DNA of 55,579 nt, taken from contig JAWLHR010000021.1 of assembly GCA_041690295.1 (NCBI GenBank), positions 1 to 55,579 on the forward strand, written 5' to 3'. This document shows, one piece after another, positions 1 through 55,579 of the stretch. The notes under the pieces were generated by a model. It made no database searches. It was given only the letters and a program-made list of their open reading frames with translations, and was not told the origin of the DNA. Positions within the stretch are counted from its first letter, which is position 1. Each line of letters begins with the position of its first letter. Source of the DNA: Bdellovibrionales bacterium (GTDB lineage Bacteria; Bdellovibrionota; Bdellovibrionia; Bdellovibrionales; UBA1609). Both the position numbers and the translations under genes were made by a program.

Positions 1-1
1 A

Positions 2-688
2 CTTTTAGCTTCAAGCGTTTCCCAGCGCCGAATCGCAAAACTGCTTCACATTTCCCGAACCACGGTTGAACGAAAGTTTCTTTTTCTGGGCCAAAAAGCC
101 GTGCATGAGCTTGAACGTCAAAATCATAGTTGTCCGCCGGCTACCGTCGTTGAATTCGACGAACTAGAGACATTTGAACATACGAAATGTAAACCGCTCT
201 CCGTTCCGCTTGCGGTCGAATCAAAAACCAGAAGAATTTTAGCCTTCCAAGTGGCCCAGATGCCGGCCAAAGGAAAGCTCGCCCGTATCTCACGTAAAAA
301 ATATGGACCAAGACCAGACTTCAGGCCAAAAGCATTGAGTGATCTTTGTGAGAGTTTAAAGCCACTCACCACACCCGATGTGCAATTCAAATCCGATCAA
401 AATCCAATGTATCCGGAAATCTTAAGACGTCACTTTCCTTTAAACCCACACGAGCGCTTTAAAGGGCAAAGAGGTTCGATTGTCGGACAGGGGGAGTTAA
501 AGAAGATCCGTTTTGATCCGCTTTTTAGTTTGAATCATACGTGTGCGATGCTTCGAGCCAATATCAATAGGCTAGTGCGGAAGACTTGGTGCACAACGAA
601 AATTCCTAATAGATTGCGCCTTCATCTCGCCATCTATGCGGTATATCACAACAATATGATTCGAGCGGGGCCTTCAGGTGCAGGCTAG
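2..688 (+). mobile_element. IS1-like DDE-type transposase, 5' end outside the window
   Basis: The frame is open from position 2 (LLASSVSQRRIAKLLHISRTTVERKF, an HTH) into the listed ORF 101..688. It has acidic motifs FDELETF and FKSDQNP, and a C-terminal LR-x4-RLVRKTWCTTK resembling IS1 InsB. Visibly more AT-rich than its neighbours. Confidence 0.7.
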
Positions 689-2091
689 TGGGGCAGTTTT
701 GGGAATTCACAGATGAATTCCGACCCCTGCCCCACCTGACTCTTCACATGCACCTGCCCGCCGTGACGTTGGACGATGTGCTTCACCAAACTCAGCCCAA
801 TGCCCGTGCCGCCTTCTTTCCGCGCGCGTCCCTCGTCCACGCGATAGAAACGCTCAAAAAGCCGGGGTTGATGTTTGGGAAGGATCCCGGGACCGTTGTC
901 TTTGACGTGAAGCTCGGTTTTTCCGTCAGGGCCCGCCACCCAGCGCACTTCGATGTCCTTGCCTTCCGGCACATACCGGACCGCGTTTTCCATCAGATTA
1001 CGGAGCACCTGCTCGATTCTTTTCGGATCGCCCTGCATCTGATCGACTTCATAAACGACGTGGACTTTGTGATTGGAGACATTCACCTGCGACATCACCG
1101 ACTCCGTGATGTCCTGAAGGCGAATGATTTCAAACTTCAAGTCCTTTCCGGATTCGAGCGCCGAGAGATCGAGAAGGTCATCCACCAACACGCGAAGCCG
1201 TTTGACGTTGTCCGAAATGATTTTAAGAAATTCCTGGGCATGATCCATCCGTCCCTGCTTCATATCGGATTCCAGGGTTTGCAGATAACCATTGATGGTG
1301 GTTAAAGGTGTCCGGAGCTCGTGGGAAACGTTACCCACGAACTCAATCCGAATCCGCTCCGCGGCCTTCATTTCGGTGATATCGTGAAAAATTCCGACGG
1401 CACCGTAGATTTCGCCGTTGTGCTTTTTAGCCAGCGGCGCGAGCGAAAGCAGAAAGTTTCTCGGCGTTCGGTCCGCGCCGACTTCCTCGATCACTTCCCT
1501 TCTTATGGGCAGCCCCGTTTTGAGCACCTCGGTGTAAGCTTCGACCACGTCGGGTGAACGGAGCACTTCACTCATTCGCGTTTCACCCGGATCCGGAACC
1601 TCGCCGAATAAATCGGTGAACTGCGGATTGAAAAACAAAATCCGGCGATCACGGCTAATGGCGAAGACGGCTTCGGAAACCGCCGACATGATCGCCCGAA
1701 GCTCGGTTTTCTCACGCGATAAGCGGATGGTTTTCGTGCGCAAATCGCGTCCCAAGCGGTTCAATGCCCGTTCCAGCTCATACCATTCCCCCGGCTCATC
1801 AAACGCCATGGCCTCGGGCGTGACTTCTTCTTCATCAAACGGGTTTTTCCGCATGCGGCGGGTGCGCTCGATCAAACGTCCCAGCGGTAGCAACAACCGG
1901 CGCGCCATTAACAGTGATATGGTAATGACCGATAAAAACGCCAAACCAAAGGAGAAGAAAACCAACCAGAAGGAATCCGAGGTGAGTCCGACGATCAGAC
2001 TCAGCGCCAGAAACAAAACCGCCGACCAAAAGACCTGCTTAACGACAAACCAGCGGTAAAGGCGCCATGGAAATGAACCGGGTCGTTTCAT
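685..2091 (-). CDS. phoR: Phosphate regulon sensor histidine kinase (TM-HAMP-PAS-HisKA-HATPase)
   Basis: H-box FVGNVSHELRTPLT, N-box NLMENAVRY, DNGPGI, FERFYRVD and GTGIGL; lies downstream of phoU and phoB. Confidence 0.9.
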   Translation of the reverse strand: MKRPGSFPWRLYRWFVVKQVFWSAVLFLALSLIVGLTSDSFWLVFFSFGLAFLSVITISLLMARRLLLPLGRLIERTRRMRKNPFDEEEVTPEAMAFDEPGEWYELERALNRLGRDLRTKTIRLSREKTELRAIMSAVSEAVFAISRDRRILFFNPQFTDLFGEVPDPGETRMSEVLRSPDVVEAYTEVLKTGLPIRREVIEEVGADRTPRNFLLSLAPLAKKHNGEIYGAVGIFHDITEMKAAERIRIEFVGNVSHELRTPLTTINGYLQTLESDMKQGRMDHAQEFLKIISDNVKRLRVLVDDLLDLSALESGKDLKFEIIRLQDITESVMSQVNVSNHKVHVVYEVDQMQGDPKRIEQVLRNLMENAVRYVPEGKDIEVRWVAGPDGKTELHVKDNGPGILPKHQPRLFERFYRVDEGRARKEGGTGIGLSLVKHIVQRHGGQVHVKSQVGQGSEFICEFPKLPH

Positions 2092-2816
2092 TGCTCGTTA
2101 TTCGGCGGTAAATAGCGCACCCGGTAACCCACGCCGCGAATGGTTTCAATGACATCCGCGTAGCGTCCTAACTTCTTACGAAGACCAAAAACATGAGTAT
2201 CGACCGTCCGGCCGACCACATTGACGTTTTCACCTTGAATCTGTCCGATCAGGGCCTCACGCGAAAGAACTTTACCTTGGTTGGCCAAGAGAGCTTCAAG
2301 CAAGCGGAACTCGGATCGGGTTAATTCCAGTTTTTGTCCGGATAAGGAGACCTCAAAGTTATCGGCGTTCAACACCAAGTCACCCAGCGAGAGAATCTTA
2401 TTCTGCTCATTGGCCGGATTGGCTTGCGCCTTCAACCAATCCTGACGTCGCATCAGCGCGTTCACCCGGGCCATCAAGACCAATGTATCGAAAGGTTTTG
2501 TCAGATAGTCATCGGCTCCCGCATCGAGACCCGCCGCGATTTGTTCCGCTTCGGTTTTGGCGGTCACGAAGAGAACCGGTGTGGTGGCGTTAAAGCCGCG
2601 CTTACGCAACCACCGGCAGATTTCAAGACCGCTGAGCGATGGAAGCATCCAGTCCAATATCACCAAATCGTAAACCCGCGTGGAGAGCATTTGCCGGGCT
2701 TCCTCGCCGTCACCAAGCTCATCCACCGCGAAGCCTTCCCTCCGCAAATGCAAAACGATCAGTTGGCGGATTTCAGCTTCATCTTCGACGACCAAGACGC
2801 GTTTGGAAGTTTCCAC
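2088..2816 (-). CDS. phoB: OmpR/PhoB-family response regulator
   Basis: REC domain (VVEDE, ILDWMLP, DDYLTKPF) and winged helix (RTVDTHV, TIRGVGY). GTG start chosen at 2816, just after the phoU stop; an ATG at 2858-2870 is an alternative. Confidence 0.85.
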   Translation of the reverse strand: METSKRVLVVEDEAEIRQLIVLHLRREGFAVDELGDGEEARQMLSTRVYDLVILDWMLPSLSGLEICRWLRKRGFNATTPVLFVTAKTEAEQIAAGLDAGADDYLTKPFDTLVLMARVNALMRRQDWLKAQANPANEQNKILSLGDLVLNADNFEVSLSGQKLELTRSEFRLLEALLANQGKVLSREALIGQIQGENVNVVGRTVDTHVFGLRKKLGRYADVIETIRGVGYRVRYLPPNNEQ

Positions 2817-2829
2817 GCCTTGGGCACCG

Positions 2830-3504
2830 CTAAGAGTTGACGGACTGAGAGTGACCATGTCGTACATCATCCCCCGTGGTCAGATAAATGATCTCTTCAG
2901 CGATATTGGTGGCGTGATCGGCCATGCGCTCAAGGTTTTTGGCGATCATGATGAAAGTCAGACCGATTTCGATCTCACTTTCGCCTTTTTTCATGAATTC
3001 CTTCATTTCGCGGATCAACGAGTCCTTGAGTTCATCGATGGAATCATCGTACGCCAAAACTTTCTTCGAAAGTTCCACATCCCGGCGGGAAAACGCATCC
3101 AAAACCCAGGACACCATCTTTCTCACGCCCTCGATCATCTGTGGAATTTGCACGGGAAGCTTCGTGTTGGGCCACAGGGCGTGCAGGTCCCGCACTCCAT
3201 GTACAATGTTCACGGATTGATCGCCCATGCGCTCGAGGTCCGTGTTGATTTTGGTAATGGCGATCACTAAACGAAGATCTTTGGCCACCGGCGATTGTTT
3301 AGCCAAAACCCCCACGCAAGCCTCATCAATCAGGATTTGCAGGTCATTAATCCTTGATTCGTGCCGGTGGACTTCCTCGACCGCCTTGCGGTCATCGCCC
3401 ATAATGGCCTTACAGGCATTTTCCAGCGCCTTTTCAACACACCCACCCATTTGCAGGGCCAGATCTTTCAACGCTCGCAACTCAGAATCGATATGCCGAA
3501 CCAT
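2830..3504 (-). CDS. phoU: Phosphate signalling complex protein PhoU
   Basis: Repeated PhoU motifs (QSPVAKDLR, DLERMGD, KNLERMADHATNIAE). ATG at 3504 is preceded by GGGAGGGG. Confidence 0.93.
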   Translation of the reverse strand: MVRHIDSELRALKDLALQMGGCVEKALENACKAIMGDDRKAVEEVHRHESRINDLQILIDEACVGVLAKQSPVAKDLRLVIAITKINTDLERMGDQSVNIVHGVRDLHALWPNTKLPVQIPQMIEGVRKMVSWVLDAFSRRDVELSKKVLAYDDSIDELKDSLIREMKEFMKKGESEIEIGLTFIMIAKNLERMADHATNIAEEIIYLTTGDDVRHGHSQSVNS

Positions 3505-3707
3505 CGGTTTTTCCCCTCCCGCGGTGTTATCCTTTTGATTGTAGGCCTCTTCCGAGGGGGAAATAAACTGGTTTCTAGGCTTGGAACCGGAATCCGTCAT
3601 CGCTCTTTTGTATCGCTCGGTGGAGTCCAAGGCAATCTTCCCCCGTCAGAATTTCATCAAGATTTCCACATTTCCATATCAGACACATTCTGTGCTAAAA
3701 CCCGCCC

Positions 3708-4496
3708 ATGACCAAACTGAGCGTCAATGTAAACAAATTGGCGACCTTGCGTAACTCACGGGGCAAGAACCTTCCCGACGTCTTGGCGTTATCGGAAAAG
3801 ATCCTTGGCTTTGGCGTCCACGGCCTGACCGTTCATCCCCGGCCCGACGGGCGCCATATTCGGCCCGCCGATGTGGCCGTGCTCTCGCAACTGGTGCGCG
3901 ATTGGAACCTGAACCACCCCGAAAAGATGGAGTTCAATGTCGAGGGCTACCCCTCCCGCGACTACCTTGATCTGATCAACACCCACCGGCCCCATCAAGC
4001 CACGCTGGTTCCGGATCCGCCCGAGGCCCTGACTTCCAACGCCGGCTGGGATCTCGTTAAAGAGCGTGAATTCTTAAAAGACGTTGTCAATCGGTTACGT
4101 GAAACGGGAACCCGAGTTTCTCTCTTCGTCGATCCGTTTACTTTTAGCGCAGATCAAGAAAACGCACTGATCGAAATCAAACCCGATCGGATTGAACTTT
4201 ACACGGAGAAGTACGCCGATCATTTCCACACGCCGGAGCGGGATTCGGTGACTCAAGTGTATCAAGACGTCGCCCGGCGCGCGAAAAACCATGGGATCGG
4301 CGTGAATGCGGGCCATGACCTAAACCAAGAAAATTTACGTTTCCTGGTCGAGCGAATTCCATGGCTGGAAGAAGTCTCGATCGGCCATGCCCTGATTTGC
4401 GAGGCCTTGGAAGCAGGGCTTGAGCGGACCGTGAAATCCTATTTGAAGCTCCTCAAGGAGGAGACGAATGAACATTCACACGTTAAGCGCGCTTAA
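3708..4496 (+). CDS. pdxJ: Pyridoxine 5'-phosphate synthase
   Basis: LSVNVNKLATLRNSRG, TVHPRPDGRHIR, NVEGYP, TLVPD, NAGHDL and EVSIGHALI. Confidence 0.95.
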   Translation: MTKLSVNVNKLATLRNSRGKNLPDVLALSEKILGFGVHGLTVHPRPDGRHIRPADVAVLSQLVRDWNLNHPEKMEFNVEGYPSRDYLDLINTHRPHQATLVPDPPEALTSNAGWDLVKEREFLKDVVNRLRETGTRVSLFVDPFTFSADQENALIEIKPDRIELYTEKYADHFHTPERDSVTQVYQDVARRAKNHGIGVNAGHDLNQENLRFLVERIPWLEEVSIGHALICEALEAGLERTVKSYLKLLKEETNEHSHVKRA

Positions 4497-5184
4497 GGAC
4501 AATTTCATTTATGTCTTAAGCCACAAAGATCAATGCGCGGTGGTTGATCCCGGCGAAGCCGCACCGGTCTTGCGTTTCCTGGAACACAAAAAATTGGCTC
4601 TGACGCATATTCTGTTGACCCACCATCATCCCGACCACATCGGCGGCGTGGCCGATCTGGTGCGTGGACGCGATGTTCAGATTTGGGCGTCAGAATACGA
4701 CCGCGAGCGCATACCCGGAGTCACACATCCGGTGCGGGAAGGCCGCGCGGAAACTCTTTTCGGCGAGCCGGTCGAAATCCTGGAAGTCCCCGGTCACACA
4801 CTCGGTCAGGTTTGTTATTACTTGCCCAAGTCCAGCGCGCTGTTCGTCGGCGACACACTTTTTTCCGGTGGATGCGGGCGGCTTTTCGAGGGAACCGCGG
4901 AGCAAATGTTCACTTCCTTACAAAAAATCAAACGGCTTCCGGTCGCCACCCGAATTTACTTTGGACACGAATACACTTTACGAAATCTCGAGTTTATTAA
5001 ACAGCAGTCGGGTCATATTTCTGAAGACTTGTTCCGCTATGAACAGCAGTGCCGTAACCGGCTGAGCAAGGGAGAGCCGACCACTCCCACCACTTTGGCT
5101 CAAGAACTGAAGATCAATCCTTTCATCACCAGTGAAACCGTCGAAACTTTTCGCGAATGGCGGAGCGCGCGAGACGGCTGGTAA
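4468..5184 (+). CDS. gloB: Hydroxyacylglutathione hydrolase (glyoxalase II)
   Basis: THHHPDHIGG, PGHT, GDTLFSGGCGRLFEG, GHEYT and INPF motifs; AGGAGG RBS. Confidence 0.92.
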   Translation: MNIHTLSALKDNFIYVLSHKDQCAVVDPGEAAPVLRFLEHKKLALTHILLTHHHPDHIGGVADLVRGRDVQIWASEYDRERIPGVTHPVREGRAETLFGEPVEILEVPGHTLGQVCYYLPKSSALFVGDTLFSGGCGRLFEGTAEQMFTSLQKIKRLPVATRIYFGHEYTLRNLEFIKQQSGHISEDLFRYEQQCRNRLSKGEPTTPTTLAQELKINPFITSETVETFREWRSARDGW

Positions 5185-5187
5185 AAA

Positions 5188-5222
5188 ACGATCGGCTCAT
5201 CGCATTAGCTTAAGCCGATCGT
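5188..5222. terminator. Probable bidirectional intrinsic terminator
   Basis: 10-bp stem ACGATCGGCT / AGCCGATCGT with A/T-rich flanks, between convergent genes. Confidence 0.65.
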
Positions 5223-5268
5223 CTTAATTCTAAAAATTGATAACGCTTCTTTGGACAGGCGAAATCGT

Positions 5269-5760
5269 TTAGCGTTCGCTTAAAACGCAGACATGGCGAT
5301 TCGACGGGTACGGGTAGTAGGTCGATTGGCCGACAACTTTAATAGGACGCTGATTCTCATCGAGTTCCACTTCTAAATTGAGAATCTCGTCACCCGTATC
5401 AACTCTAAAAATCAAAGATCCGTCTTTCCACTGCAGAGAACTCTCTGGATGAGGATATTCGGGCATCACGAAGTTGCCAAAATATTGATTTTTCTCCTCA
5501 TTTTCAGGATCGGCGACCAGATTCTCGCCGACTCCTAAACTCAAATAATATTCACCTGTTTCACCGAATTTTGTGACATAGAGCTCGCACAGGATATTGG
5601 TGTTTTGCGTTCGCCCAGTGAAAGTCACCGTTTTTCTCTCGCTCGTTGGGCCAACGATCATGTCCGCCCATTCGCCAAAACGAGCGAAGCCGGCATCATT
5701 AGCGTGAACGGATGCCGACATAATTAAAGAAACGAGCAGCAACAAAGCCTTTGATTTCAT
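5269..5760 (-). CDS. Secreted hypothetical protein
   Basis: Sec signal peptide MKSKALLLLVSLIMSASVHA; GGAGG RBS; two Cys. Confidence 0.75.
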   Translation of the reverse strand: MKSKALLLLVSLIMSASVHANDAGFARFGEWADMIVGPTSERKTVTFTGRTQNTNILCELYVTKFGETGEYYLSLGVGENLVADPENEEKNQYFGNFVMPEYPHPESSLQWKDGSLIFRVDTGDEILNLEVELDENQRPIKVVGQSTYYPYPSNRHVCVLSER

Positions 5761-5799
5761 AATTCTTCCTCCACGAAGACTCGTATTTCGCGGTTCTTA

Positions 5800-5815
5800 A
5801 GCAAACCGGATACCA
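5800..5815 (-). promoter_or_regulatory. Sigma54 (-24/-12) promoter candidate
   Basis: Minus strand TGGTATCCGGTTTGCT fits GG-N10-GC, 40 bp upstream of the ATG at 5760. Confidence 0.6.
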
Positions 5816-5896
5816 TCGTCAGCCGGGAAGAATAGCGACCTAGACGGCCGCCCTCTAAAAAACTTTCATGCTCGTGACCTTCATCGCCGGACCCCT

Positions 5897-6226
5897 TCAA
5901 TCCGCCGGATACTTCTTGGCGTTCTTGACGATCTTTTCACGCAAACATGTGGATAAATCGAAATTATATAGCTGAGCGAAACGCAGAATGAAGTAAAGCG
6001 AGTCGGCGAGTTCATCGGCGATGCGCGAGCGCGCCGATGTGTCGTTCATCATCCCGCGCGCGTCGGCATCCGATACGAAACGAAAAATCTCCAGCAGCTC
6101 GCTGGCTTCGGTCACAAGCCCGATGGCCAGATCCTTCGGACCATGGTAGGGATCCCAGCGGCGCTCTTCACAAAAGTCCTGAACCCACTTTTTCATCTGT
6201 TCGTTCGTCGTGTCGATATCCGTCAT
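5897..6226 (-). CDS. MazG-like nucleotide pyrophosphohydrolase (dCTP diphosphatase-like)
   Basis: ERRWDPYHGPKDLAIGLVTEASELLE, DELAD and KNAKKYP. Confidence 0.88.
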   Translation of the reverse strand: MTDIDTTNEQMKKWVQDFCEERRWDPYHGPKDLAIGLVTEASELLEIFRFVSDADARGMMNDTSARSRIADELADSLYFILRFAQLYNFDLSTCLREKIVKNAKKYPAD

Positions 6227-6332
6227 TAACACCCTCGCCGTTGGTTGAGTTGGATCGCTCGAGTTTCGAGTTCAAGCGCTTTTAACCTCACACATATATC
6301 TAAATAATCCGAAAAGTTAGCTGGAGGACCCT

Positions 6333-8438
6333 ATGAAACGCAACGCCTGGAGACTTCTGACAGCACTGATCATTTCCGTGGCCGGTTATGCGGGGGCGGA
6401 GATTTGGTACAAATCGGGCCAAAAGCGATCCGATGATGGTTCCAAAACCGCGGTCGCCCTCTTGAACGAGTCCACCAATGAAGTGCAGCGTAAACCCAAA
6501 GCGCGCGTGATTTGGGAAAGCATCAGCCGCAATGATGAACTCTTCGCCGGCGAGGCTGTGCGCACGGCTTCTGATGCGGAAGCTAAGATATATCTCAAAT
6601 CAACCGGCGCCACCATCTTCCTCGAACCGGATTCTCTCATCGTGCTCGAGGAAAACGACAAAGGCCTGAGTCTCGATTTTCTGCAAGGAAACATGATGGT
6701 GGCCGGTGGTGAAGGCGACCTGACGGTGAAAACCGGAGCCAGCGAAATCAAACTGAAATCCGCGGAGATGAGCCTTTCAAAAGACCAAAGCGGAAAAGTG
6801 GACCTCGAGATGTATAAGGGTCAGGCCGAGTTGAGCCAGGGCGAAAAGAAGATCGCTCTTGATAACAGCAAAGCCGCCACCCTTTCGGAAAAAGGCGTGA
6901 GCGTCGCCAAAGACGTGCTCAAGGTGCTGTCCCCCAAGCCGGGAGACGCCATACTCCTCAACCTGATCCGCGGCGACCAACTGGAAATCGCCTGGCAATC
7001 GCTTCCCGAAGGTTACACGGTTTCCGCCGATGTCGGCCGCCACCGTTCCCGTCTCTCGCGGCGCGGTTCGGTTCCCGGTGAAAAGGGCAAAATGAAACTG
7101 CCGACCAAGCCGGGCAAATGGTTCTTGCGTCTGAGCGCCGAAGCCGTGAACCCTGAGTTGCCGAAGTACACGTCAGTGATCGTGCCTTTCGAAGTGCAGC
7201 CCAAAACTCCCCCGTCACTTTTGGAACCGGCCAAAGAAACCGCTTGGCTGAAAAAGTCGGCGAACGAGCCGGTGGCGTTCAAATGGTTGAATCGCCACGC
7301 TTATCAATCCCAGATTCTCGAGGTCGCCAAGGACCAGTCCTTCAAGAATGTCGTCGTGAAGCAAACTCTAACCGGCACGGACAACTCCTTCTCGGGCGAG
7401 ATTCCCGACGGACAGTATTTCTGGCGCGTGACCGGGTACCTGAACAACAACGGCCAGGTGGAAGGTTTATCCAGTCTTCCCTCACCGTTCTCGGTGGTTT
7501 CCAATTGGGAGGTCAAGCCGCCGAAAATTAAACATCCAGCTCCCGAGCAGCGGTTGAGTTTTGTGGACGTGCAACGCGCCCAAGGCGTGAATCTGAAATG
7601 GGAGCCGGCCGAAGGCGTGAAGCGCTACCGGGTTTTCGTGCAAAAACACTCCGAAAGCGGCACCAAGGAAGTTCTCAATCAAACGGTTGAAGCGCCCTTG
7701 GCCCGGATCACGAATCCCACACCGGGCACTTATCTCTGGAAAGTTTCAAGCATTGATCCCAAAGACGGAAGTGAAAAGTCTTCCGAAGTCGTTGAATTCA
7801 AAATCGATGAACTTCCGCCTATCCGCTGGGTGGAGATGAAAAATAACACTTACGAATACACAACACCCACGCCGAGTCTCGTGGCCCGCTGGGAGCCACT
7901 TGAAGTGGCGCCCGCCACTTACCGTTACCGCGTGGTGGCCGAAGGCAATTCCTTGCAGGAAGCGAAGTGGCAGACGACGAAACAAACCTTGTTCGATATT
8001 CCCCTGCCCAACGAAGGCGATTATCTGGCCGTGGTTGAAGCGTTGAACGCCAACGGGCAAGCGATCGCCGCCAGTGAAATTCGCCTGTTCACCATCAAGC
8101 CGGCACCCTTGCTCCCCGCGCCGCAATGGGCGGAAAATCTGCCGCCGGAAATCAAGTCCGATGCCCGCGGGAATTTGAGCTTGAGTTGGAAGGAAGTCGA
8201 CGGTGCCGCCAACTACCTGATGATTCTTGAAAACGACGCGGGTCAGGTGGTGGAGCAAAGAACCGTCACGCGCACGACGGCGTCGATCACCCGGTTAAAG
8301 CCCGGTGAATACCAGGTTCAACTCAAAGCCGTGGACACGCACAAGCGGCCCGGCCTGGGCAGTCCGCCCAAAAAGCTCACGGTGCCGAATGTCAGTGACA
8401 TCAAAGCACCCAAAATCAAATCGATGAAGGTGAATTAA
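6333..8438 (+). CDS. Membrane-anchored FecR-domain protein with multiple fibronectin III/Ig-like repeats
   Basis: N-terminal hydrophobic segment, then a FecR-like region (VQRK..W....LFAGEAVRT..AEAKI..LEPDSLIVL). Repeated FN3-type motifs follow (GQYFWRVT, GTYLWKVS, GDYLAVVEA, LKPGEYQVQLKA). GGAGG RBS. Confidence 0.8.
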   Translation: MKRNAWRLLTALIISVAGYAGAEIWYKSGQKRSDDGSKTAVALLNESTNEVQRKPKARVIWESISRNDELFAGEAVRTASDAEAKIYLKSTGATIFLEPDSLIVLEENDKGLSLDFLQGNMMVAGGEGDLTVKTGASEIKLKSAEMSLSKDQSGKVDLEMYKGQAELSQGEKKIALDNSKAATLSEKGVSVAKDVLKVLSPKPGDAILLNLIRGDQLEIAWQSLPEGYTVSADVGRHRSRLSRRGSVPGEKGKMKLPTKPGKWFLRLSAEAVNPELPKYTSVIVPFEVQPKTPPSLLEPAKETAWLKKSANEPVAFKWLNRHAYQSQILEVAKDQSFKNVVVKQTLTGTDNSFSGEIPDGQYFWRVTGYLNNNGQVEGLSSLPSPFSVVSNWEVKPPKIKHPAPEQRLSFVDVQRAQGVNLKWEPAEGVKRYRVFVQKHSESGTKEVLNQTVEAPLARITNPTPGTYLWKVSSIDPKDGSEKSSEVVEFKIDELPPIRWVEMKNNTYEYTTPTPSLVARWEPLEVAPATYRYRVVAEGNSLQEAKWQTTKQTLFDIPLPNEGDYLAVVEALNANGQAIAASEIRLFTIKPAPLLPAPQWAENLPPEIKSDARGNLSLSWKEVDGAANYLMILENDAGQVVEQRTVTRTTASITRLKPGEYQVQLKAVDTHKRPGLGSPPKKLTVPNVSDIKAPKIKSMKVN

Positions 8439-8441
8439 GAT

Positions 8442-10055
8442 TTGATCTCTCGGAGCGCACGTTTCTTTTTCATCGCTTTCTTCTCCTGGAGCGTGATCGC
8501 CCTCGCCCAGGACAAAACCCGTGTGCGCCGAAATGTTTACTTGGAATTCGAACCCGTGCCCGGCGCCACCTTGTACGAGGTGGAAGTGGTCCGCAAAGGT
8601 TCAAAGAAACCCATGTCGTTCAAGATGAAGAACGCCGTCTGGTCCGCCAATATCCGGCCGGGCACGTACGAGATGCGAATGCGCTCCTATGACGATCGTG
8701 GCGCGCCCGGTGAGTGGTCGGCTCCGGTGGACATTCTGGTCAAACTCCCCGCGATCATCGTTAAGGCTCCAGCACCTGACAGCACGATCAAGGCCAAAAG
8801 AGCTGAGCGTTCGGAAGTGAACTTCCAATGGGAGAAAATCCCGGGCGCCGACGCCTATGAAGTGCAAATTAAAAGCACCGACGGCACTTTCAGTTATTCA
8901 AAGAAAGTGGATGACAATTCCCACTCGGTCAAATTGGATCCCGGGCGGACTTATCTGTGGAATGCGGCCGCCCTGGACCGCAAAGGCGAACGCGGTGACC
9001 AAAGTGAAGAATTTTACCGCTTTGATTTACAGGGACCGCCCCTGGAAAAACCCAAGGTGATCAAGCCCATTTCGAAATATGTGCGCGAAGTTGAGTGGAA
9101 GCCGGCCGAGTATGCCACGAGCTATTCCTATGAGCTGCGGCGCTATGATTCGAAAAAGAAAACCTGGGATATGGTGGAGCAAAGTACGGATTGGGCCGAC
9201 ACAAAACTGAAAATGGACGTCACTCGGCCTGGCGGACGCTACCGTCTCGCCGTCCGCGCCCACGGACCGCTGCGCGAACCTTCACCAAAAAGTCAGATCG
9301 AGTTCGCCATGCACGGCGGATTCAAAGATGAAGCGGATTTCGAGAACGCGCGAGTCCGTGACAGCATGACCAAGCCCACCAATTTTTACGCCATCGCCAG
9401 TTATTTGATTACACAAGTGGCCTACAAGGCCAAAAACTATGACGATAACTCGGCACCAACTTTTGATGCCCTCGGCGGAACCGGCCGCCTCGGCATCGGC
9501 TATCAAGAGCCCCGTTCAAACTGGGGCGGATTTTTGATCGTGGATTACAGCGGCTTCATTATTAACGGGCAAAACTTTAGGTTCGCTTCCGCCGAGGCTC
9601 ACCTGACCCGCAAGCTGGAATTCGGCCAAGGTGGACTCCTTTTGTTCGGTACGGGTCTTTACTCCAAGGAGCTTCCCATCGTGGTGGGGACAACCGGTGA
9701 TGGATTCAGGGGTGTGGGTAAGGCCCGCGCCAACGGCGTGCACGCGGGATTCAGTTACTGGTTTCCGCTCAACCCCAGGCTCGGTGTCCAGGTTAATGCC
9801 CGCGCTTATCATTCGGTGTTCGGCTCCACTTCGGCGGGTTCCAATGTCATTCCCAGTTTATCTTACAGCTACGGATTGCTCGGCAGCTACCGCCTGTCAC
9901 GGAGTTGGATGGGCTATGCGGGCTACGCCTATCGGGCCGACGAAATCACCTATGAAGCTCAGAGTGGACCGCTCAGCTTCGCCAACCCCGGACAAAACAA
10001 CATGGTTGGCGTTTACGGCCACTATCTGAACTTGATTCTCGAGTGGAGTTTCTAA
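8442..10055 (+). CDS. Secreted FN3-repeat protein with a C-terminal outer-membrane beta-barrel
   Basis: Signal peptide and FN3 motifs (PGTYEMRMRS, PGRTYLWNAAA, GRYRLAVRA). The last ~220 aa are amphipathic strands ending LNLILEWSF, a BAM-type beta-signal. TTG start 3 bp after the upstream stop. Confidence 0.72.
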   Translation: MISRSARFFFIAFFSWSVIALAQDKTRVRRNVYLEFEPVPGATLYEVEVVRKGSKKPMSFKMKNAVWSANIRPGTYEMRMRSYDDRGAPGEWSAPVDILVKLPAIIVKAPAPDSTIKAKRAERSEVNFQWEKIPGADAYEVQIKSTDGTFSYSKKVDDNSHSVKLDPGRTYLWNAAALDRKGERGDQSEEFYRFDLQGPPLEKPKVIKPISKYVREVEWKPAEYATSYSYELRRYDSKKKTWDMVEQSTDWADTKLKMDVTRPGGRYRLAVRAHGPLREPSPKSQIEFAMHGGFKDEADFENARVRDSMTKPTNFYAIASYLITQVAYKAKNYDDNSAPTFDALGGTGRLGIGYQEPRSNWGGFLIVDYSGFIINGQNFRFASAEAHLTRKLEFGQGGLLLFGTGLYSKELPIVVGTTGDGFRGVGKARANGVHAGFSYWFPLNPRLGVQVNARAYHSVFGSTSAGSNVIPSLSYSYGLLGSYRLSRSWMGYAGYAYRADEITYEAQSGPLSFANPGQNNMVGVYGHYLNLILEWSF

Positions 10056-10065
10056 CCGGGTCGAT

Positions 10066-11895
10066 TTATCCGACCATTTTCACCTTGTCGGCATCGCCGG
10101 ATTCATAATCCGAATAAGGGGTTTGCACCACGACCGGTTGTTTGTTTTCGTCGTAATATCCGCGGACTTTGTAAAGCTTCAAAGGTTCGGATTTACCTTT
10201 GACTTCGACCGTTCCCGCTTCTTCCAAGATGAATTCCTCGCGAACCGCGTCCGCCAATTCATCACTGAGCAAAAGATCGGTGCCAAACGCTTTGGTCGAG
10301 GCTTCAATACGCGAGGCTTGGTTCACCGTATCTCCGATCACCGTGTATTCCATGCGCTCTTCCGACCCGATCGTTCCTGAAATCGCCTCGCCCCGATGGA
10401 GCCCCATTCCGATTTTGATCGGCACTTTGTCCCGTTCGGCCCGGCTTTCGTTCAATTTGGCCAGCGCCAGCCGCATTTCCAAACAGGCTTTGACGGCGTT
10501 TTGCGAATCACGCTCGGTGCCTTGCGGGGCCCCCCAGACGGCCATGATCGCGTCACCGATGAATTTATCCACGATACCGCCGTGATTATTGATGATTTTC
10601 ACCATGATCTGAAAGTATTCGTTGAGCATTTCCACAACCTGCTCCGGCGTGTGCCCTTCCGAGAATTTGGTGAAATCGCGAATATCGGAGAAAAAGACCG
10701 TGACCAGTTTCTTGCTTCCGCCGAGCTGCAAGTCTCCCTTGAGAAGGTCGTCGGCCACGCTGGAACCGTGAAACTTGCTGAACATGGTTTTCACTTTGTC
10801 CCGCTCGATCAGACCTTCGATCATGTGATTGAACGCTTCACCGAGCTGACCCACTTCGTCGCGCGAACGCACCGACGCCTTCACGTTAAAGTTTCCGGTC
10901 GCCACCTGATTGGCCAGTTCCGCCAGCGATTCGATCGGCGCCGTCATCGTGATGGAGAACAAGAAAATGAAAAACAAGGCCACCGACACGATCTGTCCCG
11001 CGGTGTAAATGGCTTCGCGTTTCACCGCGCGGGCCGCTTCCAGAATCACCGCGTCCGGCACCATGGCGATCGTCGTCACGCCCAGAGCGGTTTTCGTGTA
11101 AGCGGCGGTGAATGGCTCCGCATTTTCTTTGAACCGGAGTTGTCCTTGTTTGAAGCTGGAACTCATCGCCGATTTGACAATGGGCACTTCCTGGAAGGAC
11201 TCACCCCGCAACAGTCGACTCTCATCCGGATGGGCCAGCAATCGACCCTCGTTGTCCACAAGGTACAAGGTCCGCTCACTTACACTGGCGAAAACTTTTT
11301 GCAACTTATCCAATCGAATTTCCGCCAGCACGATGTGCGTGACATTGCCGTAATCGTCCTTGGCCAGTGGAAATCCGATCGTGAAAAGAGGCGCTCCCCC
11401 TTCGATGGTCGAATTTTTAATTTCCACGTAACCTTCTTTTCCGGTGAACAAGGCTTCGGGCCGGAGCCAGTTGCGGCTTTTCTGCGTGGCCCGGAGAGTG
11501 TCGATGTACGACTTATCGAGTTTGTATTGTTTGAGGTAGGTTTCGTTCACCACGCGTAGTGGAGCGCCTGAGGATTGACGAGCGACCACTTCCACAGAAA
11601 CCAGGTCCGGATCACGGGTGAAGGTGAGATCCAAAGCTTTATCCCGTTCCTCGCCTGAACTTTTCAGAAGCAACGCCGCCACCACTTTGGCTTTTTCGAT
11701 GTAAGAGATCAAAAGCCCTTCGACTTCGGTGGCGCGGGCTTGGGATTGGTCACGGTTGGCCTGTTGCTCGCGGTCGATGGAAATTTCCTCGAAACGGTTG
11801 GCACTACGCATGGTGATAAAGGCCGCCGCGAGACCTAAGAGAAAAATGGTAATGAATATGAGCTTAAAGGCGATTGGAATACGCAAGTTTCTCAT
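10066..11895 (-). CDS. Membrane-bound class III adenylate cyclase (TM-Cache-like-TM-HAMP-cyclase)
   Basis: FSDIRDFT, DKFIGDAIMA and EYTVIGDTVNQASRIE (K/T substrate residues imply ATP specificity); HAMP motif DEVGQLGEAFNHM. ATG at 11895 with a purine-rich RBS. Confidence 0.92.
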   Translation of the reverse strand: MRNLRIPIAFKLIFITIFLLGLAAAFITMRSANRFEEISIDREQQANRDQSQARATEVEGLLISYIEKAKVVAALLLKSSGEERDKALDLTFTRDPDLVSVEVVARQSSGAPLRVVNETYLKQYKLDKSYIDTLRATQKSRNWLRPEALFTGKEGYVEIKNSTIEGGAPLFTIGFPLAKDDYGNVTHIVLAEIRLDKLQKVFASVSERTLYLVDNEGRLLAHPDESRLLRGESFQEVPIVKSAMSSSFKQGQLRFKENAEPFTAAYTKTALGVTTIAMVPDAVILEAARAVKREAIYTAGQIVSVALFFIFLFSITMTAPIESLAELANQVATGNFNVKASVRSRDEVGQLGEAFNHMIEGLIERDKVKTMFSKFHGSSVADDLLKGDLQLGGSKKLVTVFFSDIRDFTKFSEGHTPEQVVEMLNEYFQIMVKIINNHGGIVDKFIGDAIMAVWGAPQGTERDSQNAVKACLEMRLALAKLNESRAERDKVPIKIGMGLHRGEAISGTIGSEERMEYTVIGDTVNQASRIEASTKAFGTDLLLSDELADAVREEFILEEAGTVEVKGKSEPLKLYKVRGYYDENKQPVVVQTPYSDYESGDADKVKMVG

Positions 11896-12020
11896 ACCCT
11901 TCTTTTCGGAATAATAATGATTCAAATAACTTGTTTCGCAATCTTGAGTCTTTGGTCGAGGTCCTGATCCTGGACCAAAGAATTGACCTTAAAGATAGGC
12001 TCGGGCGAGAATCTTAAAGA

Positions 12021-12542
12021 GTGAATAAATCTCTGATACTCAAATTTTCTTTGGCTCTGCTGACCGGCTTTCTAGTGGCCGTCGTTCTTTCCAGGTTCAT
12101 CCCTTGGAAAAAGGACGGCCCCACGGCGGATCGATCACCGGAAGGAGTCCTGGCGGAAATCAAGGAACTTAAAAGGCCGCTTGTTCTGATCAATTTCTGG
12201 GCGTCCTGGTGCGCGCCCTGCAAAGAAGAACTCCCCGCCCTCTACAATCTGCAAAAACAATATGCCGACCAAGGCCTTCAGGTGGTGCTGATTTCAATTG
12301 ATGACGCCGTCGACATTCCACTGGCGCAGCAGTACCTGGAGGAAAACAAGTTCGACCTCCCCTCCTATTTCAAAGGCGATCAACCTTTGACCTTCGTCAC
12401 TAAATTTTTCCCTAAATGGAGCGGCGCCATTCCCGCCAATGTCCTGCTGGGTTCAGAGATGCAGATCCTCGACTCCTGGGAAGGGGAATCCTCATTTGAG
12501 GAGTTTGAACAACGGATCAAAAACCAGTTGAAGGGCACATGA
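12021..12542 (+). CDS. TlpA/ResA-family membrane-anchored thioredoxin
   Basis: N-terminal TM segment and INFWASWCAPCKEELP. Confidence 0.9.
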   Translation: MNKSLILKFSLALLTGFLVAVVLSRFIPWKKDGPTADRSPEGVLAEIKELKRPLVLINFWASWCAPCKEELPALYNLQKQYADQGLQVVLISIDDAVDIPLAQQYLEENKFDLPSYFKGDQPLTFVTKFFPKWSGAIPANVLLGSEMQILDSWEGESSFEEFEQRIKNQLKGT

Positions 12543-12760
12543 AGCAAAAACGCGTCCCCGAAAAGCGAAAACCACCCGAACCCCCGACCGACGCCGATCG
12601 CTGGGCCAGCTTTCTGACCTTCTGCGAGTCCTATACCTGGTCGCCCATTTTGCAAAATTCCTATGTACTTTCAAGGCTTTGGGCATGGTTCTCGCGCATC
12701 GAAATCTCCCCCAAGGTGAAAATCCCGTTGCCCCGGATGTTCACCTACCGCGATCCCTAA
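12539..12760 (+). CDS. Small hypothetical protein
   Basis: ATGA overlap with the tlpA stop; fills the gap before the rpmG promoter; no recognisable motif. Confidence 0.45.
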
Positions 12761-12774
12761 AATTCAGGATTTAT

Positions 12775-12803
12775 TTGGCATTTTAGCTTTTCTTAGCTAT
12801 ACA
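12775..12803 (+). promoter_or_regulatory. Sigma70-type promoter of rpmG
   Basis: TTGGCA-17 bp-TATACA upstream of a GGAGG RBS. Confidence 0.55.
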
Positions 12804-12824
12804 GTCCGGTTCCGGGAGGCCCTC

Positions 12825-13007
12825 ATGGCAAAGAAAAAAGGCAAGGTTCGCATCATTACTTTGGAATGCACTGAAGCTCGTAAAGAGGGTCAGCCTCCGT
12901 CCCGCTATACCACGAAAAAGAACTTCCAAACCCATCCGGAACGTTTGGAAAAGAAAAAGTACAATCCGTTCTTGCGACGTCACACCGTTCATCGCGAGAT
13001 CAAATAA
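12825..13007 (+). CDS. rpmG: 50S ribosomal protein L33 (form lacking the Zn ribbon)
   Basis: [39 protein letters not shown]; only one Cys. Confidence 0.96.
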
Positions 13008-13011
13008 AGTC

Positions 13012-14463
13012 TTAATTTCCCACCGGAAGAATTTTTAACGGCAATTGCAGGCGGCGGTCCTGCAATTGAAAATCGACCGCACGCAGTTCCAAACCATGCA
13101 CTAAGGCCCATCTCGGCAGACCGAACGAGAACTCCTTGTTCTGCAAGGTTTCGCCAAAACGAGTGTTCAGAGCGTCCATATGAACGAACTTCTCAACCGG
13201 GCGCACGTGCAGAAATTCATCCCGCGGATAAGAGCGAAGATGAATCTGATCAAATGTCATTTGGAATCGCATTTCACCATCGTTCACCCAGGTGCGAAGC
13301 GCGCCGGTTTCGATCGCGTGAAAATCCCAATAGGGCCAGTAGGTGTTGTTCACCAGTCCGAGGGTTTGTACTTGCACCGGAGCTTTGAAGTTATATTCGA
13401 CGCCTTTCTTTTCTTCAGGAACCTTTGGCCCGTAAAGCATGGCTTGGGCGTAAGCGCTCACGTTGAATTTCAAAGGCGGATTGAGCGGCCAATTGCGAAG
13501 ATCAGCCCACTCCCAGAGTTGACGCCACCGGGATTCGAACAGTTGCTGAAACGGATTCAAGTCAGAGGCGCTCAGCTCGGAGTTAAATCCACTGTGGTAA
13601 GAAACCGCCGACACGATCCGCTCGATGGCGTCAATCGGCAAAATTAAAGCGCTCTCCTCAATAACACTTAAATCCGAATCCAAAGCGGTGCGTGGAACGA
13701 GCCCGAAATCAATGGGAAACCGAGAATTCACGTGAAATTCAAAACGGCTTTTCACCCGCCATCGGCCCGCCGGCGTGGTTTCCATTTGCAGAGGTCGCCA
13801 TGTCACCGAAGTCCGCTCATTGAATTTCGTTTGGGTGGGCTCGAGTAAACGCTCCTTCGCCGTGACCACGCGAGTGGACGACCAGGCCAATATGGATTTC
13901 TGCAGAAGATCCGTCATCATCAAGGGGTCGTTGGCCTGTCGGGCCAAATAGTTGTTCAGTTCCTCCATCTCCTGGGGCGGCAACTGGCATTGCCCTAAAC
14001 CGTATTCCGCCGCGCCACCGGGGTTGTTGATGAAAGAAAACTCAAGCCAATGAAGTGAGTTCAAAGAACGGTCATAACGAAGTTGCCCCAAAACACGCCA
14101 TTCTCCCCGCGGGAGTCGCCAATGGGCGCCCGTGCAACGTCCTTGCGGAAGAACCAATTCGTTGAATTCGAATTTCGGATTGGTCCACGTCAATTCGACA
14201 AGCGCGATATCATCATCTTCATCTTGAACATTAATGGCGAGGCCTGAAAGCTCGGGCGCGCGAACACCGTTGAGTTGCAGATCGAGCGAACCGTCGACTT
14301 GGCGCCAATCGGATAGCCGGTCGGCCGGTTGGACTCGTATCAAAGTTAAAGTTTCATTCCACTCAGCGGAGGGATTGATGATTAGATCCGAGTCCACTCG
14401 CAAAATTTGGGAAACACCCGGGACGCAATAAAACGCGAGAAGCGCGATCATTAATTTTGTCAT
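13012..14463 (-). CDS. Secreted hypothetical protein (483 aa)
   Basis: Long ORF with an N-terminal hydrophobic signal; no confidently recognised family. Confidence 0.75.
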   Translation of the reverse strand: MTKLMIALLAFYCVPGVSQILRVDSDLIINPSAEWNETLTLIRVQPADRLSDWRQVDGSLDLQLNGVRAPELSGLAINVQDEDDDIALVELTWTNPKFEFNELVLPQGRCTGAHWRLPRGEWRVLGQLRYDRSLNSLHWLEFSFINNPGGAAEYGLGQCQLPPQEMEELNNYLARQANDPLMMTDLLQKSILAWSSTRVVTAKERLLEPTQTKFNERTSVTWRPLQMETTPAGRWRVKSRFEFHVNSRFPIDFGLVPRTALDSDLSVIEESALILPIDAIERIVSAVSYHSGFNSELSASDLNPFQQLFESRWRQLWEWADLRNWPLNPPLKFNVSAYAQAMLYGPKVPEEKKGVEYNFKAPVQVQTLGLVNNTYWPYWDFHAIETGALRTWVNDGEMRFQMTFDQIHLRSYPRDEFLHVRPVEKFVHMDALNTRFGETLQNKEFSFGLPRWALVHGLELRAVDFQLQDRRLQLPLKILPVGN

Positions 14464-14555
14464 GTCTTTTTATCGGGAAAGGCGGAAAAGCGATTGAGAG
14501 CCGAACAGAAAGTCGGTCAGAGTGGCGAAACTGTGATCAAAACTCGTTGGAAAAT

Positions 14556-14596
14556 TCCCGTGGGCATCACTTCGAAACCGTGATTTACCCACGGGA
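14556..14596. terminator. Stem-loop, probable terminator of the 14651..14836 gene
   Basis: TCCCGTGGG-C-ATCAC ... GTGAT-TTA-CCCACGGGA, with an AATTTT tail on the minus strand. Confidence 0.55.
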
Positions 14597-14650
14597 TCAA
14601 AAAATCGAGGCCGGATAAAACCTGATCAATTCCTAGGGAATCGATTCGCA

Positions 14651-14836
14651 TTACAGGACCAGCCTTTTGAGATCAATGCCAGGCATCAGTCTCTGGAGCA
14701 TTTCCTGCGCGGACTCCGGAGCCTCATACGAACCGCGGGCATGAACTTCGGATTCATGCTCCCATTCTAGTTCGTTGATCTCCGGAGGAGATTCAACCGG
14801 CGGAATCGGCTCGATAGCCGAAATTCCTTTTTTCAT
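14651..14836 (-). CDS. Small acidic hypothetical protein (61 aa)
   Basis: Strong RBS AAGGAGGA before the ATG at 14836; followed by a terminator-like hairpin. Confidence 0.6.
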   Translation of the reverse strand: MKKGISAIEPIPPVESPPEINELEWEHESEVHARGSYEAPESAQEMLQRLMPGIDLKRLVL

Positions 14837-15156
14837 AAGTTCCTCCTTTTGGGCGCAAAAGCCCGTTAAACCAAACCCACCATGGGCTTGGAAAAAATCC
14901 AAAAAACGCTAAATCACACGAAGGACGCCGCTACAGCGGCCCGCGATGACTTAAACAAAAATTGTTATTTGATTACGAATGGTCTCAATAGCCAAGGATA
15001 GCGGAGGTTGCGCAATCTCCACGATCGGCTCGACAATCGAAAGTCATATCTGTCACCATTTCGCAACCTCCTTTCTTTGAGGATTAGACAAAACTAGCAA
15101 ACTGATTTGAGTTTCTCAATATGTTTTTGTTGACGCTGGACTATTTCACTCGGCAC

Positions 15157-15528
15157 ATGTTCTCAATGAACGCTTTCTGGGATCGGTTGGGAATTTCAAC
15201 ATCATTATTATGTGTCCTCCATTGTTTGTTGACCCCCTTGCTGGTCACCGTCGCTCCCTTGCTTGGCGCCACCCTCTCCCATGAATGGTTCCATATCATT
15301 ATTATTGTGATCGTTGTTCCGGTGGCGCTTTTCGCCTTGGTCAACGGCTATCGCATTCACCGCCGGTCCTCCATTCTTTGGCTGGGCGCTTTGGGTTTTG
15401 TTTTTCTGATCGCTGGAGTGACATTGGGTCACGATCACGAAGTCATGCAGGTGGCTTGCATGGTCACCGCTGGCTTGTTTTTTTCGTCAGCGCACTTTCT
15501 CAATCTGAAAAGCTGCAAATTACATTAG
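15157..15528 (+). CDS. MerC-domain membrane protein
   Basis: DRLGISTSLLCVLHCLLTP, HEWFH, GYRIH and AHFLN; four TM helices. Start uncertain (15121, 15157 or 15166). Confidence 0.85.
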   Translation: MFSMNAFWDRLGISTSLLCVLHCLLTPLLVTVAPLLGATLSHEWFHIIIIVIVVPVALFALVNGYRIHRRSSILWLGALGFVFLIAGVTLGHDHEVMQVACMVTAGLFFSSAHFLNLKSCKLH

Positions 15529-16257
15529 TTCAAGATCCGTCACCACGGCCGCATGATCACTCATCCGGCGCCAAGGCAAACCGTATAGAACCTGGTAATC
15601 AAGCACTTTGAATCCGCGCAGATAAATGCGGTCCAAAGCCAGCATGGGCCGCCAGGACGGAAAGGTGTTGCAGTGCTCACCGCGCATGATGAGCCCGCAC
15701 TCCCGAAGCCCAAGCTCACCGAAAAGCGGATCACTGAACTGCTGGCGCCAATCGTTGAAATCGCCGGCCACGATCAACGGGCAATCTTCGGGCACCGAGG
15801 TTCGCACGCGATCTATCAACAAGGCCAGCTGTTGTTTACGCCCGCGCTGAAACAAATCGAAATGTAAACAAACCAAATGGATATGCTTATCCCGTCCGTT
15901 TAACACCACTTGTCCGTGCAGCAGCCCGCGTTTTTCGAACGCGTTGGTGGACACATTGATGTTTTCATAGCGGTCAAACGGATATTTGCTGAGAATCGAG
16001 TTGCCATGGTGGCCATCGGAATAAACCGCGTTCTTGCCGTAGGCGAAGTGAGGCCAGATCTCGTCGGCGAGGAATTCAAACTGGGCGCCCAACTCAGGCC
16101 CATCGACCTTTTCCGGATGAACGCCCATCACCTCCTGCAGGAAAACCACATCGGCATTGACTCCACGAATCGCCTGCCGAAGTTCGCGCAGGACGTATTG
16201 CCGCGAATAAAAGCAAAACCCCTTGTGCATGTTGTAGGTCAAAACGCGAAGGTGCAT
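15520..16257 (-). CDS. Endonuclease/exonuclease/phosphatase family protein (YbhP-like)
   Basis: TYNMHKG, FLQEV, AGDFNDW, LDRIY and SDH motifs. Confidence 0.9.
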   Translation of the reverse strand: MHLRVLTYNMHKGFCFYSRQYVLRELRQAIRGVNADVVFLQEVMGVHPEKVDGPELGAQFEFLADEIWPHFAYGKNAVYSDGHHGNSILSKYPFDRYENINVSTNAFEKRGLLHGQVVLNGRDKHIHLVCLHFDLFQRGRKQQLALLIDRVRTSVPEDCPLIVAGDFNDWRQQFSDPLFGELGLRECGLIMRGEHCNTFPSWRPMLALDRIYLRGFKVLDYQVLYGLPWRRMSDHAAVVTDLELM

Positions 16258-16270
16258 AGGGCCTAAGCAT

Positions 16271-16312
16271 AAAATAAAAAGAGGGCCGTGAGAGCCCTCT
16301 TTTTTTATTTTT
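16271..16312. terminator. Intrinsic terminator
   Basis: AAAAGAGGGC-CGTGAGA-GCCCTCTTTT with A/T tracts on both sides, downstream of the subtilase. Confidence 0.85.
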
Positions 16313-16331
16313 GCCCTAGAGATCGCCGCAA

Positions 16332-17990
16332 CTAGTTGGCGACTTGCAAGAGCGGCCGCAACGCCAAAGCTCGTGTCACAGCCTCTTGCGCGTTCACCAG
16401 TCCCGCGCCGTACTGATTTTCATCATTCGGACCAAGAGGTGTCGCGGTGGCTTTTAACAACTCGCGCACTTCCGCCGGCGTCAATTCCGGATTCGCGGCG
16501 CGAATCAATGCCGCGACTCCTGCAACGTGCGGCGTGGCCATGGACGTACCTTGAAGCGAAGCATAGTCAGTGGCTTCAACCGCGAGAGACAGCTGAACCG
16601 CCTGCCCCGAAGCCAACACGGTGGTCGCCGTTTGACCAACGGTCTGTTCAATCATGGCGGCGGGAATTTCCGCCTCGGAACCATCTTCAGACAAAGTCCC
16701 TTGAATCAAACCGGGCGCGTTGTTGTAAATCAGCGCCGCGATCGCACCGCGAGCCAGCACATTGGCGACTTTCTCCTTGAAAGGAATTTCGCCACGGGAA
16801 ATCAGCGCGACCTTGCCGGTTAAATCGAGATTGGCCACATCGCCGGCCCGTCCAAGACCCGCATCCACCAGTTCGCCTTCAACGTATCGAACCGGCGAAC
16901 CCACGAACGGTAAGGACTTCACTTCATCCAAGCCTTTACCCAGATCCAGCTTCACTGAAGCGCCACGACCCGTGCCACGGGGAACCGAGGACACCACATC
17001 CACGCCCGGACCCATGACATCCAATTCGGGACCCCACTGCGAAAAATCCGCTTTGGTCAGCGTGGAATCCAACGCGCCCACGGCCGTGATCGTTTCCATC
17101 GCCGCCGGGAAAGAAACGCGATTCGTGCCGTCGTTTCCGCTGGCCGCCGCGATAAAAACTCCCGCCTCTTCCGCCGCGGCGATGGCCCGACGTTCCGCTT
17201 CGGAGATGAACATGCCGCCTAAGGACATATTCACAACATGTACTTTCTCGGAAACCGCCCAATTGATTCCGCTGGCGATGGCGATCGAGCTGCAACCAAA
17301 CTCCATACATACTTTACCCGCGAGAAGTTTCGCCTTCGGCGCCACTCCAACCACGGCACCGTTTTCACCGGACGCGAGGATGGTTCCGGCCACGTGTGTT
17401 CCGTGTCCAATCGTATCCAGGTAAGCGTCAGAGTTGCCGCCGGTAAAATTTCTTCCCTGCTCGAAGCGGCTCTGCAAGGCGGGATGATCCTTATCCACGC
17501 CCGTATCCAAAACCATGACCCGAACCGATTGGCCCTGGCCGGTGATAGACCAAGCTTCCTGCGCTTTCACCGCATCGATCCCCCACGGAACCTCCATGGC
17601 CTGCGAGGTGATCGATCGTAAATTCATTGCGGATCGGCCCCACGTGGCCGCCGGCTGGGGAGCGGGGTGAAAAATCTCTTCTTCAATCAGATCAATCGAC
17701 GGGTGATTTCGCAAAGATTCGATGGTCCTCTCATCGTCGGCCTCAATGACCATCATATGAATGTTATCGAGAGTGTCGGCCACCATCGCCTTCGTGTTGA
17801 AGAGATGCATGGGCGCGAAACTTCCCGTCGGCGCGATAAACGCTTGCGCACGGGCTGCCTGAGTCACCGCTTCGAATTTCGCTTTTGATTTGAAGCTGAC
17901 CAGGTACTTCTTGCCTTCCGCATGAGCAGCGAAACCGGCCGCGACACAACTAAGGATGACTCCCCATTGAGCAATCTTCCTTGCAATCAT
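16332..17990 (-). CDS. Secreted subtilisin-family (S8) serine protease with I9-like propeptide and PA domain
   Basis: Catalytic [11 protein letters not shown] and [13 protein letters not shown] insert ([26 protein letters not shown]). Confidence 0.95.
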
Positions 17991-18287
17991 TTGCCCCCCT
18001 ATCCTTGAGATCGTGATGACCTCGTTCGGCTGATCATTAAATCACGCTCTGAAATGTTTGCAATTTTTTTGGTTCCAAATTGAAACCGATTTAAGAAATC
18101 AAATAATTTATTGAAAGCACGAAGGAATTTTTTTGTAAGAAAGTGCGCGCGCGACGTCATTCGAAGAAATTATTTCAACCATTCCGAATTTTTTGCCCAC
18201 GTGCACGATAAAGAACCTTTTCACTCGCTGCAGAAATTAGTTAGCCAGCCGTTCAGGGCCCGGTGTAAATCGCTCTCAGGGTAAGGC

Positions 18288-20030
18288 GTGAGGGTGTTTG
18301 TGAGTAGTGGGATCTTGCGGGAACCTTGGCCGGCCCTTCTGAATATCTGGAATCATTTAAAACATGAGATCTTAACGGGCTTAGGTCGTTCACGCGCCGA
18401 GGCCGAACATCTGCTGCGAATCGCCACCGCTCTGGCCGATGCCGCATGTGTGAGCAAAATGTCGGAAGTGGTGGCCCAGGAATGCATGAAGGCCTTGGGT
18501 GCGGACGCCATTTGCGTTCACTTGCTCAAGCCCGATGGCTATTTCGAACTCGCCAACGAAACCAATTGCACGGAAGAGATCAAAACCCGCTGGCGGCGCT
18601 TCCCCAAGGATATGATCCCTCTGACCGACTTGAGTCATCCGCAGAATTGGGTTTTTCATGGTTCGGCCGAAGAATTAAAAAATAAATTCCCCGAAGTGGC
18701 GGAAACCGTCGAGCGCACCGGCCGTCAAACATTCGCGTACGCCCTCTTGGTCGTGAACAACCAGGTGACGGGACTTTTGGGATATTCCTATAAAAGAAAA
18801 AAAGTCCGACCCGTCGGCCATACATTCTTGCTCACCTTGATCAATCTGTGCGCGCAATCTTTGGAACGCGCCCGGTTGACGGAAGAAGAACAAAGCGCCC
18901 GCGCCGCGGCCGAAGCCGCGAACCGCGCTAAAACCGATTTTTTGGCCAATATCAGTCATGAAATCCGCACACCGCTGGGCGTGGTTCAAGGTTTCGCGGA
19001 TTTGCTTTATGAAGAACCTGATCTCGATCCCAAATACCGATATTGGATCTCCATCATTCGCCGCAACACACGCCAGCTGAATTCCCTGATCGGTGATGTC
19101 CTCGACATAACCAAAATCGAGGCCGACAAACTTGAAATCGAATCCCTGTGTTTTCCGTTGCAGGAATGGCTTCACGACACGATCACCACCGCGGAATTCA
19201 AAGCCCGCGAAAAAGGAACCGAAATCGAATTCAAAGTCGGCGACGTTCCCAAGATGATCAAATCGGATCCGACCCGCCTGCGTCAGATTCTTCTCAACCT
19301 GATCGGTAACGCCATCAAATTCACACCTGAAGGAAAAGTGCGCGTGGACATCGAAAGCTCGGGCCCTCACCTGCAATTCACCATCACCGACACCGGGATT
19401 GGCATCGCGCCGGAATTTCAAGAGCACGTTTTCGACCCTTTCATGCAAGCCGATTCAAGTACGCAGAGAATGTTCGGTGGAACCGGGCTGGGGCTTCCCA
19501 TTTCCAAGCGCTTGGCCATCGCTCTTGGCGGCGAACTCAAGTTGGTCGAGAGCGCTCCGGGTAGAGGTTCGACGTTTTCGTTTTACATTCCCATCGAGCC
19601 ACCCATCTCCAGCGAAGAAAAAAAGGTCACCTTGCGCCGGGCGACCCAACCCCGCTCGCAGCGGCTTTCCGGCATAAAGGTTCTGTTGGTTGAGGATTCC
19701 CCCGACAATCAATACCTGCTGAATCAAATGTTGAGCATGGAAGGCGCGCAAGTGGATATCGCCGCTTCCGGCCCAGAGGGGATCAAGCGCGCGTTGAGCG
19801 GAACCTATCATGTGGTCCTGATGGATATCCAAATGCCGGGGATGGATGGTTTTCAAGCGGTTCGTGAGTTAAGAGATCATGGTTACAAGCGGCCGATCGC
19901 GGCGCTCACCGCTCATGCCATCCGCACCGAAATGGACAAACCCGAATTGGCCGGGTTCGATGATTACCTCACTAAACCGATCGACCGGCCGACCTTGATC
20001 AACACCGTCGCGCGCCTCAGCCGGATTTAA
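18288..20030 (+). CDS. Cytoplasmic hybrid histidine kinase (GAF-HisKA-HATPase-REC)
   Basis: FLANISHEIRTPL, NAIKFT, DTGIG and GGTGLGL; REC motif LMDIQMP. Start uncertain. Confidence 0.9.
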   Translation: MRVFVSSGILREPWPALLNIWNHLKHEILTGLGRSRAEAEHLLRIATALADAACVSKMSEVVAQECMKALGADAICVHLLKPDGYFELANETNCTEEIKTRWRRFPKDMIPLTDLSHPQNWVFHGSAEELKNKFPEVAETVERTGRQTFAYALLVVNNQVTGLLGYSYKRKKVRPVGHTFLLTLINLCAQSLERARLTEEEQSARAAAEAANRAKTDFLANISHEIRTPLGVVQGFADLLYEEPDLDPKYRYWISIIRRNTRQLNSLIGDVLDITKIEADKLEIESLCFPLQEWLHDTITTAEFKAREKGTEIEFKVGDVPKMIKSDPTRLRQILLNLIGNAIKFTPEGKVRVDIESSGPHLQFTITDTGIGIAPEFQEHVFDPFMQADSSTQRMFGGTGLGLPISKRLAIALGGELKLVESAPGRGSTFSFYIPIEPPISSEEKKVTLRRATQPRSQRLSGIKVLLVEDSPDNQYLLNQMLSMEGAQVDIAASGPEGIKRALSGTYHVVLMDIQMPGMDGFQAVRELRDHGYKRPIAALTAHAIRTEMDKPELAGFDDYLTKPIDRPTLINTVARLSRI

Positions 20031-20773
20031 CGCCGATGAACGTTTTGAACGCCGGCCTGATCGGTGGGAAAAAGAACAATCTCTTGAATATTAACGTGCG
20101 CCGGCCGCGTGAGACTCCAAAGAATCGCGTCGGCGACATCCTCGGCGGTTAACGGTTTCATTCCTTGATAAACCGCCTTGGCCTTATTCACATCGCCCAA
20201 CCGCACTTGGGAAAATTCGGTTTCAACCATGCCCGGTTCGATATTGGTGACGCGAATGGGAGTGCCGAGCAGATCCATTCTCAAACCTTCGGAGATCGCC
20301 CGAACCGCGAACTTGGTTCCGCAATAAACGGCGCCCCCGGGATAAGCCCATCTTCCCGCCACGGAACCGACATTCACGATATGCCCATGGCCCCGCTCGA
20401 TCATTCCGGGCAGAAAGGCGCGGGTCAGGTAAAGAAGCCCTTTGATATTCGTGTCGATCATTTGCTCCCAATCACCGGGATCGCCTTTGAACACGGGATC
20501 GACGCCTTTAGCTAAACCGGCGTTGTTGATGAGAACCTCTAAATCCAATCCGGCGAATTTTTCCGCCATGGATTTGATTTGCGAGTTTTGGCGGACATCC
20601 AAAACATGGACTTCAACGAGCCTGCCGGTTTCCCGCTTTAATTTCTTTTCCAGCTGGAGCAGCCGGTCTTCACGGCGCGCGACCAGAACTAAATCATATC
20701 CGTTTTTCGCCAACAGGGCCGCCGTGGCCTCGCCGATTCCACTGCTCGCGCCCGAAATCAACGCCCATGCCAT
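20027..20773 (-). CDS. NADP-dependent short-chain dehydrogenase (YdfG-like)
   Basis: GASSGIG, NNAG, YCGTK, EPGMVETEFS and PAHVNI. Confidence 0.9.
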   Translation of the reverse strand: MAWALISGASSGIGEATAALLAKNGYDLVLVARREDRLLQLEKKLKRETGRLVEVHVLDVRQNSQIKSMAEKFAGLDLEVLINNAGLAKGVDPVFKGDPGDWEQMIDTNIKGLLYLTRAFLPGMIERGHGHIVNVGSVAGRWAYPGGAVYCGTKFAVRAISEGLRMDLLGTPIRVTNIEPGMVETEFSQVRLGDVNKAKAVYQGMKPLTAEDVADAILWSLTRPAHVNIQEIVLFPTDQAGVQNVHRR

Positions 20774-20775
20774 TT

Positions 20776-21189
20776 TTATTTGACCTTGAATGACCGAAAG
20801 GGATTCGGAAGTAAATCTTTAAACCGCATGATCTTGGTGATGGCTTTCTCATTGCCCAGGTATACCGGCATATCGTCGCCGGCGAATTCGGCCAAAGCCT
20901 GAAGGCAGAGCCCGCAGGGCACCGTGGGCTTTTTCTCGCCGGTGACCACGATCAGAAATTCAGGTTTGATTCGGCCGTGTTCGGAGACCGCCCGCCCGAT
21001 GGCCGCCCGTTCGGCACAAATGGTGGCGCCAAAGCTGGCATTCTCCACATTACACCCGGTGACGGGCTCGGCCACGCCTTTGATTTTTAATGCGGCCCCC
21101 ACTTTGAATTTTGAATAGGGCGAATGGGAGCGCTGTCTGGCCTTTAAAGCCGCTTTAAACGCGGATTGTACGTCTTTCGTTAACTTCAT
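20776..21189 (-). CDS. cdd: Cytidine deaminase (homotetrameric type)
   Basis: PYSKFKVGAA, GCNVENASFG, CAER and PCGLC. Confidence 0.93.
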   Translation of the reverse strand: MKLTKDVQSAFKAALKARQRSHSPYSKFKVGAALKIKGVAEPVTGCNVENASFGATICAERAAIGRAVSEHGRIKPEFLIVVTGEKKPTVPCGLCLQALAEFAGDDMPVYLGNEKAITKIMRFKDLLPNPFRSFKVK

Positions 21190-21270
21190 GATCCCATTCA
21201 TTTTATAGCGGTTGCATGCGGGTTGGACATGTACTAATCCATGACTGACGCAAAGCTCTATTGAGGGTTC

Positions 21271-22170
21271 ATGAAAACGGAGACTCAAAAATTAACCGAT
21301 GTCGCTCTCGAGCGGCCGGAAAACGCCTGGGCCTTGCCGCTTTCCGAAGTTGGCCTGGAAAAGGTTCAAACCGTCGTCCTTTTTAAGGGCCAAAAGCAAA
21401 AGGCTCTGGTGGATGTCTCGGTTTCTTTGGACGATGCGAACGCCCGGGGCATTCATATGTCGAGACTTTATAAAGTGGTCTCGAAGCTCGCGGCGCAGGA
21501 GCTGAATTGGGGTTGGCTCCACGCCAACCTCGACGAAATTCTTCTCACGCATCAGGGGCTCTCGAACACCGGCCGCTTGCGCGTGCATTTTGAAGCTCCC
21601 GTTTCAAGGCCTTCGCTCTTATCGGCGGAAAGCGGCTGGCGGACCTATCCCCTGACCTTCGAGGTGAGCCATGACAGCCGAGGGCGCCATTCCCGGCTTG
21701 GATTTGAGGTACTCTATTCCAGCACGTGCCCCTGCTCCACTTCGCTCAGCCAACAGGCGTTTCGCGAGGCGTTCGCGAGCACGTTTCGCGAGGACCGCTT
21801 GTCGAGAGAACAAATTCTCAACTGGCTGGAATCGGCCGAATCGATGGTGGCCACACCCCACGCTCAACGGAGCGAAGCTCGCTGCGATTTGATTTTTAAC
21901 CGCGGATCCGAAAGCGCGGACACTTTGCAATGGATCGATCTGGTGGAGATGACTTTGGGGACTCCCGTTCAGACGGCCGTGAAGCGTGAAGATGAGTTGG
22001 AATTCGCCCGGCTGAACGCCCGCCACCAGATGTTTTGCGAGGATGCGGCCAGAAAATTAAAGGCCGCTTTGTTAGAGCGGCCTGAGCTCGCGGACTTCAT
22101 GATCGAAGTCCGCCATTTTGAAAGTCTCCATGCCCACGACGTTGTCGCGCGGGCCCGGAAATTAGATTGA
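21271..22170 (+). CDS. folE2: GTP cyclohydrolase I type IB
   Basis: RGIHMSRL, TCPCS, TPHAQRS, VKREDE, FCEDAAR and ESLHAHD. Confidence 0.93.
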   Translation: MKTETQKLTDVALERPENAWALPLSEVGLEKVQTVVLFKGQKQKALVDVSVSLDDANARGIHMSRLYKVVSKLAAQELNWGWLHANLDEILLTHQGLSNTGRLRVHFEAPVSRPSLLSAESGWRTYPLTFEVSHDSRGRHSRLGFEVLYSSTCPCSTSLSQQAFREAFASTFREDRLSREQILNWLESAESMVATPHAQRSEARCDLIFNRGSESADTLQWIDLVEMTLGTPVQTAVKREDELEFARLNARHQMFCEDAARKLKAALLERPELADFMIEVRHFESLHAHDVVARARKLD

Positions 22171-22695
22171 AACGGATTGCTGTTCAGCTAAACAAGTTTC
22201 AAGCTCACGATCGTCGATGTTGGATTTGAACTGTTCAGCGACGGAAGTGGATTTGCACTTCGCGAAAGTCGTTACGTTTTCGATCAAAGCCGCGACATAA
22301 AGGCGGTCGCTCGCGGGCCAAGTGCGGATGTAATCAAATTCTCCGTTTTGATCGTTACGACCGAAAATATAAAGGTTGTTCAGTTCACCTTCCGAACGAT
22401 AAAAAGCAACCGTGTCCAAGTTTTCGCCGACGAGATAAGCCACTTCGCCCGACGGCAATTCACTCACCTTCGCTCCGTTTTCCAGATAGAACGCATAAGT
22501 CGTTGTCTCACCGTTCTTTTCCGGAATGTGGAACTTCACCACCACGGAATTTTCATCAACGGAAGCCTGCATGGAGGGCTTCGTCTCCGTAATTTTGTTT
22601 TGCTTGGCGGGTTTGCTACGGTGTTTTTGATTTGTGCAGGCGGAAACCGCGACCGCCAAAGTTAAAAGGCCAGCGGCCAAAATCTTTGCATTCAT
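22162..22695 (-). CDS. Hypothetical lipoprotein
   Basis: Lipobox AVSAC after a hydrophobic stretch; AAGGAG RBS. Confidence 0.75.
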   Translation of the reverse strand: MNAKILAAGLLTLAVAVSACTNQKHRSKPAKQNKITETKPSMQASVDENSVVVKFHIPEKNGETTTYAFYLENGAKVSELPSGEVAYLVGENLDTVAFYRSEGELNNLYIFGRNDQNGEFDYIRTWPASDRLYVAALIENVTTFAKCKSTSVAEQFKSNIDDRELETCLAEQQSVSI

Positions 22696-22755
22696 CTCGC
22701 ACTCCTTGCGTGAATCCTCTCCAACGTCATGTTGGATCTGAATGACAAGCCTGGG

Positions 22756-22771
22756 AGCAAGGGCAGTGCCA
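22756..22771 (-). promoter_or_regulatory. Sigma54 (-24/-12) promoter
   Basis: Minus strand TGGCACTGCCCTTGCT, near consensus, upstream of the lipoprotein gene. Confidence 0.75.
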
Positions 22772-22872
22772 TTTGGTTTTAACTGCCATAAGAAAAACTA
22801 AGGCGATTTTTCAGGGCCCGGCGAGGCGGGCATTGAAAAATCGCCATGATGAAGCCGAATCTTGTCCCCGAA

Positions 22873-23220
22873 TCAGGCGTTTTTAACGTAAGTGGAGCAG
22901 GAAGCCGTGGAGAACACGAATTGCGGCTTTTTGGGGTCGGTCAAAAGCTGACAGCGAGCGACCTTTTTGCCTTCAAAAGTGGTTTCGGACTTATCGTGAT
23001 TATAGAACCTGCAGGTATCGCATTTTCCCGCCGGCTTGGTCGGACAATATTTATTGGGCTGCTTGTCCGGCTGCTCACAATAATTGGGGATCGTGGCCGG
23101 TTGTCCTTCTCTTAAAACGTCCTTGGCGGTGACCTTGGGGGGCTCCGCTTGGACCTGCTTGAATACGGCCAGTCCACCCAAGAAGGCGGCGGTCGCACCC
23201 AAGAATTCTCTGCGTTTCAT
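22873..23220 (-). CDS. Tat-exported high-potential iron-sulfur protein (HiPIP)-like
   Basis: Tat motif KRREFL; ligand pattern KCDTCRFY ... CQLL ... V..TASCSTY. Confidence 0.8.
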   Translation of the reverse strand: MKRREFLGATAAFLGGLAVFKQVQAEPPKVTAKDVLREGQPATIPNYCEQPDKQPNKYCPTKPAGKCDTCRFYNHDKSETTFEGKKVARCQLLTDPKKPQFVFSTASCSTYVKNA

Positions 23221-23427
23221 TGGTGACTCCCTCGCTAAATGGTTATGTTTATTGAAAGTTAATTGAATATATCCTGATATGCCCGCCGAGGCATGCCGGC
23301 ATGCGGGATGCCTGAAAGCGCCCTTAGCTGCTCCCTAGATATTAAAATTTTTGCAGAATAAACAGGTATTTAATGCCTCGCACAAAAAAACCTGTTATAA
23401 GCCCGGCATCCCAACGGAGGCATCTCC

Positions 23428-26322
23428 TTGAACGCGTTAATGGTGAAATTGATGGCCATTGGCATCACGGTCACCCAGGTTTTCACCAAGCCTGTGGATC
23501 AGATCCGTGTTCAGTTTAATCCGCAAACGGATGAGGCCGCGGTTCACCAAATTCTTCGCGACGGCTGCGCCTACATGATGAAGCAGTTCGGCCAAGAACA
23601 GATCGATCTGGAGCCGCTTTTTCTCATGATGATTGAGAACACGAAGGCGGCCCAAAAAAAAGCCAAGGCTGAATCCGAACTCGACACGGAACTCGTGCCC
23701 AAAAAAGAAGAATCATTTTCCGAGCGGCTGTCCCGCCAGATCGATCTCGATCTGATGCTGAAAAGCTATAAGTTCTATTGCAAGAACGAAGCGAGCGAAG
23801 GGGCCGGCATTCAGCTCGCCGAAGTCATTACGTTTTATAACGAAGTGATGAAGGACTTGCCCGACGTTAAGCTCTTACGCGGTTACAAACTTCCCGAAAG
23901 CACCATCGTACTCGATGGCAATGGCCAAAGATTCAACGAAATATTCGGTGACGGCAATCGTCGGACCCACATTCCTCTTTCGGAAATTCCTGAACACGTG
24001 CGCAAAGCTTTTATCGCCGCCGAAGACAAATCCTTTTATCAACACAGTGGATTGGATATCCACGGCGTGATCCGCGCCTTCGCCTCGGCCCTGACCAGCG
24101 CCGGACGGCCGCAAGGCGGTTCCACGATCACTCAACAGGTCGTCAAAAATCTTCTTCTCAACGACGATCTCACCTTCGAGCGAAAAATGCGTGAGATGGT
24201 TCTGGCCGCGCGTCTTGAGAAGGTGTTGAGCAAAGATGAAATTCTCGAACTTTATCTCAATATGATTTATCTGGGCCGCTCTTCCTGGGGCATCGAAATG
24301 GCGGCGAAGAGTTATTTCGGCAAATCCGCCCGGGATTTGACCGTGGCCGAAGCCGCGCTCCTTGCGGGACTCACCAAGGGACCGAATTATTACAACCCGG
24401 CCAAAAACATGGAGCGGGCCAAAGACCGGCGGCAATACGTTCTCGGGCGCATGAAGGAAGATGGCTACATTGAGGATAACAGTTTTCAGACCGCCAACGC
24501 CCAAGGAATAGAGCTCGTGGAATTTGAAAGCCCGAGGCTCCGCGCGGGATTTTATTATCTCGACGCCATCGCCCGCCAGGCGAAGGAACTCGCCAATCTT
24601 GAGTTGAACAAAAGCTCCTACACCATTCAATCCACCATTCATACCCAACTTCAAAAAGCCGTCGAACGAAGCTTGCAAGACGGCCTCGCCAGTTACGAAG
24701 CCAGCACCGGGCGGAGAACTTGGAGTGAACCGCAAGGTTCAATCGCTGAAGATATCGAAAAATACCAAACCACCTGGCAGGCCGTTCTGCCCCAGGTGAA
24801 GGCGCGGATGTATGACGTGCAATGGACGCTCGCGGTCGTTCTGGATACCCGCCGTCCGCGTGTGGGATTGGCTGACGGCCGCGAACTGCCCTTGCAGGGT
24901 CCCGCCTCACACATCAAACGTTTTAAAGTTTACGATTTGATTTTCGTTTCATTGAAATCTTCGGGCCGTAACACCGTGGCCGAGTTGAAAATTCCACCGG
25001 ACGTCCAAGGCGCCGCGGTGGTCATTGAGAACAAGACGGGTCGAGTGCTCGCCATCACCGGCGGATTTTCCTACGCGGCCTCTCAGTTCAACCGCGCGAC
25101 GGACGCCCTTCGCCAGCCGGGTTCGACGTTAAAGCCCTTTATCTATCTCGCGGCACTGAACCTCGGCTACCAGCCCAACACGCTGATTCCCGATGTTCCG
25201 GTGCGTCTTCCTCCGATTGAAGCTCGCGGGGATTGGTGGTCGCCGAAAAACTATGATGGCGGATCCCGGGGCTTGGTCACGATCCGCCGGGCGGTCGAAC
25301 AATCTTTGAATCTGCCCACGGCCCGAATCATGTCGCAACTCGGGTCCTCACCCCGCGAAGGACTGGCTTATGTTCAGGACATCACGAAACGGCTTGGGCT
25401 TTATGAAGAGACCGTTAAATATTATCCCTGGGTTCTCGGCGCCCAGCCGGTTCGACTCTTGGATCTGGCTTTGGCGTACGCCACCGTGGCCAATGACGGC
25501 TTGAAGCCTCAGGCCCATTTTTTTGATCGCATCGAAAGCAACGGCCAAGTCGTCTATCAGCGACCGCCTTCCACTTTGCGGCCGATGAATGAGATCCAGC
25601 GGGATTCGGTGCCGAACTCCTATCGCATCCCCTTTTATCAATTGCGGCGCATTCTCGAAGGCACATTGGAGCGGGGAACCGCCACGGCCATGAAATCCTT
25701 GGCCGGCAAAGTGGCCGGCAAAACCGGAACCAGCAACGACGAGAATGATGCGTGGTTCGTGGGATTCACTAAAGACATCACCGTGGCCGTTTGGGTGGGA
25801 TATGACAGCCGCCGCATCCGCCGGGGTCTTGGTCACCGCTTTACCGGCGGCCGCGTGGCCTTGCCGATCGCTCAAAAAATCCTGGAGGCGTCGTTTGAGG
25901 TTTATAAACCCGCCGAACCTTTACCGCCGCCGCCGTCTGAAATTGTGTCGTTGATCGCCGAAGCGCCGGTCAACTTACTGACCGGACAGGTCGGTGCGGG
26001 ACAATTTCGTGAAGTCTTCCGCCGTGATCCGAGCGGGCGCTATGTGATCAATTCACGCACCCGGCTCTTGCGCGGCCATGAAGTGGCGCTAGGATATCGC
26101 CAAGGGCCGAGTGAAGAAGACAATCCGTTCGGCGCTCCCAGCTGGGATCCGCGCTTTGGTGGTTGGCCGCCTTATGCTCCCCGAATGCCGGGACCGCCGC
26201 CGGGATACTATAATCCGGGCGCGGAGAACCCGTATGAAATGGGCCGGCGCCGGCGAAGACAAGTTGATCCGTTTTTCGGTTATCCACCTTTTTTTAGAGG
26301 ATTTCCATTAGGAGGACCATAA
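23428..26322 (+). CDS. Class A penicillin-binding protein (transglycosylase/transpeptidase, PBP1A-like)
   Basis: TG motifs EDKSFYQHSG, GGSTITQQ, RKMRE and KDEILELYLN; TP motifs STLK, SLN and KTGT. TTG start with a GGAGG RBS. Confidence 0.93.
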   Translation: MNALMVKLMAIGITVTQVFTKPVDQIRVQFNPQTDEAAVHQILRDGCAYMMKQFGQEQIDLEPLFLMMIENTKAAQKKAKAESELDTELVPKKEESFSERLSRQIDLDLMLKSYKFYCKNEASEGAGIQLAEVITFYNEVMKDLPDVKLLRGYKLPESTIVLDGNGQRFNEIFGDGNRRTHIPLSEIPEHVRKAFIAAEDKSFYQHSGLDIHGVIRAFASALTSAGRPQGGSTITQQVVKNLLLNDDLTFERKMREMVLAARLEKVLSKDEILELYLNMIYLGRSSWGIEMAAKSYFGKSARDLTVAEAALLAGLTKGPNYYNPAKNMERAKDRRQYVLGRMKEDGYIEDNSFQTANAQGIELVEFESPRLRAGFYYLDAIARQAKELANLELNKSSYTIQSTIHTQLQKAVERSLQDGLASYEASTGRRTWSEPQGSIAEDIEKYQTTWQAVLPQVKARMYDVQWTLAVVLDTRRPRVGLADGRELPLQGPASHIKRFKVYDLIFVSLKSSGRNTVAELKIPPDVQGAAVVIENKTGRVLAITGGFSYAASQFNRATDALRQPGSTLKPFIYLAALNLGYQPNTLIPDVPVRLPPIEARGDWWSPKNYDGGSRGLVTIRRAVEQSLNLPTARIMSQLGSSPREGLAYVQDITKRLGLYEETVKYYPWVLGAQPVRLLDLALAYATVANDGLKPQAHFFDRIESNGQVVYQRPPSTLRPMNEIQRDSVPNSYRIPFYQLRRILEGTLERGTATAMKSLAGKVAGKTGTSNDENDAWFVGFTKDITVAVWVGYDSRRIRRGLGHRFTGGRVALPIAQKILEASFEVYKPAEPLPPPPSEIVSLIAEAPVNLLTGQVGAGQFREVFRRDPSGRYVINSRTRLLRGHEVALGYRQGPSEEDNPFGAPSWDPRFGGWPPYAPRMPGPPPGYYNPGAENPYEMGRRRRRQVDPFFGYPPFFRGFPLGGP

Positions 26323-27302
26323 TGATCTTTTTAGTTTCATGGATGATCGCCAGCGCGGTCGCTGACGCTTCCACCATTTACGAATATCGCGAGAAACAAC
26401 TTCCGTTTAAAGAATGGGAACAAAAATTTCCCGCCGAAAAACAACTGCTCGGCCTTTTCCAAGGTTATTCCGAGCCCGTCGTGAAATATGTCGAGCACGG
26501 AATCCAAAAAACCCGCACGCAGGACCTGGTGGTTTATGTCAGTGAAATCAAGAGCACCATTCCCACGCCGGCCGCCCGGCTGAAACTGGAGAAAATGATT
26601 CAGCTGGAAAACATTCAGAAGCTCGATCCCGAGATCAAACACAAACTGATCTCGACGTCGGAGCTGATGCCGGCGGTCGCTGGGCGGGGAAATGTGGAAA
26701 ATTTCAAATGGTGCGATCCTGGCAATGGAAAAATCTATTTTAAGTTACCGGCACTTGAGCAGTCACTGGATCACTTGAACCGGCCCGGTCAGCCGTGGTG
26801 TTCTCCCGCTAAGCGCGCGGTTTGCGTGGAGTCCTGCTATATTTATCCAAAGGGAGTTCGAGCGCCGATCGCCGTTCATAACGGAGTCAGAATGGTTATG
26901 GGGAAGTCGCCGAAGGATTACGGCTCCGCCATGCAATGGGAAGTTCGCTATTTCCTCAGCGAAGCTGAATATGGCTCCAAAGTGCCACTCAAGCAGCTCA
27001 CCGGGATCAACACGCCGGTGCGCGGGCTTGTCGAGGTTAACATTTTTTACTTCAACCAGATTTTCCAATACGGAAAAATCCTGGCCGTCTTTCAGGAGCA
27101 CCCGTCAAATGCCAATGTCACGATGGCCACCACGTTCGTGGCCATGGGCATTCAATCTAAATATTGGCATGGTTACGGGGTGATCAGGGAATTCCTTAAA
27201 GGGCAATCCGACGAGTTCAACCCACCCACCGGTTTGCTTGCGGGAATTCCCGTGTTCTCGCAAAACATCGTCCGGCGCCTGAGCGATCTTTTGGGAGAGT
27301 AA
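26322..27302 (+). CDS. Secreted Cys-containing hypothetical protein coupled to the PBP
   Basis: TAATG overlap and AGGAGG RBS; short signal peptide; four Cys. Confidence 0.8.
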   Translation: MIFLVSWMIASAVADASTIYEYREKQLPFKEWEQKFPAEKQLLGLFQGYSEPVVKYVEHGIQKTRTQDLVVYVSEIKSTIPTPAARLKLEKMIQLENIQKLDPEIKHKLISTSELMPAVAGRGNVENFKWCDPGNGKIYFKLPALEQSLDHLNRPGQPWCSPAKRAVCVESCYIYPKGVRAPIAVHNGVRMVMGKSPKDYGSAMQWEVRYFLSEAEYGSKVPLKQLTGINTPVRGLVEVNIFYFNQIFQYGKILAVFQEHPSNANVTMATTFVAMGIQSKYWHGYGVIREFLKGQSDEFNPPTGLLAGIPVFSQNIVRRLSDLLGE

Positions 27303-27305
27303 AGC

Positions 27306-28148
27306 TTGCAGCCGGTTCTCGTCATTCACGGCGGCGCCGGCCGTCGCAAAGTCAGCGGAGATGAACTCGCCGACCTTCGCGAATCCCTCAGAGTCATTTT
27401 GGAGTCGAGCTATAAGATTTTGAAACGCGGCGGAAGTGCGCTGGCCGCCGTCACCGAAGCCGTGAGGTTACTTGAAGACGATCCCCGCTACAACGCTGGG
27501 CTCGGTTCCAAAATACAAAGTGACGGACACATTCGCATGAGCGCCTCGGTGATGGATGGCGAGCGCCGGCGCTTCGGTGGTTGCGTGAATGTGGAGCGGG
27601 TTAAAAATCCCGTTCTTTTGGCCAAAGCCTTGATGAACCAGGAGGATCGTGTTCTCAGCGGTCTCGGCGGAGAACGGTACGCGAAACAAATCGGGCTACC
27701 TTTCGCCTCGCCGTTCACCGCGAAACAACGTGAGCTGTTTCGTAAAAAAATGACGGGGAAAAGTGGCACGGTGGGCGCCGTGGCTCTCGATGTGAAAGGG
27801 CGGTTGGCCGCCGCCACATCCACCGGTGGACGAGGTTTTGAGTTTCCTTATCGCGTATCCGACTCACCCACAGTGGCCGGCAATTTCGCCACCAAGCGTG
27901 GGGCTGTTTCCGCCACGGGCACCGGCGAAGAGATCGTGGAAAGCGCTACGGCCGCGGCCATTTGCTCTTTACTCGATGCCGGATGGGATTTGAACAAAGC
28001 GGTGAATCGCGTGCTTAAAAATGCGCGCGCCCAAGGCGGAAACTTCGGCGTGATCGCGCTGGATCACAAAGGACGATTCGTCGCGCGCACCAATACGCCT
28101 TTTCTGACCTGGGGCGCGATGGGCGCGGATGGTCTTGAGATGATGTAA
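27306..28148 (+). CDS. iaaA: Isoaspartyl peptidase/L-asparaginase (Ntn hydrolase)
   Basis: IHGGAG, LEDDPRYNAG, cleavage site G|TVGAVALD, AATSTGG, RVSDS and ATGTGE. Confidence 0.9.
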   Translation: MQPVLVIHGGAGRRKVSGDELADLRESLRVILESSYKILKRGGSALAAVTEAVRLLEDDPRYNAGLGSKIQSDGHIRMSASVMDGERRRFGGCVNVERVKNPVLLAKALMNQEDRVLSGLGGERYAKQIGLPFASPFTAKQRELFRKKMTGKSGTVGAVALDVKGRLAAATSTGGRGFEFPYRVSDSPTVAGNFATKRGAVSATGTGEEIVESATAAAICSLLDAGWDLNKAVNRVLKNARAQGGNFGVIALDHKGRFVARTNTPFLTWGAMGADGLEMM

Positions 28149-28149
28149 T

Positions 28150-29226
28150 TCAATTCGTCCCGCGGGCTTCTTCGTTGAGGACGTTCAGATATTTCATCGG
28201 CGCCATTCGAAACCGAACCGGCGCGTACGACGGCTTCACGCCGTTATCCATCAACCGGCCGAACTGATAATCCAGAAAAATCTCCGCCAGACGCCGACAG
28301 GGTTCCAGGCGTTCTATCGCGCAGGACATCCGCGTGCGGCTGATAAAGGAGTTCGGTACCGGCTCAACCTCATGATGGGCCGAAAGCTCGCTCAACAACT
28401 CCTTTAAAACCTCGGCTTCCGGGCTGCTCGCGCCAACCTGTAAGATATCAATATGAACCGTGGGATGACCCGCCGTGATCGGTTGGCTCTGATTAAGGCG
28501 CGAGATTTCCCGCAAAACGGTTCCCAAAGTTTGCAATTCGGATCTATTCGATTTGAGATTCACCTGAATTCTGCGGCTTTGATCATCATCCTCAGGCAAT
28601 GTCATTTTCAACGAATAAACCACGAAGTGTTCCTCGCCGACGACTTCCACGAAGTGTGTGCCGCAATGCTCGATCAAGCCCGCCCAGCCTTTTTCTCGCA
28701 ATATTTCTTGCGCCTCGGGTGTCCAGTCGGCGTTCAGAAGGCGCACGGGTTTTGGCGATAAAACCATGGGAACGAAAAAGAGCTGGGTCTGGTTTTCCGG
28801 AATGGCCGTCGCCAGATTGTCTTTATAGAAGGAGACCGCGAGTCCGCGCGCCGATTGCAACCACGGTTCGTCCAGATTGTTTCTTGAGACTCCCGGGTAG
28901 CCAACCGGATAACTGAGTAAACCGGTCAACATATTGCGGATCGCCCGCTGCTCTTCCCGCATGAAATTCACTCCGCTGTGGCTTAGCCCCACACGTTCGG
29001 ATTTGATGTTGCGCAAGCAGGTTCTCCCGCTCTTAAATTCCAAACCTTTGTCGGCGTCGCGAGAGATATGAAATCCCTCACCCAGTTTGGGGTATTTCCC
29101 GAGCACCAAACCTTCCACCTGCAGAAATCCCAAATCGGCCATGGCAGAAGGAGAAGCGAAGACAAAGGCCAACGATGTAATAAAGGCGGAGATTGATAAG
29201 GACATAGATACAGATGCGTTAAGCAA
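28150..29226 (-). CDS. Secreted protein with a divergent MACPF-like signature
   Basis: Signal peptide ending SAMA; LGEGF..TCL, HCGTHFV, LQVG and a C-terminal C-x7-C pair. Start may be the ATG at 29205. Confidence 0.55.
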   Translation of the reverse strand: MLNASVSMSLSISAFITSLAFVFASPSAMADLGFLQVEGLVLGKYPKLGEGFHISRDADKGLEFKSGRTCLRNIKSERVGLSHSGVNFMREEQRAIRNMLTGLLSYPVGYPGVSRNNLDEPWLQSARGLAVSFYKDNLATAIPENQTQLFFVPMVLSPKPVRLLNADWTPEAQEILREKGWAGLIEHCGTHFVEVVGEEHFVVYSLKMTLPEDDDQSRRIQVNLKSNRSELQTLGTVLREISRLNQSQPITAGHPTVHIDILQVGASSPEAEVLKELLSELSAHHEVEPVPNSFISRTRMSCAIERLEPCRRLAEIFLDYQFGRLMDNGVKPSYAPVRFRMAPMKYLNVLNEEARGTN

Positions 29227-29351
29227 TTCCTATTCCGCACCGGATCAGAATTCTTCCCCTATGGCGGCTGAGCTTAGGTTCAATTTTTGTACGTCATCTG
29301 TTCCAAAAAGGGTTGAAACCCCGCAGGGGCTCCGTGAAAATGGAATTAATA

Positions 29352-30533
29352 ATGCTCACGTTCAAAATGTTCCGCACCATCTTCATAGAGACGACGATCG
29401 TCCTGGCCCTGCTTGCCGGCTTGCCCGCCATCGGGCAACAAGAGAGCGAAGTTAAAGGGCAGCCGAAGTATTATCCGGGAGCTGATTTAACCAGGAAAAA
29501 ACGGCCGCAAAACTCCTCAACTCCTTCTTCCAACCCACCCGCGGATTCCATCCCCAACGAAATGGTCGGCGGCGATGGGTCGGGCGGCGACGGAGGAACG
29601 AATTACGGCCAAAGCGCGTTTGGCAACGGGCCGGGTCTCAGCGGACCACCGCCGCGAGGCATGGTTTGTGTCGACGGTTGCACGAGCGAACAGGGAAAAT
29701 TTCAGACCGTATTTGGCAAGTCTGGAAACCAAAACTGTGATAAGTGTTTGGCTATGTCACCTCAGCTGCGTGAATTCATGGACCAGCACTTTGTTCGATG
29801 TATCAAGGAAGCCGTTGGTAACACCGATCCCATCACCGATGGAAAGATCTTCCATGCGGGAGTGATCGGCGACGCCCGCCATCAAACCACGGGCTCATTG
29901 CATAATTTTGGTTTGGCCATCGATATCAACGCCATCCGGGTCAACGGAACCGTGTACGAATATTCAAACAAAGATGCGAAAACCCAAGGTTTTTTCACTC
30001 GGCTCAGACAGTGCTGGGGGAAAGCGGCGCAATCTTTCCGCAACTGTCCGCTGCCGTCCACACGCAAGGATCCCAACCCGGGAACGATCGGCCACGAAGA
30101 CCATCGGCACCACAATCACCTGCATCTGTCGATGCCGTTTTGCACGGCTCAGCGTCCCGCCGGCGCCTTCATCGCTTTATGGTTCGCACTCTTAAGTCAA
30201 ACCGCCCATGCTCAGGATTGGGATCCGCCCCAGTCGAAGATCACCACCAAAACAGTTAGATTGGATTCCATTGGAACAGCCAAGGTGGAGATCGAGGACA
30301 CGCAAGGTGAGCCGGTTGGCGCCGATAAACTTTTGACCGTTGATCTTATCTGCAAAGGGAAAAAACCGAAACGCCTCGACAGCAAGATCGAATCCTGTCA
30401 GTTCGAATCGATCAAATACGATTCCAAATCAAAAACACTGACGCTCTCCTATCTCGTCTCTGTCTTGGAATATGACGGCGTGCTCTATTGCAAAAAACGC
30501 GAGCGCAAGACTTACAAGGTGGAATGCCCTTAG
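29352..30533 (+). CDS. Secreted protein with an M15/Hedgehog-DD-peptidase-like (extensin-like C) Zn domain and an extra C-terminal domain
   Basis: Signal-like N-terminus, Gly/Pro linker, SLHNFGLAIDI (H-x6-D) and HHNHLHLS (HxH). Start uncertain (29340, 29352 or 29367). Confidence 0.7.
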   Translation: MLTFKMFRTIFIETTIVLALLAGLPAIGQQESEVKGQPKYYPGADLTRKKRPQNSSTPSSNPPADSIPNEMVGGDGSGGDGGTNYGQSAFGNGPGLSGPPPRGMVCVDGCTSEQGKFQTVFGKSGNQNCDKCLAMSPQLREFMDQHFVRCIKEAVGNTDPITDGKIFHAGVIGDARHQTTGSLHNFGLAIDINAIRVNGTVYEYSNKDAKTQGFFTRLRQCWGKAAQSFRNCPLPSTRKDPNPGTIGHEDHRHHNHLHLSMPFCTAQRPAGAFIALWFALLSQTAHAQDWDPPQSKITTKTVRLDSIGTAKVEIEDTQGEPVGADKLLTVDLICKGKKPKRLDSKIESCQFESIKYDSKSKTLTLSYLVSVLEYDGVLYCKKRERKTYKVECP

Positions 30534-31165
30534 AGGCATTCCTTAACGGCCGTTGTCGACCAAGCCCCGTCAATACACGAGTGAATCAATCCGCATGGTT
30601 TTTCCAGCGAGGAGTGCCAGTCCACCGCTCCATTGAAATCAAAGAGTGGTGGTCCGTCGCCGAGAATATGACGGCCATGTTCAACCGGAAGGACTTGACC
30701 GATATCGTTACGGGCCCCGCAACTCTGGCCTTTTTCTTCCACCACCAATCCACGGCAGCCGACCAGGCCCCCATCATCGTCGGTTTCAAACCGGAAAAAC
30801 CCAATCGTCTTGTCGTTCACGCCTTTTTGACGTGAGCTGCGCATTTTCAAATAGCCTTGAACAACCTTGAATCCCGTCTCCGAAACAGCGTCGATCGGTT
30901 TCGCCAAATATAAATCCATCTCTGAATCTTCACGCGCTAGCACTTTGATTTCGGTGCCGACATCAATAGCGGAGATGGCTTTAAGACATCCCTCGTTCGT
31001 CAATGCATCGAACTGCAGGGCTTTGATTTTGGACGCTGACGCGTTCAGTGTCGCGACGCGTGATGCAACTTCATCCGACCACAAGCTCGCGATCCAAATT
31101 CCCGCACCGATGAGTACCGCGATTCCGACCAACAAAATAACCGCTAATTGAAATGATCCCCTCAC
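30530..31165 (-). CDS. Membrane-anchored hypothetical protein, pilin/pseudopilin-like architecture
   Basis: GTG start with a GGAG RBS; RG followed by a long hydrophobic helix; several Cys. Confidence 0.6.
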   Translation of the reverse strand: MRGSFQLAVILLVGIAVLIGAGIWIASLWSDEVASRVATLNASASKIKALQFDALTNEGCLKAISAIDVGTEIKVLAREDSEMDLYLAKPIDAVSETGFKVVQGYLKMRSSRQKGVNDKTIGFFRFETDDDGGLVGCRGLVVEEKGQSCGARNDIGQVLPVEHGRHILGDGPPLFDFNGAVDWHSSLEKPCGLIHSCIDGAWSTTAVKECL

Positions 31166-31363
31166 CTTTCACTCCAGTTGCTTTCATCATATCGAGATTG
31201 GACTTCCATGTACAAATGTTCCCACCTTCACCTGAGTTTTCGTCAAACTGTCTCATTTGAAACGTGAATTACGCGTAAACAAGGACCTCGACTTCGGCAC
31301 GGGGGTTGAAGAGACATCGGCCATGACCAATCAAGGTACACCAGTTAATGGGGGTAATTTTTT

Positions 31364-31756
31364 ATGAGAATCGCATCCATCTTCGCGGCTGTCATCGTTA
31401 CACATCTTTCGTGCATGCCAATCGCGTCGGCCGAACCTGTCACCAAGGAAGTGGCGCTGTCGATCAACGAAGTTTTCATTCCCGAGCGCATCGAGCCGGG
31501 GCGTGACGCGAAGGTGGTGTTGAGCGGGATGTTCCCTAACAGCTGCTATCGATGGTCACGCTCGGAAGTCCGCGACGTGAGCGCCACGGTTCATTACATC
31601 CGCGCTTATGCCATGGTCTCTCAAACCATGTGCCTGATGGTTCTCGTTCCTTACAGCAAGGAAGTGAACTTGGGCCGGCTCCAGCCCGGCACTCACACAT
31701 TGCGCTTTATCAATGGCGACAACACCTTCTTTGAACGTTCCCTGGAAGTGGAATGA
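31364..31756 (+). CDS. Secreted hypothetical protein (small beta-sandwich with a disulfide)
   Basis: Signal peptide ending ASA; SGMFPNSCY ... CLMVLVPY ... LGRLQPGTH. Confidence 0.75.
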   Translation: MRIASIFAAVIVTHLSCMPIASAEPVTKEVALSINEVFIPERIEPGRDAKVVLSGMFPNSCYRWSRSEVRDVSATVHYIRAYAMVSQTMCLMVLVPYSKEVNLGRLQPGTHTLRFINGDNTFFERSLEVE

Positions 31757-32235
31757 TTCTCATCCTATTCCTTCTCTTCGCGGGCGGGTCCATGGAGGCC
31801 CGCTCGCTTCCTCATGATCCGATTGTGGGAAGCTGGATTTACGACGGTTTCTCATTCGAAGGGCACCGTTACCCGAATCCAAATCCCGATCTCGTTCTGA
31901 AGTTTCAGTTCACGCCCGATCAAAAAGCCCGACTCAACTGGCATCGCTTGAACGAATCCGGATTCTGCGAGCGTGAGGCCGAATATCGCGTTCAAGACCA
32001 AATTCTTCACCAAGTCGTGACCTGGGTGAATCCCGAAAACAATTCGGATTGCGGCCGCGATCCCGATATGCAACTTGGCCGCGAGACACAAACCCGCTTT
32101 GCCATCGAGGGATGCGAGCTCCACTTTTACTTTGATCTGAACGGCCGCGAATTCATTTACATACTAAAGCGGGAGAGCAGCAATCAGGCGCTTCCCTCTG
32201 AAGCAGATCCAAGGCCGCTTCGGCCTTCTCCGTGA
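31753..32235 (+). CDS. Secreted lipocalin-like hypothetical protein
   Basis: ATGA coupling; signal peptide; IVGSW motif; C-terminal basic residue after a beta-strand (YILKR). Confidence 0.6.
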   Translation: MILILFLLFAGGSMEARSLPHDPIVGSWIYDGFSFEGHRYPNPNPDLVLKFQFTPDQKARLNWHRLNESGFCEREAEYRVQDQILHQVVTWVNPENNSDCGRDPDMQLGRETQTRFAIEGCELHFYFDLNGREFIYILKRESSNQALPSEADPRPLRPSP

Positions 32236-32755
32236 AATTGGGAAAATTCGGAATCTGAAAATATCTTGGATGCTGGGACCAAATCTCTTCGATGCGATTA
32301 TCGATCCGGCGCGCTTCTTCCGCGGTTTCGGTGCGAAGAAAGTAATCCCGGTTGTAGCCGTTTTTGCTATCGGGTGTGCGCAGGTGAATCACCACCGCGT
32401 ATTTGGCCATTTCGGTTTTCAAATCCGAGCGCACCTGGCTCCAGAAACTTTCCTCACTGCCCGGCCAGTACGCGAGCCCATCCAAGGTTCCGCGATCGCA
32501 CAAGCCGAACTGCCACCGATTTTCACTCACCACCAGCTCTTCCATTTCAGCTTGAACGTGATAAATGGCGCGTTGCGCGGCCCGTCGAGCCGATTCACTG
32601 GGTAAGCGCCAAAATCCGCCGGAAAAGATGATCGAGGCGGCCTCGGGCAAGACCACCATGTGGCGGCAGAATTTTCGACGGGCGAGTTCAATCACCGCGG
32701 TTTTACCGGCGCCAGGGCCGCCGGTGATCACGATAAATTTAAACTTGTTTGGCAA
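32153..32755 (-). CDS. P-loop NTPase/kinase of the NadR/Ttd14 (AAA_28) type
   Basis: ITGGPGAGKT, LPEAA, CDRGTLD and RTET..EA. Confidence 0.82.
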   Translation of the reverse strand: MPNKFKFIVITGGPGAGKTAVIELARRKFCRHMVVLPEAASIIFSGGFWRLPSESARRAAQRAIYHVQAEMEELVVSENRWQFGLCDRGTLDGLAYWPGSEESFWSQVRSDLKTEMAKYAVVIHLRTPDSKNGYNRDYFLRTETAEEARRIDNRIEEIWSQHPRYFQIPNFPNFTEKAEAALDLLQREAPDCCSPALVCK

Positions 32756-32807
32756 GATGGGCTCCTGTTTCGGTTTTTAAAACTTTACAAACAGGATGAG
32801 GTCAAGA

Positions 32808-33194
32808 TCAACTCAACCGGTCCGCCAAGGCTCGAAGGGCGTCGATGGCCGTGAAAATTCCCACCACCTTTTCTCCCTCCGCGACCAACGCGCTTCCCAA
32901 TTTTTTATCCGCCATGTAAGTGACGACCTCGCGCAAAGGCGTGTCGGGGGAAACCACGTACGGATCCGGAGTTAAGGCCTCTTCGACAGGTAATTTCAAC
33001 GCTTCCGGGTTCGCGAAGGTCAATACGAGATTGATATCCCGCTCGCTGATGACCCCGACCAGTTTTCCCGCTTTTAAGACCGGAAGGTGCCGCACGTGAA
33101 GCTTCCGCATGTATTCACTGGCCAGTTCCATCGATTGGTCATGACCGATGGTTTTGGGCGCCGGAGTCATGTAATCTCGTACTTTTGATTTCAT
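32808..33194 (-). CDS. CBS-domain pair protein
   Basis: VRDYMT, VRHLPV..GKLVGVISERD and VVGIFTAIDAL; ATG at 33194. Confidence 0.9.
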   Translation of the reverse strand: MKSKVRDYMTPAPKTIGHDQSMELASEYMRKLHVRHLPVLKAGKLVGVISERDINLVLTFANPEALKLPVEEALTPDPYVVSPDTPLREVVTYMADKKLGSALVAEGEKVVGIFTAIDALRALADRLS

Positions 33195-33233
33195 CCTAAA
33201 TTCCTCTGGTTTGCCTACCATCCCGCTTGAAGA

Positions 33234-33249
33234 TACAAGTTCCTTGCCA
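33234..33249 (-). promoter_or_regulatory. Variant sigma54 promoter candidate for the CBS-ATPase operon
   Basis: TGGCAAGGAACTTGTA (GT instead of GC at -12), divergent from an NtrC-type activator gene. Confidence 0.4.
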
Positions 33250-33407
33250 GGGTGGAACCGGCCGAATCCATGAAAAAAACGCCCCAGTTGAGACATTCTG
33301 GCTCATTTGGATCACGGCCGCTGCAAATCCGTCCCGGCCGTCGTGGTTCAGGCATGACAAGAGGCGCTTGATTGACTAGAGTCGGACCAAATTCAAAGGA
33401 AGATCGA

Positions 33408-34811
33408 ATGCGAATGAATCATCGAGTCGCCGTGGTGGATGATGACTTCGAAATGGGGCGTCTGGTCGCGGATCTGCTCACCGAAGAAGGATACCAAGTC
33501 AGTCAATTCTCCTCGGCTCAAGAGGCTCTGGTTAAGTTCAAACAGGAACTGCCTCATGTTCTGATCACCGACCTGAAAATGAAGGAAATCGACGGCATGA
33601 TGTTCCTGCGTAAGATGCAGTCGGATTATCCGAGTGTGGTTACGATCATGATGACGGCCTTCGGTTCCATCGAAAACGCCATTGAGGCGATGAAAAACGG
33701 CGCTTATCATTACATCGTCAAACCGTTCAAAAACGAGGAAATGGTTTTACTGGTTCGTCGCGCGATGGAGAAAGCCTCGCTGACCCGGGAGAACCGGATG
33801 CTTCGCGATGAAATCCAAAAGAACTTTTCTTTGGATTCCATCATCGGAAAAAGCCCGGCGATGACCGAAGTTTTCGAAACCGTTAAAAGGGTGGCTCCGG
33901 CTTCGGCCACGGTGTTGATCGGCGGAGAAAGCGGAACCGGAAAAGAGATGATCGCCCGCGCGATTCACAACCTGGGCCCGCGCAAAAACAGGCCCTTCGT
34001 TCCCATTAACTGCACCGCCATTCCCGAATCGTTGATGGAAAGCGAGCTTTTCGGCCATGCCAAGGGTTCGTTCACCGGCGCCGTCGCCGATCGCAAAGGC
34101 TTGTTTGAACAGGCTAACGGCGGCACCTTATTCCTTGATGAAATCGGTGATCTCAGTCTGACTTTACAGGCCAAGCTGCTCAGGGTCTTACAAGACAAAC
34201 AAATCCGTCCCGTCGGGGATTCGCAACTCAAGCAAATCGATGTGCGGATCATCGCCGCCACCCACCGCGACCTTCAAATCATGGTGAAGGACGGAAAATT
34301 CCGCGAAGATTTATTCTATCGGTTGAATGTTCTTCCGATTCAAATTCCGCCGCTCAGGGAGCGCACGCAGGACATTCCCCTTTTGGTGGAAAACTTCATC
34401 GCCAAATTCGCCGCGCAAAACAATTCGCGCGTTCGCGGGGTCACTCCCGAAGCCATGGCCGCCCTTATGGCCCATCCATGGCCCGGCAACGTGCGTGAGC
34501 TTGAAAACTTGGTCGAGCGCGCCGTCGTTCTTTGCCCTAATGAGCTCATCGATAAGCAGGACATCATGGGTACGGCGGTGGCTCAGGCGAAACAAAGCTT
34601 TGAGCAACTCTTCGCTGACACTCCGACACTTGATCAGATCGAAGAACGCTATATAAAAATGATTTTGGCGAAGATGAATAATCAGAAAGATAAAGCCGCG
34701 AAGGTTCTCGGCATTAATCGCCGCACTCTCTACCGCAAAGAGCGTTTGTACGGGCTCGTGTCCTCGGAAACGCCGGAACCCGCGGAGGAGACCCATGAAG
34801 ATGCCGAATAA
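33408..34811 (+). CDS. Sigma54-dependent response regulator (NtrC family: REC-AAA+-Fis HTH)
   Basis: GESGTGKE, ESELFGH, GSFTGA, FLDEIG, WPGNVREL and LGINRRTLYRK. Confidence 0.95.
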   Translation: MRMNHRVAVVDDDFEMGRLVADLLTEEGYQVSQFSSAQEALVKFKQELPHVLITDLKMKEIDGMMFLRKMQSDYPSVVTIMMTAFGSIENAIEAMKNGAYHYIVKPFKNEEMVLLVRRAMEKASLTRENRMLRDEIQKNFSLDSIIGKSPAMTEVFETVKRVAPASATVLIGGESGTGKEMIARAIHNLGPRKNRPFVPINCTAIPESLMESELFGHAKGSFTGAVADRKGLFEQANGGTLFLDEIGDLSLTLQAKLLRVLQDKQIRPVGDSQLKQIDVRIIAATHRDLQIMVKDGKFREDLFYRLNVLPIQIPPLRERTQDIPLLVENFIAKFAAQNNSRVRGVTPEAMAALMAHPWPGNVRELENLVERAVVLCPNELIDKQDIMGTAVAQAKQSFEQLFADTPTLDQIEERYIKMILAKMNNQKDKAAKVLGINRRTLYRKERLYGLVSSETPEPAEETHEDAE

Positions 34812-35928
34812 CGAGGGGCTCAGCAGCCGCGATTTCGCGAATTTGAAATCCGCCCTCGATGAGGCCGCGATCGTGGCCATCACCGACGCCAAAGGTGTAA
34901 TCACCTACGCCAACAAGAAGTTCTGTTCGATATCGAAATACGAAGCCAGGGAGCTGATTGGAAACACCCACCGGATCGTGAACTCCGGCCTTCACCCGCG
35001 GGAATTTTTCGTGAACATGTGGCGGACCATCGCCTCCGGTGAGGTCTGGGAAGGCGAGATCCGCAACCGGGCGAAGGATGGAACCTACTACTGGGTGCAT
35101 ACGACCATCGTGCCTTTCATGGACGAAAAAGGTCGGCCGGAGAGTTATGTTTCCGTCCGTTACGACATCACACCACTGGTGGCCGTTCAGGAGCAGTTGA
35201 AAATCCACGCCAAGAAACTTGAAGTAAGTAACCGCGAGTTGCAGGACTTCGCTTCGGTGGCCGCGCACGATCTGCAAGAACCTTTGCGAAAAATCAGGTC
35301 TTTCTCCGATCGCGTGCAAACAAAGGCCAAAGGAGCACTGGATCCGGAAATCATGGACTATCTTGACCGGATCCAAAATTCCGCCTCGCGCATGCAGACC
35401 CTGATCGATGATCTTCTGTCCTACTCGCGCGTGACGACGAAAGCCGAACCTTTCGTGCCAGTGGACATGGGCCAGGTGCTTCGCCAAGTGGTGGCGGATC
35501 TGGAAATTCGATTGGAGCAAACCAAGGGGAAAGTCGAAATCAAGGACTTACCCGTCCTGGACGCAGATCCCACGCAGATGTACCAGTTGATGCAGAACCT
35601 GATCAACAACGCTTTGAAATTCCACAAACCCGACACCCCGCCCGTGGTCACCGTGACCAGTGAGAAAATTCCGGGCGCGAACGCGGTGAAGATCTTCATC
35701 CGGGACAACGGCATCGGTTTTGATCAAAAGTATTTGGATCGGATTTTCAGCATTTTCCAACGCCTGCATGGCCGGCATGAATATCAAGGCACGGGGATCG
35801 GGCTCGCCGTTTGCCGCAAAATCGTCGACCGGCATGGCGGCTTTATCACCGCGGAATCCATTCCCGGTCAGGGAGCCACGTTCATTGTGCAGCTACCGAT
35901 CCGGCAAAAAAAGGAGGAGGAGTCATGA
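34795..35928 (+). CDS. Cytoplasmic PAS-domain histidine kinase with a phytochrome-type kinase core
   Basis: PAS (WEGEIRNRAKDGTYYWV), AAHDLQEPLR, NALKF, DNGIGFD, FQRLH and GTGIGLA. Confidence 0.92.
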   Translation: MKMPNNEGLSSRDFANLKSALDEAAIVAITDAKGVITYANKKFCSISKYEARELIGNTHRIVNSGLHPREFFVNMWRTIASGEVWEGEIRNRAKDGTYYWVHTTIVPFMDEKGRPESYVSVRYDITPLVAVQEQLKIHAKKLEVSNRELQDFASVAAHDLQEPLRKIRSFSDRVQTKAKGALDPEIMDYLDRIQNSASRMQTLIDDLLSYSRVTTKAEPFVPVDMGQVLRQVVADLEIRLEQTKGKVEIKDLPVLDADPTQMYQLMQNLINNALKFHKPDTPPVVTVTSEKIPGANAVKIFIRDNGIGFDQKYLDRIFSIFQRLHGRHEYQGTGIGLAVCRKIVDRHGGFITAESIPGQGATFIVQLPIRQKKEEES

Positions 35929-36353
35929 GCTCACGCCAACATCCGGTTTCGATCTTGATCGCCGATGATGACATCGAAGATTGCCAGATGATCAAGGAAG
36001 CGCTGATCGAAAGCCGCCTTCTTAACGACCTGCACTTCGTCCATAACGGCGAGGAATTGGTTTCGTGGCTGCAAACCACGGAGAATCTGCCGGGCATTAT
36101 ATTACTGGATTTGAACATGCCCAAGCGGGACGGACGGGAAGCGCTTAGCGATATAAAATCGGATCCGCGGTTTAAACATATTCCCGTGATCGTATTGACG
36201 ACTTCAAAGGCCGAGGAAGACATCGTGCGCACCTACAACCTGGGCGTGAACTCATTCATCACCAAACCGGTCACCTTCAACGCCCTTGTGCACGTTCTTC
36301 GCGAAGTGGCCCATTACTGGTTCCAGATCGTCGAGTTGCCGCGTGGTAAATAA
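35925..36353 (+). CDS. Single-domain response regulator (Rcp1-like)
   Basis: LLDLNMP, LTTS, YNLGVNSFITKP and YWF; GGAGGAG RBS with an ATGA overlap. Confidence 0.9.
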   Translation: MSSRQHPVSILIADDDIEDCQMIKEALIESRLLNDLHFVHNGEELVSWLQTTENLPGIILLDLNMPKRDGREALSDIKSDPRFKHIPVIVLTTSKAEEDIVRTYNLGVNSFITKPVTFNALVHVLREVAHYWFQIVELPRGK

Positions 36354-37788
36354 CGAACTTAAAGTTCTTCTTATCGATGATGACGAAGATGATTTCGTCA
36401 ATATCCGTGACCTTCTGGGTGACATCAAGACCGTACACTATAAGTTGACCTGGAAGGCGGATTATCGCGAAGGGCTCGAGAGTTTATTGACGGGATCCTA
36501 TGATGCCTGTCTTTTGGATTACCAGCTTGGTCAATCCTCGGGTATTGATCTCATCACCGAAGCCAATCAAGCCGGCTCCACCTGCCCGATCATTCTTTTG
36601 ACCGGTCATAGCGATTTCGATCTAGATCTAAGAGCGATGCAAGTGGGTGCCTCTGATTATCTGATTAAAAATCAAATCACGTCGGCCCTACTCGAACGCG
36701 CGATCCGATACTCCATGAAACACGCCCTGGATATGCGCGATATTTCCGAGCAAAAGGAAAACTTCAAGGTTTTATTCAATTCCACCTTCGAGGGCGTTCT
36801 CGTTTTGCGCAACGGCGGCATTATCGACGCGAACGCCGCGGCCTGCGAAATTTTCAAACGCAGCCGCGAGGAGCTTTCCGTCACCCCTTTCGAAAACCTT
36901 TTGCAACCGGAGGATCGTGAGGCGTTCAACCGTAACCTCGGCAAATCCGACACCTGGCAAATGGAAGCCGTCGGCCTCACCAGGGATGAGTCGGAAATCC
37001 ACCTCACACTGTCCGGCCGAAAGATCATGCTCAAAGGACAATGGGTGCCGATCATCGGCGTTCGTGATCAAACCATGCAGAAACAAATGGAAGCGCAAAT
37101 TCTGCAACAAGACCGTTTGGCTTCATTGGGTCTTTTGGCCTCAAGTCTCGCCCATGAGATCGGCACTCCCCTCGGAGTGATCCGCGGGCGCGCCGAAATG
37201 CTTGGTAAATCATCGGAGTCGGAAAAGGTCCGCTCCACCATGGACCTGATTGTCGGCCAGATTGATCGTATCGCCAAACTGGTGCACTCACTGCTTCATC
37301 TCGCCCGCGCCCACAACTCCGAATCGATCGTGAACGTGGATCTGGCGGAAGTGTTGGGCAATGTGATTCAACTGGTCAGCCACGAGGTGAAACGTAAAAA
37401 CATCCGATTGGAATACGAACCGCCGACCGGAATTTGGGTCCGGGCCGAAGCGGGTCCGCTGGGGCAAGTCGTTCTTAATCTGTTGGTGAACGCCATTCAC
37501 GCCATTGAAGCTAAAAAGAGCGAGAGCGAGTCCGTCATCGCCATCCGGGTCAAACAAATTGATGGTGAAACGGAAATCGCCGTTCAGGATACGGGTTGCG
37601 GAATTTCGGAGAAAAATTTTAAACGCTTGTTCCAGCCGTTTTTCACCACCAAGGAAATCGGCGTGGGGACCGGTCTCGGGCTCGCGACATCCTATAAACT
37701 CGTGAGCTCGTGGGGCGGATCAATCCGCGCCGAAAGCCGTGAAGGCGTTGGATCCACCTTCACGATCATACTGAATTCAGCCCGCTAA
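36343..37788 (+). CDS. REC-PAS-histidine kinase (NtrB-like core)
   Basis: N-terminal REC (IDDDEDD, LLDYQL), PAS, LAHEIGTPL, NAIHA, DTGCG and GTGLGL; GTG start at 36343. Confidence 0.9.
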   Translation: MVNNELKVLLIDDDEDDFVNIRDLLGDIKTVHYKLTWKADYREGLESLLTGSYDACLLDYQLGQSSGIDLITEANQAGSTCPIILLTGHSDFDLDLRAMQVGASDYLIKNQITSALLERAIRYSMKHALDMRDISEQKENFKVLFNSTFEGVLVLRNGGIIDANAAACEIFKRSREELSVTPFENLLQPEDREAFNRNLGKSDTWQMEAVGLTRDESEIHLTLSGRKIMLKGQWVPIIGVRDQTMQKQMEAQILQQDRLASLGLLASSLAHEIGTPLGVIRGRAEMLGKSSESEKVRSTMDLIVGQIDRIAKLVHSLLHLARAHNSESIVNVDLAEVLGNVIQLVSHEVKRKNIRLEYEPPTGIWVRAEAGPLGQVVLNLLVNAIHAIEAKKSESESVIAIRVKQIDGETEIAVQDTGCGISEKNFKRLFQPFFTTKEIGVGTGLGLATSYKLVSSWGGSIRAESREGVGSTFTIILNSAR

Positions 37789-39830
37789 AAGCGGAGTTCC
37801 ACGCCCGCGCCCAATTTGGTTTCCGTCAACATCAGGCCCGCCGACCAATGCCAATTGTCCGCGTACATAAGCGTGACTTCAAACTCGGTTTTATGCTCCT
37901 GGCGGAAACTGAGTTCCACATCCGAATGTACGCGCTTCGTCCACTGAAACTTCTTGTGCACATCCAACCGGGTCCGGCCTTCGTGATCCAGTAAAAACGT
38001 GGTCTCGATCAGCAGCGGAAGCGTGTAACCGAAACCCACCACTCCGTGTTGTTCTTTGTCGAAGCTTTGCCCGCCGAGCGCGAGATTGAAGTAATTGCTC
38101 ATCCAACGACGGTAAAGCAGATCGCCTTCCCATTCCCAAATGCCGACTTTGGTTTCACGGGTCTCAACCTCAGCTTCCAGAGTGTCCCAGGTTTTGGAAA
38201 GGCGAAGCTGGGCACGCGCGTGATTGGATGCGGCTTCAATCAGTCCGTTGTGGTAAATGTGATCATGCAAGTGGGGATCATGCTTTTGCAGTTTTTTGAT
38301 ATCTTCTCGCGGCGTGAAGGTGGAGTACTTGATGATTCGCGCCATGCCCGTCTTCATATGGTAAAGATTATGGCAATGAAGCATCCATTCACCGGGCTCA
38401 TCGGCTAAAAACTCGATTGTGCGAGTGGAGTGCGGTGAAACATCCACCGTGTGTTTCAGCGGCGACCGGGCCCCGTTTTTGTTCAACACCCGAAAGAAAT
38501 GGCCATGCAAATGCATCGGATGATGCATCATCGTTTCATTGACTAAAGTGAACCGGATCACATCTCCTTCGTTAATTGTGATGGTCCGATCCTGGTGAAT
38601 GGCTTTGCCGTTGATATGCCACACATAGCGTTCCATATCACCACCAAGGACCAATTTGAGGTCATGTCGTTTGTGTGAGGGCGGAAATTCAGTGGAGGCG
38701 GTGGCTTTCATTTCATCAACGGTCAGTGTGGGCAAAATAGCCGATTGACCGTGGTCTCCATGGTGGCCCTGATGTCCATGGGAATCATGAGCTCCATGAT
38801 CTTCGTGGCCACTATGATCCATGGGCGCGTAAAGATCCGGCTCGGGCCGATCCGGTGCGCGCACCTTTGGGCCCGCTCCAATCCAACCCGAAGCGAATCC
38901 GGTTCCGTCTTGGACCGTCGCGCGCAGTTCGTAATTCTGATTTTCCGGGACCGTAAACAGAACATCGTAGGTTTCGCCCATTCCCATGAGAATCTCGCCG
39001 ACCCGGCGAGGCGCCATATCGACGCCGTCCGAGGAGATCACTTCCATCGGACCATCACCGAGTGACACATAGAAATAGGACGAGGCCGCCGAATTGATGA
39101 GCCGGATTCTTATTTTTTCACCCGCTTTGGCCTCAACGAGCTGTGAATCGCGACGCCCGTTAATCAAAAAGGCGTCATATCCCACATCGGATAAATCCAT
39201 GCCGCCCATTCTGGTCCATTCATTCCAAAGAAAAGTTCCCAGGCCGCCGGAACGCAAAGCCCCCCACCATGAGCGTATGGTCCCCTTTTTGTACATGTAG
39301 TAGTCGCCGTCTTTTTTAAGATTGCGAAGAATCTGATCGGCGTTCTCATCGGACCAATCGCCAAGCACGGCCACCACCTCTTTGTCCGCTCGTATCATCG
39401 GCTTTCGTGGATGAATGACGATCGCGCCGTAAAGGCCTTTTTGCTCCTGAACTGATGTGTGGGAGTGATACCAATAGGTTCCGTGTTGGCGGATTTTAAA
39501 TTTAAAAGTGAAAGATTCGCCGGGGCGAATGGGCGGCGTGGTGACATAGGGCACACCGTCCATGAGTGGCGGCAGTAAAATGCCATGCCAATGGATGGAC
39601 ATGCTTTCATTGGGAATCTGATTGTTGACCACGATTTCCGCGTCATCCCCTTCGGTGAAGGTGAGTGTCGGTGCGGGAATCTGGCCATTCAACATCAACG
39701 CGAAATCAACTTCTTTCTTTCCACTTAAGTTCACCTTTCCACGCGTGGCCGTAAGTTCGTAACGTACAGTTTTGCCGAAGGCTTGAGGCACCACAGCGAA
39801 GGCCAACAGGGCCATGACGAACGATCGCAT
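37785..39830 (-). CDS. CopA-type multicopper oxidase fused to a CopB-like C-terminal beta-barrel
   Basis: HWHG, WYHSH, HPMHLHGH and HCHNLYH..GM; His-rich linker; C-terminal strands ending GAGVELRF. Confidence 0.9.
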   Translation of the reverse strand: MRSFVMALLAFAVVPQAFGKTVRYELTATRGKVNLSGKKEVDFALMLNGQIPAPTLTFTEGDDAEIVVNNQIPNESMSIHWHGILLPPLMDGVPYVTTPPIRPGESFTFKFKIRQHGTYWYHSHTSVQEQKGLYGAIVIHPRKPMIRADKEVVAVLGDWSDENADQILRNLKKDGDYYMYKKGTIRSWWGALRSGGLGTFLWNEWTRMGGMDLSDVGYDAFLINGRRDSQLVEAKAGEKIRIRLINSAASSYFYVSLGDGPMEVISSDGVDMAPRRVGEILMGMGETYDVLFTVPENQNYELRATVQDGTGFASGWIGAGPKVRAPDRPEPDLYAPMDHSGHEDHGAHDSHGHQGHHGDHGQSAILPTLTVDEMKATASTEFPPSHKRHDLKLVLGGDMERYVWHINGKAIHQDRTITINEGDVIRFTLVNETMMHHPMHLHGHFFRVLNKNGARSPLKHTVDVSPHSTRTIEFLADEPGEWMLHCHNLYHMKTGMARIIKYSTFTPREDIKKLQKHDPHLHDHIYHNGLIEAASNHARAQLRLSKTWDTLEAEVETRETKVGIWEWEGDLLYRRWMSNYFNLALGGQSFDKEQHGVVGFGYTLPLLIETTFLLDHEGRTRLDVHKKFQWTKRVHSDVELSFRQEHKTEFEVTLMYADNWHWSAGLMLTETKLGAGVELRF

Positions 39831-39839
39831 TTCATTCTC

Positions 39840-42116
39840 CTATCTTAAACGTAACGCATTGATGATGACGCTGACCGAACTGAGACTCATGGCGAAGCTC
39901 GCGAACATCGGACTCAGTAGAACACCAAAGAACGGATACAAGAGTCCCGCCGCGACCGGCACACCGACAGCATTATAGAAGAAAGCGAAGAAAAGATTTT
40001 GCCGGATGTTTTTCATCGTGGCGAGGCTCAGTTCATGGGCGCTGACCATGGCTCTGAGATCGCCGCGAAGAAGTGTGATTCCGGCGCTTTCAATGGCCAC
40101 GTCCGTGCCCGTGCCCATGGCCACGCCCACATGGGCCGCCGCCAGAGCCGGAGCATCGTTGACGCCGTCACCGACCATGGCCACGATATGCCCCTCCGAA
40201 ACCATGCGTTTTACGAAAAGACTTTTCTGCTCGGGCAAAACTTCGGCCTTCACCTCATCAATGCCCAAACGCTCCGCCACCGCCTTGGCAGTCCGGCGAC
40301 TGTCACCGGTGAGCATGAGCACGCGAATATGGCGCTTTTTAAAGTATTGAATCGCGTCTCGCGATGACTCCTTGATCGGATCCTCGACGGCGATCACACC
40401 GGCGGGTTTTTCGTCGATGGCAATAAATAAAATGCCCGCGCCCCTTTCAACAAATTCCTCGGCCGCTTCCGTGAGAACCGACGCCGGGGCGCCCGCGGTT
40501 TCGTTGATCAAAGAGAAATTTCCCACCACAACCGAGCGATTTTTGACCTTTCCTTTAATTCCACGTCCGGTGAAGCTGATGAAATCCGAAACCTCTCCTA
40601 GCTTTAAATTCCGTTTTTCCGCCTCGGACAACACCGCATTGGCCAAGGGATGTTCGCTCGCCTTTTCGACCGCGGCGGCGAGTTCGAGCAATTCATTTTC
40701 GCTGAACCCTTCGAGCGGTCGAATGGCCACCACCCGCGGACGGCCTTCGGTCAATGTTCCTGTTTTATCCACCACCAGCACATTGATCTTTTCAAGATTC
40801 TCAAGAGCGGCCGCGTGACGGACGAGGATTCCCGATCGCGCCCCACGACCGACGCCCACCATAATGGACATCGGAGTGGCCAATCCCAATGCGCAAGGAC
40901 AGGCGATGATCAAAACGGAAACCGCGCTCATGATGGCATAGACATAAGTGGGATGCGGTCCGTAGAGCGCCCAAAATACCGCTGCGATCACGGCCACGGC
41001 GATCACCGTCGGCACGAAGTAAGACGACACTTTATCAGCGAGAGATTGAATGGGCGCGCGGCTGCGCTGCGCTTTCGCGACAAGAGAGACGATCTGACTC
41101 AAAAGCGTTTCTTTGCCAACTTTTTCGGCGCGCATAATAAGCGTGCCCTGGCCATTCACGGTCGCGCCGGTGACCAGATCGTCCGGCTTTTTTTCCACCG
41201 GGATCGGCTCTCCGGTGATCATGCTCTCATCGACCGAGCTCAAGCCTTCGACAACCACGCCGTCGACGGGAATTTTTTCGCCAGGCCGGATCCTTAGCAA
41301 ATCGCCTTTGTGAACGGAATCGATCGCCACGTCCACTTCCCGCCCGTCCGCTTCCACCCGCCGGGCGGTTTTCGGCGCGAGTCCCAAAAGCGCCTTGATG
41401 GCGTCGCTCGTCCGCTCACGGGCCTTGAGCTCAAGAATTTGTCCGAGCAAAACCAAAGTGACGATGACGGCCGCCGCTTCAAAATAAAGCGGAACCTTTC
41501 CCGCATGATCGTAAAACTCGCGGGGCAAGGTTTCGGGAAACATCACGGCGAACAAGCTATAGGCGTAGGCCACGCCCGTGCCGATCGCGATCAGCGTGAA
41601 CATGTTTAAATTTCCCGTTCGAATCGAAGCCGCGCCCCGCTCGAAGAACGGCCAACCCGCCCAAAGCACCACCGGCGTGGCCAGGACCAACTGCACCCAT
41701 CCCGGAAGTGAGAACTGAACCCCGGGAATCATCTCCGCCATGGTCACCAGCACCAGAGGTAAGGTGAACACGGCGCTGACTTTGAATCGCCGGGTGAAAT
41801 CCACCAGCTCCGGATTTTCAGTTTCTTCCAGAGAAATTTCTTCCGGCTCGAGCGCCATACCACAAACCGGACAGGACCCCGGGCCCACTTGCCGGATTTC
41901 CGGGTGCATGGGGCAGGTGTACATGCGTTGGTCGTTGGGATCGACCGGCTCCGGGGTGGGATTCAAATACTTTTCCGGATCCGCTTTGAACTTTTCCAAA
42001 CATTTTGGATTACAAAAATAATAGGATTGGTGATCGTGGTCATATTTCCACTTGGCGGACTGAGGGTCCACGTTCATGCCGCATACGGGGTCTTTTACGG
42101 GTTCCATCCGGATCAC
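39840..42116 (-). CDS. copA: Cu(I)-translocating P1B-type ATPase with N-terminal YHS and CPMH metal-binding domains
   Basis: [35 protein letters not shown] and MSLSS. Confidence 0.95.
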
Positions 42117-42400
42117 CTTTTTTGAAATAAGGCGAGCAGCTCATTGATTTTTTCTTCGCCCGCGCGGGGATCCCGGGCGACGATCGCCTCTTTGACACAA
42201 TGGCGGATGTGCCGTTCCAAGACCAAACTTTCGGCCGAACGCAAGGCCGCCATAATTGAACGAATTTGGTTCACAATATCGATGCAATACCGGCCGCTTT
42301 CGATCATGCGTTCGACGCCTTCGATCTGACCGCGTATACGGCGAAAACGGATTAAATCCTCGCTATGGTCAGCCGCCGGACTGGCTCGCTTTCGGCCCAT
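42113..42400 (-). CDS. csoR: CsoR/RcnR-family metal-sensing repressor
   Basis: [18 protein letters not shown] and HIRHCV (C-H-C ligands); first gene of the copper operon. Confidence 0.9.
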
Positions 42401-42432
42401 GGAAAACTCCTCCCGGGTTATTACGGAAAGGT

Positions 42433-42461
42433 ACGCTATACCCCTACCCCCTATCTGTCAA
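42433..42461 (-). promoter_or_regulatory. Sigma70 promoter containing a CsoR-type operator
   Basis: Minus strand TTGACA-17 bp-TAGCGT. The operator-like ATACCCCTACCCCCTAT (42438-42454; ATA/TAT arms around C tracts) fills the spacer. Confidence 0.8.
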
Positions 42462-42562
42462 ACCCAGGACCTTCGTGGGTGACCCACGATTTTGGGCCAC
42501 GCGCCATGCCTCCGTCATCGACACCTGATAATTTCATTAGCGGGCAAGCAGAGGAGGATCTC

Positions 42563-42946
42563 TTGGACCTGATCACGATTCGTTTCGTTAATTTCCAAAG
42601 AAGTGAAGCGTTGGAAGATTACACCTATAAACACGTGCGCAGCCTCTTGCGCCGGCTGCAACGGCGGCCGGGTGAGGCGAAGTCCATTGACGTGCAATTT
42701 AAACTCGATGCCCGAGCCCCGATGGGTTCATTAAAGAACAGCGAAGTTTTAGTCCATTATCGCTATCCGGGAATTCGCAAAGCTCTTTATATTAAGAAGA
42801 ACGGAACGGACTTGCGTTCCGTTTTGCTCGATGCGATCGAAGCCCTCGAAGCCGTGGTGCAACGATCCACTGAAAAAGCGGAATCAGGCCGGCGCAATAT
42901 GGGTAAGACCAAACGAAAAGTCCGCGAATTGAAGGCCGCTCACTAA
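42563..42946 (+). CDS. HPF/RaiA-like (ribosome-associated) protein
   Basis: ITIRFVNFQRSEALEDY ... DLRSVLLDAIEALEAVVQR resembles the S30AE fold; TTG start after GAGGAGGA. Confidence 0.6.
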   Translation: MDLITIRFVNFQRSEALEDYTYKHVRSLLRRLQRRPGEAKSIDVQFKLDARAPMGSLKNSEVLVHYRYPGIRKALYIKKNGTDLRSVLLDAIEALEAVVQRSTEKAESGRRNMGKTKRKVRELKAAH

Positions 42947-42955
42947 GGCCCGCTG

Positions 42956-44356
42956 ATGAAACTTCGGTTCGCCGGCGCCGCGAAAACCGTCACGGGCAGT
43001 CAAACGGTCGTGACTCATGGTCATCGTTCCCTACTTGTTGACTGCGGGCTTTATCAAGGGCCCAAACCAATTCGGCTGCTCAATTGGGAACAACCGTCGT
43101 ATTTTGGCGAAATCGACGCCATGATTCTCACCCACGCCCATATCGACCATTCGGGTCTGGTTCCGAGGTGGACATCTTGGGGATGGAGCGGACCGGTTTA
43201 TTGCACGGAAGCCACGGCCGACTTGCTCTCGATCATGCTTCTCGATTCCGCGCGACTGCAGGAAGAAGACGCCCGGTTCGCGGCGAAAACCAAGCACTCG
43301 CGCCACAACCCGCCGCTGCCGCTTTACACGGAAAGCGATGCGCAAGCCGCATTAAACCTCATTCACCGCTGCCCCTATGATCAATGGATGACCTTAAGCC
43401 CGGAAATGAGTTTTCGCTTTCTCCGGGCCAGTCATATTTTGGGAAGCGCGGCCGTGCAGATCGCTTACGCCGACGGTAATCAATCCCGCATTCTCACGTT
43501 CAGCGGCGATTTGGGCGGTGGGCGATCGGATCTTCTCAAGGAACCCTCACAGGTCCTTGAGTCGGACGATTTGGTGCTCGAATCCACCTACGGCAACCGG
43601 GAGATTCCGCATGAAGGCCGTGAGGAGCGGCTGGCCGAGGTCATCAACAAAGTGATTGGTCGAGGCGGCACTTTGGTCGTTCCCGCCTTCGCGTTGGGGC
43701 GCACCCAGGACCTCTTGTTTTCCATTCACCGTCTCAACAAAGGGAAAAAGATCCCCGATGTGCCGGTTTATCTGGATAGCCCCATGGCCAACGCGGTCAC
43801 CAAAGTTTACCTGAAAAATCTCGAAGAACTGCGTCTCGATTCCCTCAACAATCACATTGAGGAATCTCTCTCGACCAAATTTTTCCATGGCATCGAGGAT
43901 GCGGATGATTCCATGATGCTATGTTTGGCTCCGGAACCCAAAATCGTGATTTCCGCGTCGGGGATGTTGCAAGGGGGCCGGGTCCTTCATCATTTAAAAG
44001 CGCGGTTGCCTGATTCGAAAAACGGTGTCTTGTTCGTGGGCTTTCAAGGCAAAGAAACCAAGGGCCGCCTTTTGCAAGAAGGCATCCAATCATTGCGAAT
44101 CCACCATCAGGAAATTCCGGTGGAAGCGGAGGTTTTCACGCTCGAAGGATACTCCGCCCACGCCGACGTCAATGATCTGATCTCATGGGTGAAAGGCTTT
44201 ACCCGCAAACCGAACCGGATTTTCCTGAATCACGGCGAAGAAGAAGTGCAGAAGGAATTCGCCGAGCGCTTGCGACGACAATTCGGTGTCGAGGTGATCA
44301 TACCGGATCTCAATGAGGAAATCAGCCTCAGTCAACGGGATGCTTCATACGCGTAG
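42956..44356 (+). CDS. Metallo-beta-lactamase beta-CASP family ribonuclease
   Basis: VTGS, DCG, THAHIDHSG, HILGS, SGD, ESTYG, PAFALGRTQ, SGM..GGR, SAHAD and HGE. Confidence 0.92.
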   Translation: MKLRFAGAAKTVTGSQTVVTHGHRSLLVDCGLYQGPKPIRLLNWEQPSYFGEIDAMILTHAHIDHSGLVPRWTSWGWSGPVYCTEATADLLSIMLLDSARLQEEDARFAAKTKHSRHNPPLPLYTESDAQAALNLIHRCPYDQWMTLSPEMSFRFLRASHILGSAAVQIAYADGNQSRILTFSGDLGGGRSDLLKEPSQVLESDDLVLESTYGNREIPHEGREERLAEVINKVIGRGGTLVVPAFALGRTQDLLFSIHRLNKGKKIPDVPVYLDSPMANAVTKVYLKNLEELRLDSLNNHIEESLSTKFFHGIEDADDSMMLCLAPEPKIVISASGMLQGGRVLHHLKARLPDSKNGVLFVGFQGKETKGRLLQEGIQSLRIHHQEIPVEAEVFTLEGYSAHADVNDLISWVKGFTRKPNRIFLNHGEEEVQKEFAERLRRQFGVEVIIPDLNEEISLSQRDASYA

Positions 44357-45240
44357 TAAACCGCGAGGTTGAAAATGTCCTCGGGACTCAATTCGCGGGT
44401 CATTTCATGCATGATGGGACTGAGTCTCTCCCGGTTTCGAAAATAAAGCAGTTGGGTCATAAGGTATTGCTTGCTTTGTCCGGTCAGCATAGGAACCAGC
44501 GGATTGGCCGGCCGCCCGCCGTAAAACGGATTCATATGACAGGAGTTGCAGGCTTGGCGGGCCAGCCGCGCGCCGATTTCATATGACTCACGAATTTCCA
44601 TCGGGACTTCCTTGGGTTTATAGGGAGAACGCGAGGCAAAGTATCGCGCCAGTTCTTTGAGTTTGGCCTCACTTAAGCCCACCACCGCTTCGTTCATACG
44701 CTGAGTGGGGTCGATCCGCTCACGCCACTTGAAGCGGCGAAGTTGCAAAACCAGATACTCTTCATTTTGCCCCGCCAGTCGTGGAATCTTGGGATCGGCC
44801 GCCGACCCCGGTCCGCCTTGACCGTGGCATTGAAAACAAGATTGTAAAACGGGATCCACCGGAGGACCTTCCGGCGTTCGTTTCGCGGTTCGCGACGCAA
44901 ACTCCGGTCCGCCCAAGCGCGCCCACTGTTGAATGAGATTGCGCTCGCGTTCATCGATGGCGGCCGCCTCCGCGCTCATGGGCGGCGGCATGGATTTTTC
45001 CACATTCACTCTTTGCACCAACCGTCCGTTATCCACGTAAGCCTTGGCTTGAGCGTAATCCAAAAAGTCCGGACCGGAGCGTGACGGATGGCATCCGGCG
45101 CAGCGTTTGCCGAAAACCGCTTTCACCGTTTCAAAACTGATTCCGCCACCCGCCTCGCGCACGACGTCCACTTCTTTGTGTGGCCCCGATTTGGGTGCGC
45201 AGGAAATCAGTATTATTAAAATCCAAAACGCTTTCTTCAT
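44332..45240 (-). CDS. Triheme c-type cytochrome lipoprotein (monoheme domain plus c4-like diheme)
   Basis: Lipobox LISC; CAGCH, CFQCH and CNSCH; c4-like PRLAGQ and PMLTGQ with distal Met residues. Confidence 0.88.
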   Translation of the reverse strand: MKKAFWILIILISCAPKSGPHKEVDVVREAGGGISFETVKAVFGKRCAGCHPSRSGPDFLDYAQAKAYVDNGRLVQRVNVEKSMPPPMSAEAAAIDERERNLIQQWARLGGPEFASRTAKRTPEGPPVDPVLQSCFQCHGQGGPGSAADPKIPRLAGQNEEYLVLQLRRFKWRERIDPTQRMNEAVVGLSEAKLKELARYFASRSPYKPKEVPMEIRESYEIGARLARQACNSCHMNPFYGGRPANPLVPMLTGQSKQYLMTQLLYFRNRERLSPIMHEMTRELSPEDIFNLAVYYAYEASR

Positions 45241-46055
45241 CGCGACCGTTCCACATGATTGGCCACCGGCCGAAGTGAGCGCAAATAATCCACCACGGCC
45301 CGGCGGTCGGACTCCGTTAAAATCGCCAGCCCCTGCACCACGAAGGCCATTTCACCTCCAACCGTGCTCCGATCCGGCCGGATGCCCGAAGAAATAAAAA
45401 TCTCCCAATCCTTATCCGTCCAAGTTCCAAGCCCCGTCCAACGATCCGGAGTGATATTGGGTATCGCCAGCCCTTCGAGGGGATCGTTGGTGCCGGCCAT
45501 CCACATGGAGTCGATCAACCCGCCCAGCAAGTTCCGAGGTGTGTGGCATTCCGCGCAGTGGGCGAGCGCTTCAACCAGATAAGCACCACGCCCGAGAGCT
45601 TGCCGTTCACTGCTAAAGAACAACTGCCGCCAGAAAAACAAAAGTCGGCGCTGATTGTAGGGAAAAGCCAGCTCATGGGGGCGCCGCTCGTTCCTGACCG
45701 GCGGAACGGTTTTAAGATGGTTATAAAGTTCGCGGATATCCTCGTCGGTCATTTGTGAGTAAGCGCGATAGGGAAACGCCGGATAATAATATTCCCCCGA
45801 AGGGGAAATTCCGAAGCGAACGGCATTATAAAACTGTGTCTCGGTCCACTTGCCGATCCCCGTTTCGGGATCGGGTGTGATATTCGGAACATAAAACGCC
45901 CCAAACGGCGTGTTCAAACGCCGCCCACCCGCCAGATACTGACCAAATTCAGCCGTATGGCAATGAACGCAACCGGCGACCTGCATGATGTATTCGCCTC
46001 GGGTGATGGTTCCCGCCTGCGCGGTTATGAAAAGCGACAGAAGCCAAATCATCAT
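45237..46055 (-). CDS. Diheme c-type cytochrome, related to membrane dehydrogenase cytochrome subunits
   Basis: Signal ending AQA; RGEY..GCVHCHT, PNITPD..TGIG.W, YPAFPY and RGAYLVEALAHCAECHTPR; ATGA overlap at 46052-46055. Confidence 0.9.
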   Translation of the reverse strand: MMIWLLSLFITAQAGTITRGEYIMQVAGCVHCHTAEFGQYLAGGRRLNTPFGAFYVPNITPDPETGIGKWTETQFYNAVRFGISPSGEYYYPAFPYRAYSQMTDEDIRELYNHLKTVPPVRNERRPHELAFPYNQRRLLFFWRQLFFSSERQALGRGAYLVEALAHCAECHTPRNLLGGLIDSMWMAGTNDPLEGLAIPNITPDRWTGLGTWTDKDWEIFISSGIRPDRSTVGGEMAFVVQGLAILTESDRRAVVDYLRSLRPVANHVERSR

Positions 46056-46336
46056 GGACAGGCCTTCATCTTCGAATAGTAGGTGGTGAGTTCTTCGATG
46101 TCTTTGTCCGTCAGCTGCTTCGAGATCGGCGTCATCAGTGGATCTTCGCGCTTTTTGCTGTCGCGAAAGGCCTTGATCTGCTTGATCATGTAGGCCTTTT
46201 TTTGGCCGGCGATGTTGGGCCATAAATCGTTGGGACTGATGCCCTTTTCCCCATGGCAAGCCACACAGAGTTTGGCCTTGGCCGGCTCCGCCGCGTTCAG
46301 GCTTAATGCGTGAATCAAAATTAAAATCAAAAACAT
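46052..46336 (-). CDS. Monoheme cytochrome c553/c554
   Basis: Signal peptide, CVACHG, PNIAGQ and distal Met in LMTPI; AAGGAG RBS. Confidence 0.92.
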   Translation of the reverse strand: MFLILILIHALSLNAAEPAKAKLCVACHGEKGISPNDLWPNIAGQKKAYMIKQIKAFRDSKKREDPLMTPISKQLTDKDIEELTTYYSKMKACP

Positions 46337-46349
46337 GCTACGACTCCTT

Positions 46350-47456
46350 TCAAAGTTCGAATTGTAAAAGCGCCCATCCGGCGGATTGGCGGCCCGTGCC
46401 GATGCCCTCATCCTCGCTGGGATGAGTGGCCCGCGCCCACTCCCCGCGTGCATGGATCAATACGCCCGGTCCGATCGCCCACCGGAAACCCAATCCATGG
46501 CGTTCATAATTGTCCGCTTTGTAATCCCGGTCGGGAATAAGTAAATCGAATTTATAGATTAAAGCGAAACGATGATTGTACGCCCACTCCAGCCAAGCCA
46601 GCCAGCCTTGCGAGTGCGACTTCATAATCGATTCGCCATAGCCGGCATTGCCGACAAATCCTCTGGCCAGGGCGCGATTGCGGGCCTTCGCCTGCGCGTG
46701 TTCGAGGAGCAGAGTGAACGCCCTGTAGGTGGCCCCGGCATAGGTGCTCCAGGCCCCTTTGCGCCCGCTCGCGCCAAGCATAAATGGCGATTTCAGCCAG
46801 CGAACATTACCCAAAAGTTCCCATTGGGGGGCCTGTCCCGTATTCAACGATTGCCCGGCGAATTCGGAACCGTTGAACACGCCTAAATCCAGGTGAACGG
46901 ATTCATAAGGATTTCCCGAAAGTAAGGCTCCGGTTTCCAGCGTGTACCATTCCGTATTGGTCTGTATCCTCGTGTAGGTGCGATGCTCGTCGGTGACGAT
47001 GCCAAAAGGCACACGGAACCGGCCGATCATAATGGTTTCCAACCAACCGGGCGTGCGCCTCAGACGAAACAATCCATAGGTGTCGCGATAAGGGACCGAA
47101 GCGAAGCCCAGAACGTTGTGCTCAAGCATCAAAAAAATGCGCCCGTCCTCGTCAAGATGGGTATGGCCAGCCACGGTGCCGTTCATTAACCCCATTCCAC
47201 TTTTCGACGTCTTGGATTCTTCCGGTTGATAATAAAGAACCCGCAAATCGGCGGAAAAATAGGATTGAGCCAGGCTGGGGTTGGCGCGGAAAGTGTGAGC
47301 CCCGTAAAGTTTACCGTTTAGATTTTTTGGTCCCCCGCCAACTTGGGAGAAATGGCACGCCGTACAAGACGAAATATTGTTTTGTAAGGAATATTGAACG
47401 TAGGCTCGACTGGATTCGCTGAATACGAAAATAAGACCTATGAGTCCGAAGTTCAT
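46350..47456 (-). CDS. Cytochrome c-porin fusion (Cyc2-like architecture)
   Basis: Signal ending SRA; CTACH about 13 residues into the mature protein, followed by GGG..N..G. The rest is porin-like (IGRFRVPFG, amphipathic aromatic-rich strands, ending ALLQFEL). Confidence 0.72.
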   Translation of the reverse strand: MNFGLIGLIFVFSESSRAYVQYSLQNNISSCTACHFSQVGGGPKNLNGKLYGAHTFRANPSLAQSYFSADLRVLYYQPEESKTSKSGMGLMNGTVAGHTHLDEDGRIFLMLEHNVLGFASVPYRDTYGLFRLRRTPGWLETIMIGRFRVPFGIVTDEHRTYTRIQTNTEWYTLETGALLSGNPYESVHLDLGVFNGSEFAGQSLNTGQAPQWELLGNVRWLKSPFMLGASGRKGAWSTYAGATYRAFTLLLEHAQAKARNRALARGFVGNAGYGESIMKSHSQGWLAWLEWAYNHRFALIYKFDLLIPDRDYKADNYERHGLGFRWAIGPGVLIHARGEWARATHPSEDEGIGTGRQSAGWALLQFEL

Positions 47457-47470
47457 TTAATCGTGGTCGG

Positions 47471-47486
47471 TGCGAACACCGCGCCA
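47471..47486 (-). promoter_or_regulatory. Sigma54 promoter candidate of the cytochrome operon
   Basis: Minus strand TGGCGCGGTGTTCGCA fits GG-N10-GC; an imperfect palindrome TGGGGCAATTGTCCCCCA lies upstream at 47525-47542. Confidence 0.5.
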
Positions 47487-47748
47487 ATGACGATGAATTC
47501 TTAGCGCAGCTAATCATGAAGGCGTGGGGCAATTGTCCCCCAACGTCGCGGATCTGACCTCTATCTATCCAATTTGTGAAACCCGTCAAAAACGTCTATA
47601 CTCCGTCAACATGTGTATTTTTGGAACTTCACGAAAGAAATTTGCACACGGAGATAAGGCCTTTATTTTGCTCCGTGGCGAAATCCTAAGGATTCGCCAC
47701 GCGTTTAAAATGATGGGCTGAGTCAGCTAATTTGAAAAAGGAGTTTTC

Positions 47749-48165
47749 GTGGAACCTCAACAACCCCAAGCTCAACAAAGTCTTTTGATGACCGAACAGG
47801 ATTATGAGCGGCTCTCTCTATTGGTGCAGCATTCGGAATCGCGCGCCGCGAGCCAGCTTGAAGAAGAATTGGCCAGGGCGACGGTTTTGCCACAGGACAA
47901 GATTCCAAAAGACATCGTGACGATGAATTCGAAAATTCGTTTTGTGGATGAAGAAACCGGCAAAGAATCGGAAGTGACTCTGGTTTATCCGAAGGACGCC
48001 GATGTGACCTCACGTAAAGTGTCGGTGCTCGCCCCCGTGGGAATGGCGTTGATTGGTTTGCGAGTCGGCCAATCCATCGAATGGCCAATGCCCAACGGTC
48101 CGCGCAAATTAAAGGTAGTTTCGATTCTCTACCAGCCGGAAGCCGAAGGGCATTGGGAACTATGA
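47749..48165 (+). CDS. rnk: Regulator of nucleoside diphosphate kinase (GreA/GreB family)
   Basis: DYERL, LEEELARA, VTMNS, TLVYP and VSVLAPVGMALIGLRVGQSIEW..YQPE. Confidence 0.92.
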   Translation: MEPQQPQAQQSLLMTEQDYERLSLLVQHSESRAASQLEEELARATVLPQDKIPKDIVTMNSKIRFVDEETGKESEVTLVYPKDADVTSRKVSVLAPVGMALIGLRVGQSIEWPMPNGPRKLKVVSILYQPEAEGHWEL

Positions 48166-49187
48166 AATGGAATTTTTTAGCTCCGAACGGAGCTGATCTT
48201 TATATCGATCTTGGAACCGCCAACACCCTGGTGGTCAGCCGCGAGGGCGGAATTGTCGCCAACGAACCGTCGGTCGTCTGCTACATGGACCACGGGCCGA
48301 GGCGCGCCGTGATCGCGGTGGGCAACGAAGCCAAAGTGAAAATGGGCCGCACACCCGGCGTTATGACCGCGAGCTTCCCGCTTCGCGAAGGCGTGATCGC
48401 GGATTTGGATATCACCGAGGCGATGCTCAAATACTTCATCAGTAAGGTAGGGCCTTCCAAAATCTTCCGACCTCGGCTGGTGATGTCCCTTCCCTACGGC
48501 GTGAGCGATATCGAAAAAAGCGCGGTTCGACAGGCGGGACAGGCCGCAGGCGCGCGTGAGGTGATTTTAATTGAAGAACCGATCGCCGCCGCCATCGGTT
48601 CCGGACTTCCCGTGGCCCAACCCACCGGCAATCTGGTGATCGACATCGGCGGAGGAACCACGGAAGTGGCGGTCATTTCTCTGTGCGGAATCGTGCACTG
48701 TGAATCTGTCCGCGTCGGTGGACATGCCTTTGACCAGGCCATCGTTCACTATATTCGCAGGCAGTACAACTTGATCGTCGGTGAACCTTCGGCCGAAAGA
48801 GTCAAAATCCAAATCGGCTCGGCCATGCCCGAAGGTTATAACGCGACCGCCGAAATTCGTGGCGTGGATGCCACCAACGGGCTCCCCCGCGAGGTGACGA
48901 TCACTGCAAGCGAAGTCTATTACGCCATTGAGGATTTACTTGAGATTATTTTCGACGCTGGCCGCAGAACACTCGAAAGCACGCCGCCCGATTTGGTGTC
49001 CAGCATCCTCGAAAACGGCGCCATCGCGGCCGGAGGCGGTTCGCTGCTGAACGGCTTGGACCGTCGACTTTCCGAGGAATTAAGAATACCCGTCAAGATC
49101 GCTGAAGAACCCTTGCTGGCGATCGCCCGTGGCGGTGAAAAAACCCTGCACAATCCCCAGCTCCTCAGCAGGATCACGCTCGACTGA
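48162..49187 (+). CDS. mreB: Actin-like rod shape-determining protein MreB (orphan paralogue)
   Basis: IDLGTANTLV, EPSVV, EEPIAAAIG, DIGGGTTE and AGGGSLL; ATGA overlap with rnk. Confidence 0.9.
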   Translation: MKWNFLAPNGADLYIDLGTANTLVVSREGGIVANEPSVVCYMDHGPRRAVIAVGNEAKVKMGRTPGVMTASFPLREGVIADLDITEAMLKYFISKVGPSKIFRPRLVMSLPYGVSDIEKSAVRQAGQAAGAREVILIEEPIAAAIGSGLPVAQPTGNLVIDIGGGTTEVAVISLCGIVHCESVRVGGHAFDQAIVHYIRRQYNLIVGEPSAERVKIQIGSAMPEGYNATAEIRGVDATNGLPREVTITASEVYYAIEDLLEIIFDAGRRTLESTPPDLVSSILENGAIAAGGGSLLNGLDRRLSEELRIPVKIAEEPLLAIARGGEKTLHNPQLLSRITLD

Positions 49188-49248
49188 CCGTCCCCCACTT
49201 GATTTCGCCTCTGGAGAGGATCATCCTGATCCTTAGGAGATCACTTCA

Positions 49249-50502
49249 ATGGAAGAATCACGAAACGTCGTGGTCATCGGCGGCGGTATCGTTGGCGTTT
49301 GTGTCGCCCGTGAACTTCAACGCGACGGACATAAAGTCACTCTCATCGAAAAAGGCGCGATAGCTCAAGGATGTTCGTATGCCAATGCGGGCTGGATCAC
49401 GCCGTGTTTTGCCATGCCGTTGCCCCAACCTGGAATGCTGTTGAAATCGTTGCGCTGGCTCCTCGATCCGATGAGTCCTCTGCATATAAAACCCAGCCTT
49501 GATCCCGTCTTGGTGCGCTGGCTTTTACTTTTCATGGGAGCGATGACCCGTAAAAAAATGATGAAGAGCATAGAAGCTCTCACCGCGCTTTCCAAATTCA
49601 GCCTGGAATATTACGCCGAATTCGCCTCACCGAGAAAAGATGAAGTGGGGTTTCGTAAGAACGGACTTCTCATGGTCAGCGGCGATGATGAAGGTCTGGA
49701 GTACGCGCGCAAAGAAATGGATCTCATGGCCGGCCAGGGCATCGAAGGCCGGTTCATGGAACGCGATGAATTGTTGGAATTCGAACCCGTGCTCAAACCG
49801 ATTGTCAAAGGCGGCGTTTACTTTCCCAACGAAGCGCAGATCGAACCCTATACCGTAAGCCAATTCATCGCTCGCGAATTCAGCGATCACGGCGGAACCA
49901 TCCTCGCCAACACCGAGGTTTTTGATTTTAACGTTTCACCGGGTGGGAGAGTCGAAGAGATCATCACGACGCACGGAAAGATTCGCGCACCTCTCGTGGT
50001 TTTAGCTGGTGGCTCCTGGACGCCGACACTCGCGCGAAGATTGGGTCTGTCGATTCCTCTCTTGGGCGGTAAAGGTTATTCGATGTCCGTCACCAGCTCT
50101 TCACGGCGGCCGTCTCGCCCCATCATGATCGTGGATCGCAAAATCGCGGTCACGCCGCGTGCGGATTCCGTTCGCTTGGCGGGCACCTTGGAATTGGTCA
50201 ATCAGGATTTCAGCATTTCACCATCACGGCTGAACGCCATTCATCAGGGCGCCCATGAATATTTGAAGCTGGATGGTGAGGACGAACCGAGGGACATTTG
50301 GCGCGGACTCAGACCATGCACACCGGACGGCGTACCTCTGATTGGATTTTCGGATGAGGTGTCCAATCTGTTTTACTGCACAGGGCACCAAATGCTGGGC
50401 CTGCAAAGCGCTCCGGGTTCGGCCAGGCTCGCCGCCGATCTGATCGGCGGCCGGACTCCATTCACGGATCCGGCGCCGTTCAACCCTGGTCGGTACGAGT
50501 GA
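49249..50502 (+). CDS. dadA: FAD-dependent D-amino acid dehydrogenase family protein
   Basis: VIGGGIVG, CSYANAG, GKGYS, WRGLRPCTPDG and TGH.MLG. Confidence 0.82.
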   Translation: MEESRNVVVIGGGIVGVCVARELQRDGHKVTLIEKGAIAQGCSYANAGWITPCFAMPLPQPGMLLKSLRWLLDPMSPLHIKPSLDPVLVRWLLLFMGAMTRKKMMKSIEALTALSKFSLEYYAEFASPRKDEVGFRKNGLLMVSGDDEGLEYARKEMDLMAGQGIEGRFMERDELLEFEPVLKPIVKGGVYFPNEAQIEPYTVSQFIAREFSDHGGTILANTEVFDFNVSPGGRVEEIITTHGKIRAPLVVLAGGSWTPTLARRLGLSIPLLGGKGYSMSVTSSSRRPSRPIMIVDRKIAVTPRADSVRLAGTLELVNQDFSISPSRLNAIHQGAHEYLKLDGEDEPRDIWRGLRPCTPDGVPLIGFSDEVSNLFYCTGHQMLGLQSAPGSARLAADLIGGRTPFTDPAPFNPGRYE

Positions 50503-50508
50503 ACTCAG

Positions 50509-51259
50509 TTATCCTTGGAAATCACAGACCAGCAGAGTGGTGATCGCATTTTTCTTCAAGGGATCAACTTCGCCAACACTAGAAAATCCCGGCGCGTCTT
50601 GGGCTAGATAAAGCGGTCGCTGTTCCCCCGTTAAACGATCAAAAAGAATCTCTTCCGATTTATACATTTCCCGATCAATCAATCCACTGATCAGATCCTC
50701 AATTCTATAAAAGCTTGCCGCCCCGTCCGAAGACTGAACCACATAAAGAATATCGGTGGGAAGTTTTCTCGGTTGGAACTGCGGATAGGACATGACGGGC
50801 TCGTACGTCTGAGCCTCAAGTTCAGCGATCATTTTGTCCACAACTTCCGCGGCCGCAGGCTGTTTCTCTTTAAGCTTACGAAAATGATCGATTTGTTTCT
50901 GCTTCCATCGGCTGAATCGAGAAAGTCCCTGGGCATAGTCGGCTTCATAGCGCGCGCGGCTTTCTTCATATTTCTTTCTCGAATCTTTCGAGCCAGAGAT
51001 CATGTTCTCCCAATTGAACGGGCCTGCCGAAGTTATGGGCCAAGAGAAGCGATTTTGTGCCGATCGTGGCTTTATAGATTTTGCCGCCCGGTCCATTGGC
51101 CACCAATCTCATGGGTTGTGCGCTCATGGAAATGCCTCCATCGGCATCCACCTGGCGGACCACCATTTGGCAGTCCTCGAAATAGTGGATTTCCGGGGTT
51201 TGCGCATGGACGGAAGTTGTTCCCACGGTGACAAATAAGGTTACGAGCAAGGCCCTCAT
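50509..51259 (-). pseudogene. Secreted hypothetical protein split by an apparent 1-bp frameshift near 50969-50980
   Basis: The 5' part (ATG 51259, AAGGAG RBS, signal peptide) stops at 50966. An overlapping frame continues KKYEESRARY... to 50509. Removing one A gives a single 249-aa ORF. Confidence 0.6.
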
Positions 51260-51299
51260 GTTCACTCTCCTTGATTTAATTCGAATTCGCCTTCGAGGG

Positions 51300-51315
51300 T
51301 GCAATAGAGGTGCCT
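51300..51315 (-). promoter_or_regulatory. Sigma54 promoter candidate
   Basis: Minus strand AGGCACCTCTATTGCA fits GG-N10-GC, 41 bp upstream of the ATG at 51259. Confidence 0.62.
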
Positions 51316-52094
51316 CAGCGAGCCACGCAGTCCCTTAAACGATATTTCCGACCTGGATTGGCGCAACCCAAGTCGTAGCACCAGCCGCGGCCGTTCCAGA
51401 CGGCGGTATGCCCTTTTCCATGACTACCGCCCGACCAGGAAGCGACGGCCCCCACGGGTGGATTGGAGCAGCTCACGGACCGCCAACCTTTGCGGCGAAG
51501 ATAGCTGGTCATCCCCACACCGTTGCCCACCCGACCCACACAACCACCGATGGCCCGGCAAACGTAGGCCACGCACCCATAATAGCTTCCACCATTGCGG
51601 TTTCGATAATGATCGCGACCGCGACGCGAAAAGCCCCCCCGCCGTCTTCCCGCTTCTTTGTAGGATTCGTAGGACGCGAAATTTTGGTGGAGATCCGCGA
51701 AATCCCCCTCGCTGACAAAAATCAAACCCGCACTTTGGAAATCCTCTAGGGTGAGCAAAATTCGATCAGGCATTTCCCCATCGGCCTGCTCCTTATCGTT
51801 GAGCACGATCGAAATCTCCACCTCACCCGAGCCTAAAAACTGGACGTGCACCGGCTCACCCGCGGTGAAACCAATGGTGGGCTGTTCAGGGTCGATGACG
51901 AACTCATCGCCGTAGTACTCGCCGCGCGGAAGAATCTCCGTGTCCTGAGCGAATCTGTATATTCCATTATGTGGAACGACGATTTTCGGCACCAAAGAGG
52001 ACCTTGGCCGCTCCGTCGCCCGCTCGATGGCGGCGTTGCTATTCAAGCTCACGAGCAAAAACGTAACTAAGACACCGAATTTTTGTAAGTTCAC
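51315..52094 (-). CDS. Secreted protein with a C-terminal CHAP/NlpC-P60-like domain (putative peptidoglycan hydrolase)
   Basis: Signal peptide; GCVAYV (catalytic Cys), GNG, PPVGAVASW and KGHTAV (catalytic His); GGAGG RBS before the GTG. Confidence 0.75.
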   Translation of the reverse strand: MNLQKFGVLVTFLLVSLNSNAAIERATERPRSSLVPKIVVPHNGIYRFAQDTEILPRGEYYGDEFVIDPEQPTIGFTAGEPVHVQFLGSGEVEISIVLNDKEQADGEMPDRILLTLEDFQSAGLIFVSEGDFADLHQNFASYESYKEAGRRRGGFSRRGRDHYRNRNGGSYYGCVAYVCRAIGGCVGRVGNGVGMTSYLRRKGWRSVSCSNPPVGAVASWSGGSHGKGHTAVWNGRGWCYDLGCANPGRKYRLRDCVAR

Positions 52095-52170
52095 GGTGGA
52101 CCTCCAGCTGACTTGGTATTTCGATGATTCGGTTCCTTAGCAATTCCCGTGCGCGAATCGCAAGATCAAT

Positions 52171-54318
52171 TCACGACGCGCTCGACTCATCGGCGCTAAA
52201 ACCGCGCGAGCGCAGTAAGGCGTCGACCTTGGCATCACGACCGCGAAATTGCCGGTAAGCCTCCGCGGGATCGATGGCGTTTCCAACCGAAAGGACATTT
52301 TCAAAGAACCGCTTCGCCACGTCCCGATTGAAGGCGTTACCGGTTTCAGTAAACGCCTCGAACGCATCGCTGTCCAAAACTTGCGCCCAAAGGTAGGCAT
52401 AGTAGCCCGCCGCATAGCTGTCGGAACAAAACAGATGCAGGAAATGCGGAATTCGATGGCGCATGATGATTTCCGACGGCATGCCGATTTCCTTCAGCGT
52501 TTCCTCTTCGAACTTGCGAAGATCTTTAATTGGTTCCGTCGTGAGATGAAGTTTCATATCCACGATCGCCGCGGCCAAAAACTCGGCGGTCTCGAAGCCC
52601 TGGCGGAAGGTGCTGGTCCGCTCGATTTTTTCGATCAGTTCGTCGGGAATGGGATTTCCGTTTTCATCACGTAAGGATTTTAAAATCTCCCGCGTCTCAA
52701 GAAAGTTTTCATGGACCTGCGAGGGCAACTCGACGAAGTCGTGGGCCGTGTTGGTGCCCGACAAAGACGGATAGGTCACATTCGAACTCAAGCCATGAAG
52801 AGCATGCCCGAATTCGTGAAACATCGTGACCGCATCCATCCACGATATGAAAACCGGTTTGCCTTTTTGGGCCGGAGAAAAATTGGTGTTATTCGAAACA
52901 AGAGCGGTGACTTCCTCACCGTCCATCCGATGTTGCTCACGGTAGGACGCCATCCACGCGCCCGAATTTTTACCGGGCCGGGCGAACGGGTCAAAATACC
53001 AGAGCCCGATTTTCTTCCCCTCGCGTGTGACTTCATAAACCGTAACATCCCGGTGGAAAACCGGAACTCCCGAGATGGGAGCGAACTCCAAGCCGTAGAG
53101 TTGTTCCGCCATCCAGAACATCGCCTGGCGGACATTGTCCAAACGGAGATAGGGTTTTAATTCATCCAAATCGAAGTCATATTTGGCTTTGCGAACCTTC
53201 TCACTGTAGTAACGGTAATCCCACGGCTGGATTTTGAAGTCGCCACCTTCCCTATCCACGATCTCCTGCATTTCCCGGACTTCTTTTTGGACCGCCGCGA
53301 CCGCCGGACGCCAGATTTTCATCATGAGTTCCATCGCCGTGGAAGGATCCTTGGCCATCTTGTCCGCGAGCTTCCAGTGGGCGAACGTGGGGTAACCCAG
53401 AATTTTAGCCCGTTCGGTGCGAAGCTTAAGAATTTCAGCCGCCACCTTGTTGTTATTGTATTTGTTCTCCTGATCCCCGCGGGAACTAAAGATGCGGAAG
53501 GCCTTTTCCCGAACCGCGCGACTGTCGGCAGAGGTCAAAAGCGGGTCCATCACGGATCGCGTGTTCGCGAATACCCAACCTTTTTTCTTGCGCCGTTTGG
53601 CCTCTAAAGCCGCGGCTTCAACTAAAGATTCACTGAGACCCGCCAAATCTTCTTTATTGGTGATGTGCAAATAATCGTTTTCTTCATCACCCAATACGTT
53701 CTGGCTGAACTTGGTCATCAAGGCGGCGAGCTTTTGATTGATTTTGGCCACCTTGGTTTTATCCCGAGGACTCAGCTTCGACCCCTTGAGAACGAATTCG
53801 GTGTACTTCAACCAGGTCAAACGCTGCTGCTCGGTCGTAAGGTTCTTATATTCGGGGGACTGATAAACCGCTTCGATGCGTTTGAAGAGTTTGATGTTCT
53901 GAGCGATTTCGTCCTGAAAAGCGGCGATTTTCAGAGCCAGGTCGGACTCGATTTTTCGAAACTCCGGCGTATTCAGTGAAACCTTCCAAAGAAAATAGAT
54001 CGGAAGCACTCGATTAAAGACCTCACCCGCCCGCTCCAGGGCCACCAAAGTGTTTTCAAAATTTGGCGCGGCCTTGTCGTTGGCGATTTCATTGATCCGC
54101 TGGCGATAATCCCGAATGGCGGAGAGAAGCCCCGACTTGATGTCTTTCACTTTGACCTTATCGAAAGGCGGGACGCCCCCATAGGGGCCTTTCCACTCGG
54201 CGAGCAATGGATTCGTTTTTGTATTGGTTTTTGTTTTGACTCTTTTACTGGCTTTCGTGGATTTGGTTTTAGCCGCCCGTTTGGCAGGGGCGCGTTTCGA
54301 TGTCTTGGCTCTCGTCAT
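52171..54318 (-). CDS. dcp: M3-family metallopeptidase (peptidyl-dipeptidase Dcp-like)
   Basis: NPLL, KNSGAWM, FHEFGHALH, DFVELPSQ and YAAGYYAYLW. Confidence 0.92.
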   Translation of the reverse strand: MTRAKTSKRAPAKRAAKTKSTKASKRVKTKTNTKTNPLLAEWKGPYGGVPPFDKVKVKDIKSGLLSAIRDYRQRINEIANDKAAPNFENTLVALERAGEVFNRVLPIYFLWKVSLNTPEFRKIESDLALKIAAFQDEIAQNIKLFKRIEAVYQSPEYKNLTTEQQRLTWLKYTEFVLKGSKLSPRDKTKVAKINQKLAALMTKFSQNVLGDEENDYLHITNKEDLAGLSESLVEAAALEAKRRKKKGWVFANTRSVMDPLLTSADSRAVREKAFRIFSSRGDQENKYNNNKVAAEILKLRTERAKILGYPTFAHWKLADKMAKDPSTAMELMMKIWRPAVAAVQKEVREMQEIVDREGGDFKIQPWDYRYYSEKVRKAKYDFDLDELKPYLRLDNVRQAMFWMAEQLYGLEFAPISGVPVFHRDVTVYEVTREGKKIGLWYFDPFARPGKNSGAWMASYREQHRMDGEEVTALVSNNTNFSPAQKGKPVFISWMDAVTMFHEFGHALHGLSSNVTYPSLSGTNTAHDFVELPSQVHENFLETREILKSLRDENGNPIPDELIEKIERTSTFRQGFETAEFLAAAIVDMKLHLTTEPIKDLRKFEEETLKEIGMPSEIIMRHRIPHFLHLFCSDSYAAGYYAYLWAQVLDSDAFEAFTETGNAFNRDVAKRFFENVLSVGNAIDPAEAYRQFRGRDAKVDALLRSRGFSADESSAS

Positions 54319-54482
54319 GGGATCTCCCGCGCTCCCACGCAAGCTACCAGCCTGGCGGTCTTCCATCAAGGGGCCATTGGTTCATGCCACGCCGGGCGCT
54401 TAAGCGTATAACATTTAAACAGTTTGTATTTTGTGCCAGCGCGCTTGGCGGCCTGGTCGCTTTATGCTAAATCGGCCGGACC

Positions 54483-55370
54483 ATGCACAATTGGGCATTT
54501 CTGATCGGGGCTTTGTTGGCCTGCTTGTTCTCCGGGACCGCGACGGCTATTCCTGTGCCGTCGAAAGAGGCATTGCCGTCCGGGCGCCTCTGGGACCCCG
54601 CCGGGGTCATCGGCAAAGATGATCGCGTCGAGCTGACGAACTTTCGTTCCCAAAATTTTAGAAACTTCCCGAGCCCCCAGGAATTCCACGCTTTGCGCGC
54701 CTGCTCGGGTTACGTTCAGTGCCCGAAGTACTACCAAGGGTCCGCCACCGTGGTCGGACATTCGCAACAAATCGTTACGGCCCGCCATTTATTTTTCGTA
54801 AACGGAGACTTCAACCTTGTCATTCCTGATCTGAACAGTTGTTTCTTCCAAACCTATGAAGGCGAAAAAATTCCGCTGAATCTCAGCAAAGAAGAGGTCA
54901 CCTGGGTCGACCCCTTTCGTTCTCCGAACTACGATTACATCGTTGCCAAACTGCAAACGCCGGTGAGCAAATGTAAGGTTCCGTTTCGTGTGACGTACAG
55001 GGAAGGAATGTACGCGGAACTTAATGAAGGTGATCCCATCATACTTTTGACTCACCTTCATGACGATATGGACCGCCAAAAATTTTCCGGTCACCAGCCG
55101 ATCGTTCAGGAATGCCGGGTGCGGCATGTTCGTCGGGCGCCGTGGCCGAGGCCGCCCCTCTACTACACCGATTGCGACACTAACTTTGGGGCTTCAGGCG
55201 GATTGATTTTTACCCGCCAGTTTGGCGCCTTAACGGCCAAAGCCCTTAACGTGGCCATGGGCACCCATGACGTCAAATTAGAAAGATTCGATTTTGCCCG
55301 CGGCCACTACAGCATCGGCGTGGGCATCCTCGGCGATTTCTTTAACGACATTAAGGGTCTGAACGACTGA
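54483..55370 (+). CDS. Secreted trypsin-like serine protease
   Basis: Signal peptide, GVIGKDDR, and catalytic TARH, YDY and CDT.FGASGG. Confidence 0.85.
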   Translation: MHNWAFLIGALLACLFSGTATAIPVPSKEALPSGRLWDPAGVIGKDDRVELTNFRSQNFRNFPSPQEFHALRACSGYVQCPKYYQGSATVVGHSQQIVTARHLFFVNGDFNLVIPDLNSCFFQTYEGEKIPLNLSKEEVTWVDPFRSPNYDYIVAKLQTPVSKCKVPFRVTYREGMYAELNEGDPIILLTHLHDDMDRQKFSGHQPIVQECRVRHVRRAPWPRPPLYYTDCDTNFGASGGLIFTRQFGALTAKALNVAMGTHDVKLERFDFARGHYSIGVGILGDFFNDIKGLND

Positions 55371-55374
55371 TCGC

Positions 55375-55500
55375 GGGCGGGTGCGGTGTGACTTCCGGTT
55401 CGGAAGTAAGCCGGGGTGAATATTTTGGGCGTCGCTCCCTGGTCAACTGTGCCCGGGCTCACCCGAAAGTGCTCACTGGTCCTATGGAATGGACCCGCCC
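55375..55500. other. GC-rich intergenic element with nested base-pairing potential (possible structured RNA)
   Basis: Terminal inverted repeat GGGCGGGT/ACCCGCCC, inner GGGTGA/TCACCC pair and hairpin ACTTCCG-GTT-CGGAAGT. Confidence 0.35.
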
Positions 55501-55579
55501 CTTGTCTGACATACATTAATGTCAATTTGCGGTATCTAGGTACCAAATAAGTTATCGCACTTATTAGCAAGGGGAGGAG

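Follow-up and report, generated by a model that had tools for sequence, protein, structure and literature searches.

The window (the whole stretch of 55,579 nucleotides analysed, contig JAWLHR010000021.1 of a Bdellovibrionales bacterium) incorporates four co-oriented and tightly packed genes on the minus strand (Table 1), with a gap of 13 bp between genes 1 and 2 (46349-46337) and ATGA overlaps at both the gene 2/3 and gene 3/4 junctions. Together these genes encode seven heme sites, with 1+1+2+3 CxxCH motifs in genes 1 to 4, and the layout described in the initial annotation was re-found in full. The 3' end of gene 4 shares 25 bp with a convergent beta-CASP RNase gene. Gene 1 has no match in Pfam or NCBIfam, and its database gene call begins at Met91, yielding a product of 278 aa from which the heme domain is dropped. 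No island is apparent from the GC content of the region, and promoter and terminator scans gave results at or near chance. The palindrome upstream of gene 1 was compared with the CRP consensus; its score is equalled by 5/500 background regions and 1/50 homologue upstream regions, and neither the homologues nor the respiratory operons showed a shared FNR/CRP box. A flavoprotein or molybdoenzyme had been described as lacking nearby; this does not hold to the letter, as a DAO-family flavoprotein is encoded upstream, but the latter shows no sign of a signal peptide and makes an implausible partner for the operon.

Table 1. Features of the cytochrome-porin operon and its surroundings in the window
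Feature	Position	Strand	Details
Gene 1, fused monoheme cytochrome-porin	46350..47456	-	368 aa
Likely signal peptide, gene 1 residues 1-18	47403..47456	-	conserved Ala, low pLDDT, by inspection
Cyc2-type heme domain, gene 1 residues 19-60	47277..47402	-	HHalign, structure model
Predicted 16-strand beta-barrel, gene 1 residues 67-367	46356..47258	-	structure model
Met91, strand 2 of gene 1 barrel	47184..47186	-	invariant, 150/150
Strand 5-6 loop, gene 1 residues 150-161	46974..47009	-	structure model and alignment
Gene 2	46052..46336	-	94 aa, one CxxCH
Gene 3	45237..46055	-	272 aa, two CxxCH
Gene 4	44332..45240	-	302 aa, lipobox Cys14, three CxxCH
Gene 4 N-terminal monoheme domain	44896..45144	-	CxxCH, Met84-Pro, conserved Trp
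Gene 4 C-terminal cytochrome c4-like diheme pair	44347..44859	-	PDB c4 matches
CRP/FNR-like palindrome upstream of gene 1	47575..47590	.	9/10 match to CRP consensus; weak
DAO-family flavoprotein	49249-50502	opposite to operon	1.8 kb upstream

The signal peptide of gene 1 would be cleaved after Ala18, to judge from the conserved alanine and the low pLDDT, and is followed by a single N-terminal CTACH (residues 31-35, 47366-47352), which holds the only two cysteines of the protein. Conservation of this motif among homologues had been set beforehand as a test, and C31, C34 and H35 are invariant in 150/150 aligned relatives, all of which were picked as full-length, CxxCH-bearing matches; this invariance suggests that the heme site is more than a chance occurrence. 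In the structure model (pLDDT 91.9, pTM 0.88), an N-terminal heme domain precedes a 16-strand porin, in line with both the signal peptide, CTACH and porin part first described and the beta-barrel that structure prediction was expected to yield. The closest solved fold is BpsOmp38 (Z 23.0, rmsd 2.9, 271 aligned), and the top structural matches are 16-strand porins, among them OprO and OprP (for OprP, Z 22.9, rmsd 2.9, 275 aligned). In sequence searches of the PDB, neither gene 1 nor its profile gave a significant match.

A signal peptide, one CxxCH and a 16-strand barrel are shared with Cyc2 (A. ferrooxidans Cyc2, Mariprofundus Cyc2PV-1, Ghiorsea Cyc2TAG1 and Leptospirillum Cyt572). According to Keffer et al., the Cyc2 set was screened by the motifs AxPxFAR[Q/K][T/Y] and PxL and a length of at least 365 aa, and OprP and OprO are reported templates for the Cyc2 barrel (10.1101/228056). 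Compared with this set, gene 1 has the signal peptide (by inspection), the single N-terminal CxxCH, the length, a predicted OprO/OprP-like porin of 16 strands and a homologous cytochrome domain, but neither AxPxFAR[Q/K][T/Y] upstream nor PxL downstream of the CxxCH. The heme domain aligns with that of 30 canonical-motif Cyc2 proteins (HHalign 96.5 %, E 8.3e-10, 39 columns), whereas a c553 control in the same comparison reached 81 % over 18 columns. Both PxFAR and downstream PxL occur in 0/176 gene 1 relatives, with P-x-G-[GAS] replacing PxL in 160/176, while G-[KR]-x-[FY], which follows the heme motif and is common to Cyc2, is found in 165/176 and the relaxed P-x-[FY]-A in 138/176. The window protein has neither PxFAR nor its relaxed form, and does carry the YVQYSL that the initial annotation saw in place of PxFAR. 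This sequence is, however, atypical, as the family consensus at the site reads PEYAxR, with Pro at the Val position in 129/150 relatives, and it represents local drift of the window protein and not a family feature. The family was thus correctly called divergent, but for the wrong reason, since its motif is close to PxFAR; the real divergence from Cyc2 appears, on sequence grounds, to lie in the missing PxL and the unalignable barrel.

When compared with the barrels of two groups of canonical-motif proteins (21 and 8 members, from a Cyc2 reference set biased by its search pattern), the gene 1 barrel gave HHalign values of 0.3-0.5 %, the same as shuffled and reversed controls; the two groups find each other at 96.5 % over 309 columns. 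The canonical-motif protein L095 likewise matches neither group, and a failed barrel match thus does not exclude Cyc2 membership. This would accommodate gene 1 as a true Fe(II) oxidase on a long branch of Cyc2 cluster 3, and already within the scope of FeGenie, as would the same architecture, the homologous heme domain and the length of 368 aa, above the 365-aa cut-off. Considering that neither motif is found in any of the 176 family members, and that the barrel aligns instead with a YceI-linked family (95-98 %, about 272 columns), membership of cluster 3 is judged quite unlikely. No named Cyc2 was reached in a profile search with A2, and Pfam matched 0/4 canonical-motif Cyc2-type proteins. 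The best reading of the alignments is that gene 1 belongs to an unannotated sister family of Cyc2. This family would be distinguished by PEYAxR and PxGGG, where Cyc2 has PxFAR[QK][TY] and PxL, by an invariant barrel Met, an Asp-Glu-His loop and a fixed lipoprotein cytochrome partner, and by heterotrophic Bdellovibrionota hosts, unlike the Fe(II) oxidisers that carry Cyc2. Keffer et al. regard the function of divergent Cyc2 homologues as the most uncertain.

The YceI-linked heme-porins, which occur in the Bdellovibrionota and other phyla, show full-length homology to gene 1 (HHalign 99.4 %), and two are encoded in the same genome. They share the barrel Met, the loop His and the lipoprotein cytochrome neighbour with the gene 1 family, but YceI lies near 27/30 of the sister loci and 0/53 gene 1 loci, the gene 1 partners being of the c4 and c553 types. 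No paper linking Cyc2 with YceI was found in literature searches. Met91 is a candidate heme or metal ligand, and the loop between strands 5 and 6, which constricts the pore in general porins, is a candidate substrate or metal site, with Asp156 (146/150), Glu157 (148/150), His158 (150/150) and Arg159 (144/150) conserved. Four heme-less barrels nest within the gene 1 family, tentatively so given the long branch and a quick version of the tree (62 rows, SH-aLRT as the sole support measure, and four loci omitted that lack a full heme-bearing frame). Met91 and His158 are kept in 4/4 of these barrels, and need therefore not serve the fused heme. Equivalents of both residues in 26/26 YceI-type sisters also fit a metal-handling pore, in which the barrel would bind Fe, Cu, Mn or Zn and the heme alter the redox state of the metal for uptake or detoxification, with the cytochromes only supplying or removing an electron. 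Furthermore, the family profile weakly matches (E 2e-9, Z=1000) a porin encoded upstream of metal-ABC-transporter-like genes in another genome (G210), and a multicopper oxidase, a heavy-metal ATPase and a CsoR-type repressor are encoded 2-6.5 kb downstream in the window. As conserved context these copper genes were rejected, however, since the ATPase recurs at 1/53 homologue loci and neither the oxidase nor the repressor at any. No TonB, Feo or ABC family is recurrent beside gene 1, up to six additional hemes seem expensive for trace uptake, and the metal-handling pore is considered unlikely.

Of the 53 genome loci with gene 1 homologues, 52 belong to the Bdellovibrionota, the nearest relatives being Bdellovibrionales. 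Linkage to cytochrome genes, which had been foreseen, is evident, with a cytochrome gene within 1.5 kb of the porin at 47/53 loci and at 34/37 of those flanked by 1.5 kb or more on each side. The most constant companion is the gene 4 N-terminal domain, found near the porin at 39/53 loci by profile (38 by a gene edge within 1.5 kb), with a lipobox pattern in 36 of these 39. Gene 3 and the full four-gene order are found at only 5/53 loci; the synteny is thus rarely complete, but its core of porin and lipoprotein cytochrome is conserved and persists despite changed order or strand, and other neighbours recur in at most five loci. Strong family matches are patchy, occurring in 22/301 genomes of the phylum and absent from 3/3 congeners searched, and a plasmid tblastn gave no match. 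Near-identical pieces of all four genes were found in 4/4 sequencing runs from four studies, the sources being compost, wastewater and invertebrate-gut metagenomes and not iron-rich settings. Atlas searches returned hypothetical clusters alone, some with a minority Porin_O_P share, and no description of the gene 1 family was found in openly readable literature.

The lipid anchor, three hemes and c4-like pair proposed for gene 4 were all recovered. Its C-terminal part is a tandem pair of class I domains that carry His/Met-type motifs, and the matches to c4 structures in the PDB (E 2.5e-41 to 2.4e-35) are led by 1h1o, the c4 that belongs to the Cyc2 pathway in A. ferrooxidans. Met residues are conserved across the gene 4 domains, which fits His/Met hemes of relatively high potential and favours inward flow. 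The +2 lipoprotein sorting rule was uninformative on the membrane of gene 4, as the ACIII lipoprotein of the same genome is also without Asp at +2. Gene 2 encodes an exported monoheme class I cytochrome, which is c553/c554-like and basic (pI 9.2). The diheme gene 3 product, part of a large stand-alone family, shows homology to heme domains 1 and 2 of the cytochrome c subunits of membrane-bound dehydrogenases (fructose, glucose and alcohol, E 2.9e-48; also aldehyde), but has no third heme, and searches of the genome for flavo- and molybdoprotein families yielded no catalytic partner. A genome-wide search detected neither a gluconate-dehydrogenase gamma subunit (PF13618) nor MoCoBD_1 (PF02738), and the one GMC flavoprotein adjoins a BCCT-transporter-like gene (names by inspection) and is thus probably a choline dehydrogenase.

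After heme 1, where the fructose-dehydrogenase subunit has a Met ligand, gene 3 has Phe, as do 116/120 homologues. This could point to scavenging of gases or oxidants, with the plug heme and the open site of gene 3 heme 1 binding or reducing NO, peroxide or O2 during prey attack; two NirK-like genes, a peroxidase and cytochrome P460 in the genome are consistent with such a role. Cyc2 models display one axial ligand only according to PMC13741234, where the structure of the fold is described as not solved, but purified Ghiorsea Cyc2 is reported to be low-spin with two axial ligands (PMC13692758). The invariant Met91 and His158 could supply the sixth ligand. Moreover, NO, peroxide and O2 need no dedicated pore to cross the outer membrane, and scavenging is held to be very improbable. 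Gene 3 might otherwise serve outward disposal under low oxygen, in which electrons from the quinone pool would pass through gene 3 and the porin heme and end on quinones, soluble Fe(III) chelates or acceptors derived from prey. The homologous cytochrome subunits react with ubiquinone (PMC9171043), iron reduction through MtrAB homologues has been proposed for other Bdellovibrionota (PMC13200544), and the near-identical DNA stems from organic-rich habitats. Reported Cyc2 potentials span -130 to +560 mV, the lower value being that of one Cyc2 (PMC13692758), and the architecture thus does not fix the direction of electron flow. However, gene 3 is present at only 5/53 loci, and five is the most CxxCH motifs in any protein of the genome. 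Cytochromes of the c4 and c553 types in which Met is conserved also usually lie on the oxidase side, and outward disposal is regarded as improbable. Literature searches found no structural work that treats the quinone site in gene 3 homologues.

The rus operon (cyc2, cyc1, cup, coxBACD and rus; PMC13741234) shares with the operon here a cytochrome-porin gene that precedes one for a c4-type diheme cytochrome, as in Cyc2-Cyc1, and oxidases in the genome. Here, in contrast, the c4 pair forms one protein with a third heme domain and carries a lipid anchor, rusticyanin and oxidase genes are lacking from the operon, and c553-like and dehydrogenase-type diheme proteins are added. The MtrAB, MtoAB and PioAB systems likewise pair an outer-membrane barrel with a periplasmic multiheme cytochrome, but their 26-strand barrel is filled by a separate decaheme protein (10.1101/228056). 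With 16 predicted strands and a single fused heme, in a genome whose proteins stay well short of ten CxxCH motifs, gene 1 is of another type and unlikely to reach solids or electrodes. The respiratory inventory of the genome includes cbb3, caa3, ACIII, cytochrome c peroxidase and cytochrome P460, as well as two copper-oxidase/cytochrome c fusions read as NirK. RuBisCO and NiFe hydrogenase were not found in the genome (99.9 % complete), and HMG-CoA reductase and pilus/T2SS platform genes are present. The Bdellovibrionales relatives, the latter genes and the missing RuBisCO agree with the heterotrophic, possibly predatory host envisaged at the outset.

From these comparisons we infer the heme attachment, location, partners, direction and substrate of the gene 1 system as follows. 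The porin would reside in the outer membrane, with one covalent heme at its periplasmic mouth. The pore would admit a small soluble reductant, which would bind near the Asp-Glu-His loop and the strand 2 Met and pass one electron to the plug heme, from which the lipid-anchored gene 4 protein would pick it up on its first heme and hand it to its c4 pair. The gene 2 cytochrome could then deliver the electron to an oxidase (cbb3 or caa3), the NirK-like enzymes or the peroxidase, all encoded outside the operon, while gene 3, in the closest clade only, may provide a connection to the membrane quinone pool. That the operon carries electrons inward in this way, from a small outside donor to the respiration of a heterotroph, is given an even chance. 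On the model of Cyc2, Fe(II) would be the single most likely donor, with reduced quinones, humic compounds and other metal ions as further possibilities. As no RuBisCO was found, electron uptake would supplement a heterotroph, probably a predator, and not support lithoautotrophy. A broader proposal, put forward tentatively and with more doubt than confidence, is that the Bdellovibrionota predators possess their own, so far unrecognised branch of Cyc2-type heme-porins, which number as many as three per genome and can be detected in more than half of the genomes sampled, and which harvest electrons across the outer membrane from reductants of prey or the environment and pass them through interchangeable periplasmic modules (c4/c553, dehydrogenase-type diheme or YceI) to oxidases or quinone.

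Standard annotation overlooks gene 1, through the lack of a Pfam or NCBIfam match and the loss of the heme domain from the database gene call. Cyc2 serves as a marker of iron oxidation, and a sister family bears on how cyc2-like matches are read. Met91 and His158, both invariant, provide a direct approach to the sixth heme ligand of the Cyc2 fold. If the sister family is real, heterotrophic and probably predatory hosts living in compost and sludge would tap inorganic or shuttle electrons, or the fold would do other work. Should the Bdellovibrionota heme-porin branch hold true, the Cyc2 architecture would be a general redox device of the cell envelope, with iron oxidation as one of its uses.

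The four-gene operon proposed in the initial annotation (window 44332-47486, minus strand) was observed at those positions on contig C21, which belongs to a 2.88-Mb genome (99.9% complete), with a 13-bp gap and two ATGA overlaps joining the genes and seven CxxCH motifs distributed 1, 1, 2 and 3 over genes 1-4. Near-identical pieces of it occur in contigs from four runs, each belonging to a different study and labelled as compost, wastewater or invertebrate gut; the heme-porin operon is a real feature. Gene 1, the heme-porin, gave no match in Pfam and NCBIfam scans, and its protein database entry (278 aa) starts at Met91, whereby the heme domain is lost. This truncated call may be due to an in-frame stop immediately before the gene 1 ATG and the absence of a clear Shine-Dalgarno site, in which gene 1 differs from gene 2 (window 47457-47500).

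The AlphaFold2 model of gene 1 (88 sequences; pLDDT 91.9, pTM 0.88) includes the anticipated beta-barrel, with sixteen strands predicted over residues 67 to 367 and two short helices flanking the CxxCH. Foldseek and VIA-align place 16-strand porins on top among its structural neighbours, including BpsOmp38 (Z 23.0, rmsd 2.9, 271 aligned) and OprP (Z 22.9, rmsd 2.9, 275 aligned). Keffer et al. (10.1101/228056) describe Cyc2 as a 16-strand OprO/OprP-like barrel with a fused monoheme domain, and a 2026 review (PMC13741234) reports that the structure of Cyc2 is still unsolved.

Searches returned 91 and 150 relatives of gene 1. Across the 150 aligned sequences, all full-length and chosen as heme-motif-bearing, C31, C34 and H35 of the CxxCH are invariant, as are M91 and H158, and D156, E157 and R159 are conserved at 96-99%. 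The window protein does carry YVQYSL in place of PxFAR as first noted, but this is not a family feature, the consensus being PEYAxR with Pro at the Val position in 129/150 relatives; judged from the alignment, YVQYSL is local drift. The Bdellovibrionota hold all but one of the 53 confirmed genome loci, the exception being in the Myxococcota, and the nearest kin of the window locus are Bdellovibrionales. Matches below E 1e-50 occur in 22/301 phylum genomes (window genome G000 counted) and any match below 1e-5 in 173/301, counts that partly cover the same genomes as the 53 loci and include related, non-independent genomes; none of three congeners searched gave a match. Four barrels without the heme domain (locus L074, proteins P0201, P0211 and P0215) nest within the family in a quick tree and retain the strand-2 Met and loop His. 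The sole one with context seen, L074, follows a PSCyt1 monoheme lipoprotein gene.

The expected linkage to cytochrome genes was found within about 1.5 kb in 47/53 loci, and in 34/37 when restricted to loci with full flanks. A gene-4-type N-terminal heme domain lies nearby in 39/53 loci; these partners carry one to five hemes and, in 36/39, a lipobox pattern, and their genes may precede, follow or diverge from that of the porin. Gene-2-type cytochromes occur in at least 25/53 loci and a gene 3 counterpart in five. Conservation of the four-gene synteny is thus confined to the window's clade, which includes all five of these loci, each with the window order. From these counts, the core consists of the porin and a lipoprotein cytochrome, and the seven-heme operon represents an expansion derived from it. 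As had been suggested, gene 4 has a c4-like C-terminal pair, whose top match is 1h1o, the A. ferrooxidans c4. Gene 3 is a member of an extensive stand-alone family, with 3,654 matches among 8,000 candidates scored. It matches heme domains one and two of the cytochrome subunits of dehydrogenases; in acetic acid bacteria, such subunits reduce ubiquinone (PMC9171043). The genome search revealed no gluconate-dehydrogenase gamma subunit and no MoCoBD_1 protein.

Features of the window and of related loci (G, genome; C, contig; L, locus stretch)
Location	Feature	Remarks
Window 46350-47456 (-)	Gene 1	Heme-porin
Window 46052-46336 (-)	Gene 2	Monoheme, c553-like
Window 45237-46055 (-)	Gene 3	Diheme
Window 44332-45240 (-)	Gene 4	Triheme lipoprotein
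Window 37785-42400 (-)	Copper-type cluster	Multicopper oxidase (681-aa, extra C-terminal region), heavy-metal P-type ATPase (YHS domain), CsoR-type repressor
Window 48081-49187 (+)	MreB-family gene	Right behind GreA/Rnk-type gene, divergent from operon; no mreC-like gene seen downstream
G000:C2:114276-116286 (L055)	Heme-porin module	YceI, one or two small lipoprotein cytochromes; porin at C2:115195
G000:C23:31725-34350 (L056)	Heme-porin module	YceI, one or two small lipoprotein cytochromes; porin at C23:32891
L076:1209-8177 (G121)	Enlarged YceI-type module	One 863-aa tetraheme lipoprotein, one diheme lipoprotein; flanked by PBP-superfamily binding protein and Porin_5 gene
L074:4770-6274 (G002)	Heme-less family barrel	
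L047:6899-8199	Family gene	Apparently split over two frames, through assembly error or as a pseudogene
G225:C1:215312-216513	Family gene	Apparently split over two frames, through assembly error or as a pseudogene
L002:8473-9345	Gene 3 homologue	Arg replaces His of first heme motif, which suggests heme 1 is atypical or dispensable there
L044:4991-6454 and 7738-9729	Long exported proteins	Mutually related, flanking porin gene; the one scanned has CxxCH, no Pfam match
L027:8284-9603	Second heme-porin	Tandem behind family gene, monoheme cytochrome following; PxFA and PxL present

Two further heme-porins are encoded in the window genome. The C2-type porin aligns with the window family at 99.4% over the full length and 95-98% for the barrel alone, has the same strand-2 Met and loop His (26/26 sisters) and is matched in 61/121 phylum genomes. 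YceI neighbours it in 27/30 loci, often with a small lipoprotein cytochrome nearby, and is found beside the window family in 0/53.

The initial placement of gene 1 as a divergent Cyc2-like cytochrome-porin stands for its build, a monoheme domain with a porin, and for the heme domain, which matches a Cyc2 reference at 96.5% (E 8e-10, 39 columns, signal peptides removed; c553 control 81% over 18 columns), that reference being 30 full-length canonical-motif proteins from 120 metagenome stretches and biased by the search pattern. The barrels give no alignment (0.3-0.5%, the level of shuffled and reversed controls), whereas two canonical-motif groups of 21 and 8 proteins, compared with one another, reach 96.5% over 309 columns. 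Since both defining motifs, PxFAR and PxL, occur in 0/176 relatives, the family is not filed under Cyc2. These absences also make an ordinary cluster-3 Cyc2, a reading overlapping with the preferred one, quite improbable, but one canonical-motif protein likewise fails against the barrels of both canonical groups, so that a long-branch place in cluster 3 could apply. The near-canonical heme domain of the L027 tandem porin scores 96% to Cyc2 and 48% to the window family (HHalign).

Literature searches, exclusive of supplements and figshare files, returned no publication on this family. Extracellular electron transfer in Bdellovibrionia is speculated upon in a preprint (10.1101/2022.03.26.485925), and MtrAB homologues are reported from magnetotactic Bdellovibrionota (PMC13200544). 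A term search found no mention of Bdellovibrio in two Cyc2 evolution papers (PMC10654088, PMC12442345), and the accessible text of an Antarctic soil preprint (10.1101/2020.08.06.239558) does not link it with Cyc2.

The genome encodes ACIII, oxidases of the cbb3 and caa3 types, a diheme peroxidase, P460, two copper-oxidase/cytochrome c fusions read as NirK, HMG-CoA reductase and pilus/T2SS platform genes; from kinship, we infer that the host is predatory. A 298-aa transposase-like ORF is present in some nine copies (contigs C3, C4, C5, C6, C7, C10 and C11), several at contig ends; it starts with CPYCH and yields false heme-motif matches. Neither RuBisCO nor NiFe hydrogenase was found in the genome. 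Gas scavenging is a very unlikely role for the operon. The copper-type cluster is not conserved beside homologues (ATPase in 1/53 loci), and metal handling by the porin is considered unlikely; outward disposal of electrons is rated slightly less probable still. Inward electron transfer through the operon proteins to a terminal oxidase or reductase is the best reading, with about an even chance of being correct. Without a shuttle, the porin is unlikely to reach solids, electrodes or prey surfaces because a single heme sits in a narrow barrel, as argued for Cyc2 by Keffer et al. (10.1101/228056). Fe(II) is a doubtful physiological donor, given the organic-rich habitats, the barrel unlike that of Cyc2 and the wide range of reported Cyc2 potentials (-130 to +560 mV; PMC13692758). 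With inward transfer, a soluble reductant would enter the porin pore and reduce the plug heme, from which the electron would pass via the gene 4 and gene 2 cytochromes to the terminal oxidase or reductase; gene 3 would then serve as an optional link to quinone.
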